Made by a program: the position numbers and the translations under genes. Positions 1 to 55,105 of a stretch of DNA of 55,105 nt are shown here, piece by piece. The stretch's first letter is position 1; every line of letters starts with the position of its first letter. The DNA is from a virus, in UHGV virus genome UHGV-0308106, one strand, 5' to 3'. The notes under the pieces were generated by a model. The model was not told where the DNA came from and did no database searches. It was given only the letters and a program-made list of their open reading frames with translations.

Positions 1-459
1 TGATACCTCTGTAACCACAATTTTGTTTAATTATCTCAACGTGCACATTTTCTGAACATACATGCGGCACGTGAATGTGTTAAACAATAGTAGATGACTT
101 TATCCGCAGTAATCAAAGGTTTTGAGTGAGCAACTCTGCGTCAGGAAAGGGCATTTTTCCTGAATATGCTCACATCATATAAAGAAATACAGATAAAGTT
201 ATTATCTGCTTGTGGGGGTGAATGCACTGACCGACCTATAAGGAAAGGCCAAACAAGAACACGGTTGCAAAAACCGTGCCCTTAAATATTGAATCTCTAT
301 TCAGAACACTTTCTTAAATTGTCATTTGGCATATTACGAACAATTCCGCGTAAAAACGTTCTGTTACGCTAAACCCTTATCCAGCAGGCTTTCAAGGATG
401 TAAACCATAACACTCTGCGAACTAGTGTTACATTGCGTGTAGCTTTGAGTGGGCAACTT

Positions 460-498
460 TGTGTACACTTTTGTGTACCCAAAAACAAAAATGTGTAC
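460..498. repeat. Three direct TGTGTAC repeats upstream of the integrase start; candidate arm-type Int binding sites
   Basis: TGTGTAC read at 460-466, 472-478 and 492-498. Confidence 0.4.
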
Positions 499-505
499 CC
501 ATTCA

Positions 506-1699
506 ATGATCACCGACACAAAGCTCAGGAAGGCGCTCGGCAAGAAAAGAGATGATATCGAGATTATTTCTGATTCGCACGGGCTCAACGCCAGAATCAG
601 CCAGGCCGGAAAAATATCATTTTTCTATCGGTATCGCTGGGCCGGTAAAGCGGTAAAACTCAATGTTGGTGATTATCCTGCAATGAGTATCACCCAGGCA
701 AGAGAGCGTCGCCAACAATTCAGAAACTGGTTAACTGAGGGACTGGATCCGCGAGAGCAGGTGAAGCTGGATAAGCAGACCCGACAGGAAGCGATGTCCG
801 TTGCCGAAGCGTTCAATTACTGGATTGAAAGGCACTGTATCGCTAACGGGCTAGTTAAAGTCGATTACTATCGCCAGGTGTTTGAGAAACATATCGCCGA
901 ACCGATGAAGAATGTCAAAGTCGATAACACAGCGAAAATGCACTGGATCAACGTCTTCGATTCTATAGAAAGCAGGGTGATGGCTCATTACATGCTTTCG
1001 CTGTGCAAACGGGCGTTTAGGTTCTGCGTTAACAGAAGTGTGATCGCCTCAAACCCACTCGAGGGATTACTGCCATCTGATGTCGGGCAAAAGCCTAAAA
1101 AGAGAACTCGCAGGATGGACGATGACGATCTGCGCAAAATCTATCAGTGGTTGAAAAGCCATATGTCGATAGAGTCCGTTTTCCTGGTGAAATTTATTAT
1201 GCTTACCGGATGCCGTACGGCTGAGATTCGACTTAGTGAGAGATCATGGTTTCGATTGGATGATAATGAGTGGGTCGTGCCTGCGGGCAGTTATAAAACT
1301 CGGGTACATATTAGAAGGGGACTCTCAGACGCCGCCGTTAACCTGGTCAGAAATCACCTCAAGAAAATAAACACCAATCACCTGGTGACTTCACAACGTA
1401 AAATTGATGGCGGGATCAAAGATTCGCCCGTTCATTCACCTGTGGCATCCAATTACGCCCGTTCTATTTGGAATGGAACAGGTATGGCAGAGTGGTCGCT
1501 TCATGATATGAGGCGGACGATAGCCACAAATCTCTCTGAGTTAGGTTGCCCGCCGCACGTAATTGAAAAGCTGCTCGGGCATCAGATGGTGGGGGTTATG
1601 GCGCATTACAACCTTCATGACTATATCGATGATCAGAAACACTGGCTCCGCGTTTGGCAGAGCCATCTTGAAGAGATCATCGGAGAGCCCTTCAGTTAA
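506..1699 (+). CDS. int: Tyrosine integrase, P4-type (DUF4102-like N-terminus plus catalytic domain)
   Basis: N-terminus reads [23 protein letters not shown]-terminus reads HDMRRT...[12 protein letters not shown] (R..HxxR..Y). I prefer the ATG at 506 because the 449 extension overlaps the TGTGTAC repeats. Confidence 0.9.
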
Positions 1700-1938
1700 T
1701 TTATCTTCTTTTTATCCTCCCACTCTTTGATTGACTCAGAGCGCCAGCGGTTAGGGTTGCCGGGCCAGTCAGGGGGTGGGAACGGGCATACGAAGCCCCG
1801 AGGCATTGTGTCTGCACTTTGCCATGACCAAAGGGTTTTGCGTGAAATTTTGTAGCGACTGGTCAGGTCTGACGTTACCAAAATATCATCCATAGCTCTC
1901 TCCAGTTGCCCGTTCGGGCCATTCAAAATCTTTTTCAA
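1696..1938 (-). CDS. AlpA/Xis-like small HTH DNA-binding protein (probable excisionase)
   Basis: 80 aa with the motif [10 protein letters not shown]...[10 protein letters not shown]. It converges on int, and the two stops overlap at a TTAA. Confidence 0.7.
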
Positions 1939-2177
1939 CCAACCTGCCCGGGCAGGGAGCGGAGACGGCGCATGCCGGTCATCGCTGTGGCCACGTAGCT
2001 CGCCTTTCGGTTCACCACCTCCACCCAGACTTTCACGCCTTCAACCTTCACCGTATAAGTCTCTTTCATCTTGCTTCGCCCATAGTCGCCATATGTTTGC
2101 AAGTGAGCTGCCAGCGCGATGTCGCATGCTTGGCGAGCTAAAGGTGATTGCTTACTTCCTCGATTGATCAGTCGCAT
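1935..2177 (-). CDS. Hypothetical early-left protein
   Basis: 80-aa ORF whose stop overlaps the xis start (translational coupling). No family recognised. Confidence 0.6.
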   Translation of the reverse strand: MRLINRGSKQSPLARQACDIALAAHLQTYGDYGRSKMKETYTVKVEGVKVWVEVVNRKASYVATAMTGMRRLRSLPGQVG

Positions 2178-2215
2178 ATAATCTCCTTGAGGGAGGGTTA
2201 CCCCTCCCGGTTTCG

Positions 2216-3334
2216 TCAGGCCACGTATTCCGGTTTCATATCCGCCAGGGTGATGCTGAATTGATCGTGCAGTTCATCGCCTAAGTGACGCTTTGAAGAT
2301 GCAAGCATGCGCTCGGCTTCAGCGAACCGTTCGGCTGCATGCGGCTCGTCGGGCTGGGGCAGGGATTTAATAGCCTCCTCAACCTTGTTGCGTGCATCCA
2401 CTAGGTAATAACGCTTTACGGCTTTGTTTTTCAGCTCGGTGAATAGTGCGGATCCCAGCGTAGCTTTCGCCGTTTCAATGTCGGCACGCAGCGATTTGGC
2501 GCTATCCACGTCCTGAGCAGATTCGATGCGTTCGCGGAAATCATCGGCAAGAGAGTCGACATTTACCGACGATTCCTGTGCGCTTTGCGTGGTTGTGACG
2601 GTGTCACCTGAGATATCAGCCAGGCTAACGCGTTGCGGCGTTGGGTTGATCTCTTTTTCTGTGCGCTGTTCAATCTCATCAGGGGTGTACACACCAAGAA
2701 CAACTGCAGGGCAATACAGGCGCGCCCAGTATTTGAGTGCCAGATAAGCGATCTGCTGTTTCGGGTTTGATACCCAAAGTGGAGAATTACGTGTGATTAC
2801 GCTGGAGAGGAAAACAGGCTCTCCCCAGGTGATATCACTTTCACCGCGAATAACGGCACCTACCCGTACCGACAGTCCTTGTTCATCAGCACTTTCCCAA
2901 CCGCGTACCATTTCTTTCTTGTCGTACGTCCCGCCACCTTTCGCAGGCTTTTTAACGGTTATCTCGCGGCTGCTGGCACATTTCGACCAGTCGCCCTCGT
3001 ACTCATAGTGAAAGCGGCCAACGATGGCGTTTGAGCTGGAGATCACCGCATTAACCAGTTGCGCTTCGTATCCCAGGACACCGTTAACCAGGTGCGTCTT
3101 TTGCGCCACGGCGTAAGGGTTCATACCCCACTGCATCGCCTGCATGATGATGGCCATGCAGTCTGCCGGATTGCCGCGGAGGTGCTCAGGCACCGTTACG
3201 GCTGCCTGTGCCATCAACCCGGCGACAGACTGAAGCTGGGTTAAAGCCTGCACGTTGAAAATGGCATTGCTGGCTGAGATCGTGTTTGGAGTCTGCTGTT
3301 CAGCGGTTACGATATTCGTGTTTTCCATCATCAT
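2216..3334 (-). CDS. recT: RecT/Red-beta superfamily single-strand annealing protein
   Basis: Motifs MQAMQWGMNPY..GVLGYEAQL and SPLW..NPKQQIAYLALKYWARLY..GVYTPDE resemble the Bet/RecT core. It lies directly downstream of the exonuclease gene. Confidence 0.8.
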   Translation of the reverse strand: MMMENTNIVTAEQQTPNTISASNAIFNVQALTQLQSVAGLMAQAAVTVPEHLRGNPADCMAIIMQAMQWGMNPYAVAQKTHLVNGVLGYEAQLVNAVISSSNAIVGRFHYEYEGDWSKCASSREITVKKPAKGGGTYDKKEMVRGWESADEQGLSVRVGAVIRGESDITWGEPVFLSSVITRNSPLWVSNPKQQIAYLALKYWARLYCPAVVLGVYTPDEIEQRTEKEINPTPQRVSLADISGDTVTTTQSAQESSVNVDSLADDFRERIESAQDVDSAKSLRADIETAKATLGSALFTELKNKAVKRYYLVDARNKVEEAIKSLPQPDEPHAAERFAEAERMLASSKRHLGDELHDQFSITLADMKPEYVA

Positions 3335-3339
3335 TCCCC

Positions 3340-6300
3340 TTATGCCTGAGTACGCAGCGCTTCAAGGCGGCGCAGGTCGAAGTCGTTCAGTTCGTCGGTG
3401 TAGTCAGCAGTGATTGGCGCTGGCCATTCACCTGTGTCGAATCCGGTTGCGATATTGCGCATCGCTTTGCGGTACTCGAGCATACCCAGCTCCAGTAGTT
3501 CAGCGGATGCCTCGATGATGGCGATCCAGTGGTAGTTCTCGTCTTTGTTGACGAAAATCCAGAAGAACTGATCCAGCGCTGCGGTTTCGCAGTACATAGC
3601 CGCGCTCAGGTGATAATCACGTTCAATAATTTCCCGGTGTAGCCTGGCGCGCAGGCTTTCCTGCTTAACATTCCACATGCTGATGGTTTTCAGGTCAGCA
3701 CCGATACGCACGCCGTCTAGGTCGATCTCAAGATCAGGGCGCACACGAACTTCCAGTCCCGTCTCCTCGTCAAAGCCAAAGTAGCTCACCTCAACGGCGC
3801 GGCTCGGGTGGGTTAGCAGCATGCCTGCGGTCGGGTGTGCCAGAAGCGCTTTTTGAATATTCAGCGCGGTGCTCAGCTGCTGGCGGGTGACCAGCACTTT
3901 TCCTTCCGGGTTATCGCGCCAGGCATCCAGCAGTTCGTCGGCAAATACGGCATCTGGTTTGACTGCCTTCACGGCCTGGATCATGTCTGCTTTGGTACCG
4001 GACACTTTCAGTGGTGCCGGTTTCTGTGCTTCCTGAGCCACAAGGTCAGGGTTGATGATTGCCAACTGCTCCAGCAGCGCGTCACGGCTGCCGCTGGTTT
4101 TAACCGGCGGCGGCAGGGTGGCGTTGTACTCTTTAATGCATGCCTTCATTGCCGTCGCCGTCTGCTTCTGGTCACCATCAATACGCTGGAAGTCAGCTGG
4201 CAGCGCCATATAGTTCTGTGCCGTTTCTTCCAGGTTAGCGCCAAGCGGAACCTGCGGCGGCAGGGTGGCGTTGTACTCTTCCAGTAACACCTTGATGTCG
4301 TCGGCAGACAGCAGCGCCGGCAGGCTGGCATTGTGCTCATCGATAAAGGCGCGCAGGGTCGCGGCCGTTGTGAATGCGCCTTCAGGGATCACCGGTTCAA
4401 CGCTGAATTCTGCGTCCAGTAGTTCAGGCTGCAACGCCAGCGCATGCACCAAGTTGCCCATGTCCAGCACCGCTGAGCGCTCTTTGACGATGGTTTTCTC
4501 TACGTGGCGCGCATTGAAGTACATCAGCGAAACGCGCGCATCTTTCACCTGGGTTGAGCTGATGCCGTTGGCGGCGTGGTAAACCTCGTTTGGCAGCCCT
4601 TCATAGCGGCCTGGCTCGAAATAAGCGGGATAAACAACAGCTGGTTCGTCAGATTGCGCTTCTGGCTCGGTTTGTGCTGCAACTGGTTCGGTTTGGCTTA
4701 CAGAATCGCTATTTTTGGCGACAGAATCCGTATTCTGGTTTACATCGTCCTTCTGGCTGGTATCTGACTCTTCACCAGACTCCAGACTGCTTTCGCCTGG
4801 CTGTACTTCATCACCAACATTTTTTTCATCACTGACAGTTTCTTGAACCTGCACATTGCTGGTGGTTTCCGTAGCCTGTTTCGTGCCATGAGTTGCTGAG
4901 TTCTGCAGTAAAGCCGTAACATCGAATATTCCGTTGCCGACATTTTTAACCAGTTCTTGTTCGGCTTTATGTGGTTGTGCTGTCGCTTCCTCTGCGCGGC
5001 GGCGTGCTTCTTCTTCACGTACGCGTTGCAGGTTCTCTTCGTGAGTGCAGAAGGATTTGCGCGGAGACTCCTTACCTTCAGGTTGGGGAATTTCCTGTGC
5101 TGCGGGTTCAGCCTCATGCAACGGCAATAACTCGACCGCGGAATTGAACGCGGCTGTCATGGTCTGGTTAACAAATTCCAGGTGAGCGACAGGAGTTAAA
5201 TGAATATTTTCCGGTGCGATACGTACCAGGTTAAAAATAGCCGTGCGGTTAACACCCAGAACGCCTGGCTGATTGCGCAGGATGTTGCTCCATGATTTCC
5301 ATGGTTCTTCTTTTTTGGTCACGATTTCTTTAGCGCGACGAAGAATGCTGCCCGGGATCTCGAAGTGGTTGAAGTCCATAGGCAGAAGGGCACATGCAAT
5401 CTCTAAATCGAGAGTGTCAAGGGTATGGTATGTATCAGGTCCACGGTCAGTGACGTAACCGCCGTTGGCATTGGTTCCGGAATCAGTACGCTGCACACTA
5501 CTGATGCGATTACCGGCGGCCCATTCGCGAACAAGGATACCGCGGTCGATGTGATCTGTAGCGAACCACAATTTCAAAAACTGGATTAAGGTTGCGAGTT
5601 CAGGGATTTTTCCATCGACAGGGAAGACTTTCTTAACGGCATTCACGACTTTATGAATATCGTGCTCAATGGCTTTTTTGAATGCTTCCACATTCTCAGC
5701 TGCCAGCAGCAGGTTCTGGACGTACGCGTCATCGGTGTCCATCTCAAGGCGGACAATCTCATTTTTCTGCCCTGCGTCGATGTGATAGAGATATTCACCA
5801 TCACCGATGAACTGAGCCAGTACGCGCTGGCGGAATGGCAGGGTGGCAACAACGATCAGGTTCGGTTGCTGTGTCTGCTGGGATTGCTCTTCGGTATCGA
5901 CTTCACCATCAACGACGCCACCTTCTGCCCGGCCGTTCTCGTCGGTCTGGATACCGTCCTCAACAGTGAGATCTTGACCAGTTGTAACGTCAGCAGCGTT
6001 GCTGGTTTCAGTTTTGAGCAACTGCAACTTACCACTGCGCCAGTCTTCTACCAGTTGATTGCGGTCACCGGCATCGGTGTTCACCCAGTCAGACATGAAT
6101 GCAGCGATCAATCTTGGTTCGTGCTCTTCGTCTGGTGTGAAAATGTCCTTAACCGCCCGAATCATTTTCCACTCAGCATTCAGGCTGAGTTTGGCGGTCG
6201 CGGGCACATCGTTCCTTGCCACAAGCAGGCTATGGAGATATGTATTGCCTTCATCCAGTGACATTTCGCTGGCAGCCAACTGCTGCTCTTTAGTGACGTG

Positions 6301-6729
6301 GGTTTGGTATTTATCGTTCATCAGATGGACGGCAAAGCGGACCGCTGGAGTACGGTTTTCAACCGGGACAATTTCGGACGCAGTCGCATCTTCAACGATT
6401 ACGGTCGGAGTAGGTGTGTAGGGGGCGTCAACGGAACCAGTAGACACACCAGCGGCTTTTGGCAGCCAGGTGCGCCCATCGTCCTGAAGCTCGTAGCGAT
6501 CACACCAGGTAAAATCAACTTCACCTTCTTTCGGCAGACCGTCGACAACTGGGAAATCAGTGCGAATCGGTTTGGCGTAGTCCTTACCCCGACCTGTTTC
6601 GATACCTGCATCTTCCAGCGCAACATCCAGCATCAGATTGGCGCGAGCCTCGGTTTTAGCAGTGAACCAGACCACTGCATCTTGCTTTCCGGATTTCTGA
6701 GTGGCTTTAACCACATTAAAGAATTCCAT
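3340..6729 (-). CDS. recE: RecE-like exonuclease VIII: C-terminal PD-(D/E)XK nuclease with a long acidic N-terminal extension
   Basis: 1129 aa. The C-terminus reads VRVRPDLEIDLDG..ADLKT...YHLSAAMY. Paired with recT as in Rac. Confidence 0.8.
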   Translation of the reverse strand: MEFFNVVKATQKSGKQDAVVWFTAKTEARANLMLDVALEDAGIETGRGKDYAKPIRTDFPVVDGLPKEGEVDFTWCDRYELQDDGRTWLPKAAGVSTGSVDAPYTPTPTVIVEDATASEIVPVENRTPAVRFAVHLMNDKYQTHVTKEQQLAASEMSLDEGNTYLHSLLVARNDVPATAKLSLNAEWKMIRAVKDIFTPDEEHEPRLIAAFMSDWVNTDAGDRNQLVEDWRSGKLQLLKTETSNAADVTTGQDLTVEDGIQTDENGRAEGGVVDGEVDTEEQSQQTQQPNLIVVATLPFRQRVLAQFIGDGEYLYHIDAGQKNEIVRLEMDTDDAYVQNLLLAAENVEAFKKAIEHDIHKVVNAVKKVFPVDGKIPELATLIQFLKLWFATDHIDRGILVREWAAGNRISSVQRTDSGTNANGGYVTDRGPDTYHTLDTLDLEIACALLPMDFNHFEIPGSILRRAKEIVTKKEEPWKSWSNILRNQPGVLGVNRTAIFNLVRIAPENIHLTPVAHLEFVNQTMTAAFNSAVELLPLHEAEPAAQEIPQPEGKESPRKSFCTHEENLQRVREEEARRRAEEATAQPHKAEQELVKNVGNGIFDVTALLQNSATHGTKQATETTSNVQVQETVSDEKNVGDEVQPGESSLESGEESDTSQKDDVNQNTDSVAKNSDSVSQTEPVAAQTEPEAQSDEPAVVYPAYFEPGRYEGLPNEVYHAANGISSTQVKDARVSLMYFNARHVEKTIVKERSAVLDMGNLVHALALQPELLDAEFSVEPVIPEGAFTTAATLRAFIDEHNASLPALLSADDIKVLLEEYNATLPPQVPLGANLEETAQNYMALPADFQRIDGDQKQTATAMKACIKEYNATLPPPVKTSGSRDALLEQLAIINPDLVAQEAQKPAPLKVSGTKADMIQAVKAVKPDAVFADELLDAWRDNPEGKVLVTRQQLSTALNIQKALLAHPTAGMLLTHPSRAVEVSYFGFDEETGLEVRVRPDLEIDLDGVRIGADLKTISMWNVKQESLRARLHREIIERDYHLSAAMYCETAALDQFFWIFVNKDENYHWIAIIEASAELLELGMLEYRKAMRNIATGFDTGEWPAPITADYTDELNDFDLRRLEALRTQA

Positions 6730-6868
6730 GTGAGATCCTCATTTTTGGGTGTTAGAATCCCCGGACCATTGATAGCGCCCATTGGGTTAACTTTGGTTTT
6801 AATGTTGTTTCCGGTGTAACTTTGGTCGGTACCACCGGACGTAGATCCCGCCTTGCGCGGGTTTTACG

Positions 6869-7030
6869 TTAGCCTTCGTGAGCCATCTGGTCGTGCGAAG
6901 CGCAACGTTTGGAGCAATACTCTTTTTCTTTGCGCGCCAGCTGTGAGCCGTTGCGATAGAGAAGGGTGCTCTTGATTACTTCCTCCGTTTTAACCGGCTT
7001 GCCGCAATATCCGCATTTCTTGTCTAACAT
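6869..7030 (-). CDS. Small zinc-ribbon protein (YdaE-like position)
   Basis: Hand-translated 53 aa: MLDKKCGYCGKPV...YCSKRCASHDQMAHEG, with CxxC...CxxxC. It is below the ORF-track length cutoff. Confidence 0.6.
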   Translation of the reverse strand: MLDKKCGYCGKPVKTEEVIKSTLLYRNGSQLARKEKEYCSKRCASHDQMAHEG

Positions 7031-7041
7031 GACATCCTCCG

Positions 7042-7248
7042 CTAGTGGCTGAGTCCATGCCCCAGACCGTTCAGATAAACTTCAACCAGCAAATCCTTGG
7101 TGTAAGTCATTTCTACGCCGCGATGCAGATACAAACGTCCGCGAGCGTTAGCTGATGCCGTCCAGGTTGAGTCTTTGTGTTTGACGAGCATCCCCGGCTG
7201 AACTGCGCCGCGGTTTACTGTCTGTGTACCGTAGTGCTGATGAACCAT
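7042..7248 (-). CDS. KilR-like cell-division inhibitor (Rac kil family)
   Basis: MVHQHYGTQTVNRGAVQPGMLVKH..TASAN..LYL matches my recollection of Rac KilR (MIAHHFGT..PGDYVLH..ASAN..LYI). A GGAG lies before the ATG at 7248. Confidence 0.6.
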   Translation of the reverse strand: MVHQHYGTQTVNRGAVQPGMLVKHKDSTWTASANARGRLYLHRGVEMTYTKDLLVEVYLNGLGHGLSH

Positions 7249-7501
7249 GATGTTCTCCAGTTTTTCTGAGTGAACTTCGCTGGTGGTGCCGCGGCGCTGA
7301 TCTTCACGGTTGAGCGTTTTAACTCTGCAATTCACCACCGCGAAGCTCACTCTGTGCTTTGCCCTTGTCGCCAGGCTGGCGGAACGTTTCAAACCTACTG
7401 CGCGTTAATCTCACCACCTCATTCCGGTCTTCGTATGCCCCGGACGGCTTCTTCGTGGGCGTCCTGCTTTGGTGGTTGTGTTGATGGAGTAATTAAACAC
7501 A

Positions 7502-7540
7502 ATGTTTATTTGCGTGTCAACATAATGAGTGTTTTTATAT
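7502..7540 (-). promoter_or_regulatory. PL-like early-left promoter with operator motifs
   Basis: The minus strand reads TTGACA (7525-7530), a 17-nt spacer, then TTTAAT (7502-7507). CATAATG/ACAATGT motifs shared with the PR region overlap it. Confidence 0.6.
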
Positions 7541-7632
7541 AAACAAAAAGTTTAGTTGGTTGCGCTCGTTGGCACGAGTAGTATGTTTTATGGTCTATTT
7601 TGTGGTTATAAAAAAATCGATGAGGGTGAGTT

Positions 7633-7839
7633 ATGGATCGTGACGAACTGGAAGAAGACCGCGCAGCGTTTATTGCGGGGGAGATTGGTGGCGCAGTTGT
7701 CAGTCTGATAGCTAACGGGATTGTGATCAGCCGCGATGCGATTGTGGATAGTCTAGAGGCTAAGCGCAGGGTAGTGGGAAACGTCATTCACAAGTGGGTA
7801 TTGCGGGATGCGGTTGCTATGGTGAGAAAAGGGCAATAA
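7633..7839 (+). CDS. Hypothetical 68-aa protein
   Basis: A GAGGGTGA ribosome-binding site precedes the ATG. The ORF ends at a bidirectional terminator. Confidence 0.6.
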   Translation: MDRDELEEDRAAFIAGEIGGAVVSLIANGIVISRDAIVDSLEAKRRVVGNVIHKWVLRDAVAMVRKGQ

Positions 7840-7868
7840 AAAACCCAGTTCGGTAACTGGGTTATTGC
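7833..7868. terminator. Bidirectional rho-independent terminator
   Basis: AACCCAGTT-cggt-AACTGGGTT hairpin flanked by an A-run and a T-rich tract, between convergent genes. Confidence 0.7.
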
Positions 7869-7869
7869 T

Positions 7870-8295
7870 TTATTCAACAGATGATGGGGGGGTCGGTGCT
7901 TTCTTAAAGATCGACCACTGAGAAATGTAGGTCAGCAACCTTGAGCTTAACTCGAGTTCTTTTCGTAATATTTCGTCATAACGTTTTTTTGCTGCTTGCA
8001 TGGTCGCATCACTAGCGTGATTGTCATCCATAATGATCTTTAGCCTTTTCTTTTCTCGGCTTGAGCATATTGTAAATAACAGACCTGTAAATGACATTCC
8101 ACCAAAATCCTTTAACGTTTTGATTACAAAAAGAAGAATCAAAGACAGAAAAGGAACAGATCTGTAGGCCCAATCACGAAACTCACCGTCAGGAAAGAAG
8201 ATAGGAATAGCATCTGTAGCATAACCACATATGAGGGAGACAATTAGAAAAGGTAGTCCATTTTTAGCTACATTTTTAACGTTATCGTTAGCCAT
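7870..8295 (-). CDS. Membrane protein (about 3 TM helices plus a C-terminal charged helix); third gene of the repressor-linked cassette
   Basis: Hydrophobic segments LPFLIVSLICGY, VPFLSLILLFVI and FTGLLFTI. Either the ATG at 8295 (preferred) or the one at 8328 could be the start. AT-rich. Confidence 0.7.
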   Translation of the reverse strand: MANDNVKNVAKNGLPFLIVSLICGYATDAIPIFFPDGEFRDWAYRSVPFLSLILLFVIKTLKDFGGMSFTGLLFTICSSREKKRLKIIMDDNHASDATMQAAKKRYDEILRKELELSSRLLTYISQWSIFKKAPTPPSSVE

Positions 8296-8671
8296 GATTT
8301 TTTCCCGAGAACGATTTCGAGTCAACATGTAACTTTTGTGTTTTGACTACATAATACGCAAATCCAATCTTAACTAACCAATAAGCTACTGGTATGAGTG
8401 CTGCGTAAAGAGGGATATAGTACATAACCTTACCTCCTGTTAACCACACTATAACACCTAGCATCACTATTAGCGCGACAGAAAATGCTTTCAGCCCAAC
8501 ACAGCTATCAGGATGTGAAACACTGTTCCTTAGCAACAATATCCTGGATTCATCAAGTGTGTAAGGAATATCGCCAACATGATTTTCGATTTTTGGGAAG
8601 GTCTCAAATACTTCAACCCGATCAATCGAAATAATTGAGCTTGATTGATGATCTAAGCAAACTGCAGCCAC
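8288..8671 (-). CDS. Membrane protein (soluble N-terminal domain plus 2 TM helices); second gene of the cassette
   Basis: GTG start 2 nt after the upstream stop. TM segments are AFSVALIVMLGVIVWL and IPLYAALIPVAYWLV. Confidence 0.7.
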   Translation of the reverse strand: MAAVCLDHQSSSIISIDRVEVFETFPKIENHVGDIPYTLDESRILLLRNSVSHPDSCVGLKAFSVALIVMLGVIVWLTGGKVMYYIPLYAALIPVAYWLVKIGFAYYVVKTQKLHVDSKSFSGKNHG

Positions 8672-8673
8672 TG

Positions 8674-8997
8674 TTATCCCTCTCGAACCTTTAGTGATAC
8701 TCGGTTAGCAGCAAATGTGGCAATGAAACCACATTCTACACATATAACAGGGAATGCCCATATACCTCGGCCAGCTGAATGAGGTAGAGGAAGGGTAATT
8801 ATTGCAGGATAGTCTTGACTATCTTCTCGTGGAGGAACTCCCCAAAGCGTATGCTTACAAAGCGGACAGGCCATCTCGCCATGTTTTTCTTCGAGGCGTT
8901 GAAAATAATCTCGAAATTCTTGTCTTGATATTGATAGCGTCAATGCTGTTGTATTGACACTTTCCTGACTTTTTTCTTCTTCAACCTGTTCGCCCAT
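8674..8997 (-). CDS. Zinc-ribbon protein (CPLC...CVEC); first gene of the cassette
   Basis: Two CxxC pairs. ATG at 8997; the ORF track begins at an upstream TTG at 9009. Confidence 0.65.
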   Translation of the reverse strand: MGEQVEEEKSQESVNTTALTLSISRQEFRDYFQRLEEKHGEMACPLCKHTLWGVPPREDSQDYPAIITLPLPHSAGRGIWAFPVICVECGFIATFAANRVSLKVREG

Positions 8998-9108
8998 CTC
9001 AGCTCTCAATATAATGATAATTAACTGGTAAGTGAATTTTGCATATCGTTAAGATGTATCCCATTGGTACAGAAACATCTGAGGGGTAAGTAGCTTTTAA
9101 CTACCGTG

Positions 9109-9504
9109 CTACTCACCATCCCCCTTAATCCGCCGTCCCATGTACTTGGCGTACAGTTCATCGAGTTCTTTCAACCGTAGAGATACGATCCGCAACATGT
9201 TCTGTTGTTCTTCTTCGTTTGGGAGTTGATTATAGAGTTCCAACAGTCTCCGTTCGTCGTGTCTCAAACCGTCCTTAGCATCCACGTCCTGACCTAGAAC
9301 CCACTCAAGACTTACGCCTAGCGCATCGGCAAGTTTTATTGCTGAGCTTTTTCCTATCGCTCCTCTGACAAACCAGTTGTTGACTGATTGTGCGCTCACA
9401 CCACAGATTCTCGCTATATCCGCTTTGGATATGCGCTTCTTCTCGATGATTTCATTTAACCGCCGAACCTGCGGGTTATCTGTTTGGTGTGTGTTTTTTC
9501 TCAT
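9109..9504 (-). CDS. XRE-family HTH prophage repressor (CI/RacR functional analog, no S24 peptidase domain)
   Basis: HTH reads ISKADIARICGVSAQSVNNWF. Divergent from the cro-like gene across an operator region. No SD sequence before the ATG. Confidence 0.85.
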   Translation of the reverse strand: MRKNTHQTDNPQVRRLNEIIEKKRISKADIARICGVSAQSVNNWFVRGAIGKSSAIKLADALGVSLEWVLGQDVDAKDGLRHDERRLLELYNQLPNEEEQQNMLRIVSLRLKELDELYAKYMGRRIKGDGE

Positions 9505-9538
9505 ATATCAAGATTCTAAACTAAAAGTTTATCGCCTC

Positions 9539-9580
9539 AACATTCATAATGTTGACTTGAACATAAACATAATGTTTAAT
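9539..9580 (+). promoter_or_regulatory. OR/PR region: PR promoter and palindromic operators
   Basis: TTGACT (9552-9557), a 17-nt spacer, then TTTAAT (9575-9580). Palindromes AACATTCATAATGTT (9539-9553) and AAACATAATGTTT (9565-9577). Confidence 0.65.
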
Positions 9581-9607
9581 TTGGTTCGTTATTACTTGGA
9601 GCCAAAT

Positions 9608-9841
9608 ATGAAAGCACTTGATAAAGCAATATGCATCGTAGGGGGTGCAACCCGTTTAGCAGAAAAGCTCAATGTATCCCCAATGACGGTCAGTCACTGG
9701 CGTCACCGTGACAATGGATTCGTACCGGCTAACCGTGTCATTCCTATTTTCAATGCTACAGGTGTAACTCCACATGAGTTACGCCCTGATTTGTACCTCA
9801 ACCCTACGGATGGATTACCGGCTCAGGAAGCGAGGGCATAA
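9608..9841 (+). CDS. Cro/YdaS-like HTH regulator
   Basis: MKALDKAICIVGGATRLAEKLNVSPMTVSHW. I chose the ATG at 9608; the longer ORF-track start overlaps the repressor gene. Confidence 0.8.
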   Translation: MKALDKAICIVGGATRLAEKLNVSPMTVSHWRHRDNGFVPANRVIPIFNATGVTPHELRPDLYLNPTDGLPAQEARA

Positions 9842-9843
9842 CC

Positions 9844-10383
9844 ATGCAGTCACTATCACTTCATCAAAATAGCGGATATCAAACGGCTGCGATGATAAAT
9901 CGCAATCAACCTGTCTCGGTAGATAAACATGACCAGATCCGCGATGCCGTTCGTGCGTGGGCGGGTGTAGATGGTCAGGATGTCGTTTCTGCTCTGATCA
10001 TCGAAGAGTACCAGGCTCAAGGGGGAGACGAGATCACTTTCCCTGATGACCTCAGCCGACAGCGTCAGAAGCTTTTCCGCTTTCTGGATAACCATTTCAA
10101 CAGCGAACGGTACCGCGAAAACGTTCGCCAGCTGACTCCGGCAATCCTCGCTGTCCTGCCGATTGAATACCGCAATCGTCTGCTACCAGAAGACAACGTA
10201 ATGGCTCGTCTGGCAAGGCTGGAGAAGGAAACCAGCGAAGCGAAGATTGCTGTCGCAATGGATGCGCCACGTCATCAGAAGCTGAAAGAGTTGAGCGAGG
10301 GGATCGTGGAGATGTATCGCGTTGACCCTGGGTTAACCGGTCCGTTGATGGAAATGGTGCAGATTATGCTGGGGGCTATATGA
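9844..10383 (+). CDS. YdaT-like protein (CII functional-analog family)
   Basis: Lies directly after the cro-like gene. The motif EEYQAQGGDE..LTPAILAVLP resembles Rac YdaT as I recall it. Confidence 0.6.
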   Translation: MQSLSLHQNSGYQTAAMINRNQPVSVDKHDQIRDAVRAWAGVDGQDVVSALIIEEYQAQGGDEITFPDDLSRQRQKLFRFLDNHFNSERYRENVRQLTPAILAVLPIEYRNRLLPEDNVMARLARLEKETSEAKIAVAMDAPRHQKLKELSEGIVEMYRVDPGLTGPLMEMVQIMLGAI

Positions 10384-10467
10384 CCGGTTCAAAAATGGCG
10401 AAAGCCGCGGTGCTCGAACACCAACGGCTTTCAGGTGCAAAAACAGTGCGTAATTGCGGAGAACAGT

Positions 10468-11376
10468 ATGTCAAACACCGCTGAAATAATCAATTTCCCA
10501 AATAAAACCGAACAACCGGGAGGTCGTATGGCCGACCTGTCGAACGGGTATACCAAGGTCGCTAACGAGATCCAACAGCTTAAGCCTCGCCTGAGACTGT
10601 CAGGCCGGGAATGGCAATGTTTTGAGGCGGTGATCTGGCTTACCTACGGCTGGAACAAGAAACAGGACCGCGTGACAAATACGGTTATTGCCGAGCTTAC
10701 GGGCCTGAGCGATACGCATGTATCGGACGCGCTTAAGTCTCTCGCAGAACGCAAAATCATCTTTTCACAGAAGCAGGGCATGATGAAAATCGTCGGTGTA
10801 AACACTGACCTTTCAGCATGGATTTTAGACAAACCGGAAACGGGAAGAAAATTCCCGAAAACGGGAAAATCCTTCCCGAAATCAGGAATAACCTTCCCGA
10901 AAACGGTAGACACCCAATACAAGAACAAGAACAGTATTAAAAGATCTTCGTCCGAGAATTCTGACGAATCCTCTGACGCACGTCTGAAGAAATTTTTATC
11001 AACTCATCCTGAAGCTGCGGTCTACACACCATCCGGTGCGAAGTGGGGCTCTGCTGAAGACCTCGAGACAGCTAAGTGGATTTCCTCCAGGGTGAAGCTG
11101 ATTAACCCAACCTGCAAAGCCCCGGACATGACCTCCTGGTCTAACACTGTTCGCCTGATGCGCCAGATAGACGACCGGTCGCACCAGGACATCTGCGCGC
11201 TGTATGACTGGGCTAGCAAACACCACTTCTGGCAGACCAACATCCTGAGTCCCGAAAGCCTGCGTAAGCAGTGGGACAAGCTGACAATGCAGCGTAACGC
11301 CGGAGGTGAGCAGCGCGCTGTCAAGCCAGATCTGGACTTCAACAACACTGACTGGGCCTATGGGGTGATCCGATGA
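10468..11376 (+). CDS. Replication initiator, lambda O-like N-terminal domain
   Basis: GYTKVANEI...LSGREWQCFEAVIWLTYGWNKK...TVIAELTGLS. Contains internal iterons. Confidence 0.85.
   Translation: MSNTAEIINFPNKTEQPGGRMADLSNGYTKVANEIQQLKPRLRLSGREWQCFEAVIWLTYGWNKKQDRVTNTVIAELTGLSDTHVSDALKSLAERKIIFSQKQGMMKIVGVNTDLSAWILDKPETGRKFPKTGKSFPKSGITFPKTVDTQYKNKNSIKRSSSENSDESSDARLKKFLSTHPEAAVYTPSGAKWGSAEDLETAKWISSRVKLINPTCKAPDMTSWSNTVRLMRQIDDRSHQDICALYDWASKHHFWQTNILSPESLRKQWDKLTMQRNAGGEQRAVKPDLDFNNTDWAYGVIR
10832..10911. repeat. Prophage origin iterons inside the O-like gene
   Basis: TCCCGAAA(A/T)C(G/A)GG units start at 10853, 10874 and 10895, with a degenerate copy near 10834. The spacing is exactly 21 bp. 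Confidence 0.75.
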
Positions 11377-12062
11377 AATCTCTTGCAGAGCAGATGCGTA
11401 ACCACGACCGCGAGCAGATGAGCCGCATGGCCCATAACCTGCCAGAGCAGTACCAGGAGTGCGCGCCGGTCGAGCAGGTGGCGCAGGTATTCAACAAGCT
11501 GTTCAACGAGCTGCGCGCCGCGTTCCCGGCCAGCATGGCGAACTTCCGCACCCAGGAAGACCTGAACGAATTCCGCCGTCAGTGGCTGCTGGCGTTTCAG
11601 GAGAACGGGATCCACACCATGGCTCAGGTCGATGCCGGCATGCGCATTGCCCGCCGCCAGGAGCGCCCATTCCTGCCGTCGCCGGGCCAGTTCGTCGCCT
11701 GGTGCAAGCAGAGCGGCGGCGCGCTGGGCGTCAACGTTGACCAGGTGATCGCCGAATACTGGGACTGGCGTAACCGCTCGTTCGAATTCATCTCCAGCGA
11801 GCAATTTCCATGGTCGCAGCCGGTCATGTACCACATTTGCGTAGAATTGCGCCACCGCAGCACCGAGCGCCAGTTAACGCATGGTGAACTGGCACGCGAG
11901 GCAGGCGATCTGCTGGACATGTGGGAAAGGCGCGTCACCGAGGGTAAGCCAGTGCCGCCGGTACGCCGGGCTATTGCCGCACCAGCTGCCGAGCAAGGGC
12001 CGACGCCGATCCAGCTGCTGCTGGCCAAGTACAACCGCAACAAGTCGAACGGGATGGTGTGA
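11373..12062 (+). CDS. Lambda P-like replication protein (helicase loader)
   Basis: Conserved stretch FRRQWLLAFQENGI...RQERPFLPSPGQFVAWC. Overlaps the O stop. Confidence 0.85.
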   Translation: MKSLAEQMRNHDREQMSRMAHNLPEQYQECAPVEQVAQVFNKLFNELRAAFPASMANFRTQEDLNEFRRQWLLAFQENGIHTMAQVDAGMRIARRQERPFLPSPGQFVAWCKQSGGALGVNVDQVIAEYWDWRNRSFEFISSEQFPWSQPVMYHICVELRHRSTERQLTHGELAREAGDLLDMWERRVTEGKPVPPVRRAIAAPAAEQGPTPIQLLLAKYNRNKSNGMV

Positions 12063-12063
12063 C

Positions 12064-12304
12064 ATGAACATAACAATCCGTGAGCAGGTGCTGGCAGCCC
12101 TGCGCAACAACCCAGGGTTGAACAACGCCAAACTGGCAGGGCTTCCCGGAGTGGTACATCATCGATCAGGACTATCGGGGGCAGAAGTACGCGAAGGACA
12201 AGCAGGTTGCGCGTTGTGGCAACGCAGTTCCGCCGCCATTCGCCGAGGCACTGGTGAGGGCTAATTTACCGGAGCTTTGTCAGCAGAAAGAGATCGCAGC
12301 TTAA
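12064..12304 (+). pseudogene. Chimeric remnant: 5' end of an unknown gene joined out of frame to the 3' end of a C5 cytosine methyltransferase
   Basis: The ATG at 12064 gives MNITIREQVLAALRNNPGLNNAKLA. A second frame (12122-12304, no start codon) reads WQGFPEWY..ARCGNAVPPPFAEALVRAN, the methylase C-terminal motif. Confidence 0.6.
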
Positions 12305-12365
12305 TGTCCGAGTTTCAGAACATGGTGTAACAAATCCTGCTACTTCAATGACGTAGATTCAAACC

Positions 12366-12374
12366 TGATATAAT
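12366..12374 (+). promoter_or_regulatory. Extended -10 promoter (TGATATAAT) of the moron
   Basis: Read directly, about 30 nt upstream of the 12404 ORF. Confidence 0.45.
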
Positions 12375-12403
12375 TAGGCTCTTCACAACACGAGGAGCCT
12401 AAA

Positions 12404-12640
12404 ATGCACCATTACATGATCCCTATCAACGGAACTGTTCACCTGATCAAGACTGACTCTCTAATCCCTGAAGGGACTGAGTATAGCTTTGAAGGAGAAA
12501 GTCTAATCTGCGCTCATGCCACTTTTAAATCTGGGACGTATGGCTTCCTGATACCAAAGGGAAATCAGTTGAATAGAGAGCATGCGTTCTGGCATGTAAG
12601 TGGAATTCACCCTAATCCCCTGGGAATGGATAAATCGTAA
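12404..12640 (+). CDS. Hypothetical 78-aa moron protein
   Basis: GAGGAG ribosome-binding site. AT-rich. Followed by a strong hairpin (ATGCATGCCA...TGGCATGCAT, 12649-12685). Confidence 0.65.
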   Translation: MHHYMIPINGTVHLIKTDSLIPEGTEYSFEGESLICAHATFKSGTYGFLIPKGNQLNREHAFWHVSGIHPNPLGMDKS

Positions 12641-12827
12641 TCCATAATATGCATGCCATCGTCCTGAACATACGGTGGCATGCATCCGGCACTACAACAG
12701 AAACGTTAAAGTGCAAACAATACAATTCGAGCAATATTCAACCTGTCACAGATGGCGAATACCACCGCCATTTCGTGCATTCTGTGGTTTCTATTACCCA
12801 TTGCGTTAATGCTGTCCAATCATCAGC

Positions 12828-12892
12828 TCGCTGAGGCGCTGGTTAGGGCTAACCTACAGGAGCTTTGTCAGCAGAAACAAATAGCGGCGTAA
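12828..12892 (+). repeat. Second, diverged copy of the methyltransferase 3' end (direct repeat of 12240-12304)
   Basis: Hand alignment gives 54 of 65 nt identical. It encodes LAEALVRANLQELCQQKQIAA*, against FAEALVRANLPELCQQKEIAA* in the first copy. Confidence 0.7.
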
Positions 12893-12910
12893 TAAAACAT
12901 CGCTAATTCA

Positions 12911-12938
12911 ACCCGCTACGGCGGGTTTTCTTTTTTTA
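12911..12938 (+). terminator. Rho-independent terminator
   Basis: ACCCGC-tacg-GCGGGT followed by a long T-run. Confidence 0.8.
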
Positions 12939-12999
12939 CTACTGACAGAAAATTAACAATTTGTGCTCTTAAAGCGTTGATCATTTCCGCGCATAGGTA

Positions 13000-13019
13000 T
13001 ACTGTATAAAAACACAGTA
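13000..13019. promoter_or_regulatory. LexA (SOS) box upstream of the DinI-like gene
   Basis: TACTGTATAAAAACACAGTA fits the CTG-N10-CAG consensus. Confidence 0.8.
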
Positions 13020-13037
13020 AATGCAATGGGGGCCATT

Positions 13038-13271
13038 ATGAAAGTTGAATTAACCATTGATCGCATGAAAGAACTTCCTAAAGGCGCAGTACCAGCACTG
13101 GAGAAAGAACTGCTTAAGCGCCTGAATGATCACTATGACAATTGCAGGCTCACAATCCGCCGTGCCGGGGCCGATGGGTTAAGTGTTTTTGGTGGTGACA
13201 AGGACGATAAAAAGAAAATTGAATCAATCCTCCAGGATACCTGGGAAAGCGCTGACGACTGGTTTTATTAG
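13038..13271 (+). CDS. DinI-family protein
   Basis: MKVELTIDR...LSVFGGDKDDKKKIESILQDTWESADDWFY closely parallels E. coli DinI (..ILQETWESADDWF). Confidence 0.85.
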   Translation: MKVELTIDRMKELPKGAVPALEKELLKRLNDHYDNCRLTIRRAGADGLSVFGGDKDDKKKIESILQDTWESADDWFY

Positions 13272-13388
13272 AATTGCGCTTAAGGCTGGCGCGCATTTTT
13301 CAGAATACCGCAATTTGCGTAACCCTCTGATGCTGCTGCCGACAATCTTTAATCGCGTCTGTTAGTCGCTCGAAGGGAGAACATAAAT

Positions 13389-13637
13389 GTGAGTGATTCA
13401 GCTTTGCAAACGTCAGAAGACAACTGGTATGACATTGTAAGAAGGTCTGACGGCTGCGTGGTGTTTAGCTTTCCTTCATCGGGCAGGCATCTAATTTATC
13501 GCGTCAATGGCATGGTTTCTATGCGGCCTTTGCTGGATGATGAAGAGGTCTTTACTCCTAATGGTTTTATGCAGTTTATTCACCGTCTCGGCTACCGGGT
13601 AACCCCACCTTCTGATAATATGAAATCAACGGTCTGA
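13389..13637 (+). CDS. Hypothetical protein (GTG start)
   Basis: 82-aa ORF with a GGGAG ribosome-binding site upstream. Confidence 0.55.
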   Translation: MSDSALQTSEDNWYDIVRRSDGCVVFSFPSSGRHLIYRVNGMVSMRPLLDDEEVFTPNGFMQFIHRLGYRVTPPSDNMKSTV

Positions 13638-13671
13638 ACAACCGTAACCTACTGCGCCACGGAGAGAAACC

Positions 13672-14271
13672 ATGGCGCACGAACTACAACTCATCAAGCA
13701 TTCCTCAGGAATCCTGATCCCCGCTACGCCGGAGACCAGTGATTTACTGCAATCAAAAATCAAACTCGGCTCCGTACTGGTGGCTGAGTTCCGGCAGGTA
13801 CGCAACCCGGCCTTTCACCGTCGTTTCTTCGCGTTACTCAATCTCGGTTTCGAATACTGGGAACCCACCGGCGGGGCAATCTCCTCCAACGAACGCAAGC
13901 TGGTAACCGGCTATGCCAAGTTCCTTGCCTCATTCGCGGGAAGTGAAGCAGCACTCCTGGATGCTGCTGAGCAATATCTGGACCGCATCGCCGATAAGCG
14001 TACTGGTAGCATCTGCGCCTGTAAGTCATTCGATGCATATCGTGCATGGGTCACTATTGAGTCCGGCCATTACGACGCCATTCAGCTGCCTGACGGCACC
14101 CTCCGCAAACATCCCCGCAGTATCTCATTCGCAAATATGGATGAAACTGAGTTCCAGCAGCTGTACAAAGCCGCGCTCGATGTTCTGTGGCGATGGATAC
14201 TCTCCCGATCATTTCGCAGTTGTGAAGAGGCAGAAAACGCCGCCGCCCAGCTGATGAGCTTTGCGGGGTGA
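13672..14271 (+). CDS. Nin-region protein, DUF1367-like
   Basis: 199 aa in the position upstream of ybcO/rusA. The family name is from memory only. Confidence 0.7.
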   Translation: MAHELQLIKHSSGILIPATPETSDLLQSKIKLGSVLVAEFRQVRNPAFHRRFFALLNLGFEYWEPTGGAISSNERKLVTGYAKFLASFAGSEAALLDAAEQYLDRIADKRTGSICACKSFDAYRAWVTIESGHYDAIQLPDGTLRKHPRSISFANMDETEFQQLYKAALDVLWRWILSRSFRSCEEAENAAAQLMSFAG

Positions 14272-14477
14272 TGGCGATGAAATTTTCCTGGTTCCACCAT
14301 CACGAATGCACCACCGAACAGGCCGACGAGCTGGTGGAGAAATACCGGGCGCGCGGTGTAAAGACAGAGCGCAGCCTGAATCGCGACAACATCACCTGGA
14401 CCGTCAGCGCGCAATTGCCGGAAGGCGATAACGCGCCTCGCCCGAGCCGGGTATGGCAAAGCAAGGCGTGGGGGTGA
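14268..14477 (+). CDS. Hypothetical nin-region protein
   Basis: 69-aa ORF with overlapping start and stop codons on both sides. Confidence 0.6.
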   Translation: MMAMKFSWFHHHECTTEQADELVEKYRARGVKTERSLNRDNITWTVSAQLPEGDNAPRPSRVWQSKAWG

Positions 14478-14479
14478 GC

Positions 14480-14770
14480 ATGGCAAATTTACGCAAAGAG
14501 GCTCGTGGTCGTGATTGTCAGGTTCGAATTCCCGGCGTCTGCAACGGTAACCCGGAAACGTCTGTACTGGCGCACATTCGCCTGGCCGGGTTATGTGGCA
14601 CCGGAATCAAACCGCCTGATCTGATTGCCACCATTGCATGCTCTGCCTGTCACGACGAGATCGACCGCCGTACACATTTTGTCGATGCTGAGTATGCTAA
14701 AGAATGCGCGCTGGAAGGTATGGCGAGAACGCAGGTTATCTGGCTGAAAGAGGGGGTAATCAAGGCGTGA
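14480..14770 (+). CDS. ybcO: YbcO-like (DUF1364) putative nuclease
   Basis: [35 protein letters not shown] matches DLP12 YbcO as I recall it. Confidence 0.8.
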
Positions 14771-15129
14771 ATACTTACAACATCACATTGCCCTGGCCGC
14801 CGAGCAATAACCGCTACTACCGCCATAATCGCGGGCGCACGCACATCAGCGCAGAAGGGCAGGCATACCGCGATAACGTCGCCCGAATCATTAAAAACGC
14901 AATGCTGGATATCGGTCTGGCTATGCCTGTGAAAATCCGCATTGAGTGCCACATGCCGGATCGCCGTCGCCGTGACCTGGATAATCTGCAAAAGGCCGCT
15001 TTTGACGCACTCACCAAAGCAGGTTTCTGGCTGGACGATGCTCAGGTCGTTGATTATCGCGTTGTGAAGATGCCCGTTACCAAAGGTGGAAAGCTGGAAC
15101 TGACAATCACCGGGCTGGAGGCCGTATGA
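14767..15129 (+). CDS. rusA: RusA Holliday-junction resolvase
   Basis: [76 protein letters not shown] is close to identical to my recollection of E. coli RusA. GTG start. Confidence 0.95.
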
Positions 15130-15266
15130 CATTTGAATCCTGTTTTTCCGATCACCTCCGCGTTCGCTGGCAGCGGCTTCGCTTATACCACTTTCCCGGC
15201 TCTGTGCTAACGGACTACCGGATACTGAAGAATTACGTGAAAACTTATGCTGGAGAAGCGCTATGA
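15126..15266 (+). CDS. ylcG: YlcG-like small protein
   Basis: Hand-translated 46 aa: [50 protein letters not shown] overlaps at both ends. Confidence 0.6.
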
Positions 15267-16045
15267 ACCTTGAAAACACAGTGAAATACCACTTCGCTAA
15301 ATCCACACTGATTAGCGATTCTCCGCGCGCTACCGCCTCCGATTCACTGACCGGTACCGACATAATGGCTGCCATGGGCATGACGCAGGAACGCGCCGCA
15401 ATGGGTTACAGCGCCTTCCTCGGCAAGATGGGCATAAGCAATAACGACCGGGATCGGGCGATCGGTCTGCTGGCTGAGTACGCGATGACAAAATGCGACA
15501 AGGTTGCCGCACTGCGTAAGCTCGGTGCCGCGGTTAAACCTCAGGTGATGCACCAGTTGGCCACCTTCGCTTTTGAGGACTATTCCCGCAGCGCTGCCAG
15601 CGTGAAGCAGTGCGATTGTTGTGACGGTCAGGGCTTCATTGAGGCTGACGTGTTTACCAATAAATTCCGTAAGCCAGAAGGGAAAATGACCGTGTCCGGG
15701 ATGGTGAAGGTCAAAGAATCCATCAAAGTGCTATGCAAAAAGTGTAATGGCTCTGGTGTGGTTAGTGCTTCTTGCAGTGATTGCCATGGGCGCGGCAAGG
15801 CAGTGAACCAGGCTCTTACTGAGAAACAGGGCGTTCCTGTTCTGGCTGACTGTAAGCGCTGCGGAGGGCGTGGGTATGAACGACTTCCGTCGACTGAAGC
15901 CTATGCTGCTGTATGCCAGATTACTGACGCCATTAGCCTGGACACCTGGAAAAAGTCTGTTAAGCCATTCTACGACCTGCTGATCACGAAATTTGATATC
16001 GAAGAGTCCTGGGCCGAAAAACAGCTTAAGCAGATAACGCGGTAA
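15263..16045 (+). CDS. Late antiterminator Q-family protein with four CxxCxGxG zinc-finger repeats
   Basis: Lies after rusA and before the lysis genes. Zinc-finger repeats: CDCCDGQG, CKKCNGSG, CSDCHGRG, CKRCGGRG. Confidence 0.8.
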   Translation: MNLENTVKYHFAKSTLISDSPRATASDSLTGTDIMAAMGMTQERAAMGYSAFLGKMGISNNDRDRAIGLLAEYAMTKCDKVAALRKLGAAVKPQVMHQLATFAFEDYSRSAASVKQCDCCDGQGFIEADVFTNKFRKPEGKMTVSGMVKVKESIKVLCKKCNGSGVVSASCSDCHGRGKAVNQALTEKQGVPVLADCKRCGGRGYERLPSTEAYAAVCQITDAISLDTWKKSVKPFYDLLITKFDIEESWAEKQLKQITR

Positions 16046-16143
16046 CGCCTATAGCGATAGCCTATGATTTTGTCTTGGGCTATTTACTTTTCCCGAATCT
16101 GTGTTAATTTTGTCCCAACGATGGGTTAATGCCTTCGTTTCAA

Positions 16144-16176
16144 GCCCTGCGGATAACACCGTGGGGTTTTTTGCGT
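16144..16176 (+). terminator. tR'-like terminator downstream of Q (target of antitermination)
   Basis: GCCCTGCGG...CCGTGGGG hairpin (two G-U pairs) followed by TTTTTT. Confidence 0.6.
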
Positions 16177-16249
16177 TTCTGGAGACAGCAATACCAAGGT
16201 TCGAGACATTCAGGTAAAATTGATGCATTACAGGATGTGAGGTTGGGGA

Positions 16250-16819
16250 ATGAATAATCTACCCGATGATTACTTTTTGGATGCGGACGACGAACTCGTT
16301 GCTTTTCTGGAGAAGCAGGGCGAGGATTGTATACGCGAAATTCACCAGTCCAACGCACTAAACAAAGAAAATGGCCAGAAGTTATTGAGTATACTCATTG
16401 CTGGCGTGGGCTCGTCATTTTTGTTATTAACGCAACGTACAGGTTTTGATTACCTCACCGCTGGAATGTCTGTTTTTTTAGTCTACTGGGCAATGTGTGC
16501 GGCTTATCTTGTTCGCTGCGTCCTCGTTGTAAGGTCACGAGCTCTCGTGTCATCGACACCCTATGCGCTTTACCATGATGGCTATAAAGGGTTTACTGAA
16601 GATGATTACACTGGTTTTGAGTCGAAAGGATTTTCAGGAAAGCGTTCAACATTGAACGTCTTGCGGCGCTACCGGCTTGCGGATTTAACCAGAATGGCTG
16701 AAATGAGTAAAAAAGAGAATGCCAGAATAGGCCGAGAACTAGAAAGGGTAAGGATCGCTACAATCCTCACCCCTGTTTGTGCACTTGTAATCTCAGTACT
16801 TACTTACCTTTTTTTCTGA
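16250..16819 (+). CDS. Membrane protein moron between Q and the lysis genes
   Basis: 189 aa with 2 central and 1 C-terminal hydrophobic helices. GAGGTTGGGG ribosome-binding site. AT-rich. Confidence 0.7.
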   Translation: MNNLPDDYFLDADDELVAFLEKQGEDCIREIHQSNALNKENGQKLLSILIAGVGSSFLLLTQRTGFDYLTAGMSVFLVYWAMCAAYLVRCVLVVRSRALVSSTPYALYHDGYKGFTEDDYTGFESKGFSGKRSTLNVLRRYRLADLTRMAEMSKKENARIGRELERVRIATILTPVCALVISVLTYLFF

Positions 16820-16949
16820 TGTTTTCAGCAGAATCGGCAACAAAGGTATAACCTGTCCTCAGATTTCTTTCGGCTGGCTGTGGAGCCGGTTTAGGCTGTG
16901 GTGCGGGTTGAGGCTTATTTTCTCCAGATGGTTTGTTTGATTCACTCAT
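16800..16949 (-). CDS. Possible 49-aa proline-rich peptide, convergent with and overlapping the 3' end of the moron
   Basis: Hand-translated: MSESNKPSGENKPQPAPQPKPAPQPAERNLRTGYTFVADSAENIRKKGK. GGAGAA ribosome-binding site. Confidence 0.3.
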   Translation of the reverse strand: MSESNKPSGENKPQPAPQPKPAPQPAERNLRTGYTFVADSAENIRKKGK

Positions 16950-17041
16950 ATAATTCTCCATGTTTGATAGGGTTATTTTTGGCGATTTAACGATATCAAA
17001 TACAGTGATTTGCTGCTAGAGCATGCACTTATCTATAACTC

Positions 17042-17067
17042 GCCCCGGCACCCGCTGGGGCTTTTTT
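17042..17067 (+). terminator. Rho-independent terminator
   Basis: GCCCC...GGGGC stem followed by TTTTTT. Confidence 0.55.
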
Positions 17068-17183
17068 ATTTCCGGCTCACGGTAATCATCCGCTACGTGC
17101 TTTGTTGATAAATCCAACCCGTGAAGCCTGAGCCTATTTCCCCTCATACCTGAGAGGACTCACAGCAATTAAGAGGGGGCTAA

Positions 17184-17570
17184 ATGTCCGATCCAATTTC
17201 CGGTACTGGGCTGGCTGGTGGTGCCCTGACGGGTGCCAGTGTTTATGGACTGCTGACCGGAACTGATTACGGCGTTGTATTTGGCGCATTTGCAGGGGCT
17301 GTATTCTACATAGCAACAGCAGCGGATCTGAGCGCATCGCGCCGACTGGCATATTTTATCGTGTCGTATATTGCCGGGATCCTTTGCTCTGGGTTGGTTG
17401 GCTCCAAGCTGGCAAGCTTGACCGGATACAGTGATAAACCTCTGGATGCCATTGGTGCCGTAATCGTATCTGCTTTAGCCGTTAAGATCCTGACGTTCCT
17501 GAATAATCAGGATATCGGGTCGCTGGTGGCGCTCATAACGCGCCGGGGAGGTTCAGGTGGAGCTAAATGA
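17184..17570 (+). CDS. Holin-like membrane protein
   Basis: Gly/Ala-rich TM helices. First gene of the lysis cassette. Confidence 0.7.
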   Translation: MSDPISGTGLAGGALTGASVYGLLTGTDYGVVFGAFAGAVFYIATAADLSASRRLAYFIVSYIAGILCSGLVGSKLASLTGYSDKPLDAIGAVIVSALAVKILTFLNNQDIGSLVALITRRGGSGGAK

Positions 17571-17838
17571 CCCGACAGCAACTATAAACGCGCTGTTATG
17601 TGCTTGTGTTGTTATTACTCTGATGTTTTATCGTCGTGGTGATTCGCGGCATCGTCCTTGGGTTTCACGTTTAGCCTGGCTGATTACTGTTACATACAGT
17701 GCTGTTCCGTTGGCCTATCTCTGTGGGATTTATCCCCATTCCTCATGGCCCATTATCGTGGCGAATACTATTTTTCTTTCCGTGCTGGTGGCCGTCAGAG
17801 GCAACGTTGCACGCCTGGTTGATCATCTGAGGCACTAA
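17557..17838 (+). CDS. Second holin/antiholin-like membrane protein
   Basis: 93 aa with 3 TM helices, located between the holin and the endolysin. Confidence 0.65.
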   Translation: MELNDPTATINALLCACVVITLMFYRRGDSRHRPWVSRLAWLITVTYSAVPLAYLCGIYPHSSWPIIVANTIFLSVLVAVRGNVARLVDHLRH

Positions 17839-18452
17839 TGAACCAACAATTATTTCAAAAGGCGGCTGGTATCAGCGCCGGACTGGCTGTGCGCTGGTTT
17901 CAACCAGTAGATGCAGCGATGAAAGAATTCGGCATTACAGCACCCGCGGATCAGGCCATGTTCATCGCTCAGGTAGGTCATGAGTCTGGTGGCTTTAGCG
18001 CTGTAGTTGAAAATTTGAACTACACACCATCTGCGCTGGTGGCGACGTTCGGAAAGAGGATCACACAGCAGCAGGCTGATGCCCTTGGCAGAACATCCGG
18101 ACATGCAGCTCGTCAGGATGCTATTGCCAATCTGGTGTATAGCAACCGCCTGGGTAACAAAGCGCCCGGCGACGGCTGGAAATATCGCGGCAGAGGGTTA
18201 ATTCAAATCACTGGCCTCGACAATTATCGCACCTGCGGGGCTGCTCTGAAGTTAGATTTGGTGACTTCACCTGAACAACTGGAACAGGAACTACAGGCTG
18301 CGCGCTCAGCTGCATGGTTCTACACCTCTAAAGGCTGCATGATCTACGGTGCCGATATTAATCGTGTTACTCGCATCATTAACGGCGGTCTGAACGGTAT
18401 TGAGGATCGTAAGGTCCGATACAACAAGGCGCGGGCGGCGCTGCTGGTATGA
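17838..18452 (+). CDS. Endolysin, glycoside hydrolase family 19 (chitinase-like)
   Basis: MFIAQVGHESGGF...YRGRGLIQITG..NY...INGGLNG motifs. Confidence 0.9.
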   Translation: MNQQLFQKAAGISAGLAVRWFQPVDAAMKEFGITAPADQAMFIAQVGHESGGFSAVVENLNYTPSALVATFGKRITQQQADALGRTSGHAARQDAIANLVYSNRLGNKAPGDGWKYRGRGLIQITGLDNYRTCGAALKLDLVTSPEQLEQELQAARSAAWFYTSKGCMIYGADINRVTRIINGGLNGIEDRKVRYNKARAALLV

Positions 18453-18841
18453 AGATGAGTTATTGGGCGCTTATTTTAACGTTTATTGCTTGTATTGCTG
18501 GTGGTCTTGTCTGGTCAGCGAATCATTACCATGGAAAGTTTCTGGAGGAACAGCGGCGCGCTGACGATGCAGAACAGCGCGCTGATTCCTTTGAGACCAT
18601 CACCGCGAATGTCCTGCGCACCGTAGCAATAACGAACATCATTCTGGAGACAAATCAATATGCCAGGCAGCAGATCGCACTGGAGTCACAGAGAACCGAG
18701 AACGATATCAAGGCTGCTGTTGCGGATGATGATTGTGCTGTTCGTTTTGTGCCTTCTGGCGCAGTTAAGCGGCTGCACGACTACGCGAACGGTCTACGTT
18801 CCAGTTCCGGTGGTTCCGTTACCAGCCAACCTGACGGCTGA
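18449..18841 (+). CDS. i-spanin (Rz-like)
   Basis: N-terminal TM helix followed by a charged coiled region. Lies after the endolysin. Confidence 0.8.
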   Translation: MKMSYWALILTFIACIAGGLVWSANHYHGKFLEEQRRADDAEQRADSFETITANVLRTVAITNIILETNQYARQQIALESQRTENDIKAAVADDDCAVRFVPSGAVKRLHDYANGLRSSSGGSVTSQPDG

Positions 18842-19004
18842 AACACCCCAGCCAGATTTACCCGATCCGTTTACGTGGGGAGCAAGCCTTAACCTGAATG
18901 TTGCGTTGTTGTCAGCGTTAGCACAGTGCAACAGGGATAAGGCTGATATCAGGACTTTCGAGAACAACAGGGCAGGACAAACAGATGGCACGATTAAACG
19001 TTGA
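18726..19004 (+). CDS. o-spanin (Rz1-like lipoprotein), overlapped architecture
   Basis: MMIVLFVLCLLAQLSGC lipobox and a proline-rich mature part. It starts inside Rz in another frame. Confidence 0.8.
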   Translation: MMIVLFVLCLLAQLSGCTTTRTVYVPVPVVPLPANLTAETPQPDLPDPFTWGASLNLNVALLSALAQCNRDKADIRTFENNRAGQTDGTIKR

Positions 19005-19170
19005 AGTTATCCCACCAGACAGCGAGGTGCTGAACGGGATTTTTGCAGAGATTGAGCGCAAATATGCGCGTCAGCCGCTGACGCCAAAAGTAATTGATGA
19101 AATGCAACGCGAAGCGACGCGCCTTGTACGGCGAATGATAACCACAAAGGTTACGTTCGTCCGGGACTGA
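18985..19170 (+). CDS. Hypothetical 61-aa protein
   Basis: ORF only. Confidence 0.5.
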   Translation: MARLNVEVIPPDSEVLNGIFAEIERKYARQPLTPKVIDEMQREATRLVRRMITTKVTFVRD

Positions 19171-19224
19171 CATTACAGAAGCCCTTCACTGAGGGGCTTC
19201 GATAATGGAGCACTGGGATTATTC

Positions 19225-19845
19225 ATGAACAGACCACACCCACCAGCGCATTTTACGATGCCACCTGACCCGAAGCCTTACATCAGCATAATGCCCGCCA
19301 TTGACGTTGGCGAGTGGCTGAATCAGCACATCCTGAGCGATGAGGGTGACCTCTACAACCCTGACCACCAGCATTTGCTTGAAGCGGATCTGTGCTTTCT
19401 CTGGGCGTCGAACACTTTCGAGAAGAAAGGGCGGTCCGTGCTGGGGCAGGCGGAAGAAGTGGCAATGCGGGCTGGAGGCTGGCAGAAAGCGCGGATGGAG
19501 CAGCAGATGTATGAATGGTTCGGCAGGGTGCCGCAGTTCATCATCACGCTGGCCGCCGATTACTGCTCGCAATGTTCCGATCTGGAATTCTGCGCGCTGA
19601 TAGAGCACGAGCTTTATCACATCTGCCAAGCGACAGATGAATTTGGTGTGCCGAAGTTCACGCAGGAAGGGCAGCCAAAGCTGAAGCTGCGCGGCCATGA
19701 CGTGGAAGAGTTTGTGGGCGTGGTTCGCCGTTACGGTGCGAGCCGTGATGTGCAGGAAATGATTGATGCGGCGAATCAGCCAGCGGAGGTTGCTCATCTC
19801 GATATTGCCAGAGCTTGCGGGACGTGCATGCTGCGACTGGCTTAA
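19225..19845 (+). CDS. Putative phage metallopeptidase-domain protein
   Basis: HExxH motif (IEHELYH). Located before the terminase genes. Confidence 0.7.
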   Translation: MNRPHPPAHFTMPPDPKPYISIMPAIDVGEWLNQHILSDEGDLYNPDHQHLLEADLCFLWASNTFEKKGRSVLGQAEEVAMRAGGWQKARMEQQMYEWFGRVPQFIITLAADYCSQCSDLEFCALIEHELYHICQATDEFGVPKFTQEGQPKLKLRGHDVEEFVGVVRRYGASRDVQEMIDAANQPAEVAHLDIARACGTCMLRLA

Positions 19846-19875
19846 AACTGGACTGAATAAGACGAATGGTGATTT

Positions 19876-20349
19876 ATGGCTGCATTAAAACCTGATGTGA
19901 AAGCCTTCATCATTCAGTCGCTTGCGTGCTATGACACGCCGACGCAGGTGGTTGAGGCTGTCCAAAAAGAATTCGGGATCAAGATCACCCGCCAGCAGGC
20001 TGAATCTCACGACCCCACGAAGGCCAGCGGTAAGACGCTCGCCAAAAAGTGGATCGAGATGTTCCACGCTACGCGCGAACGGTTCCTGACCGAAACCAGC
20101 GACATTCCGATCGCGAACAAATCCTATCGCCTCCGCGTGCTTGACCGCATGGCAACCAAAACCGAGGGGATGAAAAACTTCTCCCTGACGGCGCAGCTGA
20201 TTGAACAGGCCGCGAAAGAGGTTGGCGACGCTTACACCAATAAGCTGAAGGTTGAAAGCACTGGCAAGGATGGCGGCCCGATCAAGACCGAGACGACCAA
20301 CCTCACCGCAGATCAGGCCGCAGAGATTTACCGCAAGATGATGGGGTGA
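19876..20349 (+). CDS. terS: Terminase small subunit (DUF2280-type), helper copy
   Basis: Lies before TerL. Has a paralog at 37662-38135. Confidence 0.75.
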   Translation: MAALKPDVKAFIIQSLACYDTPTQVVEAVQKEFGIKITRQQAESHDPTKASGKTLAKKWIEMFHATRERFLTETSDIPIANKSYRLRVLDRMATKTEGMKNFSLTAQLIEQAAKEVGDAYTNKLKVESTGKDGGPIKTETTNLTADQAAEIYRKMMG

Positions 20350-20371
20350 TAGCCGCATGTTGCGGCTATGG
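20350..20371. terminator. Hairpin between convergent terS and the HEAT gene
   Basis: TAGCCGCA-tgt-TGCGGCTA. Confidence 0.5.
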
Positions 20372-20374
20372 ATT

Positions 20375-20587
20375 CTAGGCTTGTTTTGGTCGAGTAATAC
20401 GGCCAAGAGCTTTAATTGCAGCGACTTTGACGTTGTGATTTAGATCCGAAGATAAATCAAGTAAGCGATTTACATGAGCTGGCGTTGCTGAAGCACTCTC
20501 GCCGAGAGCATAAATTGCAGACAATTTTACTTCGTTGTTAAGGTCGTTGGTTAATTCCAACAACTTAGCGCTAACTGCTGGTGTCAT
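20375..20587 (-). CDS. Mini HEAT-repeat protein (two repeats), antisense moron
   Basis: The pattern ..NNEVKLSAIYALGE.. / ..NHNVKVAAIKALGR.. occurs twice. An AGGAGG precedes the ATG at 20587. AT-rich. Confidence 0.65.
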   Translation of the reverse strand: MTPAVSAKLLELTNDLNNEVKLSAIYALGESASATPAHVNRLLDLSSDLNHNVKVAAIKALGRITRPKQA

Positions 20588-20658
20588 AAAACCTCCTGTA
20601 ATTGGTACATAAACAATATCAACTTTGTTACGCAAAAACTCAATGCCTGGAATTGTTT

Positions 20659-22281
20659 ATGCCTCTGCCGTTTGAATTCGATTTCAGAAACCCTGATTAC
20701 CAGATGGTTTTTGAATGGCGGATGGAGCGCTTACAGCGCATTCGCCAGAACCCTGAAATGCTGCCAGCACTAAAGCAGTTTTACCGCACCAACCCGGCAC
20801 AGTTCATCATCGACTGGGGTATGACTACTGACCCGCGTAACATCGATTATGGCCTGCCGGTCACAATCCCTTTTCTGCTGTTCCCGAAACAGGAAGAGTG
20901 GATTCACTGGATCATTGAGCGGCGCGAACGACTGGAGAACGGCATCACCGAAAAGAGCCGCGAAATGGGGCTCAGTTGGACCGCGATCGGGCTGGCCTGC
21001 TCGCTTTGTCTCTTCAACAAAGAAATGGTTATCGGTTTCGGCTCCCGTAAAGAGGAATACGTCGACAGCACCGGTGACCCGAAGGCGCTGTTCTGGAAGG
21101 CGCGAAAGTTCGTGGAAACACTGCCCATCGAGTTTCGTGGTTCGTGGGACGAGAAGAAGCATGCGCCGTATATGCGCGTTGAGTTTCCAGATACTGGCGC
21201 GGTTATCAAAGGCGAGGCTGGCGACAATATCGGACGTGGTGACCGTACCACGCTCTACCTGGTGGATGAAGCTGCATTCCTCCAGCGTCCTCTGTTGATT
21301 GATGCGGCGCTGTCGCAAACCACCCGTTGCCGTATTGACCTGAGCTCGGTTAATGGCATGGCGAACCCGTTCGCGCAGAAGCGCCACGGCGGAAAAATAC
21401 CAGTATTCACGTTCCACTGGCGAGATGACCCGCGCAAGGATGAAGAGTGGTATCGCAGGGAGTGCGAGAAAATCGACAATCCGGTGGTGGTGGCGCAGGA
21501 ACTTGACCTGAACTACAGCGCATCTGCGGAAGGCGTCCTGATCCCGTCCGACTGGGTACAGGCTGCCGTCGACGCGCATATCAAACTTGGTATTCAGCCA
21601 ACGGGCAAGCGACTGGGCGCGATGGACGTCGCCGACGAAGGCCGGGACAAAAATGCCTTTTCGACCCGTCACGGCTTCCTTCTGGAGAACGTGCGTGAAT
21701 GGTCCGGCGTTGGCAGCGACATTTACCAGTCTGTTGAGAAGGTCTTCGGCTTTTGCGAACAGGACAACCTCGAAGAGTTTCGCTTCGACGAGGACGGCCT
21801 GGGTGCTGGCGTTCGCGGCGATGCGCGCGCCATCAACGAACTGCGTTACGCAGCGCGCCGACCGTCAATACTCGCCACACCGTTTCGTGGTAGCGGCGCG
21901 GTATTTGATCCGGACGATGAAGCGGTGCGCGGGGACAACGGACAGGCCGCACGCCTGAACAAGGACTTCTTCGCCAACGCCAAGGCCCAGAGCTGGTGGT
22001 GGCTACGCAAGCTTTTCCAGAACACCTATCGCGCCGTGGTTGAGGGCATGGCCTACAACCCGGACGAAATCATCTCAATCAGCAGCGCCATGGCGAGCAA
22101 AGACAAACTCATCATTGAGCTGTCGCAGCCGACCTACTCCATTAATGGCGTGGGGAAAATCGTTGTTGATAAACAGCCTGATGGCACCAAGTCGCCGAAC
22201 CTCGCCGACTCGGTGATGATCAGCTACGCGCCAATGAATTCAGCCCTGAACATCTGGGAGCTGCTAGGGAGACAGGCCTGA
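20659..22281 (+). CDS. terL: Terminase large subunit
   Basis: 541 aa located before the portal gene. I prefer the start at MPLPFEFDF. Confidence 0.85.
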
Positions 22282-23750
22282 TGGCACGAAACAAACAAGC
22301 CCTGCGGCGAACGGCACAGGCCACCGCTGACGGCTACGAGAACTTCGTCGCCCGCGTTGGGATGCAGACGCCTAACCAGCATTCAGCATCGACCTACCGG
22401 GCGAACTTCACCAGCCGCAACCGCATGCTGGTGGAATGGTCATATCGCGGTTCGTGGGTTATCGGTGAAGCGGTCGACGCTATCCCGGACGATATGACCC
22501 GAAAGGGCATTCGCATCACTTCGGAGATTGACGCCAAAGACCGTGGCACCCTCGAAGCGCAACTGGATGAGTTGCAGATCTGGGATGCGCTGAACGACGT
22601 GCTGAAATGGTCGCGCCTCTACGGCGGCGCGGTCGGCTTCATCATGATCGAGGGGCAAGCACCAATGACCCCGCTGCGACTCGAAACCATTGGCGAGGGC
22701 AAGTTTAAGGGCATTCTCCCGCTCGACCGCTGGATGATTAACCCGGTGCTGACACGCCGCATTAAAGAGATGGGGCCGGACCTCGGCAAGCCTGAGTTTT
22801 ACGACGTGGTGACCACCGCAACGGGCATTCCGGCCTGGCGCATCCATCACAGCCGCCTGATCCGCTTTGATGGCGTCACGCTGCCATTCCAGCAGAAGAT
22901 GACCGAAAACGAATGGGGAATGTCGGTTGTAGAGCGTATCTGGGATCGGCTTACTGCGTTCGATAGCGCTACTGTCGGCGCGGCGCAGCTGGTCTATAAA
23001 GCGCATCTGCGTACCTATAGCGTGGAGAAGTTGCGCGAGCTTATCGCGCTTGGAGGCCCGGCGTTCGAAGCGTTGCTGAAGAACATCGACCTGATCCGCC
23101 AGTTCCAGAGCAATGAAGGTATGACGCTCATGGACTCGCGGGATAAGTTCGAAACCCACCAGTACAGCTTTAGTGGTCTGGATGACATTCTTTCGCAGTT
23201 TGCTGAGCAGATCAGCGGTGCCGTTGGTATCCCGCTGGTACGCCTGTTCGGTCAATCCCCGAAAGGCTTCTCTACTGGTGATGCAGACCTCGCCAACTAT
23301 TACGACCGGGTGAGCTCATTGCAGGAGCGCCGCTTACGACTGCCGATGCGCCGGATACTGGACATTATGCACCGCTCGGAACTCGGAAAGCCGCTGCCGG
23401 ACGATTTCACGTTTGAGTTTAACCCGCTATGGCAAATGTCAGACGTTGACCGATCAACGGTGGCCGTAAACACCACCAACGCGATCAGTACCGCGCTGGG
23501 CGACGGATTGATGACGCGTAAGGCGGCGATGACCGACCTGCGCGAAAACTCTGACGTCACCGGCATCGGGGCATCCATTACCGACGAGGATATCGAGAAT
23601 GCCGAAGACGAAGCGCCGCCAGGCATCGGCGAACTTGGCGACAAACCGCCAGAGCCGCCAGGCGGAGATCCGATATCGAACGAGCCTACGGCAGATAGCG
23701 CGGGCGGTCGGGGATATCGTAAATGGGCGCTACGATGGTTCAAACGATAG
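22281..23750 (+). CDS. Portal protein (DUF1073-type)
   Basis: 489 aa with an acidic C-terminal tail. Position is consistent with a portal. Confidence 0.85.
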   Translation: MARNKQALRRTAQATADGYENFVARVGMQTPNQHSASTYRANFTSRNRMLVEWSYRGSWVIGEAVDAIPDDMTRKGIRITSEIDAKDRGTLEAQLDELQIWDALNDVLKWSRLYGGAVGFIMIEGQAPMTPLRLETIGEGKFKGILPLDRWMINPVLTRRIKEMGPDLGKPEFYDVVTTATGIPAWRIHHSRLIRFDGVTLPFQQKMTENEWGMSVVERIWDRLTAFDSATVGAAQLVYKAHLRTYSVEKLRELIALGGPAFEALLKNIDLIRQFQSNEGMTLMDSRDKFETHQYSFSGLDDILSQFAEQISGAVGIPLVRLFGQSPKGFSTGDADLANYYDRVSSLQERRLRLPMRRILDIMHRSELGKPLPDDFTFEFNPLWQMSDVDRSTVAVNTTNAISTALGDGLMTRKAAMTDLRENSDVTGIGASITDEDIENAEDEAPPGIGELGDKPPEPPGGDPISNEPTADSAGGRGYRKWALRWFKR

Positions 23751-24372
23751 CGTCACCGAAATAATGGATGCGCTGGAGCGCTACAGCGAAATCATCACCC
23801 CCTGGGCGACTAAGGTTGCTGAGAGCTTCACCGCCGACATTGCGCGCCAGAATGAAAAGCAGTGGCGTCAGCACAGCCGGAACATCAGCGCAGAGCTGCG
23901 CAACATGGTTGACCGCGCCCCGGTAGGCCAGGTGATGAAATCCATCGTTGCCGAGCAAATTAAGTACATTAAATCGCTGCCTCTTGAGGCCGCCGATCGG
24001 GTGTATGACATTCAGAACAAAGCCATCGAGGCTGTTGTGACTGGTGGCCGCGCTGAGCCATTCGCGAAAGAGATAGCTGCGTCCGGTGACGTGTCACGCT
24101 CGCGAGCGAACCTTATCGCCCGTACCGAGCTTGGACGCGCAACCGGCGCGCTCGATCAGGCGCGTGCGCTGTCAATCGGCTCGAATGGTTATATCTGGCG
24201 TACAGCCGAAGATGGCGACGTCCGGCATTCTCATCGGGAGATGGAAGGTAAGTTTGTCGAATGGGGCCGACCTCCAACGCTTGACGGTATGACCGGTCAC
24301 GCTGGTGAGCTGCCGAACTGCCGCTGTTACAAAGAAATCGTCTTCCCCAACCCTCATTCTTATCTCGCCTGA
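23599..24372 (+). CDS. Head morphogenesis protein, Mu F / SPP1 gp7 family
   Basis: C-terminus reads YIWRTAEDGDVRHSHREMEGK..LPNCRC. The GAGGA-preceded start overlaps the portal 3' end. Confidence 0.8.
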   Translation: MPKTKRRQASANLATNRQSRQAEIRYRTSLRQIARAVGDIVNGRYDGSNDSVTEIMDALERYSEIITPWATKVAESFTADIARQNEKQWRQHSRNISAELRNMVDRAPVGQVMKSIVAEQIKYIKSLPLEAADRVYDIQNKAIEAVVTGGRAEPFAKEIAASGDVSRSRANLIARTELGRATGALDQARALSIGSNGYIWRTAEDGDVRHSHREMEGKFVEWGRPPTLDGMTGHAGELPNCRCYKEIVFPNPHSYLA

Positions 24373-24386
24373 ATCGCAGGTAAACC

Positions 24387-25619
24387 ATGAAATATTTTTT
24401 CAATACCCGGCTGGGGGAAACCCGCTATCAGCTGGCTGACGGCTCGCTGTTGTGTAAAGACGTGCCGATAGGTCGAACGGGTAAGCAGCTCTACGGCGCT
24501 GCCGATCTGCCAAACCTCAAACCCGACAAGCTCGGTGAGATAGTCGTAACGCGTTCTCCTGAGCAGGTATTCCATCCGGCCACGCTCGCCTCATTCGAAG
24601 GGATGAGCATCACGATCCTGCATCCTGAAGATGAAAACGGGAATGTGCGGCTGGTAAATCCCGAGAACTGGAAAGAGCTTGCGGTCGGGCATTTTCAGAA
24701 CGTTCGGCGCGGGACTGGTGACCAGTCTGATTTGATGCTGGCAGACCTTATCGTCAAAGACGAAAGCGCCATTCAGCTTATCGAAGATGGTCTGCGCGAA
24801 GTGTCGTGCGGCTATGACGCGGAGTACGAGCAGACCGAGCCAGGTAAAGCCGAGCAGGTCGATATTACCGGAAACCATGTGGCTCTTGTCCCTAAAGGCA
24901 GAGCCGGAAATCGTTGTGCAATTGGAGACAGAGACACAATGGCAAATCAAAAGAAAAGCTGGTGGACCCGCATGCGCACGGCCATCAAAACGGGTGACGC
25001 TGACACCATGAACGAACTGCTGGACTCTGCGCCAGCGGCGGTAACGGGTGACGAAGGGGATCTGCCGAGCGGCGTTAACCTCAACATTAACCTTTCACCG
25101 CAGCAACCATTGCCGGACAAAAAGCCGGAAATGGGCGGAGATCCAACCGGCGACGGCGAGGACGATATCAAAACCTTGCTCAAAGCCCTGCTGGCTAAGC
25201 TCGAAGGAACTGCGACGGGCGATAACGACAATAAGCCTGACGAAAAAGACAAAAAAGATCCGACCGGCGACGGCGAGGACGACGAAGAGGAAACCACGAT
25301 TACCGGTGACTCTGCCTATCGTGCCGAGGTTATCGTCCCGGGTATCGATCTGAGCCGTAAGGTGAAACCGACCGCGTTCAAACGTGATGTGCTGGCTGCC
25401 GCTGACAAAACACTGGTTCGCCAGGTTGTCGGTGATGCGGATATCCGCAAATTGCCCAAGCAATCGGTAGATATGGCGTTTAACGCCGTGTCAGAGATTG
25501 CCAAAGGGCGAAACACCCGCAGCACCACGGGCGATGCACAACGTCCAAATATGGGCATGACCAGCATCGCTTCCCTGAACAAACAAAACGCCGACTTCTG
25601 GTCTAACCGCAAAGGATAA
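24387..25619 (+). CDS. Scaffold protein (DUF2213-type)
   Basis: N-terminal domain, acidic DPTGDGEDD repeats, and a C-terminus reading TTGDAQRPNMGMTSIASLNKQNADFWSNRKG. Confidence 0.8.
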   Translation: MKYFFNTRLGETRYQLADGSLLCKDVPIGRTGKQLYGAADLPNLKPDKLGEIVVTRSPEQVFHPATLASFEGMSITILHPEDENGNVRLVNPENWKELAVGHFQNVRRGTGDQSDLMLADLIVKDESAIQLIEDGLREVSCGYDAEYEQTEPGKAEQVDITGNHVALVPKGRAGNRCAIGDRDTMANQKKSWWTRMRTAIKTGDADTMNELLDSAPAAVTGDEGDLPSGVNLNINLSPQQPLPDKKPEMGGDPTGDGEDDIKTLLKALLAKLEGTATGDNDNKPDEKDKKDPTGDGEDDEEETTITGDSAYRAEVIVPGIDLSRKVKPTAFKRDVLAAADKTLVRQVVGDADIRKLPKQSVDMAFNAVSEIAKGRNTRSTTGDAQRPNMGMTSIASLNKQNADFWSNRKG

Positions 25620-25627
25620 TCCAATGA

Positions 25628-25648
25628 CTGCATATCTGTACCTTATGC
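25628..25648. repeat. Candidate attL of the satellite
   Basis: CTGCATATCTGTACCTTATGC compared with 38350-38370 TTGCATTCCTGTACCGGATGC: 16 of 21 nt match, with a shared CTGTACC core. Confidence 0.55.
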
Positions 25649-25833
25649 AACTAATATCTATTAATCAGTGCGTTATCGTTCGGAATCATACTGCGTTACT
25701 GGCCTGAACCATAAAAATGACACTCCGAACATGTGCGGATTTATTCGCCGGATTTCGCTTTGATTCGGTACGTGAGGGACTAGAGCGAGAATCATGCGCC
25801 GTTTGCATTACATGGTAGCCAGAGAGGTGTTGA

Positions 25834-27063
25834 ATGATTGTTAGGCCACTAACTAACGTCGAAGTGAAAAGCGCGAAGGCACAGGGCAAGGATTTCAGTT
25901 TGCACGATGGTTTCGGTTTGTTGCTTTACATCACAAGCCGGGGCGGTAAGTCATGGCGTTTTCGGTATGTACACCCGGTAACGAAGAAGAGACAAACCTA
26001 TACCATTGGAAGATACCCGGAGTTTACTTTGTCCGAAGCGAGGGAGGAACGTTCGAAACTGCGCCGTATGGTAGCGCGGGGGATAGATCCGAACGAAGTC
26101 AAAAAAGATACCAGGAATGAACAGCGTAAAATGTACGCGCAGTCATTTCAGGCCGTTGCCGATGAATGGCTAAAAATCAAGATTAAAGAAGGTGCGAGAA
26201 GCAACACGCTTGAATCGCACAATGTGACGTTGAAGCATCTTTCCACGATTTTTAGGCATACCACAGTACATAAAATAAACGCAGCCGATACTATTCAGGC
26301 TTTTAAACCTTTCAGGGAAAGGCCATCAACGCTTACGAAAATGGTTATTACCATCAACGCCATAATGGATTATGCGGTAAATATTGGGGTTATTGAGCAC
26401 AACCCACTATCGAAAATTGGTAAAGCATTCCCGGCTGAAAAAAACGAACCAAGAGCGACTTTACAGAAAGAGCGGTTGCCAGAATTTTTAAGCGCATGGA
26501 ACGAGTTGAGCTTATGGGAGCCATCAAAGCTGGCATTATTATTTCAGATCATTACGATGGTCCGACCTTCGGAAGCTGGCGGCGCTCTCTGGAATGAGAT
26601 TGATTTTGATAATTCAATCTGGCAAATCCCTGCAAGCCGGATGAAAGGAAAGCGCCCCCACGTAGTCCCATTATCGAGCCAGGCTATAAACGTGCTTAAA
26701 GAGGCCGAAAAGTGGAAGCGCTGCGATTATGTTTTCCCCTCATGGCGAAAAGAAAATAAGCCGATCTCACGATGTGCGACTCAGGCCGGAATACACAAAA
26801 CGTCGTTTAAAGGAATGATTGTTCCTCATGGGTTCAGGGCGTTGGCATCTACAGTTTTAAATGACGAGGGGTTCAACCCTGATGTGATTGAGGCTGCACT
26901 CGCTCACAAAAGCGCCGATGCGATTCGAAATGTTTATAACCGTAGCGACTATCTGGAAAAACGCCGGGTTTTAATGCAATGGTGGGGGGACTTTATCGAG
27001 GCCGCAGAGCGTGGAGAGATACTGGAGACCAGCGGCGATAAGGGCTTAAGGCTGGTTGTGTAG
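25834..27063 (+). CDS. int: Satellite tyrosine integrase, P4-type
   Basis: LHDGFGLLLYITSRGGKSWRFRY..., HGFRALAST, LAHKSADAIRNVY. Confidence 0.9.
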   Translation: MIVRPLTNVEVKSAKAQGKDFSLHDGFGLLLYITSRGGKSWRFRYVHPVTKKRQTYTIGRYPEFTLSEAREERSKLRRMVARGIDPNEVKKDTRNEQRKMYAQSFQAVADEWLKIKIKEGARSNTLESHNVTLKHLSTIFRHTTVHKINAADTIQAFKPFRERPSTLTKMVITINAIMDYAVNIGVIEHNPLSKIGKAFPAEKNEPRATLQKERLPEFLSAWNELSLWEPSKLALLFQIITMVRPSEAGGALWNEIDFDNSIWQIPASRMKGKRPHVVPLSSQAINVLKEAEKWKRCDYVFPSWRKENKPISRCATQAGIHKTSFKGMIVPHGFRALASTVLNDEGFNPDVIEAALAHKSADAIRNVYNRSDYLEKRRVLMQWWGDFIEAAERGEILETSGDKGLRLVV

Positions 27064-27104
27064 GGCATATCCATTTTTGGATAATTATGATTTCAAACGG
27101 GAAT

Positions 27105-27130
27105 AGCTGGCTTTAAGCCAGCTTTTTTTA
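27105..27130 (+). terminator. Rho-independent terminator after the satellite int
   Basis: AGCTGGCTT-t-AAGCCAGCT followed by a T-run. Confidence 0.8.
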
Positions 27131-27206
27131 TGCCCAAAGCTAACCGGAATGCGTTTTTTTTTATTCAAATCATATATAATCATATCGAATATATACGGAG
27201 GTTTTT

Positions 27207-27419
27207 ATGTCTATAAGTGGCGGTGATATTCTGCTAAAAGGTGAAGTGAAAGCGCGTTTACGTTATCGCTCAGACTCGTCATTCTACGAGTTTCTAAAAG
27301 ACGAGAAAAACGGCTTTCCAATGCCTTTTAAAGTCGGTGGGCGTAACTGCTGGTATGAAGATGAAGTAGATGCCTGGATAAGTAAACAAAGCGAGAAGCG
27401 CGGGATCTGCACATCATGA
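27207..27419 (+). CDS. alpA: AlpA-family regulator/excisionase-like protein
   Basis: LLKGEVKARL..FPMPFKVGGRNCWYEDEVDAWI. Confidence 0.8.
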   Translation: MSISGGDILLKGEVKARLRYRSDSSFYEFLKDEKNGFPMPFKVGGRNCWYEDEVDAWISKQSEKRGICTS

Positions 27420-27440
27420 ATGTTTGCAGATTTGGGAAAG

Positions 27441-27477
27441 AGGGCTTGCTAACGGCTATCCGGGCAAGCCCTTTTTA
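27441..27477. terminator. Bidirectional terminator
   Basis: AGGGCTTGC...GCAAGCCCT followed by TTTTT. Confidence 0.75.
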
Positions 27478-27558
27478 TTGTCAGTGGTGGGGATCTGTAA
27501 CTTACGGCCACCAGCGCCGGTAATCACCTTCTGGCTGGTGGCTTCACTGGCATGGCTA

Positions 27559-27918
27559 TTACGCTGCCGCATCATCTGAATTGAATTCAATGTGAATTCG
27601 GTCATAAGGCAGCACGATTTTTTCGCCGTCTTTGTCCAGAACGCCGCCGTTAAGCAGTGACTGAACATCGTTATAAACACCGCGAAAATCACGGTTAACA
27701 ATGCGTGATAGTTCGCGGATTGATACGGCTTGCGCTCCCTCCATCGCTTTGATGATCTGCCAGCGGTTAGGGGCAAGCATAGTTTTAGCCAGTTGTTCTA
27801 CAGTGGGAAAAATCAGTTCGGAACCGATGAAATCCCCGTTCATTGCGCGGGAGGCGTCGGACATTGCCACCCGGAAAGCATCATCAACGGTCATTACTCT
27901 GACGGTCAGCACTCGCAT
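27559..27918 (-). CDS. wHTH DNA-binding protein, putative antitoxin (TumA-like)
   Basis: ..RWQIIKAMEGAQAVSIRELSRIVNRDFRGVYNDVQSL.. GGAGG ribosome-binding site. Starts 4 nt after the upstream gene. Confidence 0.7.
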   Translation of the reverse strand: MRVLTVRVMTVDDAFRVAMSDASRAMNGDFIGSELIFPTVEQLAKTMLAPNRWQIIKAMEGAQAVSIRELSRIVNRDFRGVYNDVQSLLNGGVLDKDGEKIVLPYDRIHIEFNSDDAAA

Positions 27919-27922
27919 GGTA

Positions 27923-28204
27923 TTACCTCCTCAACAGGTTTATGTCAGCCTGAAAGCTGGCGATCAGGTTCTCAATGGTGGTGAATGTCACCGGATATTC
28001 CCGATCATGGATGTGTTTGTGGTCGCCTTTGCCACGTTCGTTGTCGTAACGCATGACGCACTCGCCATCTACGATGTAGGCCAGACTGTACTTGTATTGG
28101 TGCTGGCTACCTAAAATTGCCGGGTCTACTTCCAGAATGCGGATCGAGGCGAAAGCGTTATCAGCTATCTGGATACGGCGGTTCATCAACTCAACAGCGG
28201 GCAT
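27923..28204 (-). CDS. DUF6516/TumE-like putative toxin
   Basis: YKYSLAYIVDGECVMRYDNERGKGDHKHI motif, recognised from memory. AAGGAG ribosome-binding site. Confidence 0.6.
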   Translation of the reverse strand: MPAVELMNRRIQIADNAFASIRILEVDPAILGSQHQYKYSLAYIVDGECVMRYDNERGKGDHKHIHDREYPVTFTTIENLIASFQADINLLRR

Positions 28205-28220
28205 TGGCTTATCTCCTTGT

Positions 28221-28270
28221 TGATGTAAATAATAACATCACAAACGAATGATGTAAATGATTACATCATT
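28221..28270. promoter_or_regulatory. Two palindromic operators upstream of the TA-like operon
   Basis: TGATGTAAATAATAACATCA (28221-28240) and AATGATGTAAATGATTACATCATT (28247-28270). Confidence 0.55.
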
Positions 28271-28679
28271 GCGGGTAAGTTACCGATGGCATGAACGGTT
28301 CGCTGCTGGTGGCTCTCGATCTCCTGAAAGCTCAGGATATTGCCGGGCATGATTTTAATCGGCGGACTTTTCGGCCGATTGAATACGGGCAGTTCGCTCC
28401 CTGTGTATCGGCTTCGTTTCTGGATGATTCGCGTTTCGTTTCTGGTGAATTCGCATTCGCAATTTGTCCGCGAAGCCTTATCAGGCCTGATTTGAGCGGT
28501 GCTCTCTCTTTGCGAATTCGCAGTTCCATTTCGCACTTTGATTCGCAGTTTTCAAATGTTCCCATTCCGGGGACACGGACGATTAGACAGGTGTTACAAA
28601 CGTTGGTGGTGAAATATCTTCTTGCGCTGGCGGGCACGGTGTGGTTATGATTATTTCGCACCTCACAAAACGGGTGCCG

Positions 28680-28905
28680 GGCGTGAGAACCCGGATAAGG
28701 TCAAAGGCGACAACAGACGCCTATCGCGTCTTTTTTTTGTCGCAATGTCAGTACCCCCATATGTAGCGGCGCAGATCCGCGCACAGAATCAATGGTGGCT
28801 CTGGCAGGGCAGCTTTCGGGCTGGCCGGTTCCCTTTGACGCCGGTATTCTCACCCCTGTCAGTGTCACCACCCTTTAGAGCGTGAGAACTCAGGTGGTGG
28901 CTCCT
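28680..28905 (+). ncRNA. Candidate c4/CI-like antisense-RNA immunity region upstream of the icd-like gene
   Basis: TTCTCAC (28847-28853) and CACCACC (28866-28872) are complementary to GTGAGAA (28882-28888) and GGTGGTG (28893-28899), which lie just 5' of the icd ribosome-binding site. GCGTGAGAAC occurs twice (28681 and 28880). A terminator hairpin plus T8 lies at 28716-28738. Confidence 0.3.
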
Positions 28906-28931
28906 TAAATTAGTCAAAGGAGATCATCATC

Positions 28932-29129
28932 ATGATGACTATCCCTACCCTCGCTCAAACAAAATTCACCTGGCGCTTTCTCGCGCTGAATCGCCACGAT
29001 AAAAAAGCCAAACCTTGCCGTCTGTCCGTTGAGGCTGCGACCGAACGCGAAGCCCGCCGCATCCTTGCGCCGCACTTTATTTTGTCTCTGGCCGCACGTC
29101 TGCCAGTGCCGGAGGTGCGTCATGTTTAA
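28932..29129 (+). CDS. Icd-like cell-division inhibitor family protein
   Basis: FLALNRHDKKAKPCRLSVEAATEREARRILAPHFILSLAARLPV. AAGGAG ribosome-binding site. Confidence 0.65.
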   Translation: MMTIPTLAQTKFTWRFLALNRHDKKAKPCRLSVEAATEREARRILAPHFILSLAARLPVPEVRHV

Positions 29130-30000
29130 CCTCCAGACACTGACAGCTAAAGCCCGTGAGCTGCGCGGCAACGTCGTTAAAGCGGCGAGCACAAAGGGAA
29201 GTCGCACCATGACTCCTGTCTATGACCGTGACGAGCAGCGCAAGCTACGCGAGCGCATCCAGCAGACACAGCCCGATTGGGTGTTGCTCTGGTGGGATAT
29301 TGCGACCGTAACCGGCTGGCGTACCAGCGACGTTTGCAACCTGCGCTATTCCTGCGTCAATTGGGAAACGGGGCAGGCGACAATTATCGTTGCCAAGCAG
29401 ACCAAAGCCGCCGAAGCGCGGGCAACCCGCAAAGGTATTGAAATTGTGCGCCAGCAGCGCAAGGACGCCGCGCGGCTCGCCGCTGACCATATCGCCTACA
29501 TGAAGTGGGATAGTATCGGTTGTGACGAACTGGCCGCCGATATGAACGACGAGGAACAGGCGATTGTGTTCGGGCTGGTGGCAAAGGCTGACGTCAAGCA
29601 CGACACCAAACAGTTACCGCCCGGCATTATCAAGCGGCTGCGTGACCGTCAGGATCGGAATCTGGTGGAGGACGACCTGGTATTTTCACGCTCTCAAATC
29701 GAAAGTAACCGTTGTCAACGTCTGGAAGGTAGCGTTACTCGCCAAACCATCTGGCGCAAACTTCATGGCGTCATGGCGTGGTTTACCCGTTTCATTAACG
29801 CTAAATTGCGCCTGAGCGCGTACTCAAGCCGAAAAATAGCAGCCTTTAATCTTATGTCCGCAGGTGGCGAACAGGGATTATTGGTGGCTTCTGAAATGCT
29901 GGGGCATAGCAACCCGGCGATAACTCGCACTTACCTTCAATTAGGCAGCAAAGCCGCCGCTATCCAGTCCCGTTTAGCAATGGAGGTGTGCCATGCGTAA
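29122..30000 (+). CDS. Tyrosine-recombinase-fold protein (atypical)
   Basis: TGWRTSD (R), YSSRK in place of HxxR, and LGHSNPAITRTYLQ (H..Y). GGAGGTG ribosome-binding site. Confidence 0.6.
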   Translation: MFNLQTLTAKARELRGNVVKAASTKGSRTMTPVYDRDEQRKLRERIQQTQPDWVLLWWDIATVTGWRTSDVCNLRYSCVNWETGQATIIVAKQTKAAEARATRKGIEIVRQQRKDAARLAADHIAYMKWDSIGCDELAADMNDEEQAIVFGLVAKADVKHDTKQLPPGIIKRLRDRQDRNLVEDDLVFSRSQIESNRCQRLEGSVTRQTIWRKLHGVMAWFTRFINAKLRLSAYSSRKIAAFNLMSAGGEQGLLVASEMLGHSNPAITRTYLQLGSKAAAIQSRLAMEVCHA

Positions 30001-30172
30001 TCTCTTTCATATCACTGGCTACGCCGTCAATAAACGCGGCCTGACAGTCGGTTTTAGCTATCTCATCGACGCCGAGGACGCCATGCAGGCAAAAGTTAAT
30101 GCCATTGCTGAGGCGAAAGACGATGAACTCACCCACGTATCTATTGCCCGTATTCTGGAGGTGGCAGCATGA
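29993..30172 (+). CDS. Hypothetical 59-aa protein
   Basis: Hand-translated, beginning MRNLFHITGYAVNKRG. GGAGG ribosome-binding site. ATGA overlap with the next gene. Confidence 0.55.
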   Translation: MRNLFHITGYAVNKRGLTVGFSYLIDAEDAMQAKVNAIAEAKDDELTHVSIARILEVAA

Positions 30173-30381
30173 GCAAAGTATCCCTGGCCGATTCAACCTG
30201 CCGTATCCAACAGGCGCAGGAAGTCCTGTCTCTCTGGCTTGAGGCGACGAATAAAAACGATAGCGGCACGGCTAAATTAATCGGCGCAATCATTTCCCTT
30301 CTGGATGGTATCCCCGAATTGATGGATTCAGTAGAGGATGAATTGGCTGGCATGGACTTAAAAGCGATGGATAAAGCATGA
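30169..30381 (+). CDS. Hypothetical 70-aa protein
   Basis: Translationally coupled ORF. Confidence 0.6.
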   Translation: MSKVSLADSTCRIQQAQEVLSLWLEATNKNDSGTAKLIGAIISLLDGIPELMDSVEDELAGMDLKAMDKA

Positions 30382-31004
30382 GCAACGTAGAGAAATTCAC
30401 ACCGGGAAATGCCGACTTATTACACGCCGAAGCCACACCGCACGGCGTAAACATCATGACCCGCAATGATGCCGGGATGTATGAGCATGTAGCCATTATC
30501 ACCTATGAGAGCGCTGTAAGCCGTCTGGATGCGGGAGAGTACGACGATACGCCAGATATCGGCTACGCCATTCATTTTGCCGTTGCTGATGGCGGGGCGC
30601 GTGGCTGGTTCGACTTTACCGCGCAGCATGAAGTAACCATGTGGCGCTGGCTGATTGCTGCGACGTTCGTTTCTGAGATGAAGCGCGAAAACGGCACAAC
30701 CTCCGTCACGGAGGCTGACGGCACAACATCGCAGGTGGCGATTTACTCCAATGGTAATGCGGGCATGGTGATTTACCCGTTTGCTGAACGGCTGGCGATG
30801 GCGAACAACATCGAGGGCGCAATGATTGAGCGATACGGCGTCGAACAGGGTACGGAAAAAGCCATTGTGTTTTATCAGGCCATGCTGGATACGGAGCGCG
30901 GCGAGCTTACCCCGTTCGGACGTGAAACGCTGGCAGAGCTACACGATCACTTCATTGCTGATCTGGATGAAAACGGCTGGCCTGAAATGCCAGCGGCGCA
31001 CTGA
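30378..31004 (+). CDS. Hypothetical 208-aa protein
   Basis: Coupled ORF upstream of the primase gene. Confidence 0.65.
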   Translation: MSNVEKFTPGNADLLHAEATPHGVNIMTRNDAGMYEHVAIITYESAVSRLDAGEYDDTPDIGYAIHFAVADGGARGWFDFTAQHEVTMWRWLIAATFVSEMKRENGTTSVTEADGTTSQVAIYSNGNAGMVIYPFAERLAMANNIEGAMIERYGVEQGTEKAIVFYQAMLDTERGELTPFGRETLAELHDHFIADLDENGWPEMPAAH

Positions 31005-31016
31005 GGGAGCGACACA

Positions 31017-33797
31017 ATGCGTAATATCGACCTTATCCGCGAAGTGACCAGCGCCGCAGCAGGGCGCTGGCCTTATGTGCTGGCTGGGTTGTCTATCGAC
31101 GTGCCTGATTCATCGCGCCGCCATTCTCCATGCCCTGCATGTGGTGGAAAAGACCGTTTCAGATTCGACGACAACGGGCGCGGTAGCTTTATCTGCAACC
31201 AGTGTGGCGCTGGTGACGGGCTGGATTTAATCAAGCGGGTTAACAACTGCGACACTACGGAGGCGGCACAGCTTGCCGCTGACGTGCTGGGTATTGATTA
31301 CCGGGCAGCGCAATCCGACCCGGTGGCAGCGAGCCATATAAGGGAGCAACTGGAAGCTGACCGCCAGCAGCGTGAGCAGGAGCGCCAGAAACAGGCAGCA
31401 GGGGACGCAGAGCAGCGAAGGGCTACGTTTGCCCGTCTGTATGCCGGAATGCGCCAGAGTGCCACACAGGGCGAATCTGATTACCTGCAATCAAAAGGGC
31501 TGACCGGGTTTAACTATCCGGTTATGCCTGATGGTTCGTTATTGCTGGAGCTGGTGGACGAATCCGGCGCAGTGGCAGCAGCGCAAACCATTACACCGCA
31601 GGGAGAGAAGCGACTCCTGACAGGTTCAGCAAAGCGCGGGGCATATCACGCCGTAAACGCGCCAGAATCGCCGCAGAGCGTTTTAATTGCCGAGGGGCTG
31701 GCGACGGCCCTTTCAGTTCACCTGATGCGCCCGGACGCGCTGGCAGTGGCAGCAATTGACGCGGGCAACCTGCTACCCGTTGCCGAAGTGATGCGCCGGA
31801 AGTACCCACAGGCACAAATCATCATTGCCGCAGATAACGACCAGATGGGCGAAAGTGACGGAATTAAAGGAGTGAAAGTTAACACTGGCAAGGAGGCCGC
31901 AGAGAAAGCCGCGAAAGCCGTTTCTGGCTGGGTTTCCATGCCACCAGTGGACTATAAAGCGGACTGGAACGACTACCACCAGCAATACGGCCTCGAAGCG
32001 GCCACAGCAGCATTTAACGACTCAATGTATCAACCGGAGGGTAAGAAAGTGGGTGCGACACTGACAGCTATCGACGGCGGCAAGAAAAAACTTGGTATCG
32101 ACGACGATCTGAAACCGCGAGTAGAGAGCCGTGCGGATGGCATTCACTGGATCACCCCGAAAGTGGACAAAGACACAGGAGAAATTATCAATACCGAGGC
32201 GTGGCTATGCTCTCCGCTGGAGATTGCTGGTGCGGGGAGTGATAACGCCAGACAGCGCTTTCTGATCCTGCGTTGGGACGTCCCCGGCAACCGGGGGCAA
32301 GTTACCCGTGCGCTTCCATGGGAGGACATTGGCGACCGTGAGGGATGGCGCACGCTGAAAAACGGCGGTGTCAGTGTGACAACCAAACCATCGTTGCGGG
32401 CAATTCTGGCCGACTGGCTGCAGCGAACTGGTAGCGGCAAGGAATGGCAGATCAGCCACACCACAGGCTGGCACAACGGGGCGTACATCATGCCGGATGG
32501 TGATGTTATTGGTGAGCCAGAGATACCGCTGTTATTCAGTGGTCGGAGTGCGGCGGCTGGTGGCTATACCGTCAGTGGAACGCCGGAAAGCTGGCGTGAT
32601 TCGGTGGCGCGTCTTGCGCTGGGAAACCCGTCAATGATGCTGGGCGTTGCTGCTGCGCTTTCTGCGCCGCTGATCGGGCTTGTTGGCGCTGACGGGTTCG
32701 GCGTGCATCTTTTCGAGCAGTCCAGCGCAGGGAAGACAACCACCGCCAACATTGCCAGCAGTTTATACGGTGAACCGGATGCCTTGCGCCTTACCTGGTA
32801 CGGTACAGCGCTGGGTATCGCCAACGAAGCGGAAGCGCATAACGACAGCCTGTTACCGCTGGATGAAGTGGGGCAGGGCAGTAGCGCCAAAGACGTTGCT
32901 ACGTCTGCTTACACGCTGTTTAACGGTGCCGGAAAGCTACAGGGGGCCAAGGAGGGCGGCAACCGTGAGTTAAAGCGCTGGCGCACCGTGGCGATCAGTA
33001 CCGGGGAAATGGACATTGAGACGTTTCTTTCTGCTGGTGGGCTGAAAGTTAAGGCCGGGCAACTGGTGCGATTGCTTAATTTACCGATGGAGAAATCAGT
33101 AACGCACCATGAGTACCAGAACGGGAAGCAACACGCCGACGCACTCAAAGAGGCTTACCAGACGAACCACGGAGCCGCAGGCCGTGAATGGATTAAATGG
33201 CTTGCAGGCCACCAGCAGGAGGCAAAACAAGCTGTCAGGGCGGCGCAAGAGCGCTGGCGCAGTCTTATCCCCGCTGATTATGGCGAACAGGTTCATCGTG
33301 TCGGTGAGCGGTTCGCCATTCTGGAGGCGGCGCTGGTGCTGGGGATGCCTGTCACTGGTTGGGGGGAGCAGGAAAGTCGGGACGCTATCCAGCATGGCTT
33401 TAATGCTTGGGTAAAAGAGTTTGGCACGGGGAACCGTGAGCATAAGCAGATCATCGAGCAGGCAGAGGCGTTTCTTAATGCCTACGGCATGAGCCGTTTC
33501 GCGCCGTTCCCGTATAGCCCGGCTGACATGCCGATCCGGGATTTAGCCGGATACCGTCAGAAAGGTGAGCATGACGAAAGCCCCGTAGTGTTCTACACCT
33601 TTCCGGCTGCGTTCGAAAAGGAGATAGCGCAGGGCTTTAATGCGAAACAGTTTGCCCGTGTGCTGGCCGGGGCTGGGGTACTGAAACCGCCAGCCAGCGG
33701 AAGGGGATATCAGCGTAAATCCCCGCGAATTGATGGACGCCAGATAAACGTTTATGTGCTCCAGCTACGACCCGACGAGATAGAGGGCGAAGAATAA
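31017..33797 (+). CDS. Primase-helicase (P4 alpha-like): zinc ribbon, Toprim and P-loop helicase
   Basis: CPACGGKDRFRFDD..CNQCG; LIAEGLATALS..AADND; Walker A SSAGKTT. Confidence 0.9.
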   Translation: MRNIDLIREVTSAAAGRWPYVLAGLSIDVPDSSRRHSPCPACGGKDRFRFDDNGRGSFICNQCGAGDGLDLIKRVNNCDTTEAAQLAADVLGIDYRAAQSDPVAASHIREQLEADRQQREQERQKQAAGDAEQRRATFARLYAGMRQSATQGESDYLQSKGLTGFNYPVMPDGSLLLELVDESGAVAAAQTITPQGEKRLLTGSAKRGAYHAVNAPESPQSVLIAEGLATALSVHLMRPDALAVAAIDAGNLLPVAEVMRRKYPQAQIIIAADNDQMGESDGIKGVKVNTGKEAAEKAAKAVSGWVSMPPVDYKADWNDYHQQYGLEAATAAFNDSMYQPEGKKVGATLTAIDGGKKKLGIDDDLKPRVESRADGIHWITPKVDKDTGEIINTEAWLCSPLEIAGAGSDNARQRFLILRWDVPGNRGQVTRALPWEDIGDREGWRTLKNGGVSVTTKPSLRAILADWLQRTGSGKEWQISHTTGWHNGAYIMPDGDVIGEPEIPLLFSGRSAAAGGYTVSGTPESWRDSVARLALGNPSMMLGVAAALSAPLIGLVGADGFGVHLFEQSSAGKTTTANIASSLYGEPDALRLTWYGTALGIANEAEAHNDSLLPLDEVGQGSSAKDVATSAYTLFNGAGKLQGAKEGGNRELKRWRTVAISTGEMDIETFLSAGGLKVKAGQLVRLLNLPMEKSVTHHEYQNGKQHADALKEAYQTNHGAAGREWIKWLAGHQQEAKQAVRAAQERWRSLIPADYGEQVHRVGERFAILEAALVLGMPVTGWGEQESRDAIQHGFNAWVKEFGTGNREHKQIIEQAEAFLNAYGMSRFAPFPYSPADMPIRDLAGYRQKGEHDESPVVFYTFPAAFEKEIAQGFNAKQFARVLAGAGVLKPPASGRGYQRKSPRIDGRQINVYVLQLRPDEIEGEE

Positions 33798-33821
33798 AAC
33801 ACACATACGAGATGTTTTTTT

Positions 33822-34114
33822 GTTGGTTCAGTTGGTTCAGTAACTATTTAATTAAGATAAGTATATGTATTTAATATATTTCTATACCCATAAGTGAACC
33901 AACACTGAACCAACAAATACCCATTTTGAACCAACAAATGCCGCTATTGAACCAACGCCCTTTTCTGGCTGGCCTGTAAATCTTTCCCACTGAACCAACA
34001 CGAAAATAGCGTTTGTTGGTTCAAAACAAGGCTTTGTTGGTTCACTCCTCAAGAAATAATCCTTACAAAACAACAATCTTTACAAATTGAACCAACTGAA
34101 CCAACTGAACCAAC
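33822..34114. repeat. Satellite replication origin: 12 copies of TGAACCAAC plus an AT-rich tract
   Basis: Forward copies at 33895, 33906, 33927, 33948, 33991, 34088, 34097 and 34106. Inverted copies at 33822, 33831, 34015 and 34036. AT-rich tract at 33841-33890. Confidence 0.8.
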
Positions 34115-34221
34115 ATGTTTTTGTTTATCTATAGAGTTTTTTCGGAGAGTAATTACGAATTTGGAGGGGCATCGCCTAAGCGACAGTATGCGGAAACGGC
34201 AACTTTGCGGAGCGGAAAAGA

Positions 34222-34252
34222 AAAAGCCCGCGCTGGAGAGGCGAGGGCTTTT
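34222..34252 (+). terminator. Rho-independent terminator
   Basis: AAAGCCC...GGGCTTT followed by a T-rich tail. Confidence 0.6.
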
Positions 34253-34397
34253 GTTAACCATGTTTATGCAATCACACAATGGTGGATCACCGTCATAGTA
34301 CCACGTCGATTTATCATTTCAATGTACGCAATGATGTTTACTAATATTGCAATTTATGCAATGATCAGAATTTAAACAACGCAAAAGGTTATGAACA

Positions 34398-34961
34398 ATG
34401 AAACAGATAACCAATGTTAATCTGGAAAGTGATAACGCTGGTGGTACAGTCGAGGTGACTTACTCCGATGATACGTTCGAAAGGCTGACCTGTTCGCTGC
34501 CTGTGGCTCTCGTCATTGCGAACCTTGCAACGACGCTTAAGCAGGAACGTGCAACACGCATTGCAACCGGCGACCGCCTGCGCCGGATGTATACCCGCGA
34601 TAGTGACATGATTACCCGCAGCGGCAGCGGCGCTTCTACGACCTCCACCGCGCCAACGTCAATGGACGCTGAATTTATGCGCCTGGTACGCGCTGTAGCA
34701 CCAAAGTATGACAACGCCCTTCCTGATACCGATCCTCGCCTTGTTGCGCTTGATGTGCTGCGTTACGCACCCGCTGAGGCATTCAGTGCGGTACACCCGA
34801 CCCCGCTATCAGAGATTCAGCTTGATCAGGCTATCGACGTTCTGGAACAGGTTGGCGACTACATGCGAGTTAACAACGTTTCACCGAAGATTCTCACCAC
34901 AGGCGACGCCATTCGCAGCATTAACACCGACAACGCCAGTTTCTGGCATCGCACGAAGTAA
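34398..34961 (+). CDS. Satellite protein ending in a helper-scaffold-like tail (candidate alternative scaffold / capsid-size redirector)
   Basis: The C-terminus TTGDAIRSINTDNASFWHRTK parallels the helper scaffold TTGDAQRP..SLNKQNADFWSNRKG. Confidence 0.7.
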   Translation: MKQITNVNLESDNAGGTVEVTYSDDTFERLTCSLPVALVIANLATTLKQERATRIATGDRLRRMYTRDSDMITRSGSGASTTSTAPTSMDAEFMRLVRAVAPKYDNALPDTDPRLVALDVLRYAPAEAFSAVHPTPLSEIQLDQAIDVLEQVGDYMRVNNVSPKILTTGDAIRSINTDNASFWHRTK

Positions 34962-34973
34962 GGAGCAATGAGC

Positions 34974-35162
34974 ATGGCTATTTATGACCCGAAATTAGCA
35001 GCAGGAAACCCGCAAAGCGCCGGGCGTAAACTCTTTGGCCGTGAACAGGCCGAGCAATTGCGGATGCGTAACAACTTCAACAACGAATGCCGCAATCTGG
35101 AAAAAGTCAACGAAGCGAATGCAAAGTTCTGGAGTGAACAGGATGAAAAAGCCAAACGTTAA
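34974..35162 (+). CDS. Small protein carrying a second scaffold-tail-like motif
   Basis: ..LEKVNEANAKFWSEQDEKAKR. An AAGGAG lies 9 nt before the ATG at 34974. Confidence 0.55.
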   Translation: MAIYDPKLAAGNPQSAGRKLFGREQAEQLRMRNNFNNECRNLEKVNEANAKFWSEQDEKAKR

Positions 35163-35310
35163 GCCGGTATTACTCTCTGGCGACCAGTTCGCCGCAATCT
35201 GCAAGATCCAGGAGCGCGAACGCCAGCGCTCCGATATTGGCGTAGCGCCGTCTGTCCATCAAATTGCCCGTGGGCTGGTGGCGAAAGCGCTGGCATCAAT
35301 TCAGGAATAA
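35143..35310 (+). CDS. Hypothetical 55-aa protein, possibly a small DNA-binding protein
   Basis: MKKPNVKPVLLSGDQFAAICKIQERER..SVHQIARGLVAKAL. The RHH-like reading is speculative. Confidence 0.45.
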   Translation: MKKPNVKPVLLSGDQFAAICKIQERERQRSDIGVAPSVHQIARGLVAKALASIQE

Positions 35311-35315
35311 CGACT

Positions 35316-36383
35316 ATGTCATATAACTGGATGCGCCATTTCGAGCTACAGCTCATCGATGAGAATGGCAAAGGAATTAGCCTTAGTGATTTCAAAGTTA
35401 CCTTTGATATAGAGCGTAACGATAACAAATGGCCAGCTGTTGCGACGGTCAAGATCTACAACCTTTCACCAACTACTCAGAACCGTATTATGCAACGTGA
35501 GTTTGCCAAAATTGTGTTGATAGCGGGGTATGATGGTCGTGCGCAGGATGTAAGGGCAAGTGATGTGGGGATTGCACGTGAAATATCAGCAAGCGAAGTG
35601 GGCCAGGCTAACGGCGCAAACTACGGAGTCATTTTCAGCGGTGATATCCGCTTCACTGTGACCGGAAAAGATAACCCTGTCGATTCATGGGTACAGGTGC
35701 AGGCTTGTGACTCTGTGGAGGCGTTTACCAGCGCATTTATCAACACCACTATCAGCAAAGGCTACACCACAGAAGATATTTATGTTGAGCTTATGAAAAG
35801 GCTGGAACCTTACGGCATTTCTCGCGGTATTGTTCCTGAATTCCCGGCAACGGTATTTCCTCGCGGTCGAGCCCTCTTTGGCTATGTCCATAACTATCTC
35901 GATGAAGTGGCCGCGCAGTGCAAAGCCACTTGGCAATTCAACTATGGAAAAGTCGATATTGTTCCCAGAGACAAGGCCACTCATGAAGCTGTGGTTCTCA
36001 ACGCTAATACCGGGCTTATCGGTATGCCTCAGCAGACCATCGGTGCGGGTGTGAATGTCAAATGCCTGATTAACTCACGGATTCACCTGAACGGGCTTAT
36101 CCAACTGGATCAGGCTTCGGTATATCGTAGCGCCTTATCTGCGGATCAAATTGCCCAAGCTGGTGGGCCAATTTCGGTGGAAAGCCAAAACGGAAACCTT
36201 GTCACTACTGGATTAACGCAGAGTCCGGCGAGCATTGCTACCGATGGTATCTATAAGGTTCGGTATATCAGTTACACGGGCGACACGCGCGGTCAAGCGT
36301 GGTATATGGATCTGGCGTGTGAGGCTCGCGGGAATTCTGATTTATTTTCAAGTTCATTTATGAATAAGCAGAGTGAAGAATGA
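35316..36383 (+). CDS. Baseplate hub protein, satellite paralog of 47472-48536
   Basis: Colinear over its full length with the helper protein (MSYNWMRHFELQL.. against MSLNWMRHFELQL..). Roughly 60% identical by eye. Confidence 0.8.
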   Translation: MSYNWMRHFELQLIDENGKGISLSDFKVTFDIERNDNKWPAVATVKIYNLSPTTQNRIMQREFAKIVLIAGYDGRAQDVRASDVGIAREISASEVGQANGANYGVIFSGDIRFTVTGKDNPVDSWVQVQACDSVEAFTSAFINTTISKGYTTEDIYVELMKRLEPYGISRGIVPEFPATVFPRGRALFGYVHNYLDEVAAQCKATWQFNYGKVDIVPRDKATHEAVVLNANTGLIGMPQQTIGAGVNVKCLINSRIHLNGLIQLDQASVYRSALSADQIAQAGGPISVESQNGNLVTTGLTQSPASIATDGIYKVRYISYTGDTRGQAWYMDLACEARGNSDLFSSSFMNKQSEE

Positions 36384-36724
36384 AGAAGATTATTTTACTG
36401 ATTGGTTTATTGGGCGCATCTGGAAGTCATGCTGCGCAGGTTATTACCATGCAGTGCGGAAACTTTCGCTTTGAGATGATAGAAAACTCGATGGCGAGAA
36501 TTAATGGTGAGTATGTAACATCTCAGAAAATTACAGAGTTCGGACAGAACGGGGCAAAAGTAGAAATGACGCTTATGCCTGCCAGCGATGGGAATCTGTA
36601 TGGGTTTGAATACATCCATCCTGACGGTAGCAAAAAGCGCTGGCTGAATGTTGAGCTTATCCGCACCAATATGAATCAGGCGCGGATCATTGGCTCGTTT
36701 GATTGTAAGCGCGTGAAGGGGTAA
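36380..36724 (+). CDS. Secreted small protein, satellite paralog of 48549-48893
   Basis: Signal peptide ending SHA/AQ. Conserved QCGxF near the mature N-terminus and DC(K/R)(R/K)VK at the C-terminus. Confidence 0.7.
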   Translation: MKKIILLIGLLGASGSHAAQVITMQCGNFRFEMIENSMARINGEYVTSQKITEFGQNGAKVEMTLMPASDGNLYGFEYIHPDGSKKRWLNVELIRTNMNQARIIGSFDCKRVKG

Positions 36725-36732
36725 GGGGAATC

Positions 36733-37395
36733 ATGCCATTCATTCGACCCGCAAATGAGCAGGATGTAACACAGCTTGTTCAGGACAATGCTAAAGCATC
36801 TGTAACCAATGCGTTACCTGGCATTATTCGTTCGTTCGATCCCGAAACTGTCACCTGCGATGTTGATATAGCCATTACGGCAAGAATGACGAAGGCTGGC
36901 ACAATGGGTGAAGATTTCCAGTATGAGTCCGTCCGCTATCCGATTCTTAACGATTTGCCTGTGGTTTTTCCGCGCGGGGGCGGAGTTACGCTTACTTTCC
37001 CGGTTAAAGATGGTGATGAATGCCTCATCGTATTCTCTTCGCGTTCGATTGATTTCTGGTGGCAGAACGGCGGTGTGCAGGAGCGAGCTGATGGGCGTAT
37101 TTTAGATCTGTCTGATGCGTTCGTTATTCCTGGCCCCCAATCACAGGTAAAGAAGATATCCAATATCAGTACCAACGCTGCGCAGCTGCGTACAGATGAT
37201 GGAGCGGCATTTGTAGAGGTGTCCGCTGGTGGAGCCATTACTATTACCAGCTCTCAAATCACCCTTAACGGGCCCGTGCAGGTAAACGGAACGATCACTT
37301 CCACTGGCGACCAAACGGCCAACGGTATCAGCCAGATTAACCATACCCACGGCGGCGTACAATCAGGCGGCAGCAACACAGGAAAACCACAATGA
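36733..37395 (+). CDS. Central tail spike (Gp138-N / gpV-like), satellite paralog of 49430-50170
   Basis: PGIIRSFDPETVTC..FPRGGG.TLTFPVK.GDECL..DFWWQ.GGVQ, and an apex reading HTHGGVQSGG. Confidence 0.8.
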   Translation: MPFIRPANEQDVTQLVQDNAKASVTNALPGIIRSFDPETVTCDVDIAITARMTKAGTMGEDFQYESVRYPILNDLPVVFPRGGGVTLTFPVKDGDECLIVFSSRSIDFWWQNGGVQERADGRILDLSDAFVIPGPQSQVKKISNISTNAAQLRTDDGAAFVEVSAGGAITITSSQITLNGPVQVNGTITSTGDQTANGISQINHTHGGVQSGGSNTGKPQ

Positions 37396-37571
37396 GCAAT
37401 ATTGAAAAACTGAAACCAGAAGAAAGCGGATCCAGCCAGAATGGTAAGGTTCGTACCTGGCTGGATGATATCAACGGGCAGCCGGAACCAGATGGTATTG
37501 GCAGCTTCGGTGAGAGTGCGATCTGCGAAGAATCACGCACAGCGGAAACCATGCGAAATAACGTAGGGTGA
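37392..37571 (+). CDS. Hypothetical acidic 59-aa protein
   Basis: Hand-translated, beginning MSNIEKLKPEESGSSQNGKV. ATGA overlap with the spike stop. Confidence 0.45.
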   Translation: MSNIEKLKPEESGSSQNGKVRTWLDDINGQPEPDGIGSFGESAICEESRTAETMRNNVG

Positions 37572-37598
37572 CGGTCAGATGACGTGATCTGTAACTTT

Positions 37599-37640
37599 AA
37601 GTAGCGGTGCAGGGGCAGAACTCAGCACGCTACTTTTATT
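37599..37640 (+). terminator. Hairpin plus T-rich tail before the satellite terS
   Basis: AAGTAGCG...CGCTACTT followed by TTATTTT. Confidence 0.5.
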
Positions 37641-37661
37641 TTCTTTGTCAAAAGGTGAACA

Positions 37662-38135
37662 ATGGCGGCATTACCAACAATGGCTAAGGTTATGATTATT
37701 CAATCATTAGCTTGCTACGAACCCCCTTCCAGAATCGTTGAGCTTGTAAAACAAGATTTTGGCATCGTCGTTACCCGGCAGCAGATATCGGCCTACAACC
37801 CTGAAAATACAATGGCAAAAAATCTTAGCCAAAAATGGGTAGAACTCTTTAATCACACTCGCGCCCGCTTCCAGAGTGAAATATCCGAGATCCCTATCGC
37901 TAACAAAGCGTACCGGCTGCGTATGCTCGATCGCATGGCTAACCGTGCAGAGGCAATCAAGAATTACGCATTAACAGCGCAGCTTATTGAACAGGCCGCG
38001 AAAGAGTGCGGGGACGCTTACACCAACAAATTAAAGGTTGAAACAACGGGTAAAGATGGTGGTCCGATCAGAACGGAAACAACGAACTTAACCGCCGAAG
38101 AAGCCGGGGAGGCATACCGCAAATTTATGGGATAA
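37662..38135 (+). CDS. terS: Terminase small subunit (DUF2280-type), satellite paralog
   Basis: Same length (157 aa) as the helper TerS. The C-terminal half is close to identical (LTAQLIEQAAKE.GDAYTNKLKVE.TGKDGGPI.TETTNLTA) and the N-terminal part is diverged. Confidence 0.8.
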   Translation: MAALPTMAKVMIIQSLACYEPPSRIVELVKQDFGIVVTRQQISAYNPENTMAKNLSQKWVELFNHTRARFQSEISEIPIANKAYRLRMLDRMANRAEAIKNYALTAQLIEQAAKECGDAYTNKLKVETTGKDGGPIRTETTNLTAEEAGEAYRKFMG

Positions 38136-38349
38136 CCACCAGCGCCGTGACACGTCACACGCAAAAATAGCACCGCCCATTAATGGGCTGGTGGCACAGC
38201 TTGCATATTGAAATTCCCTGTAAATCTTACAGATCTGGTATTGAGTAACTTACCCCATTCAGCGCCATACATCACAGAGCAGCCTATGGACTACACACAA
38301 AATCAGGCTGCAAATAAATCCTTATATTTCAGTTGATTAAATAATAGCC

Positions 38350-38370
38350 TTGCATTCCTGTACCGGATGC
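38350..38370. repeat. Candidate attR of the satellite
   Basis: Partner of 25628-25648. It overlaps the resumed reading frame of the cement gene. Confidence 0.55.
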
Positions 38371-38849
38371 CTGTTGGCATTGCCGGGGCTATCTCTCGCC
38401 CGCAGGACTTAACCGTCGAACCGGTGATCCTTAAATCCGCTAACGCCTTCGCTGCCTATGGTCTGGCTGGCAAATATGACGCTGACGGCTTTTTCGTGCC
38501 GCTGGCGGACGGTGACACCGCCGACAAGGTGAAGGGGATCTACGTTCGTCCGTATCCGACCACATCGCAGCCAGACATGGTTCGCCAGGTGGGGACGGAT
38601 AAGAACTTCCCGGGTGACGCCATGAAGCGTGGCTACATGACCGTTAATCTCGGTTCTGATTTTGATGCCAGCACCATCAAAAAAGGCGACCCGGTATACG
38701 TTGTCGTCTCCACTGATGAATCCATAAAAGTGCCGCTGGGCGGCTTCATGTCCACGTCCGTCAGTGGCAAAAACGTGGCGCTGACCAACGCCGAATTCAC
38801 AGGGGCCGGTGACGCTAACGGCAATGTAGAAATCTCCTGGAAGATTTAA
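38367..38849 (+). CDS. Capsid cement/decoration protein, with its native 5' end apparently displaced by the insertion
   Basis: Lies between the scaffold and the major capsid gene. There is no SD before the ATG at 38367. The frame upstream reads AFLYR, matching MTAYLY.. at 25624. Confidence 0.7.
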   Translation: MPVGIAGAISRPQDLTVEPVILKSANAFAAYGLAGKYDADGFFVPLADGDTADKVKGIYVRPYPTTSQPDMVRQVGTDKNFPGDAMKRGYMTVNLGSDFDASTIKKGDPVYVVVSTDESIKVPLGGFMSTSVSGKNVALTNAEFTGAGDANGNVEISWKI

Positions 38850-38860
38850 GGAACAGACAA

Positions 38861-39802
38861 ATGATTACTTTTGATCAGGCAACCGTAGATAGCTCCGGTG
38901 CCTTTCTCATCGGGGAGCTGGAGCGACTCGACCAGACGCTGAACCTGCCTCTGGTGGGGTACACCTGGACCCGAGATATTCAACTGCGTGAAGACGTGTC
39001 TATCGCAGATGACATTTCCAGCTGGACGAATACCAGCTTCGCCGCTGCGGGTACTGGTGCAAATCCGAATGGTAAAAACTGGGTAGGCAAAGACTCCACC
39101 GCTATTGCTGGCGTGAACGTGGATATCAGCAAAGACGGCAATCCACTGAACCTCTGGGGTATGGAACTGGGCTGGACCGTTGTAGAGCTGGCAGCTGCTC
39201 AGCAGGTAGGCCGCCCGATTGATACCCAGAAGTACGACGGGATGCAGCTCAAATGGCAGATGGACAACGACGAGCAGGTTTACATCGGTGATGACGCACT
39301 CGGCCTGAAAGGTCTGGCAAACCTCGTCGGTGTGACGCTGAACAACGCGCCGAAGACCTGGGCGAACTCAACCAACGACGAGATCCTCGATAGCGTGAAC
39401 AGCATTCTGTCTAATGCCTGGGCAGCATCCGGTTATTCCATCGTGCCTTCTGATCTGCGCATTCCGCCAGAGCAGTATTCACTGCTGGCGAGCCGTAAGG
39501 TTTCCGAAGCGGGTAACCAGTCACTGCTGACCTATCTGGCTGTGAACACTATCGCTTTCCACCAGAACGGCGTTCCGCTTGAAATCAAAGCGGTCAAATG
39601 GCTGAAAGGGCGTGGGGTTGGCGGTAAAGACCGTATGATCGCCTACACCAACGACAAGAAATACGTGCGCTATCCGCTGGTGCCGTTGCAGAGCGTTCCT
39701 GTCCAGTATCGCGGTCTGTATCAGATTGCGACCTACTACGGCAAGCTCGGTGCGGTTGAGCCAGTGTACAAAGAAACCCTGTCCTACGTGGACGGTATCT
39801 GA
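38861..39802 (+). CDS. Major capsid protein (DUF2184-type)
   Basis: 313 aa. Position and family are recalled from the DUF2213-cement-capsid gene order. Confidence 0.8.
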   Translation: MITFDQATVDSSGAFLIGELERLDQTLNLPLVGYTWTRDIQLREDVSIADDISSWTNTSFAAAGTGANPNGKNWVGKDSTAIAGVNVDISKDGNPLNLWGMELGWTVVELAAAQQVGRPIDTQKYDGMQLKWQMDNDEQVYIGDDALGLKGLANLVGVTLNNAPKTWANSTNDEILDSVNSILSNAWAASGYSIVPSDLRIPPEQYSLLASRKVSEAGNQSLLTYLAVNTIAFHQNGVPLEIKAVKWLKGRGVGGKDRMIAYTNDKKYVRYPLVPLQSVPVQYRGLYQIATYYGKLGAVEPVYKETLSYVDGI

Positions 39803-39843
39803 TAACCAGAACGGCCCCGAAAGGGGCCAGAAGGGAACTGAAA

Positions 39844-40233
39844 ATGGCGAAAGAAAAGCTGGTTACCATCCATGTTCACACCCCGTTTACGCTGACGCTC
39901 GGCGATCAGTCAAAAAGGGAGTTTGGCCGGGGACGGCATAACGTACCGGAAGAGGTCGCGTCGCACTGGTTCACCCAGGCGCACTCCGAGCTTTCCGAAA
40001 GCGTGATTAGCGACACCGATGATCTGCAACCCATTATCGACAGCCTGCAAGCTCAGATTGCCGACAAAGATAAGCAGATTATCGATAAAGATCAGTTGAT
40101 TGCCGATCTGCGAGAAGCGCTGCTCAAGCTGCAAGAGCAGAACGACAGCCTGCAAGCGCAGATTGCTGCCGCCCAGACTGGCGGTAATGGGGCGAAAGAT
40201 GCCAAAGAATCAAAGCCTGCCAACAGTAAGTGA
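39844..40233 (+). CDS. Hypothetical coiled-coil head-associated protein
   Basis: Q/D/K-rich heptad region in the C-terminal half. Confidence 0.65.
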
Positions 40234-40606
40234 TTTTCGGCGCGACTTTCCACAGTTTGCTGACCCTGCCAAATATCCCGAAGCACAAATCCAGTTTCGT
40301 CTGAATCTGGCTGATGTGCTGCTGAGCGAAAACGTCACCGGCAAAGAGTTGTTTCCGTACTTTGTCGAGTTGTTCGTGGCTCACTACATGACGCTCTGGG
40401 CGGCAGATAGCCGGGCAATGCTCGTCGGCGGCCCGGGTGGCTCAACCAATGGTGTTCAGTCCTCCAAGTCCGTTGACAAGGTAAGCGTCAGCTATGACAC
40501 CAGCGCGACGCTAAACCCTGACGCAGGCTTCTGGAATAACACCCGATATGGCGCTGAATTTTATCAGCTGATCACGATGTTCGGTGCGGGCGGTCGCCAG
40601 CTATGA
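40199..40606 (+). CDS. Head-tail connector/adaptor protein (DUF4054-like)
   Basis: [27 protein letters not shown]. Confidence 0.7.
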
Positions 40607-41157
40607 GTTTCAAAAGTGGTGTAACAACGAGGGTTGATAACGCTCAGGCCATTCTGGATGCGCTCCGGTCGCTAACCAAAAAGGATGTGCTGGTGGGCAT
40701 CCCGGAAGAAGACAGCGAGCGTGAGGATGTTCCGTTTGGTAATGCCGGGATCGGTTACGTCAACGAATACGGCTCACCAGCGCAAAACATACCCCCACGC
40801 CCGCACCTGATCCCCGGCGTTAAATCCGTAGAGGAACAGACGGTGCCGCAGCTCAAAGCAGCGGCGCAGGCTGCGCTTGATGGAAATGCGGCGGGTGCGG
40901 AAAGAGCGCTTAACCGCGCCGGAACGCTGGCCGCGAATGGTGTCAGGCGTTACATGACCATTACCGGCTTTACACCGCTTGCTGATAGCACCGTTGAAGC
41001 ACGCGCACGCCGTGGGCGCAAAGGGGCAAAAGAGGAACTTGCGCGGCGCGCTGCTGGTGAGTCTCCTGGAACCGATCTGGTGAAACCGCTAATCGACACC
41101 GGGCAATATCGCAGAGCTATTACCCATATTGTGAGGGATAAAGATGCCGACTCTTGA
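40603..41157 (+). CDS. Head completion / neck protein
   Basis: Coupled ORF in the neck module. Confidence 0.65.
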
Positions 41158-41533
41158 TGTAACAGACGTGCTTTTTGACCCCGATTTTTGCGACTTCAAC
41201 CTGTGGGTAACGCGTCGCGCGCAAACGGTGGACGATGACGGGATCGGCAGCGACAGCGAAGTTAAAACGCAGTTTGCCGGGGTTGTTACTGTTGACCGCT
41301 CCCTGGAAAACCGCCGCATGCAGGCCGGGCAGGTTATCAGCGGCGCGATTCTCATCGTGACAACTGAGCGGCTGACGCAGGGGCAGACTGGCCGTGATGC
41401 CGATATCGTGACGTATCAGAACCGTGATTATCGCGTGACATTCGTCGACCCGTATACGGCTTACGGTGCTGGCTTCGTCCAGGCTCATTGTGAATTACTG
41501 CCGTTTGATGGGGGAACTCCCATTGAGCAATAA
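41144..41533 (+). CDS. Neck/tail-joining protein
   Basis: Coupled ORF. Confidence 0.65.
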   Translation: MPTLDVTDVLFDPDFCDFNLWVTRRAQTVDDDGIGSDSEVKTQFAGVVTVDRSLENRRMQAGQVISGAILIVTTERLTQGQTGRDADIVTYQNRDYRVTFVDPYTAYGAGFVQAHCELLPFDGGTPIEQ

Positions 41534-42071
41534 CACCAGCACAGAGCGCGGCTGGCTGATACCAACCAGTGGCGATCCGGATTATGACGAAGCGCTCGAC
41601 AGGCTGCTAAGCCAGTGGATGCGCAATGTTTCCGGCTTGCCGTCTGGAATGGTTCGTCCGCGCTGGCAGAAAAATCAGCCGCCACAGCCACCCGTTGAAA
41701 CGAACTGGTGCGCGTTTGGCGTTACCGGGTTGCTCATTGATAACAACCCTGCATTCACCAATCAGACCGACGAGGGCGCTCAGCTCTGGCGGCATGAAAC
41801 GTTCGAGTGCATGGCGTCGTTCTATGGCCCGGCTGGTATGTCTTATGCGTCCCGTTTTCGCGATGGCATATCTGTCCCGCAAAACAATGCTGAGCTGAAC
41901 GCGCTTGGTTTGTCTCTGGGCGACTATACCGGTCTGACCCCTTTCCCCGAACTTATCAACCAGCAATGGGTTCGCCGCTACGACATGACGGTGCGCCTGC
42001 GCCGGAAGGTCGTGCGCGAGTACGGCATTAAATCGCTGGTGGAAGCGCCAGTCACCTTTTTTGGAGAATAA
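41508..42071 (+). CDS. Tail terminator/neck protein candidate
   Basis: ORF immediately before the sheath gene. The start is uncertain (ATG at 41508 or TTG at 41523). Confidence 0.6.
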   Translation: MGELPLSNNTSTERGWLIPTSGDPDYDEALDRLLSQWMRNVSGLPSGMVRPRWQKNQPPQPPVETNWCAFGVTGLLIDNNPAFTNQTDEGAQLWRHETFECMASFYGPAGMSYASRFRDGISVPQNNAELNALGLSLGDYTGLTPFPELINQQWVRRYDMTVRLRRKVVREYGIKSLVEAPVTFFGE

Positions 42072-42074
42072 ACT

Positions 42075-43235
42075 ATGACGCAGGGCTTACCTGTATCCAA
42101 CGTTGTAAACGTTGATGTGATCATCTCGCCGAAAGCGGCTACTGGTCGTAACTTCGGCGCGCTGCTGATCCTCGGTTCTTCCACTGTCATTCCGGTGCAG
42201 GAGCGCGTTCGCCTTTATGCGTCTGTTGAGGACATTGGCGAGGACTTCGGAGTCGACAGCCCGGAATATGAAGCGGCGCAGGTTTTCTTCAGCCAGTCGC
42301 CGAAGCCGACGCAGGTTTATGTTGGCCGCTGGGCGAAGACGCTGACCTCTTCCGAAGGTGGAAGCGTGGAAACCATCGTGCAAGCTGTTAATGCCTGCCT
42401 GCAGTATACCAACTGGTATGGGCTGGTTGTCGCTGATGATGTTGCTGATGGCGATGATGTGCTTGATGCTGACGACGTGATTGAGGTTGCTAAACTCATC
42501 GAAGCGTCCAGCCTGAGCCGCATTTTCGGGGTAACGTCAGCCGACGCTGAGATCATCAGCACGACTTCGACGACCGATGTTGCGTCTAAATTAAAGGCCG
42601 GTAAGTATACCCGTACCTTTATTCAATATTCCACCAGCAGCCCTTATGCGGCGGTTTCAGCTTTCGGTCGCGCGTTTACTGTCAATTTCAACGGCAGCAA
42701 TACTACCATTACCCTGAAATTCAAACAGGAACCGAGCGTAACCTACGAAACGCTGACGGTAGGACAGGCGGCGGCTGTGGATGCGAAGAATGCGAACGTG
42801 TTCGTGTACTACGCCAACGACACGGCGATCCTGCAACAGGGTGTCATGGCGAACGGTGACTTCTTCGACGAGCGCCACGGGCTCGACTGGTTGCAGAACT
42901 ACGTTCAGACCAACCTCTATAACCTGCTTTACACCAGCACCACCAAAATTCCGCAGACTGATGCCGGTGTGACCCGTCTGCTTTCCAACGTTGAACAGTC
43001 CATGGATCAGTCCGTCACGAATGGTCTGGTAGCGGCTGGCGTGTGGAATGGTGGCCCTATCGGACAGCTGAATTCCGGCGATACGCTGACCAAAGGCTAT
43101 TACGTGTATGCGCAACCGCTGTCCGAACAGGCGCAGGCCGACCGCGAAGCGCGCAAAGCACCGTTAATCCAGGTGGCCTGTAAGCTGGCTGGCGCAGTTC
43201 ATTATGCCGATGTGCAGATCAACGTGGTTCGCTAA
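42075..43235 (+). CDS. Tail sheath protein (DUF3383-type)
   Basis: 386 aa. Position and recalled family. Confidence 0.8.
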
Positions 43236-43245
43236 GGAGCGATAA

Positions 43246-43686
43246 ATGGCAACTTATTCTTTTCTCGATGTAACCGCGTCGCTCACCGGGCCGACCGGAG
43301 TTATCGATCTTGGTCAGGGTTCTGCGAACTCTGAGGAAGGTATCACCCAGACTATGGGCGGCAACAAGAACACCATGACCATCGGTGCCGATGGCGAAGT
43401 GATGCACAGCCTGCACGCCGATAAGTCAGGCACCATTACGGTGACGCTGCTGAAAACCTCCCCGGTGAACAAGAAGCTGTCTCTGGCGTATAACGCGCAA
43501 AGCCAGTCCTCTGCCACCTGGGGAAATAACGTGATCGTCATTCGCAACACGGCATCGGGTGATATTTCTACTGCGCGTTCGTGTGCATTCCAGAAACAGC
43601 CTGATTTCAATAACGCCAAAGAGGGCGGAACCGTAGCCTGGGTATTCGATTGCGGCAAGATTGACCAGCTGCTCGGGGAGTTTTAA
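43246..43686 (+). CDS. Tail tube protein (DUF3277-type)
   Basis: 146 aa, directly after the sheath gene. Confidence 0.8.
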   Translation: MATYSFLDVTASLTGPTGVIDLGQGSANSEEGITQTMGGNKNTMTIGADGEVMHSLHADKSGTITVTLLKTSPVNKKLSLAYNAQSQSSATWGNNVIVIRNTASGDISTARSCAFQKQPDFNNAKEGGTVAWVFDCGKIDQLLGEF

Positions 43687-43689
43687 CGC

Positions 43690-44115
43690 ATGGAATTCGA
43701 AATTAAAGGCGTGAAATATCGCACCGCAAAGCTCAGCGTTTTCGAACAGCTGAAGGTGTCCCGAAAGCTGTTGCCGGTGCTGGCCGGGATGGTTTCTGAC
43801 TTCCGGAGCGTTCAGGAGAAGATCAGCAGCAAAGACACCGAAGGCGCGATGGCTACCATCCTGCCAAAGATTGCCAATGCTGTGTCCGATCTGAGCGATG
43901 GCGACGTTGACGCTATCCTGTTCCCCTGCCTTTCCGTTGTTTCACGCGAGCACATGAAAGGCTGGGTGCCGGTCTGCCAGCATGGCGAAATGGCGTTTGA
44001 CGATATCGACCTGCTGACCATGCTGCAACTGGTGGCGCGGGTGGTCGCCGACTCGCTGGGAAATTTTTTGCAAGGACTCCCTACCAGCGAGACGCCCACC
44101 CCGCCAGCGGAATAA
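43690..44115 (+). CDS. Tail assembly chaperone (short product)
   Basis: Lies between the tube and the tape measure genes. Confidence 0.75.
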   Translation: MEFEIKGVKYRTAKLSVFEQLKVSRKLLPVLAGMVSDFRSVQEKISSKDTEGAMATILPKIANAVSDLSDGDVDAILFPCLSVVSREHMKGWVPVCQHGEMAFDDIDLLTMLQLVARVVADSLGNFLQGLPTSETPTPPAE

Positions 44116-44303
44116 CCTTCAACAGCCTGCCGGGCGGTGAAGACTTTATTCTTCGTCCGGCGCTTGCCTTCCATATTGACCAGAAAGACCTTAACAGCGG
44201 TGCGGTAGACCTCTGCCGTATCGCGCTTCTCAATGACTACCTCGACATGCGCGAGGATAACGACGCCCGGGTAGATAAATGGAGAGCGGCCAATGAGCGG
44301 TAA
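43690..44303 (+). CDS. Tail assembly chaperone, -1 frameshift-extended product
   Basis: Slippery run AAATTTTTTG at 44061-44070. The -1 frame is open from 44001 to 44303 and has no start codon before the slippery run. Confidence 0.6.
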
Positions 44304-46560
44304 CGCAGATACGATTAAAGACTTCCTTGTTTCGCTGGGATTCGATATCGATCAGGCTGGCGCTAATAAGTTTGAAGCCGTGCTGAAAGGCGTTACCGCA
44401 AACGTTCTGAAGGTCGGCGCGGTGGTGGAAGGCGCAGCGCTGAGCATTGTCGGATTTACCACCCAGATCGCGAATGGTCTGGATAAAATTTACTGGGCAT
44501 CCCAACGGACGGGGGCCAGCGTCCAGGGCATCAAAGCGCTGGGCTATGCCGCGTCGCAAACCGGTGCCAGCGCCGAGTCGGCCATGTCCTCCCTCGAAGG
44601 GCTGGCCGGTTTCATGCGTAGCAATCCGGGGGCGGAAGGCTTCCTGAACCGTCTTGGTGTCCAGACCCGAGATGCCAGCGGAAAGATGCGTGATACTGCG
44701 GCCATCTTTACTGGCGTTGGGCAAAAGCTCAACAACATGCCGTATTACCGCGCGAAGCAATACGCGCAGATGCTTGGCATCGATGAAAACACGCTGATGG
44801 CGATGCGGCGCGGCATGAATGGCTTTACCGCCGATTACCAGTCTATGCTGCAAAAGACTGGGTTCAACGCTGATAAGGCGGCTGTGCAGTCCAATAAATT
44901 CATGACGTCCATGCGCGGGCTTACGTCGCTGTTCGGCATTATGCGGGACAAGATCGGCTCAAACCTCGCTGGTGGTCTTGCTGGTTCGCTGGACAGCCTG
45001 CGGCGGCGCATCCTCGACAACTTCCCGAAGATTGAAGAGACGCTGACCAGAGTTATTAAAGGCGTGATCTGGCTTGCGAACGCCTTCACGCGAATGGCGT
45101 GGCGGCTCATACAGGGCGCTGGCTCTGTCATTGACTGGTGGAAGCGTCTTGACGATGGCAGTAAAAATCTGCTGAAAATATTCGGTGCTCTACTTGTCGC
45201 ATGGCGTCTGCTTAATTCTGCGTTCCTGAAATCCCCGATTGGAATTATCACCACGCTGATTCTGGCGATCGGATTACTCTATGACGATTATCAGACGTGG
45301 AAAGAAGGCGGTAAAAGCCTGATTGACTGGTCCAAGTGGGAGCCTGCAATAGAAAAGGCGAAAAAGGCAATTCTCTGGCTGCGCGATAAGCTTCTGGGGC
45401 TGAAAGATTCTGTTGGTGGATGGCAGAACTCGCTGGAAATTTTGGCTACTTTCATCGCTGGGGTATGGGTAACAAAAGTATTGGGAGCATTCGCAAAAAT
45501 ATCCGGTCTTCCGATACCTCCATGGCTTAAATTATGGGGAGCGTATGCTGGTTACCTGGTTTCAGATCGTGAAAACATAAAAGCCAGTGCTAAATCATCT
45601 TTGGACTATACCAAAAGGAACATTGGTGATGCTCTTGCTACGGTTGGCATCAAAACCGACCTTGGGCGAAAAGATGTTAGCGAGGTAAGAGAATGGCCCG
45701 CATGGATGGATTGGCTGCATGGTGGCCCAGGTAAGATTATTCGTCAGGCGCAAAGCAATGGCGTCGTTTATGGCGATAATGTTCAGCCTGACATTCCCGG
45801 GGCGGAACAGCATGTTCGTAGTAATGAAATTGCCCCGCATGAAAGAGATGAAATAAAAAACCGTCAGCAGGCTGCTAATGGTTATCTTGAAAAAATCTCA
45901 GACGGGATTGCCAAAATCGGTAATTTATTTTTCTCCCCGGCTGGAGCTGCTGAAATCTCTCCAAATATATCGGGTGACCCCTCCCAGTTTGCGCAATCAG
46001 TCAAACGTCCACAGGCCACAGCCCAGGGCAAAGTATTGCTCGACTGGATGGGGCCAATGTTCAATAAACTTGAGTCGCTTTATCAACTTCCAGCTGGTCT
46101 ATTGAAAAGTGTGGCGATAACCGAGTCAGGTGGTAACCAGTTCGCCATGTCCGGCGCGGGTGCAAAGGGGCTGTTCCAGTTCATGGATGGCACGGCGCGA
46201 GACATGGGCCTGCGTGGTAACGATGTGTTCGACCCGGAAAAGTCAGCTCAGGCAGCCGCTAAGTACCTTAGCCAGCTATTGCGGCAGAACGGCGGAGACC
46301 TTAGCAAAGCACTTGCATCATATAACTGGGGAATCGGGAACGTTCAACGTTATGGAATGGGGCTAATGCCGCAGGAAACGCGCAATTACATTCCGAAAGT
46401 AATGAGCAATATGCCCACCAGCGCCCCGGTGATTCAGCAGGAAACGAACATTAACATCCACGGCGTTTCCGATCCTCGCGAAGCTGCCCGTTTGACTGTT
46501 GACCGTCAAAAGGGTGTGAATTCACAGTTAACCCAGCAACTCCCCGCAGGACCGAGATAA
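44293..46560 (+). CDS. Tape measure protein with a C-terminal lytic transglycosylase domain
   Basis: 755 aa. ..ITESGGNQFAMSGAGAKGLFQFM..YNWGIGN. Confidence 0.9.
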   Translation: MSGNADTIKDFLVSLGFDIDQAGANKFEAVLKGVTANVLKVGAVVEGAALSIVGFTTQIANGLDKIYWASQRTGASVQGIKALGYAASQTGASAESAMSSLEGLAGFMRSNPGAEGFLNRLGVQTRDASGKMRDTAAIFTGVGQKLNNMPYYRAKQYAQMLGIDENTLMAMRRGMNGFTADYQSMLQKTGFNADKAAVQSNKFMTSMRGLTSLFGIMRDKIGSNLAGGLAGSLDSLRRRILDNFPKIEETLTRVIKGVIWLANAFTRMAWRLIQGAGSVIDWWKRLDDGSKNLLKIFGALLVAWRLLNSAFLKSPIGIITTLILAIGLLYDDYQTWKEGGKSLIDWSKWEPAIEKAKKAILWLRDKLLGLKDSVGGWQNSLEILATFIAGVWVTKVLGAFAKISGLPIPPWLKLWGAYAGYLVSDRENIKASAKSSLDYTKRNIGDALATVGIKTDLGRKDVSEVREWPAWMDWLHGGPGKIIRQAQSNGVVYGDNVQPDIPGAEQHVRSNEIAPHERDEIKNRQQAANGYLEKISDGIAKIGNLFFSPAGAAEISPNISGDPSQFAQSVKRPQATAQGKVLLDWMGPMFNKLESLYQLPAGLLKSVAITESGGNQFAMSGAGAKGLFQFMDGTARDMGLRGNDVFDPEKSAQAAAKYLSQLLRQNGGDLSKALASYNWGIGNVQRYGMGLMPQETRNYIPKVMSNMPTSAPVIQQETNINIHGVSDPREAARLTVDRQKGVNSQLTQQLPAGPR

Positions 46561-47162
46561 TGGATATTTTATCAGCGATTTTTCGCCAGCAATCACGGCG
46601 AATTGGCCTGCTGATCCCCAGCGTGGTCGTTTCCGAAAAGCATTCTGATGCGCTCGAAATTACTGAGCACCCGGTGGAGAAGCCAACAACGAATAGCGCC
46701 TCGGGTTTCATCGCCGATCATGCGTATAAGCGCCCCAGCGAAGTCACAATGGAATGCGGCTTCGCTGGGGGCGGTTCGTTGCTGGACTTCATTGATACAT
46801 CTTCAATCGGCCTCAGCGCCGGACTGAGCCCGAAAGAGACCTATCAGCAACTGCTGGATCTCCAGTCCTCCCGGGTGCCGTTCGATGTGGTGACCGGGAA
46901 GCGGGTGTACAGCAATATGCTGGTGAGAGCCATCGAGGTGACAACGGACAAAACCAGCGAGAACGTGCTGAACTGCACGCTTACCCTGCGTGAAGTGATC
47001 ATGTCGCAAACGCAGAGCGTTAGCGTTGCTGATAAATCAGATATGCAGGATGGCGTCAGCACATCGGCGGTGCAAAATTCCGGGACGAAATCCACTACAC
47101 CGCCAAACGAATCTTTGCTGAGCCAGCTGGGCGGAAGCGTTACATCAGCATTCGGGGGATGA
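46560..47162 (+). CDS. Baseplate/tail-tip structural protein
   Basis: Coupled ORF after the tape measure gene. Confidence 0.7.
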   Translation: MDILSAIFRQQSRRIGLLIPSVVVSEKHSDALEITEHPVEKPTTNSASGFIADHAYKRPSEVTMECGFAGGGSLLDFIDTSSIGLSAGLSPKETYQQLLDLQSSRVPFDVVTGKRVYSNMLVRAIEVTTDKTSENVLNCTLTLREVIMSQTQSVSVADKSDMQDGVSTSAVQNSGTKSTTPPNESLLSQLGGSVTSAFGG

Positions 47163-47163
47163 T

Positions 47164-47469
47164 ATGCAGTTTAACGAAATACCGCTTTCTCCTGACAATC
47201 AGCAGTTCCGCGTTTTGCTGGGCAATACTACGTATACGCTCAGGATCATCTGGCGCGATGCGGCTGGTTGGATTATGGACGTGATGGATAGCGGCGGTGC
47301 CGCGCTTCTCTCTGGCGTACCTCTACTGACCGGCGTGAACCTTTTACGACAATTTCCACAGCTTGGCATTGATGGTGCGCTGGTGGTGGCGACCGATAAG
47401 GGCGCACCAGACGAGCCCACCAAAACCAACCTCGGCACATACAGCCACCTCATTTTCGTGCAGGAGTAG
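47164..47469 (+). CDS. Baseplate-associated protein
   Basis: 101-aa ORF. Confidence 0.65.
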   Translation: MQFNEIPLSPDNQQFRVLLGNTTYTLRIIWRDAAGWIMDVMDSGGAALLSGVPLLTGVNLLRQFPQLGIDGALVVATDKGAPDEPTKTNLGTYSHLIFVQE

Positions 47470-47471
47470 AA

Positions 47472-48536
47472 ATGTCTCTTAACTGGATGCGCCATTTTGA
47501 GTTGCAGCTGTTGGACCAGAACGGGCAGGGTATTTCCCTGTCTGATTTTAAGGTCACGTTCCAGATCGAGTGGGCAGATACACGCTGGCCGCGCGTGGCA
47601 AACGTGAAAATTTACAACCTTTCGACCGATACCACGAACAAGATACTGGGGCAGGAGTTTGCAAAAATTCGCATCATTGCCGGGTATGACGGTATTGCGC
47701 CGGATGTTGATGCGAGCCAGGTTGGTGTCGCCCGGGAGATTTCACCAGACCAGGTAGGGCAGGTGAACGGTCAGAACTACGGCCTGATATTTGACGGTGA
47801 TATTCGCTTCACCGTCACCGGGAAGGACAACATCACCGATTCCTGGGTGCTGATTCAGGCCATCAGTAACCACGAAGCGTTCCTCTACGCGACTACCATC
47901 ACCACGCTTGCCGCTGGCTATACCGTTGCGGATCTGCACCGGGCGACGATGCAGGATTTCAACGCGTTCGGCGTGACACAGGGCATTACCGGCGATTTTC
48001 CTGATACCGTGTTTCCTCGTGGCCGCGCGATTTACTCATCCAGCCGCAACGTGATGGATAATATTGCTGCGCAGTGCAAAGCGACATGGCAACTGGTGGA
48101 TGGTCAGGTCCAGATGGTGCCGGAGGATAAATATATTCACGAAGCCATTGTGTTGAATGCCAATACTGGCCTGATCGGTATGCCGCAACAAACGATGGGC
48201 GGCGGAGTAAACGTGCGGTGCCTGATAAACCCAAACATCCGTATTAATGGTCTTATCCAGCTCGATCAGGCTTCGGTGTACCGCGCCACGCTCGGCAATA
48301 GCGAAATAGCACAGTCGCCCGGGCGTATCACCGAAACAGAAGAGAACGGCAACCGTGTGCTGACCGGCACGACGTCACAGGCTGCCAGCATTGCGACGGA
48401 TGGCGTTTATATCGTCAAAGCTATCGACTATACTGGCGACACCAGAGGTCAGGCGTGGTACATGGATTTGATGTGTTTTGCGCGTGGCGCTCGTGATCTT
48501 TATAGCCCGAAAGCAATGCAAGGGACGACGAATTAG
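47472..48536 (+). CDS. Baseplate hub protein, helper copy
   Basis: Paralog of 35316-36383. Confidence 0.8.
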   Translation: MSLNWMRHFELQLLDQNGQGISLSDFKVTFQIEWADTRWPRVANVKIYNLSTDTTNKILGQEFAKIRIIAGYDGIAPDVDASQVGVAREISPDQVGQVNGQNYGLIFDGDIRFTVTGKDNITDSWVLIQAISNHEAFLYATTITTLAAGYTVADLHRATMQDFNAFGVTQGITGDFPDTVFPRGRAIYSSSRNVMDNIAAQCKATWQLVDGQVQMVPEDKYIHEAIVLNANTGLIGMPQQTMGGGVNVRCLINPNIRINGLIQLDQASVYRATLGNSEIAQSPGRITETEENGNRVLTGTTSQAASIATDGVYIVKAIDYTGDTRGQAWYMDLMCFARGARDLYSPKAMQGTTN

Positions 48537-48548
48537 TGAGGTGGGGCC

Positions 48549-48893
48549 GTGAGACATTTACTTTGCACTGTTACCGTGTTCGCGGTGCTTATATCAGCAC
48601 CCGCTTTTGCGGATCAGCAATGTGGTGATTTTAAAATCCATTGGGCAGATGATGGCTTAGCCAGAATCAATGGCGCAAAGCCAGAAATGCAAAAAATCAC
48701 CTTCCTGAAAAACAAAGGCGATTATAACAATATCAAGATGGATTGGCGTATGGCTACCGATCAGCCTGGAAGATGGGTTGGTCTTGAGTACATCAATCGA
48801 AACGGCAAAGCCATTCTCAACGCACAGTGGTTGCAAGCCAGCATGGATTCGCCGCGTCAGTATGCAACATACGACTGCCGAAAAGTAAAATAG
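48549..48893 (+). CDS. Secreted small protein, helper copy (GTG start)
   Basis: Signal peptide ending AFA/DQ. Conserved Cys pair. GAGGTGG ribosome-binding site. Confidence 0.7.
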   Translation: MRHLLCTVTVFAVLISAPAFADQQCGDFKIHWADDGLARINGAKPEMQKITFLKNKGDYNNIKMDWRMATDQPGRWVGLEYINRNGKAILNAQWLQASMDSPRQYATYDCRKVK

Positions 48894-48911
48894 CCCGCCA
48901 GATAGGCGGGC
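48893..48911. terminator. Hairpin terminator shared by convergent genes
   Basis: GCCCGCC-agata-GGCGGGC. The tail on the minus strand is T-rich. Confidence 0.6.
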
Positions 48912-48916
48912 ATGCG

Positions 48917-49207
48917 TCAAAAATATTGAGCTTTAATTATAATAAACACAATAATTACGAACAGGATGTTTCTAATTATTTTTTGCTTATGAGTAAGTTG
49001 TTTTTTTTCTGTCGATTTCCCGGGAGAGTAAAGGTTAGTGGTATGCGACAGCCCCGTGCCGGGAAGGCCATTTGTCATCTTTACGCCTTTTTTCCCGATG
49101 TTAATGGTGGAACCTTTACCACCAATTGAAGTGCTTACTCCGCTTTTACTAATGTTGATCGCGAGTCCGGGCGCAATCCGGATTCTTTTACGAAATCTAA
49201 ATCCCAT
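48917..49207 (-). CDS. DUF4236-domain protein with a C-terminal TM helix (antisense moron)
   Basis: MGFRFRKRIRIAPGLAINISKSGVSTSIGGKG..GLPGTGLS. The tail reads ILFVIIVFIII. Confidence 0.75.
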   Translation of the reverse strand: MGFRFRKRIRIAPGLAINISKSGVSTSIGGKGSTINIGKKGVKMTNGLPGTGLSHTTNLYSPGKSTEKKQLTHKQKIIRNILFVIIVFIIIKAQYF

Positions 49208-49394
49208 TTGTTACTCCTGTAGTCAATAATGCGATGGTGCAGGTCCACTCTATGGCGGCTTCATGGCTGAAATTGATTTTCAATGCTTACTTGTTGCAAA
49301 CATATCCTAATACACCTTGTGAATGTGTGCCATTGCAGCGGAAAAGCCTTACTTCACACTGATGTAGCTTAGTTACTAAGAGATAATTGATACC

Positions 49395-49418
49395 AAACCA
49401 GCTTCGGCTGGTTTTTTT
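49395..49418 (+). terminator. Rho-independent terminator just before the spike gene
   Basis: AAACCAGC-ttcg-GCTGGTTT followed by TTTT. Confidence 0.75.
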
Positions 49419-49429
49419 ATGGGGGTTTT

Positions 49430-50170
49430 ATGCCAATTCCAACTCAATCACAGATCGGCGGTGAGCAGCAGACCGCGCAGGCCATTGCCGATTCGGTGTC
49501 GACCCAGATGCGCGTAGCGATGCCCGGCATCATTCAGTCGTTCGATCCTGAGACTGTTACCTGCACAGTAGAGGTGGCGCTACGCGGTATTGTTGGCGAT
49601 GGATCCACCGAATTAAAACCGCTGGTGGATGTGCCGGTCATCTTCCCGCGCGGCGGCGGTTGCACGCTGACCTTTCCGGTAAAAGAAGGCGACGAGTGCC
49701 TCCTGATTTTTGCTGACCGTTGCATCGATTTTTGGTGGCAGAGCGGCGGCGTTCAGGAGACCGTCGACCCGCGCCAGCATGACTTATCTGATGCGTTCGC
49801 CATCGTTGGCCCGCAGTCGCAAGCACGGAAAATCAGCGGTATCAGTACCAGCGCCGCGCAGCTGCGAACCGATGATGGTGCGGCGTTTGTAGAAGTCGCC
49901 GCAGGACATAACATCACCATTAAAACACCGGGCCAGCTTACAGCTACGGCTGAAGGTGGAACGACAATCACATCCCCGACTATCACGCTGAACGGCAACG
50001 TAACGATTAATGGCAACTTGTCTCAGGGAATGGGCGAAAGCGGCGGTACTGCGACGATGCTTGGGCCGGTGACGGTAACGAATGACGTAACAGCTTCTGG
50101 TATCAGTGTCGCCACGCATAAACATGGCGGAGTACAGACTGGCGGGGGAACTACCGGAGGGCCGCAATAA
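49430..50170 (+). CDS. Central tail spike (Gp138-N / gpV-like), helper copy
   Basis: Same N-terminal core as 36733-37395. Longer beta-helix-like C-terminus with an apex reading HKHGGVQTGG. Confidence 0.85.
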   Translation: MPIPTQSQIGGEQQTAQAIADSVSTQMRVAMPGIIQSFDPETVTCTVEVALRGIVGDGSTELKPLVDVPVIFPRGGGCTLTFPVKEGDECLLIFADRCIDFWWQSGGVQETVDPRQHDLSDAFAIVGPQSQARKISGISTSAAQLRTDDGAAFVEVAAGHNITIKTPGQLTATAEGGTTITSPTITLNGNVTINGNLSQGMGESGGTATMLGPVTVTNDVTASGISVATHKHGGVQTGGGTTGGPQ

Positions 50171-50523
50171 TGCGATACCGTCGCGAAGATACTGAAGGCG
50201 ATTACACTTTCGGCCAGGGTGACGATACTTTCCTTATCGACAGTCCGGAATGTGTCGCCCAGGCCGTAAAAACCCGTTTCGAGCTGTGGCGCGGTCAGTG
50301 GTTTCTCGATCTGACGGAAGGCACGCCGTATGTTCAGTCAGTGCTTGGGAAGCAGCGATCAGATGTCTACATCCTGGCTATACGCGAACGCATACAGGAT
50401 ACACCGGGCGTTCTGTCGATTCTTTCCTTCGATACCAATTATGACGGCACCAGCCGTCGCGTCACCTTCACTTCCTCCATTGACACAATCTACGGCCAGA
50501 CGACTGTAACAAGCGAGGCATAA
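50170..50523 (+). CDS. Baseplate wedge protein (gp25/W-like position)
   Basis: 117 aa, between the spike and the J-like gene. Confidence 0.7.
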   Translation: MRYRREDTEGDYTFGQGDDTFLIDSPECVAQAVKTRFELWRGQWFLDLTEGTPYVQSVLGKQRSDVYILAIRERIQDTPGVLSILSFDTNYDGTSRRVTFTSSIDTIYGQTTVTSEA

Positions 50524-51723
50524 ATGGCTTTGAACCTCGACACGCTGGGGCTATCGGCAACGGTAACCGCCCAGGGGATTAGTGCGCCTGATTACCAGAC
50601 AATCCTAGATACACTGACCAGCTATTTCAGGCAGATTTACGGTAGTGATGCCTACCTCGAACCAGACAGCAAAGACGGGCAGATGGTCGCGCTGGTGGCT
50701 CTTGCCGTGCATGACGCTAACAACACCGCTATCGGGATCTACAACTCTTTTTCACCGACGACAGCGCAGGCCGCAGCGCTTAGCAGCAATGTGAAAATTA
50801 ACGGGATCACGCGAAAAGTAGCGACAAACTCTACTGCTGACCTTCTGTTAACCGGTACGGCAGGCACGACTATCACGAATGGCTCCGCACGGGATAAAAA
50901 CGGCATTATCTGGAATTTTCCCGCAAGTGTAGCGATCGGCGTTGATGGTACTGTGCTGGTGACGGCCACATGTGCGAATAGCGGTTCGGTTGCGGCGCTG
51001 GCCGGGACTATTACCACTATCAACACCCCGACCCGAGGTTGGGTGTCGGTAACCAATCCAGTTGCGGCTACTGTCGGTTCACCAGCCGAAACCGACGCAG
51101 AGCTGCGCATTCGGCAGGGGCAAAGCGTCGCGCTACCATCGATCACACCGTTTGAAGGTGTCGACGGTGCTATCGCTAATGTTGCTGGCGTGACACGTCA
51201 CAAACTATATGAGAACGACACTGGGGCAACCGACAGCAACGGGCTGCCGCCACACTCTATTTCCGCCATCGTCGATGGAGGGGATGTTACCGAGATAGCC
51301 CAAACAATCCGGGGGAGTAAAGGGCAGGGAACCGCAACTTACGGTACAACTTCTGTCACCGTGCCGGATACTTACGGTAATCCTCACGTCATCAGTTTTT
51401 CGCGTTCTACCGATGTGCCAATTTTTGTAGCCATTACCCTGAAAGTTTTTACCGGGTATACATCTCAAATCGGCGAGCAGATAAAACAGGCTGTTGCCGA
51501 TTATATAAATGGCCTGGCAATTGGCGATGACGTTCTGCTGAGTCGTATTTATTCCCCGGCAAACCTTGGCGTGGTAAGCGGAGGCAGTGCTCGCTATTAC
51601 GACATTCAGGAGCTGCTCATCGGCAAATCCTCTGACTCAGTCGCAAGCGGAAATATCGATATTGCTTATGACGAATCTGCGTCATGCGTTGCGAGTCACG
51701 TCACTATCACGGTGACCTCATGA
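50524..51723 (+). CDS. Baseplate J-like protein
   Basis: 399 aa with the motif ..AETDAELRIRQ.. Confidence 0.85.
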   Translation: MALNLDTLGLSATVTAQGISAPDYQTILDTLTSYFRQIYGSDAYLEPDSKDGQMVALVALAVHDANNTAIGIYNSFSPTTAQAAALSSNVKINGITRKVATNSTADLLLTGTAGTTITNGSARDKNGIIWNFPASVAIGVDGTVLVTATCANSGSVAALAGTITTINTPTRGWVSVTNPVAATVGSPAETDAELRIRQGQSVALPSITPFEGVDGAIANVAGVTRHKLYENDTGATDSNGLPPHSISAIVDGGDVTEIAQTIRGSKGQGTATYGTTSVTVPDTYGNPHVISFSRSTDVPIFVAITLKVFTGYTSQIGEQIKQAVADYINGLAIGDDVLLSRIYSPANLGVVSGGSARYYDIQELLIGKSSDSVASGNIDIAYDESASCVASHVTITVTS

Positions 51724-52400
51724 GCAAATACACCGAACTGATCACTAACTACCATGCTACCAAGCCACTCTTTTTTGACCATATAGATCTGAGCACCCGC
51801 CCGCTGATTGATGTGTCCAGCACTATGTCAGGGCTTGTAACAGCCTTCGATATCGATACGGCGGTTGGCGTGCAACTCGATATCCTCGGCCTGTGGATTG
51901 GGCGTAGTCGTATAGTCAGCCAGCCAATTAGCGGCGTTTATTTCAGCTGGGACACTGACGGGCTCGGATATGACCAGGGCATCTGGCAAGGGCCATATGA
52001 TCCTGATTCTGGCTATACGACGCTGAGTGATGAGACGTACCGCATCATTCTGAAAGCGAAAATCGCTATCAACAACTGGGATGGTCGGAACGACTCTCTG
52101 CCTCCCATCCTTGACGCTGCTACCGCAGGCTCTGGACTGAAGATGCAGATCGTCGATAACCAGGACATGACGATATCGGTCTGGGTTTTTCCCGAGACTG
52201 ATATTTCTGATGTGTCACTCGAACTGATAGCCGCTATCAAACAGGGTTATCTCACCGTTAAAGCTGCTGGTGTATGGGCTGGCGGCGTTGAAACACCCTC
52301 AGTCGAAACACCGTCCGAAGGAACAAAATTCTTTGGATTTGACATGGATAACGAATACATCGCCGGTTTTAATGACGGCGCATGGGGGAGATTACTTTAA
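51720..52400 (+). CDS. Baseplate / fibre-attachment protein (gpI position, DUF2612-like)
   Basis: ATGA overlap with the J-like gene. Confidence 0.7.
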   Translation: MSKYTELITNYHATKPLFFDHIDLSTRPLIDVSSTMSGLVTAFDIDTAVGVQLDILGLWIGRSRIVSQPISGVYFSWDTDGLGYDQGIWQGPYDPDSGYTTLSDETYRIILKAKIAINNWDGRNDSLPPILDAATAGSGLKMQIVDNQDMTISVWVFPETDISDVSLELIAAIKQGYLTVKAAGVWAGGVETPSVETPSEGTKFFGFDMDNEYIAGFNDGAWGRLL

Positions 52401-53026
52401 TGGCTGGAACTAATGATTTTAAAGCGTTTGCGACAGATGCTAATGCAAATGTTACCTCGCAGGAGGAATGGGAGACGCTAACCGCACTGAAGAAAGGATT
52501 CTCCTCGGGTAAAGCATCCAGCGCACAGGTCAGTAAAGCGCTGCGCCAACCGTCGACGATGGCGGCTGTACTGGGGCAGTTTATCGCGAACGCCGAACTG
52601 GACGCGCTCGATGATGGTGACGTTGATGGACTGGTGGCAAAGCTGGCGACAGCGATTACCACAAACCTTGGTTTAGGAGAAGCGGCGAAAAGGGATGTGG
52701 GCACAGGAGATAATCAGATACCGGATATGGGAGCATTCGCTTCTGGTTCGGGATGGTTCAGGCTACCAGGTGGATATATTGTTCAGTTTGGCACTTTTTC
52801 AGGAAACACGACCCGCTTTATCAGTGGACACTTCCCTATACCATTCCCTAATCAGCCGATGGTTTCAGTCAGTGTTATGTCTGATGCCGTTCAGTCAGAC
52901 CCGTCGAATCCTGCCCCGCAGGTTTTGTCTGTAAATTTTGAACATATCAGTAATTCAGCGTGGCGTGTGGCAACCAGTGATATCTCACAGCAATACAGAT
53001 TCAGTTATATTTCGATAGGACGGTAG
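52400..53026 (+). CDS. Tail fibre: constant N-terminal part plus the currently expressed variable C-terminus
   Basis: MAGTNDFKAFATDANANVTSQEEW.. The recombination site lies inside the gene at 52656-52681. Confidence 0.85.
   Translation: MAGTNDFKAFATDANANVTSQEEWETLTALKKGFSSGKASSAQVSKALRQPSTMAAVLGQFIANAELDALDDGDVDGLVAKLATAITTNLGLGEAAKRDVGTGDNQIPDMGAFASGSGWFRLPGGYIVQFGTFSGNTTRFISGHFPIPFPNQPMVSVSVMSDAVQSDPSNPAPQVLSVNFEHISNSAWRVATSDISQQYRFSYISIGR
52656..52681. repeat. Left inversion crossover site (gix/cix-like)
   Basis: TTACCACAAACC-TT-GGTTTAGGAGAA. Inverted partner at 54472-54497. Confidence 0.8.
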
Positions 53027-53028
53027 AA

Positions 53029-53469
53029 ATGCAGAAATATATTTTCAGTGCCGATAAAAATGCGTTTTTCCCTGTGGAGCTTAAAATCGCTTATCAGGAA
53101 TCCGGCGAATGGCCCGATGATGGAATCGAAATTGACGACACTGTTGCCGCCGAATTTATGAAGGAAGCACCAGAAGGAAAATACAGAGGTGTCATCGACG
53201 GAATGCCAGCATGGATTGATATTCCACCGCCAACTCATGAGGAACAAATTGCCGCAGCCGAACTGGAAAAGCAGCAATTGATTAATCAGGCCAACGATTA
53301 TATGAACAGTAAACAATGGCCTGGTAAAGCGGCTATTGGTCGTCTGAAAGGTGACGAGCTGGCGCAATATAATTTGTGGCTGGATTATCTGGACGCACTG
53401 GAGCTGGTCGATACTTCCGGTGCGCCAGATATTGAATGGCCTACACCTCCGGCAGTTCAGGCCAGATGA
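53029..53469 (+). CDS. Tail fibre assembly chaperone (Tfa), expressed orientation
   Basis: 146 aa. C-terminus reads ..LWLDYLDALELVDTSGAPDIEWP. Confidence 0.85.
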   Translation: MQKYIFSADKNAFFPVELKIAYQESGEWPDDGIEIDDTVAAEFMKEAPEGKYRGVIDGMPAWIDIPPPTHEEQIAAAELEKQQLINQANDYMNSKQWPGKAAIGRLKGDELAQYNLWLDYLDALELVDTSGAPDIEWPTPPAVQAR

Positions 53470-54049
53470 CATCCGGCGCGGTGCTGGTATCTGTTGCCGT
53501 CACCGCGTCAATGTAATCCAGCACAGCGTTAAGGCGGGTTGTTTCTGCCTGCGTCAGTTTACGTCCGGCCTGCAATTTCAGTTGAATCAGACTGATGGAA
53601 GCCATAGCAGCATCAATCAGCGACTGGCGCTGTGCTTCTGCCGCGTCTACTGCGGCGCTATATTGTGCCTCGGTATCGGTCACCCATTTCTCTCCATCCC
53701 ATTTATCGTATGGCGTTAATGGGGCGATAGTGGTGGTTCCTTCCGGGTATTCTCCCAACTGTGAAATAGTCACAGGTTTGCCAGTAGCCGTGCTGTAAAC
53801 GGTTTCGCCGCGATGGTCTGCAACGTATTCCCAACCGGTCAAATCAGCCGTCCGGCAGACAGCAAAGCCGTCCTTTTTGCTGATTGGCGCATCCACGCAT
53901 GAATTGCCTGGAACGCCAACGCCAACGGGAAGATATTCTAACGATGCGGAAGTAAACTCCATCGTTTCTCCGTTGTAGTTGTAAACAGTGATAAAGCCAG
54001 CTTCCGTGGCGAACCCGTTTTCATCCAGGGTGATTTCTTTTGTGGTCAT
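53441..54049 (-). CDS. Alternative tail fibre assembly chaperone (silent orientation)
   Basis: C-terminus reads ..LNAVLDYIDAVTATDTSTAPDVIWP. Confidence 0.8.
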   Translation of the reverse strand: MTTKEITLDENGFATEAGFITVYNYNGETMEFTSASLEYLPVGVGVPGNSCVDAPISKKDGFAVCRTADLTGWEYVADHRGETVYSTATGKPVTISQLGEYPEGTTTIAPLTPYDKWDGEKWVTDTEAQYSAAVDAAEAQRQSLIDAAMASISLIQLKLQAGRKLTQAETTRLNAVLDYIDAVTATDTSTAPDVIWPELPEV

Positions 54050-54486
54050 TATACTGCCCTTACAATGTAGTTGAATGCAATGTTGCGCGGACGGGTTTCT
54101 GAACCACCTGGCGCGTTGGTCGCTATAGTTTTCAAGTTAATTCTCGCGCCAGTGGCATCAGCCCCCACGACGTATGGGCCGCCCGTTCCGTCTGGACCAG
54201 TCGCCCCCCATATTTCTTGGAAATAGTGGTCGTGGGCTTTAAACGTATCACTTTGTAACGAAAGGATTGTTCGCCCTGAATCCACACCACGCCCGTCATC
54301 CCAGCCACGAATGAATTCACCGCGTAAATCAGGCAATTTATTTGTCGGGTAAGCCTTTGCCAGTTCCGGGTATTCTTCAGCAGAAAAATCCGCACCATTG
54401 CATTTCAGCCAGCCTGTTGGCGGTGTGGCTGAAGGCCACGGAACAGGCACCCCAACAGGTAATGCTGAGCCTTCTCCCAAACCAAC
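54049..54486 (-). other. Alternative tail-fibre C-terminal segment (collar-type), promoterless until inversion
   Basis: ..GLGEGSALPVGVPVPWP..GWLKCNG..PDLRGEFIRGWDDGRG. It joins in frame at the GLGE crossover. Confidence 0.8.
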
Positions 54487-54497
54487 CTTTTTTATAA
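54472..54497. repeat. Right inversion crossover site
   Basis: TTCTCCCAAACC-AA-CCTTTTTTATAA. Its reverse complement is TTATAAAAAAGG-TT-GGTTTGGGAGAA. Confidence 0.8.
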
Positions 54498-54556
54498 CCA
54501 TCAAAAATCTGGTGATGCTTCGCCGTTTCTCCTGTTTTCATAACAGGAGAAATCCC

Positions 54557-55105
54557 ATGATTTACGGTTATGCCCGAGTATCAACAAACCACCAGGACAC
54601 TGAATTGCAACTAACGGCGCTCAAGTCAGCGGGTTGTGAGAAAATTTTTGAAGAGCATGCCAGCGGGAGGAAATCGAATCGGCCGGTTCTAAAACGGCTG
54701 ATCGCCACTATGCAGCCGGGGGATGAACTGGTGGTCTGGAAGCTGGACAGGATAGGCCGCAACGTTCTGCATGCGCTGTTGATGTTCCAGCAGTTACAGG
54801 AAAAGGGTATCAACTTCCGCAGTATTACCGATGGCGTGGATCTCAAAACAGCCAGCGGCCGCTATAACTTTCGTAACATCCTTTCCGCAGCACAATATGA
54901 ATCTGATCTTAATAGCGAACGTACCTTAGCAGGGCTGGCCGTAGCCAGGGCAAAAGGGCGAGTTGGTGGTCGCAGGCCTAAGTTCACGGATGAGCAATGG
55001 TGGGAAATGGGGGAGCGGATGGCAACCGGTGAATCACGACAAAGCGTATCAAAAACATATGGAGTAGGGCTCTCAACTCTGTATAAAAAGTTTCCAGCTA
55101 GCTGA
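54557..55105 (+). CDS. Serine DNA invertase (Hin/Gin/Cin/Pin family)
   Basis: MIYGYARVSTNHQDTELQ...VWKLDRIGRN...GRRPKF. Confidence 0.95.
   Translation: MIYGYARVSTNHQDTELQLTALKSAGCEKIFEEHASGRKSNRPVLKRLIATMQPGDELVVWKLDRIGRNVLHALLMFQQLQEKGINFRSITDGVDLKTASGRYNFRNILSAAQYESDLNSERTLAGLAVARAKGRVGGRRPKFTDEQWWEMGERMATGESRQSVSKTYGVGLSTLYKKFPAS

Follow-up and report, generated by a model that had tools for sequence, protein, structure and literature searches.

Why should a gene for a small secreted protein sit inside a baseplate operon, and why should it be there twice? The viral genome analysed here (UHGV-0308106; the whole stretch of 55,105 nucleotides is called the window) carries two cassettes in which such a gene, hereafter the mini-protein gene, lies between the genes for the baseplate hub and the central spike. 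The original prediction had taken the two products for candidate periplasmic exclusion or assembly factors, each cognate to its own spike. We therefore asked where the duplication comes from, what kind of proteins these are, with which neighbour they vary and which function fits best.

Two homologous mini-protein genes between hub and spike

The first mini-protein gene (36380–36724, plus strand, ATG start) belongs to a satellite element and the second (48549–48893, plus strand, GTG start) to the helper prophage. Both encode 114 aa and match phrog_3443 end to end, the HMM matches covering residues 9–113 (E 6.3e-40) and 2–114 (E 6.9e-46), respectively. They share 31% identity (E 2e-16), and a tblastn search of the window found a single paralogue of the satellite copy, namely 48549–48893 on the plus strand. 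Given this mutual identity and the shared phrog_3443 match, the alignments identify the two genes as homologues and not chance ORFs.

Each N-terminus combines a K/R-rich n-region with a hydrophobic core, followed by an AxA-type site (SHA/AQ in the satellite copy, AFA/DQ in the helper copy), at which the precursors are presumably cleaved. The predicted signal peptide is encoded by 36380–36433 in the satellite gene and by 48549–48611 in the helper gene, leaving mature parts encoded by 36434–36721 (a predicted beta-barrel) and 48612–48890. Two cysteine motifs are shared, QCG.F soon after the AxA-type site and DC(K/R)(R/K)VK near the C-terminus, with the cysteines at mature positions 8 and 91 in the satellite protein. 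The ORFs with signal-peptide-like N-termini are thus as originally described in both cassettes, and the two conserved cysteines of the prediction proved to be invariant in 45 aligned homologues, together with three glycines and two asparagines.

The predicted location between hub and spike genes was likewise borne out by profile matches. The satellite hub (35316–36383, plus strand) matches phrog_196 (E 5e-82) and PF22759 (E217_GP41), and the satellite spike (36733–37395, plus strand) has a PF18352 N-domain (E 1e-37) and a GpV Apex domain. The start codon of the satellite mini-protein gene overlaps the stop codon of this 355-aa hub gene (ATGA), and the spike gene starts 8 nt past the mini-protein stop. 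In the helper, the hub (47472–48536, plus strand; phrog_196, E 2e-83) is followed after 12 nt by the mini-protein gene, whose GTG is preceded at 5 nt by a GAGGTG Shine-Dalgarno sequence; the helper spike (49430–50170, plus strand) again combines PF18352 (E 1e-41) with Apex. The space between the helper mini-protein and spike genes is a variable slot, occupied here by a DUF4236 moron (48917–49207, minus strand; PF14020, E 2e-20; GC 0.39) with a C-terminal hydrophobic tail, beside which a terminator scan found terminator-like hairpins at 48893–48911 (minus strand) and 49395–49414 (plus strand). The helper cassette is preceded by genes for a tape measure, a Dit-like protein and a Pam3-gp18-type plug, and followed by sheath-initiator, baseplate-J and wedge genes.

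Capture of the cassette by a helper-embedded satellite

In IMG/VR the window is contig IMGVR_UViG_3300045988_080056. The helper is a temperate myovirus of the SEN34/Omnitron type. Mapping the window onto Citrobacter phage Omnitron (99.5% identity) placed the junctions of a 12.7-kb satellite at 25643 and 38350, on the plus strand, with the first cassette inside it. Omnitron positions 25277–25290 are present twice in the window, once at each junction, as imperfect 14-bp repeats at 25629–25642 (TGCATATCTGTACC) and 38351–38364 (TGCATTCCTGTACC); an exact-repeat search for att sites found none, and the imperfect repeat emerged only from the junction mapping. The element lies inside the helper late region, in the same orientation, between the head protease/scaffold gene and a phrog_563 gene. 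By gene family, it encodes an integrase (25834–27063) and a P4-type primase (31017–33797); it also holds a second integrase-like gene and a DUF2280 gene (37662–38135; PF10045, phrog_546), whose counterpart in the helper lies immediately before the large terminase and has thus been duplicated.

Thus, the two cassettes exist because a helper-embedded satellite captured a contiguous hub–mini-protein–spike block of late genes. Helper-embedded phage-inducible chromosomal islands (HE-PICIs) whose late zone holds captured late genes of helper type have been described (Tommasini et al. 2023, PMC10111431), and the present element resembles them in its integrase and primase, its flanking repeats, its position inside and co-oriented with the helper, and its captured late genes. 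The published sites are cognates of phage lambda late genes (PMC10111431), and a term search of the full text of that paper gave no mention of baseplate or spike genes. Unlike the published elements, the satellite studied here resides in a SEN34-like myovirus and its captured set is a tube-tip module. In satellites of this kind the module comprises, variably, tape measure, Dit and plug, and then hub, mini-protein and spike. In seven comparisons of co-resident satellites and helpers, the mini-proteins of the pair are only 32–55% identical. A literature search returned nothing on the mini-protein family or on satellites with hub or spike genes.

A catalogued family of predicted exported proteins

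By profile match, the mini-proteins belong to phrog_3443, a catalogued but uncharacterised phage-borne family that is almost restricted to Enterobacterales; it bears no functional annotation, so membership says nothing about mechanism. Neither protein matched Pfam, NCBIfam or PADLOC, and the family HMM gave nothing significant against PDB sequences. A profile search of 5.8 billion clusters yielded 176 matches of ~110–120 aa, in which every named source organism is a member of the Enterobacterales and the annotations read 'hypothetical', 'secreted protein' or 'adhesin'. When 1.84 billion representatives were searched exhaustively with the HMM, no more than 73 clusters (at 50% identity) came back. 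There are relatives in 20 phage records of GenBank and in 386 IMG/VR stretches, and the helper-type region is present in 42 of 5,426 complete E. coli genomes. Weak matches of the family HMM to four giant repeat proteins (P0180, P0183, P0184 and P0193) were spurious, being due to Flg_new or SH3 repeats. Current annotation calls the mini-protein genes 'hypothetical' and sometimes truncates them.

Export appears to be a property of the family as a whole. Among 118 family ORFs from the surveyed loci, 115 have a signal-like N-terminus, defined as a hydrophobic core (KD >= 2.2) upstream of the first cysteine; the remaining three are a fusion to a lipoprotein and a degenerate duplicate that is represented twice. 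Moreover, lipoprotein-tethered variants exist, in which the mini-protein domain forms the C-terminal domain of lipobox proteins of 265–296 aa (L028, 5398–6288; P0124; P0152). These observations, together with the two invariant cysteines, agree with the earlier view of the mini-proteins as exported envelope proteins and strongly suggest Sec-exported periplasmic proteins of ~95 aa in mature form.

A predicted avidin-like barrel

AlphaFold2 models built from the family alignment are all-beta and of high confidence for both the satellite (pLDDT 90.4, pTM 0.80) and the helper protein (pLDDT 90.2, pTM 0.79, 8 strands). They strongly support an 8-stranded up-and-down, avidin-like beta-barrel, and display the 8-stranded avidin barrel by which the avidin family is recognised. 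The two invariant cysteines are placed in the first and last strands, which are probably joined by one disulfide. Lower in the order of fold comparison stood Cap15 and DUF1842, followed by 8-stranded outer-membrane barrels.

Homology to avidin or biotin binding was nevertheless not upheld. Profile–profile comparison (hhalign) with avidin and streptavidin gave a probability of 25% over 34 columns; the mature mini-protein is ~30 residues shorter than these proteins, and identity in the structural alignments is at most 11%. Trp70 and Trp97, biotin-contacting residues of avidin, align with Met and Leu in the satellite protein, and no tryptophan is invariant in the family. An MliC/PliC-type lysozyme inhibitor, suggested by the cysteine pattern, is compatible with the fold but scored below the avidins in structural comparison and lacks a Pfam MliC match. 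Foldseek found no match at E <= 0.001 in PDB or BFVD. Given the absence of a significant Foldseek match, the low avidin profile probability and the unconserved tryptophans, the models support a small soluble secreted barrel and no more specific identity.

Mini-protein genes across related loci

We surveyed ~190 related loci, seeded either with the mini-protein or with the hub. In all mini-protein-seeded loci the gene directly follows the hub gene, often with a 1–4 nt overlap, and precedes the spike gene. The gap to the spike is ~8–10 nt in satellites and 35–2008 nt in phages, where it is filled by unrelated accessory genes. Between hub and spike there are many unrelated envelope-targeted genes, encoding DUF4236 proteins with a TM segment, a Zn-ribbon protein with a TM segment, lipoproteins and signal-peptide proteins. 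The order can also be plug–mini-protein–hub–spike, as in the loci of the distant members P0181 and P0156 (L197–L199). Two further distant homologues stand elsewhere: P0167 is a stand-alone chromosomal gene adjoining tsx, and P0145 is next to fliE, on the border of a prophage-like region.

Among the hub-seeded loci, the mini-protein gene is present in 19 of 19 satellites and in 54 of 58 phages. Two of the four IMG/VR phages that lack it have a lipoprotein gene in its place and a third has a signal-peptide protein gene there, and these replacements indicate that the slot after the hub has been taken repeatedly by non-homologous envelope-targeted proteins. The gene is also absent from the close relatives yong1 and EKP1, although their tails are homologous, with 72–76% DNA identity over the stretch from spike to baseplate-J. 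Where it is present, it is under purifying selection, with a dN/dS of ~0.12 in both satellites and phages, compared with ~0.09 for hubs and ~0.2 for spikes; this value and the presence in every hub-seeded satellite support a functional gene.

Some loci contain arrays. Between hub and spike, a Serratia aquatilis locus (L013) has six intact mini-protein genes, a broken one and an IS element, and a Pseudescherichia vulneris locus (L011) has four copies. Array copies are nearly identical in their C-terminal two-thirds and differ mainly in the hairpin after the first cysteine, the beta1–beta2 hairpin in which the column entropy of the family also peaks. Because the repeat units in L011 and in a further locus (L088) include fragments of the hub 3' end, with which the mini-protein genes of L011 are interleaved, the arrays indicate growth by cassette accretion.

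The mini-protein varies with the hub and not with the distal spike

According to the original prediction, each mini-protein had diverged in parallel with its spike. Within the window the mini-proteins are 31% identical and lie much further apart than the spikes (51%) and the hubs (63%). We examined 90 loci, each with one mini-protein, one hub and one spike, by partial Mantel correlation. The identity of the mini-protein correlates at r = 0.80 with that of the hub and at r = 0.65 with that of the spike; the mini-protein–spike correlation falls to 0.06 when the hub is controlled for, and the mini-protein–hub correlation is still 0.61 when the spike is. Moreover, in 61 pairs of loci the mini-proteins are at least 90% identical and the spikes at most 70% identical, and no pair among the 90 loci combined mini-proteins of at least 90% identity with hubs of at most 70%. 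A cognate pairing of mini-protein and spike is rejected on both counts, and the divergence follows the hub instead.

A sliding-window analysis revealed a linkage block spanning the hub, where the correlation peaks at the C-terminus (r = 0.83), the mini-protein and the first ~135 residues of the spike, beyond which the correlation with the mini-protein falls to ~0.2 in the spike beta-helix and apex. As judged by these alignments, the mini-protein tracks the hub and the hub-docking N-domain of the spike, and not the distal spike. Physical linkage alone can explain this co-variation.

Probable expression with the hub

In both cassettes the mini-protein gene appears to share a transcript with the hub gene and to be translationally coupled to it. 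A crude consensus scan, which leaves room for other kinds of promoter, detected no sigma-70-like site in 35000–38400, around the satellite gene. Before the helper gene there is one weak promoter-like site (9/12; 48406–48434), no more than expected by chance, and the L013 array has 8 such sites compared with 9.4 expected from shuffled sequence. Coupling to the hub implies that the mini-protein would be expressed late, and since no promoter above chance was found, expression in the lysogen is unsupported. Classical exclusion requires expression in the lysogen.

A very likely accessory role in the envelope

Predicted export, dispensability, non-homologous replacement, arrays, lipoprotein tethering and stand-alone homologues make an accessory role in the envelope very likely, and a structural or assembly role unlikely. 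We are confident that the function is an accessory one located in the envelope, and there are strong grounds to regard the mini-protein gene as a moron-like gene and not as one for a part of the virion. Its GC content (0.446 and 0.455 in the two copies, compared with 0.537 in the helper hub and 0.572 in the helper spike) supports moron-like status.

As to what this accessory function may be, constant adjacency to the hub, variant arrays and retention in satellites are best accommodated by a block on incoming related tails. Envelope-located superinfection exclusion, or immunity, is the best-supported reading, and we put it forward tentatively, as plausible rather than probable. In a cell that carries the prophage or the satellite, the mini-protein would lie ready in the periplasm and, once an incoming related tail has pierced the outer membrane, would meet its tube-tip complex, that is, the hub with the plug, the spike base or the tape measure emerging through the hub. 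Interference at this point would block DNA delivery, and specificity would probably be seated in the hypervariable beta1–beta2 hairpin just past the first cysteine. Tandem arrays of variants are the repertoire behaviour typical of immunity and exclusion genes, and adjacency to the hub persists even when the gene order differs (the plug–mini-protein–hub arrangement), which supports the exclusion reading. Counting against it are the absence of a promoter above chance in the consensus scan and of homology to known exclusion proteins, selection that is overall purifying and not diversifying, a co-variation with the hub for which linkage alone suffices, and the generic fold.

A lysogenic-conversion or envelope-fitness factor unconnected with phage entry, like Bor or Lom of lambda, seems unlikely to us, though it deserves serious weight. 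Here the secreted barrel would alter the host envelope or bind a small ligand, as the avidin- or calycin-like fold typical of ligand binders would allow, and the hub junction would be a hotspot for moron insertion. Such a role would account for the many unrelated envelope-targeted genes in the hub–spike gap, the stand-alone chromosomal homologues and the low GC. It leaves unexplained, however, why the gene always adjoins the hub, on either side, across distant phages, why it is kept in every compact satellite cassette and why the consensus scan found no promoter of its own; tandem variant arrays are also unexpected for a housekeeping-type fitness factor.

In a broader form of the exclusion reading, the mini-proteins would act as periplasmic gatekeepers linked to the hub and would recognise incoming tails by their tube-tip complex. 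Helper-embedded satellites have to get into cells in which the helper already resides, and would do so by swapping the tail parts that enter the periplasm (hub and spike, in some cases plug, Dit and tape measure) for a variant that the gatekeeper of the helper does not recognise, while bringing a gatekeeper of their own. Arrays of hub 3' end and mini-protein would then be immunity repertoires accumulated against several tail types. Taken as a whole, this scheme is quite unlikely to hold.

We give little credence to a periplasmic inhibitor or immunity protein, comparable to T4 Spackle or to PliC, MliC and Ivy, whose target would be the muralytic activity of the tail itself, namely the C-terminal SLT domain of its tape measure, and which would guard kin, whether infected or lysogenic, against lysis from without. 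Homologues of the tape measure carry annotations as SLT-domain proteins, and the MliC/PliC family has a first-to-last-strand disulfide resembling the cysteine layout of the mini-proteins. Against this, neither protein matches MliC in Pfam, and most satellites with hub, mini-protein and spike have no tape measure, which argues that the mini-protein is not linked to the SLT domain.

Finally, the assembly role in the original prediction, or a virion component added late (e.g., folded oxidatively in the periplasm and bound to the baseplate after lysis), is highly improbable: translational coupling to the hub, near-universal presence at its side, satellites included, and purifying selection that matches the hub's in strength speak for it, whereas baseplates assemble in the cytoplasm and the mini-protein carries an export signal, is dispensable in close relatives (yong1, EKP1 and 4 of 58 phage loci) and occurs in multi-copy arrays, lipoprotein-anchored forms and chromosomal stand-alone genes that misfit a stoichiometric part. 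A core baseplate protein would be expected in the cytoplasm and in all phages with the homologous baseplate, and the mini-protein, with its export signal and its absences, fits neither expectation. The SEN34 paper contains no virion proteomics.

Comparison with known systems

If the exclusion reading is true, the mini-proteins would constitute an uncharacterised family of periplasmic entry-blockers for contractile-tailed temperate phages of Enterobacterales, with a simple specificity element in the beta1–beta2 hairpin and natural multi-copy repertoires. It would also provide a functional reason for the capture of helper tube-tip genes by satellites, and so tie satellite biology to superinfection exclusion. 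If it is false, the mini-proteins are still a well-defined, strongly conserved family of secreted phage proteins.

Neither Llp, Sp, Imm and Cor nor any defence family emerged as a homologue in searches of Pfam, NCBIfam and PADLOC, and no Foldseek match in PDB or BFVD was significant; to Spackle, Llp, Cor, Ltp and SieA the mini-proteins showed no sequence or specific fold relationship. These known examples are expressed early or from the prophage, unlike the mini-protein gene, which appears to be tied to a late baseplate gene and lacks any promoter that the consensus scan could detect. The CDI and Rhs loci contain orphan modules of toxin 3' end and immunity gene, a layout similar to the repeated units of hub 3' fragment and mini-protein gene in the L011 and L088 arrays; the likeness is architectural only, as the hub is structural and no toxin domain can be recognised in it.

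Parallels are found among envelope exclusion systems. Several genes of the group of Spackle, Llp, Cor, Ltp and SieA have tail or penetration genes close by, and the targets of Ltp and Spackle are components of the tail tip. T4 Spackle, T5 Llp, Cor, Ltp and SieA are small, phage-encoded and envelope-exported, as the mini-proteins are predicted to be, and some of them are lipoproteins, like the fused mini-protein variants. Ltp of TP-J34 is the prototype of the cell-surface exclusion lipoproteins (PMC3952083), and functional precedents, by analogy only, are provided by Ltp itself, by SieA of P22 (PMC10883804) and by the HXS system, which blocks DNA entry in the periplasm (PMC13128918), the compartment in which the mini-proteins would act.

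Gene content of the embedded satellite

The satellite spans 12.7 kb, flanking repeats included (25629-38364), and lies inside the late region of the helper prophage, bordered on one side by the head protease/scaffold gene (stop at 25619) and on the other by the phrog_563 gene (start at 38367). Imperfect 14-bp repeats, TGCAT(AT/TC)CTGTACC, were found at both of its ends. It encodes an integrase, a primase, the hub-mini-spike genes (mini being the gene for the 114-aa secreted phrog_3443 protein), a DUF2280 gene and, at 29029-30000, a second integrase-like gene.

DUF2280 (PF10045, phrog_546) is the third gene pair duplicated in the window, with 157-aa products encoded at 19876-20349 in the helper and at 37662-38135 in the satellite. 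Since the helper copy lies directly upstream of the large terminase gene, we suspect that DUF2280 is a small-terminase-like protein, in which case the satellite's own copy may redirect packaging.

The tube-tip genes carried by related satellites (loci L003-L007 and L036-L055) vary, the subsets being hub-mini-spike only, Dit(-plug)-hub-mini-spike, or the tape-measure gene followed by Dit-plug-hub-mini-spike. No sheath, tube or outer baseplate genes were found in any locus classed as satellite-only.

Mosaic spike and other features of the helper tail region

Comparison with related loci revealed that the helper spike (49430-50170) is mosaic. Residues ~1-135, the hub-docking domain, travel together with the hub and the mini-protein, while the beta-helix and apex part is swapped independently of both; for example, in locus L027 the hub is 98% and the mini-protein 96% identical, yet the spike only 65%. 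The slot between the helper mini gene and the spike (48893-49429) is variable. Here it holds a GC-rich terminator hairpin (48893-48911, minus strand), a minus-strand DUF4236 gene (48917-49207; GC 0.39) whose product has a hydrophobic C-terminal tail and, directly before the spike start, a second terminator-like hairpin, this one on the plus strand and followed by a T-run (49395-49414). A terminator at that position would be odd in a late operon, except if transcription reads through it.

On visual inspection, the window tape-measure protein (44293-46560) seems to have a lytic transglycosylase (SLT) region at its C-terminus. SLT-domain annotations are carried by the homologous tape measures of the relatives yong1 and EKP1.

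Variation in the mini-protein family

SEN34_20 of Salmonella phage SEN34 is annotated in RefSeq at 78 aa. Its open frame continues upstream (L001:4929-5270), and this extension adds a signal peptide together with the first of the conserved Cys residues (…KALAILIVSFMSFGASASGYTAYCGPY…); the RefSeq start appears to be too late.

Tandem mini arrays of up to 6 intact copies occur between hub and spike in Serratia aquatilis (L013:5389-10277, which also holds an IS256-like transposase), Pseudescherichia vulneris (L011:629-2849) and L088:4997-6276; in the latter two, the array units contain hub 3'-end fragments. Elsewhere, the mini domain forms the C-terminal domain of a predicted lipoprotein of 265-296 aa (family members P0124 and P0152, and L028:5398-6288 in Enterobacter bugandensis, followed by a second signal-peptide protein at 6308-6694). 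The ~190-aa N-terminal domain of these fusions matched no Pfam family. Distant members are found either upstream of the hub, in the order plug-mini-hub-spike (one of them on a marine metagenome contig), or as stand-alone chromosomal genes beside tsx or beside fliE at a prophage edge (both kinds: L197:5001-5330, L198:371-709, L192:5001-5339 and L194:5001-5402).

Comparison with known systems

Orphan toxin-CT/immunity cassettes occur in CDI and Rhs loci, and the arrays carrying hub 3'-end fragments resemble them. The satellite itself fits the concept of the helper-embedded PICI (HE-PICI; Tommasini et al. 2023, PMC10111431), the difference being that the helper here is a SEN34-like myovirus.

Follow-up and report, generated by a model that had tools for sequence, protein, structure and literature searches.

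A satellite embedded in a SEN34-like prophage carries a DUF2280 paralog that may act as its own small terminase on the helper large terminase

The DUF2280 protein encoded at positions 37662-38135 is, in a reading that we hold with moderate confidence, the small terminase (TerS) of a phage satellite, which would use the large terminase (TerL) of the helper prophage on a pac site of the satellite. Both elements lie in the window, by which we mean the whole stretch of 55,105 nucleotides that was analysed. The original prediction had likewise proposed a pirate TerS that keeps its interaction with the helper TerL but recognises a different pac site. This reading is supported comparatively rather than demonstrated. 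The location of the gene in a satellite, purifying selection and a C-terminal tail matched to the helper TerL argue for it, but only the last ~17-30 residues covary with TerL, and the TerL is mismatched in two of 11 composites of satellite and helper. The helper and the satellite are made up of the following parts:

19876..20349, plus strand: helper prophage small terminase, DUF2280, 157 aa, upstream of terL (tblastn, Pfam)
20659..22281, plus strand: helper large terminase, 540 aa, phrog_2 (PHROG), the presumed partner of both TerS proteins
25636..25642, no strand: attL core CTGTACC (defined against the empty sites of Omnitron and SEN34)
about 25643-38364, co-oriented with the helper late operon: satellite, 12.7 kb (att cores and empty-site comparison)
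25834..27063, plus strand: satellite integrase, an arm-binding tyrosine recombinase (Pfam Arm-DNA-bind_3 and Phage_integrase)
27207-27419: AlpA homolog (RefSeq annotation of the 98% identical EC2001 copy)
28658..28875, plus strand: isrK and C4 RNAs, the P4-type immunity RNA region (Rfam gathering-level matches, 61 and 79 bits)
31017..33797, plus strand: satellite primase with Zn-ribbon, Toprim and DUF927 (Pfam)
35316..37395, plus strand: satellite late zone with a baseplate hub paralog of 355 aa, a 114-aa protein and a spike of 220 aa (Pfam/PHROG)
37662..38135, plus strand: satellite-encoded TerS paralog, DUF2280, 157 aa (ORF; Pfam DUF2280 E = 3e-39; AF2 model)
38358..38364, no strand: attR core CTGTACC (defined against the empty sites of Omnitron and SEN34)
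38367..38849, plus strand: helper cement/decoration protein gene (Pfam Phage_cement), whose first seven codons and SD are split off by the satellite

The helper is a SEN34-like lambdoid myovirus prophage. To the left of the insert, it carries the Q antiterminator (15263-16045), lysis genes, the DUF2280 terS, the 540-aa terL, a portal gene and genes for a MuF-like protein and DUF2213; the cement gene, the gene of a DUF2184 capsid protein and those of a contractile tail follow to the right. The helper TerL is 95-99.6% identical to the TerL proteins of SEN34, EC2001 and ECONIH5, and in ECONIH5 the terL gene is located directly behind a DUF2280 terS. The satellite is integrated inside the 5' end of the cement-protein gene. 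Indeed, Citrobacter phage Omnitron and Salmonella phage SEN34, both with an empty site, match the window up to 25648 and then again from 38351. The empty att site corresponds to codons 5-7 of the gene after DUF2213, of which the SEN34 version begins with MTAYLYRMPVG and encodes a Phage_cement protein. Att sites, an integrase, a primase and P4-type immunity RNAs all belong to the element itself, and the description of this terS copy as satellite-encoded was correct. No terL, portal or capsid gene was detected by Pfam/PHROG in the satellite (25643-38364). Its hub, 114-aa and spike genes are old paralogs of the helper genes at 47472-50170, with 63%, 31% and 51% amino acid identity, respectively, and 67-71% nucleotide identity. 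Further cargo comprises a TumE-type toxin-antitoxin pair on the opposite strand, an Icd-like gene and a second recombinase-like gene. The DUF2280 terS is the final gene of the satellite.

Both TerS paralogs belong to Pfam DUF2280, which covers residues 1-102 in each of them, and to PHROG 546. The curated labels are 'uncharacterised' for the Pfam family and 'unknown function' for phrog_546, and neither has a curated TerS membership, which counts against the pirate model. Whether the query was the single protein or a 76-sequence profile, sequence searches of the PDB returned chance matches only, for instance to OspC. In Foldseek, small terminases were the best-ranked PDB matches, albeit without significance. 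Since neither a curated terminase annotation nor a significant structural match is at hand, DUF2280 proteins might be something other than small terminases, such as regulators or accessory packaging factors, and the paralogy would then be uninformative on pac recognition. We consider this very improbable because 83 DUF2280 genes in phage loci are located directly upstream of terL, often overlapping it, and are followed by one of three TerL clusters. The satellite copy, in keeping with its place on a satellite, has the att arm and then the helper cement gene behind it instead. Moreover, the same terS slot is filled in SEN34 and EC2001 by curated TerS families with the same C-terminal tail, and the predicted domain order resembles that of TerS. 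In the AF2 model of the satellite protein (pLDDT 67), three short helices are predicted at residues 6-17, 22-33 and 39-43, which together would form an HTH-like N-domain spanning residues 6-43. A predicted helical core follows at 50-120, then a beta-hairpin at 123-142 and, at the C-terminus, a helix at 145-156, an order that resembles the canonical TerS layout (PMC9611059). The comparison thus provides a functional call, that of a small terminase, for DUF2280 / phrog_546, a family of roughly 1500 homologs that is widespread in enterobacterial prophages and labelled 'unknown'.

A tblastn search of the window revealed that the helper TerS at 19876..20349 is the sole paralog of the satellite TerS. 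As originally described, both proteins consist of 157 aa, on which ORF and tblastn agree, and the conserved string quoted by the original prediction does occur. They are identical at 101 of 157 positions (64%) with 0 gaps (E = 6e-71). Along the alignment, identity increases from 49% (36/74) in residues 1-74 to 78% (65/83) in residues 75-157 (Fisher p = 1.2e-4). The original observation, a heavily substituted stretch of about 70 residues followed by near identity from residue 75, is therefore real but overstated. In windows of 20 aa, identity peaks at 85-95% around residues 101-145, to which the description of near identity applies, but it is only 60-65% at residues 81-105 and 7/12 (58%) in the last helix (145-156). 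Likewise, the N-terminal half is still identical at almost every second position and drops to 30-35% only at residues 36-65. Among the other predicted elements, the beta-hairpin is 90%, the helix 102-120 84% and the helix 78-98 71% identical. The low identity of the last helix counts against the pirate model. Among 118 homologs, the C-half exceeds the N-half by 9 +/- 11 points in pairs that are 59-69% identical overall, and the gap of 30 points observed here falls into the top 3.3% of such pairs, which are non-independent. The asymmetry of the paralog pair is real and larger than usual, unusual but not extreme. The fact that the gradient is present, more weakly, across the whole DUF2280 family is a further point against the pirate model.

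Third codon positions agree between the satellite and helper terS genes at 32% of sites in the N-half and at 43% in the C-half. The Nei-Gojobori pS lies between 0.77 and 0.88 throughout, and dN falls from 0.40 (N-half) to 0.15 (C-half). Since the synonymous sites are saturated, the conserved part of TerS has been kept by selection and not by recent gene conversion; the latter can be ruled out for the C-half by its third-position identity and a pS of 0.78. Judged by this divergence, the two genes are old paralogs.

To which part of TerS does the match with TerL belong? The TerS C-terminus was compared with the cluster of the downstream TerL in 25 curated loci and then in 123 DUF2280 genes automatically. 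The tail class agreed with the TerL cluster in 83/83 DUF2280 genes that have a downstream TerL from one of three main clusters (71, 7 and 5 genes):

tail class A, ..Y(K/R)K(M/F)MG, then a 540-aa TerL: 5/5 loci
tail class B, ..REMLEDDDC, then a ~490-aa TerL: 71/71 loci
tail class C, ..LPVEPK / VGVDP, then a 415-443-aa TerL: 7/7 loci

The class A tail is also present in 19/19 satellite copies adjoining the cement gene, none of which is linked to a terL. In the satellite TerS, the tail carries the motif ..AGEAYRKFMG, and the last ~17 residues read ..LTAEEAGEAYRKFMG. Moreover, 540-aa TerL proteins that are 95-98% identical are found beside TerS scaffolds unrelated to DUF2280, namely a 205-aa protein of phrog_51 in EC2001 and a 209-aa protein of phrog_1206 in SEN34. 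Both have just the C-terminal segment with the motif ..AExY(K/R)K(M/L)MG in common with DUF2280. BLASTP of DUF2280 against these unrelated TerS proteins aligns ...TGKDGGPVKADITSMSPQDVAEAYKKLMG. Using hhalign, DUF2280 was aligned with the EC2001 TerS over residues 78-157 (E = 1e-10, driven by the tail) and with the SEN34 TerS over residues 132-157 only (E = 1.4e-5). Among 119 family members, the helper TerS ranks 104 in similarity to the satellite TerS in the N-domain and 50 over residues 75-125, and it is tied-top over residues 126-157. Taken together, the tail classes, the unrelated scaffolds with the same tail and the similarity ranks suggest that the TerL-matching element is the C-terminal moiety, minimally about 17 residues, and that the covariation is confined to the very end of the protein. 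The TerL-facing half of the original prediction was too broad because residues 75-125 are conserved across the whole DUF2280 family, as a core with a predicted role in oligomerisation. However, it holds true that the satellite TerS retains a tail class found exclusively with the 540-aa TerL family of the helper, which is consistent with an interaction between the two proteins. A short C-terminal motif would thus predict which TerL a TerS works with, which could be useful for reading swaps of terminase modules and for engineering packaging specificity.

The same composite with the same terS at its right end occurs in the E. coli strains ECONIH5, EC2001 and ET791, in Apirhabdus and in IMG/VR contigs, and it was present in 9/10 places returned for P0001, the 98%-identical protein. 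A relative at tRNA-Thr in E. coli G5 has a different integrase and ends with the same hairpin-terS cassette. Across nine of the composites, the same satellite TerS (92-100% identical) resides beside helpers with three different TerS families and one TerL family, which fits a need for TerL and not for the helper TerS, and argues against mixed rings as the main role of the protein. Such rings also feature in an alternative explanation, in which the satellite TerS mainly poisons helper packaging, either by co-assembly with the helper TerS or by titration of TerL, and lowers the helper yield instead of, or on top of, specifying satellite packaging. The conserved core would indeed also permit mixed helper/satellite rings, which weighs against the pirate model. 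Helices H5 and H6 of the core, like the beta-hairpin, share 71-90% of their residues with the helper protein; the tail class is the same as well. Moreover, interference at the packaging step is common in satellites, for instance by Ppi and Gpi (PMC11417361). However, the helpers in EC2001 and L130 have TerS proteins of unrelated families, with which mixed rings are unlikely, and a pure poison needs no strong purifying selection on an N-terminal DNA-reading domain. We thus regard interference as an unlikely explanation of the gene.

A matching TerL of the 540-aa type was found in 9/11 terS-bearing composites with a visible terminase module. The two mismatched composites, ET791 and IMG/VR 3300045988_113726, combine a TerL of the PBSX type with a TerS of 251 aa whose tail is unrelated. 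Co-residence is therefore not always a working match, and swaps of the terminase module in prophages produce TerS/TerL mismatches. Moreover, the satellite of ABWA45, which belongs to a PBSX composite, lacks terS, and the gene is thus not indispensable for persistence. Both observations count against the pirate model. It was considered that ABWA45 had exchanged DUF2280 for a PBSX-matched TerS; this was rejected as the 239-aa M41-like protein of this satellite and the 251-aa TerS of the helper are not similar. The idea that the loss of terS tracks the PBSX helper was also discarded because ET791 and IMG/VR 113726 retain terS beside a PBSX TerL. The composite series provides ready-made specificity controls, in which one satellite TerS meets three TerS families of helpers, a single TerL family and two mismatched cases.

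The 24 satellite TerS copies, which represent nine distinct sequences, differ at 21 positions that are evenly spread, with hardly any variation in the stretch where they depart most from the helper. Among the satellites, the terS dN ranges from 0.006 to 0.03 and dS from 0.2 to above 0.7, giving a dN/dS of about 0.02-0.05, which indicates that the gene is under strong purifying selection. On this evidence, the satellite N-domain is a conserved lineage-specific module without decay, and it may read a pac site different from that of the helper. The similarity ranks and the mid-gene mosaicism of phage copies likewise speak for an N-domain that is a module of its own. No pac site was located for the satellite TerS, which counts against the pirate model. 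The divergence of the N-terminus could also be explained by passive capture of a late gene from another donor phage; the protein may then share its recognition site with some phage or have no essential role. Such late-gene capture has been described for the helper-embedded PICIs, or HE-PICIs (PMC10111431), and the hub and spike paralogs just upstream of terS show a similar nucleotide identity to the helper of 67-71%. The terS-less ABWA45 satellite and the two composites with mismatched TerL would also be compatible with passive capture, as would the mid-gene mosaicism observed among phage DUF2280 copies. However, the boundaries of the terS cassette are fixed, unlike those of the variable hub/spike or M41-like cargo, and the cassette is present in 10/11 satellites with an evaluable right end, in searches that were not seeded with TerS. 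Furthermore, terS has been kept across two lineages of integrase and site with saturated synonymous sites in the 3' half, and the low dN/dS is hard to reconcile with a passenger. We therefore judge passive capture to be improbable.

Two further observations concern the 5' half of the gene. Between the window and G5, the 5' half of terS has diverged less at synonymous sites (pS 0.445 vs 0.77, p = 0.001), and the same direction was found in 7/7 close phage pairs. This hint may be equally explained by an embedded cis site or by mid-gene recombination, which clearly occurs in the DUF2280 family. In addition, a 9-bp direct repeat, AACAATGGC, is located at the terS start; it is absent from G5.

The DNA around terS contains the following elements:

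37578..38160, plus strand: conserved terS cassette of hairpin, terS and GTGAC..GTCAC inverted repeat, common to all related terS-bearing satellites including G5
37599..37649, plus strand: terminator-like hairpin and T-run (stem 37599-37635, dG -19.4 kcal/mol, z = -3.0 vs shuffles)
38161..38357, plus strand: right attachment-site arm of the satellite, peculiar to integrases of the prophage-targeting type; G5 homology stops near 38160

The homology of all relatives restarts exactly at 37578, and the late-zone DNA to the left of this position is variable. A hairpin terminator upstream of terS had been predicted, and its folding energy and T-run bear this out. The stem is followed by TTTTATTTTCTTT, 12 nt lie between the T-run and the terS start, and an SD-like AAGGTG is located at 37652-37657. 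The outer 8-bp stem and the T-run are kept in nearly all satellite relatives, one of them 85% identical, with one mismatch in L004; covariation in the outer stem was not seen among the satellite relatives. A sigma-70-like promoter was not found in 37000-38900, and the hairpin and terS leave no space for one between them. With a terminator in front and no promoter of its own, the satellite terS is likely to depend on read-through for its expression. One may speculate that this read-through comes from the Q-antiterminated late transcript of the helper before the satellite is excised.

Downstream of terS, the DNA at 38136-38250 had been called palindrome-rich. Palindromes do exist, namely GTGACACGTCAC at 38147-38158 and GCCCATTAATGGGC at 38175-38188 (14 bp), but the folding of the region does not exceed that of shuffles (z -1.2, -0.8), and GCCCATTAATGGGC is disrupted without compensation in sister satellites; this claim could not be upheld. 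Only the GTGAC..GTCAC inverted repeat (38147-38158) is kept from the downstream DNA by the divergent G5 element. The DNA beyond about 38160 varies with the integrase type and can thus be assigned to the att arm. For the same reasons, the palindromes were rejected as a pac or terminator signal.

According to the pirate model, the satellite TerS would assemble via the family-conserved helical core (about residues 50-120) and dock on the 540-aa TerL of the helper via its C-terminal moiety, minimally the last ~17 residues. The lineage-specific HTH-like N-domain, which is most helper-unlike at residues 36-65, would recognise a packaging site on the satellite DNA. In P22, Sf6, SPP1 and SaPI1, the packaging site is located in or beside the 5' half of their own terS gene. 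By analogy, that of the satellite may be located in or beside the 5' half of the satellite terS. TerL would then begin headful packaging on satellite concatemers. A joint and more far-reaching reading, which we regard as rather doubtful, is that DUF2280 proteins consist of two exchangeable modules. The first would be an N-terminal reader with the pac site in its own 5' half, and the second a docking peptide of ~17 residues, which recurs in unrelated TerS scaffolds and would by itself determine TerL compatibility. The satellite would combine a private reader and pac site with the docking peptide of the helper and with a TerS that is timed by read-through: with a terminator in front and the satellite inside the Q-antiterminated late operon, production of TerS would require late read-through from the helper. 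If this were true, satellite packaging would be timed by cis-coupling and not by a trans-inducer. Moreover, with its own hub and spike, the satellite would give rise to particles whose heads come from the helper, whose DNA is that of the satellite and whose tail tip is specified by the satellite.

A short C-terminal TerS segment that is tied to TerL has precedents in P22, where TerS residues 140-162 bind TerL, and in lambda, where the C-terminal region of TerS does so (PMC9611059). In those phages, the segment is flexible and TerL-binding, whereas in DUF2280 the last ~17-30 residues covary with TerL. The DUF2280 motif ..AExY(K/R)K(M/L/F)MG is a different sequence, and covariation provides the link to TerL.

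The piracy of a terminase by a satellite TerS has been known from SaPIs since 2007-2009. In pac-type SaPIs, a satellite-encoded TerS homolog directs the helper TerL to the satellite pac site (PMC11417361, PMC6092414). The element described here resembles the SaPIs of Staphylococcus aureus in being a terL-less satellite with a homolog of the helper small terminase. However, its TerS belongs to the unrelated DUF2280 family, the host is Gram-negative, the helper is a myovirus in which the satellite is embedded, and the function is deduced from sequence. Neither a Ppi-like inhibitor nor capsid-size genes were recognised among the satellite ORFs scanned with Pfam/PHROG. Other satellites that redirect helper packaging, such as the EcCICFT073-type PICIs (Rpp), P4 and SaPIbov5, lack terS and either re-program the helper TerS or copy its site. 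By contrast, the present satellite has its own TerS, and mimicry of a helper pac or cos site was rejected, with the best DNA match between satellite and helper having 72% identity. Exact matches reach 21 nt at most, in the codons for IEQAAKE, and this run is not kept in the G5 satellite. The resemblance to P4 is confined to the C4/isrK RNA, the Icd-like gene and the primase. Neither sid, psu or delta capsid-size and transactivation genes nor a P2-type cos were detected among the subset of ORFs scanned with Pfam/PHROG.

The closest counterparts in terms of architecture are the HE-PICIs described by Tommasini, Mageeney and Williams in 2023 (PMC10111431). Their published integrase clade covers 14 integration sites. 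Their zones comprise Int/AlpA, Bro/immunity RNA, replication and late genes, and their co-orientation with the helper late operon has been discussed (PMC10111431). The satellite shares with them the order of Int/AlpA, immunity RNA (C4/isrK), primase and captured late genes, and in both cases the interrupted late gene is restored only upon excision. Here, codons 5-7 of the cement gene contain the att core, and the major satellite genes are all on the plus strand, like the late operon. The published model HE-PICI 11capE lacks terS and is presumed to be cos-packaged (PMC10111431), whereas the present satellite carries its own terS. The text and the accessible supplements of that study mention neither the cement-gene site nor DUF2280 (PMC10111431). 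The best model would be a SaPI-type strategy in a helper-embedded, P4/PICI-like satellite of SEN34-like phages. As SaPIs already exemplify the strategy and HE-PICIs the embedding, no new principle is involved; rather, the satellite would add a pac-type example with its own TerS to the helper-embedded satellites.

The terminase genes of the helper prophage vary strongly between close relatives. By comparing the slot occupied by the helper terS gene (19876-20349) with the corresponding regions of three related loci (L002, 2446-3063; L027, 1-630; L003, 2815-3570), four different terminase small subunits were found among helper prophages that are otherwise 96-99% identical. The slot harbours either a DUF2280 protein, a 205-aa protein of the phrog_51 family, a 209-aa protein of the SEN34 type or a 251-aa protein that is accompanied by a PBSX TerL. 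The ending ..AExY(K/R)K(M/L)MG is common to the three small-subunit types that occur together with the 540-aa TerL. It can be stated that the slot carrying terS, or terS together with terL, is a recombination hotspot. The features of this region and of the embedded satellite are listed below.

Features of the helper prophage and the satellite (coordinates, strand where assigned, description)
20351-20658, 308-bp insert between the helper terS and terL genes
about 20375-20590, minus strand, ORF of ~70 aa within the insert, with a GGAGG ribosome site
20351-20372, hairpin following this ORF
25636-25642 and 38358-38370, satellite insertion site, codons 5-7 of the helper cement-protein gene
27559-28204, minus strand, two-gene cassette within the satellite
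28658-28875, adjacent isrK (61 bits) and C4 antisense RNA (79 bits) in the satellite
35316-37395, late-zone genes of the satellite, compared with helper 47472-50170

The insert downstream of the helper terS gene is missing in E. coli ECONIH5. Its ORF encodes a HEAT-repeat-like sequence, and the insert looks like a moron.

The DUF2280 genes also differ in divergence along their length. Among the closely related genes (L005-L022), synonymous sites had consistently diverged less in the 5' half than in the 3' one (seven of seven close phage pairs), and mid-gene mosaicism is clear in some pairs, for instance L006 and L010. The 5' half was also lower in synonymous divergence when the satellite terS gene (37662-38135) was compared with its counterpart in the E. 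coli G5 satellite (L039; p = 0.001).

Two further contigs carry a satellite-type TerS. The IMG/VR contig IMGVR_UViG_3300045988_080056 (L131 and L044) encodes a satellite TerS, an integrase and a hub that are 100% identical to those of the window; it differs by indels, lacks the 308-bp insert and shows a different spacing around the primase gene. The contig and the window are thus closely related but distinct sequences. The second, a 2437-bp Logan contig from SRR31860670 (L040), contains in this order a tail-fibre-like gene, a TerS that is 75% identical, a small ORF and the start of an arm-binding integrase, which begins about 650 bp beyond TerS in the same orientation. This arrangement is the one expected at the junction of a circularised satellite or of tandem copies. 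In the ABWA45 satellite, which has no terS gene, the right end carries a 62-aa ORF similar to this small ORF.

The late zone of the satellite is variable. Its baseplate hub, 114-aa protein and membrane-puncturing spike share 63%, 31% and 51% amino acid identity, respectively, with the helper counterparts, and in sister satellites a 197-aa protein and an M41-like protein take their place. This zone could alter the tail tip of the particle. Moreover, the two-gene cassette, which lies on the strand opposite to the remainder of the satellite, is a TumE-family toxin-antitoxin system (DUF6516) according to the annotation of 96-98% identical E. coli copies.

In the integrated state, the satellite cuts off the first seven codons and the Shine-Dalgarno sequence of the helper cement-protein gene, which can therefore start only at the internal ATG at 38367. 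Excision would make the gene whole again. This insertion site was not found in the published list of HE-PICI sites; the kind of arrangement corresponds to the 'regulated gene integrity' described for HE-PICIs (PMC10111431). Furthermore, the layout of the isrK and C4 pair is that of a CI/seqA immunity arrangement of the P4 type.
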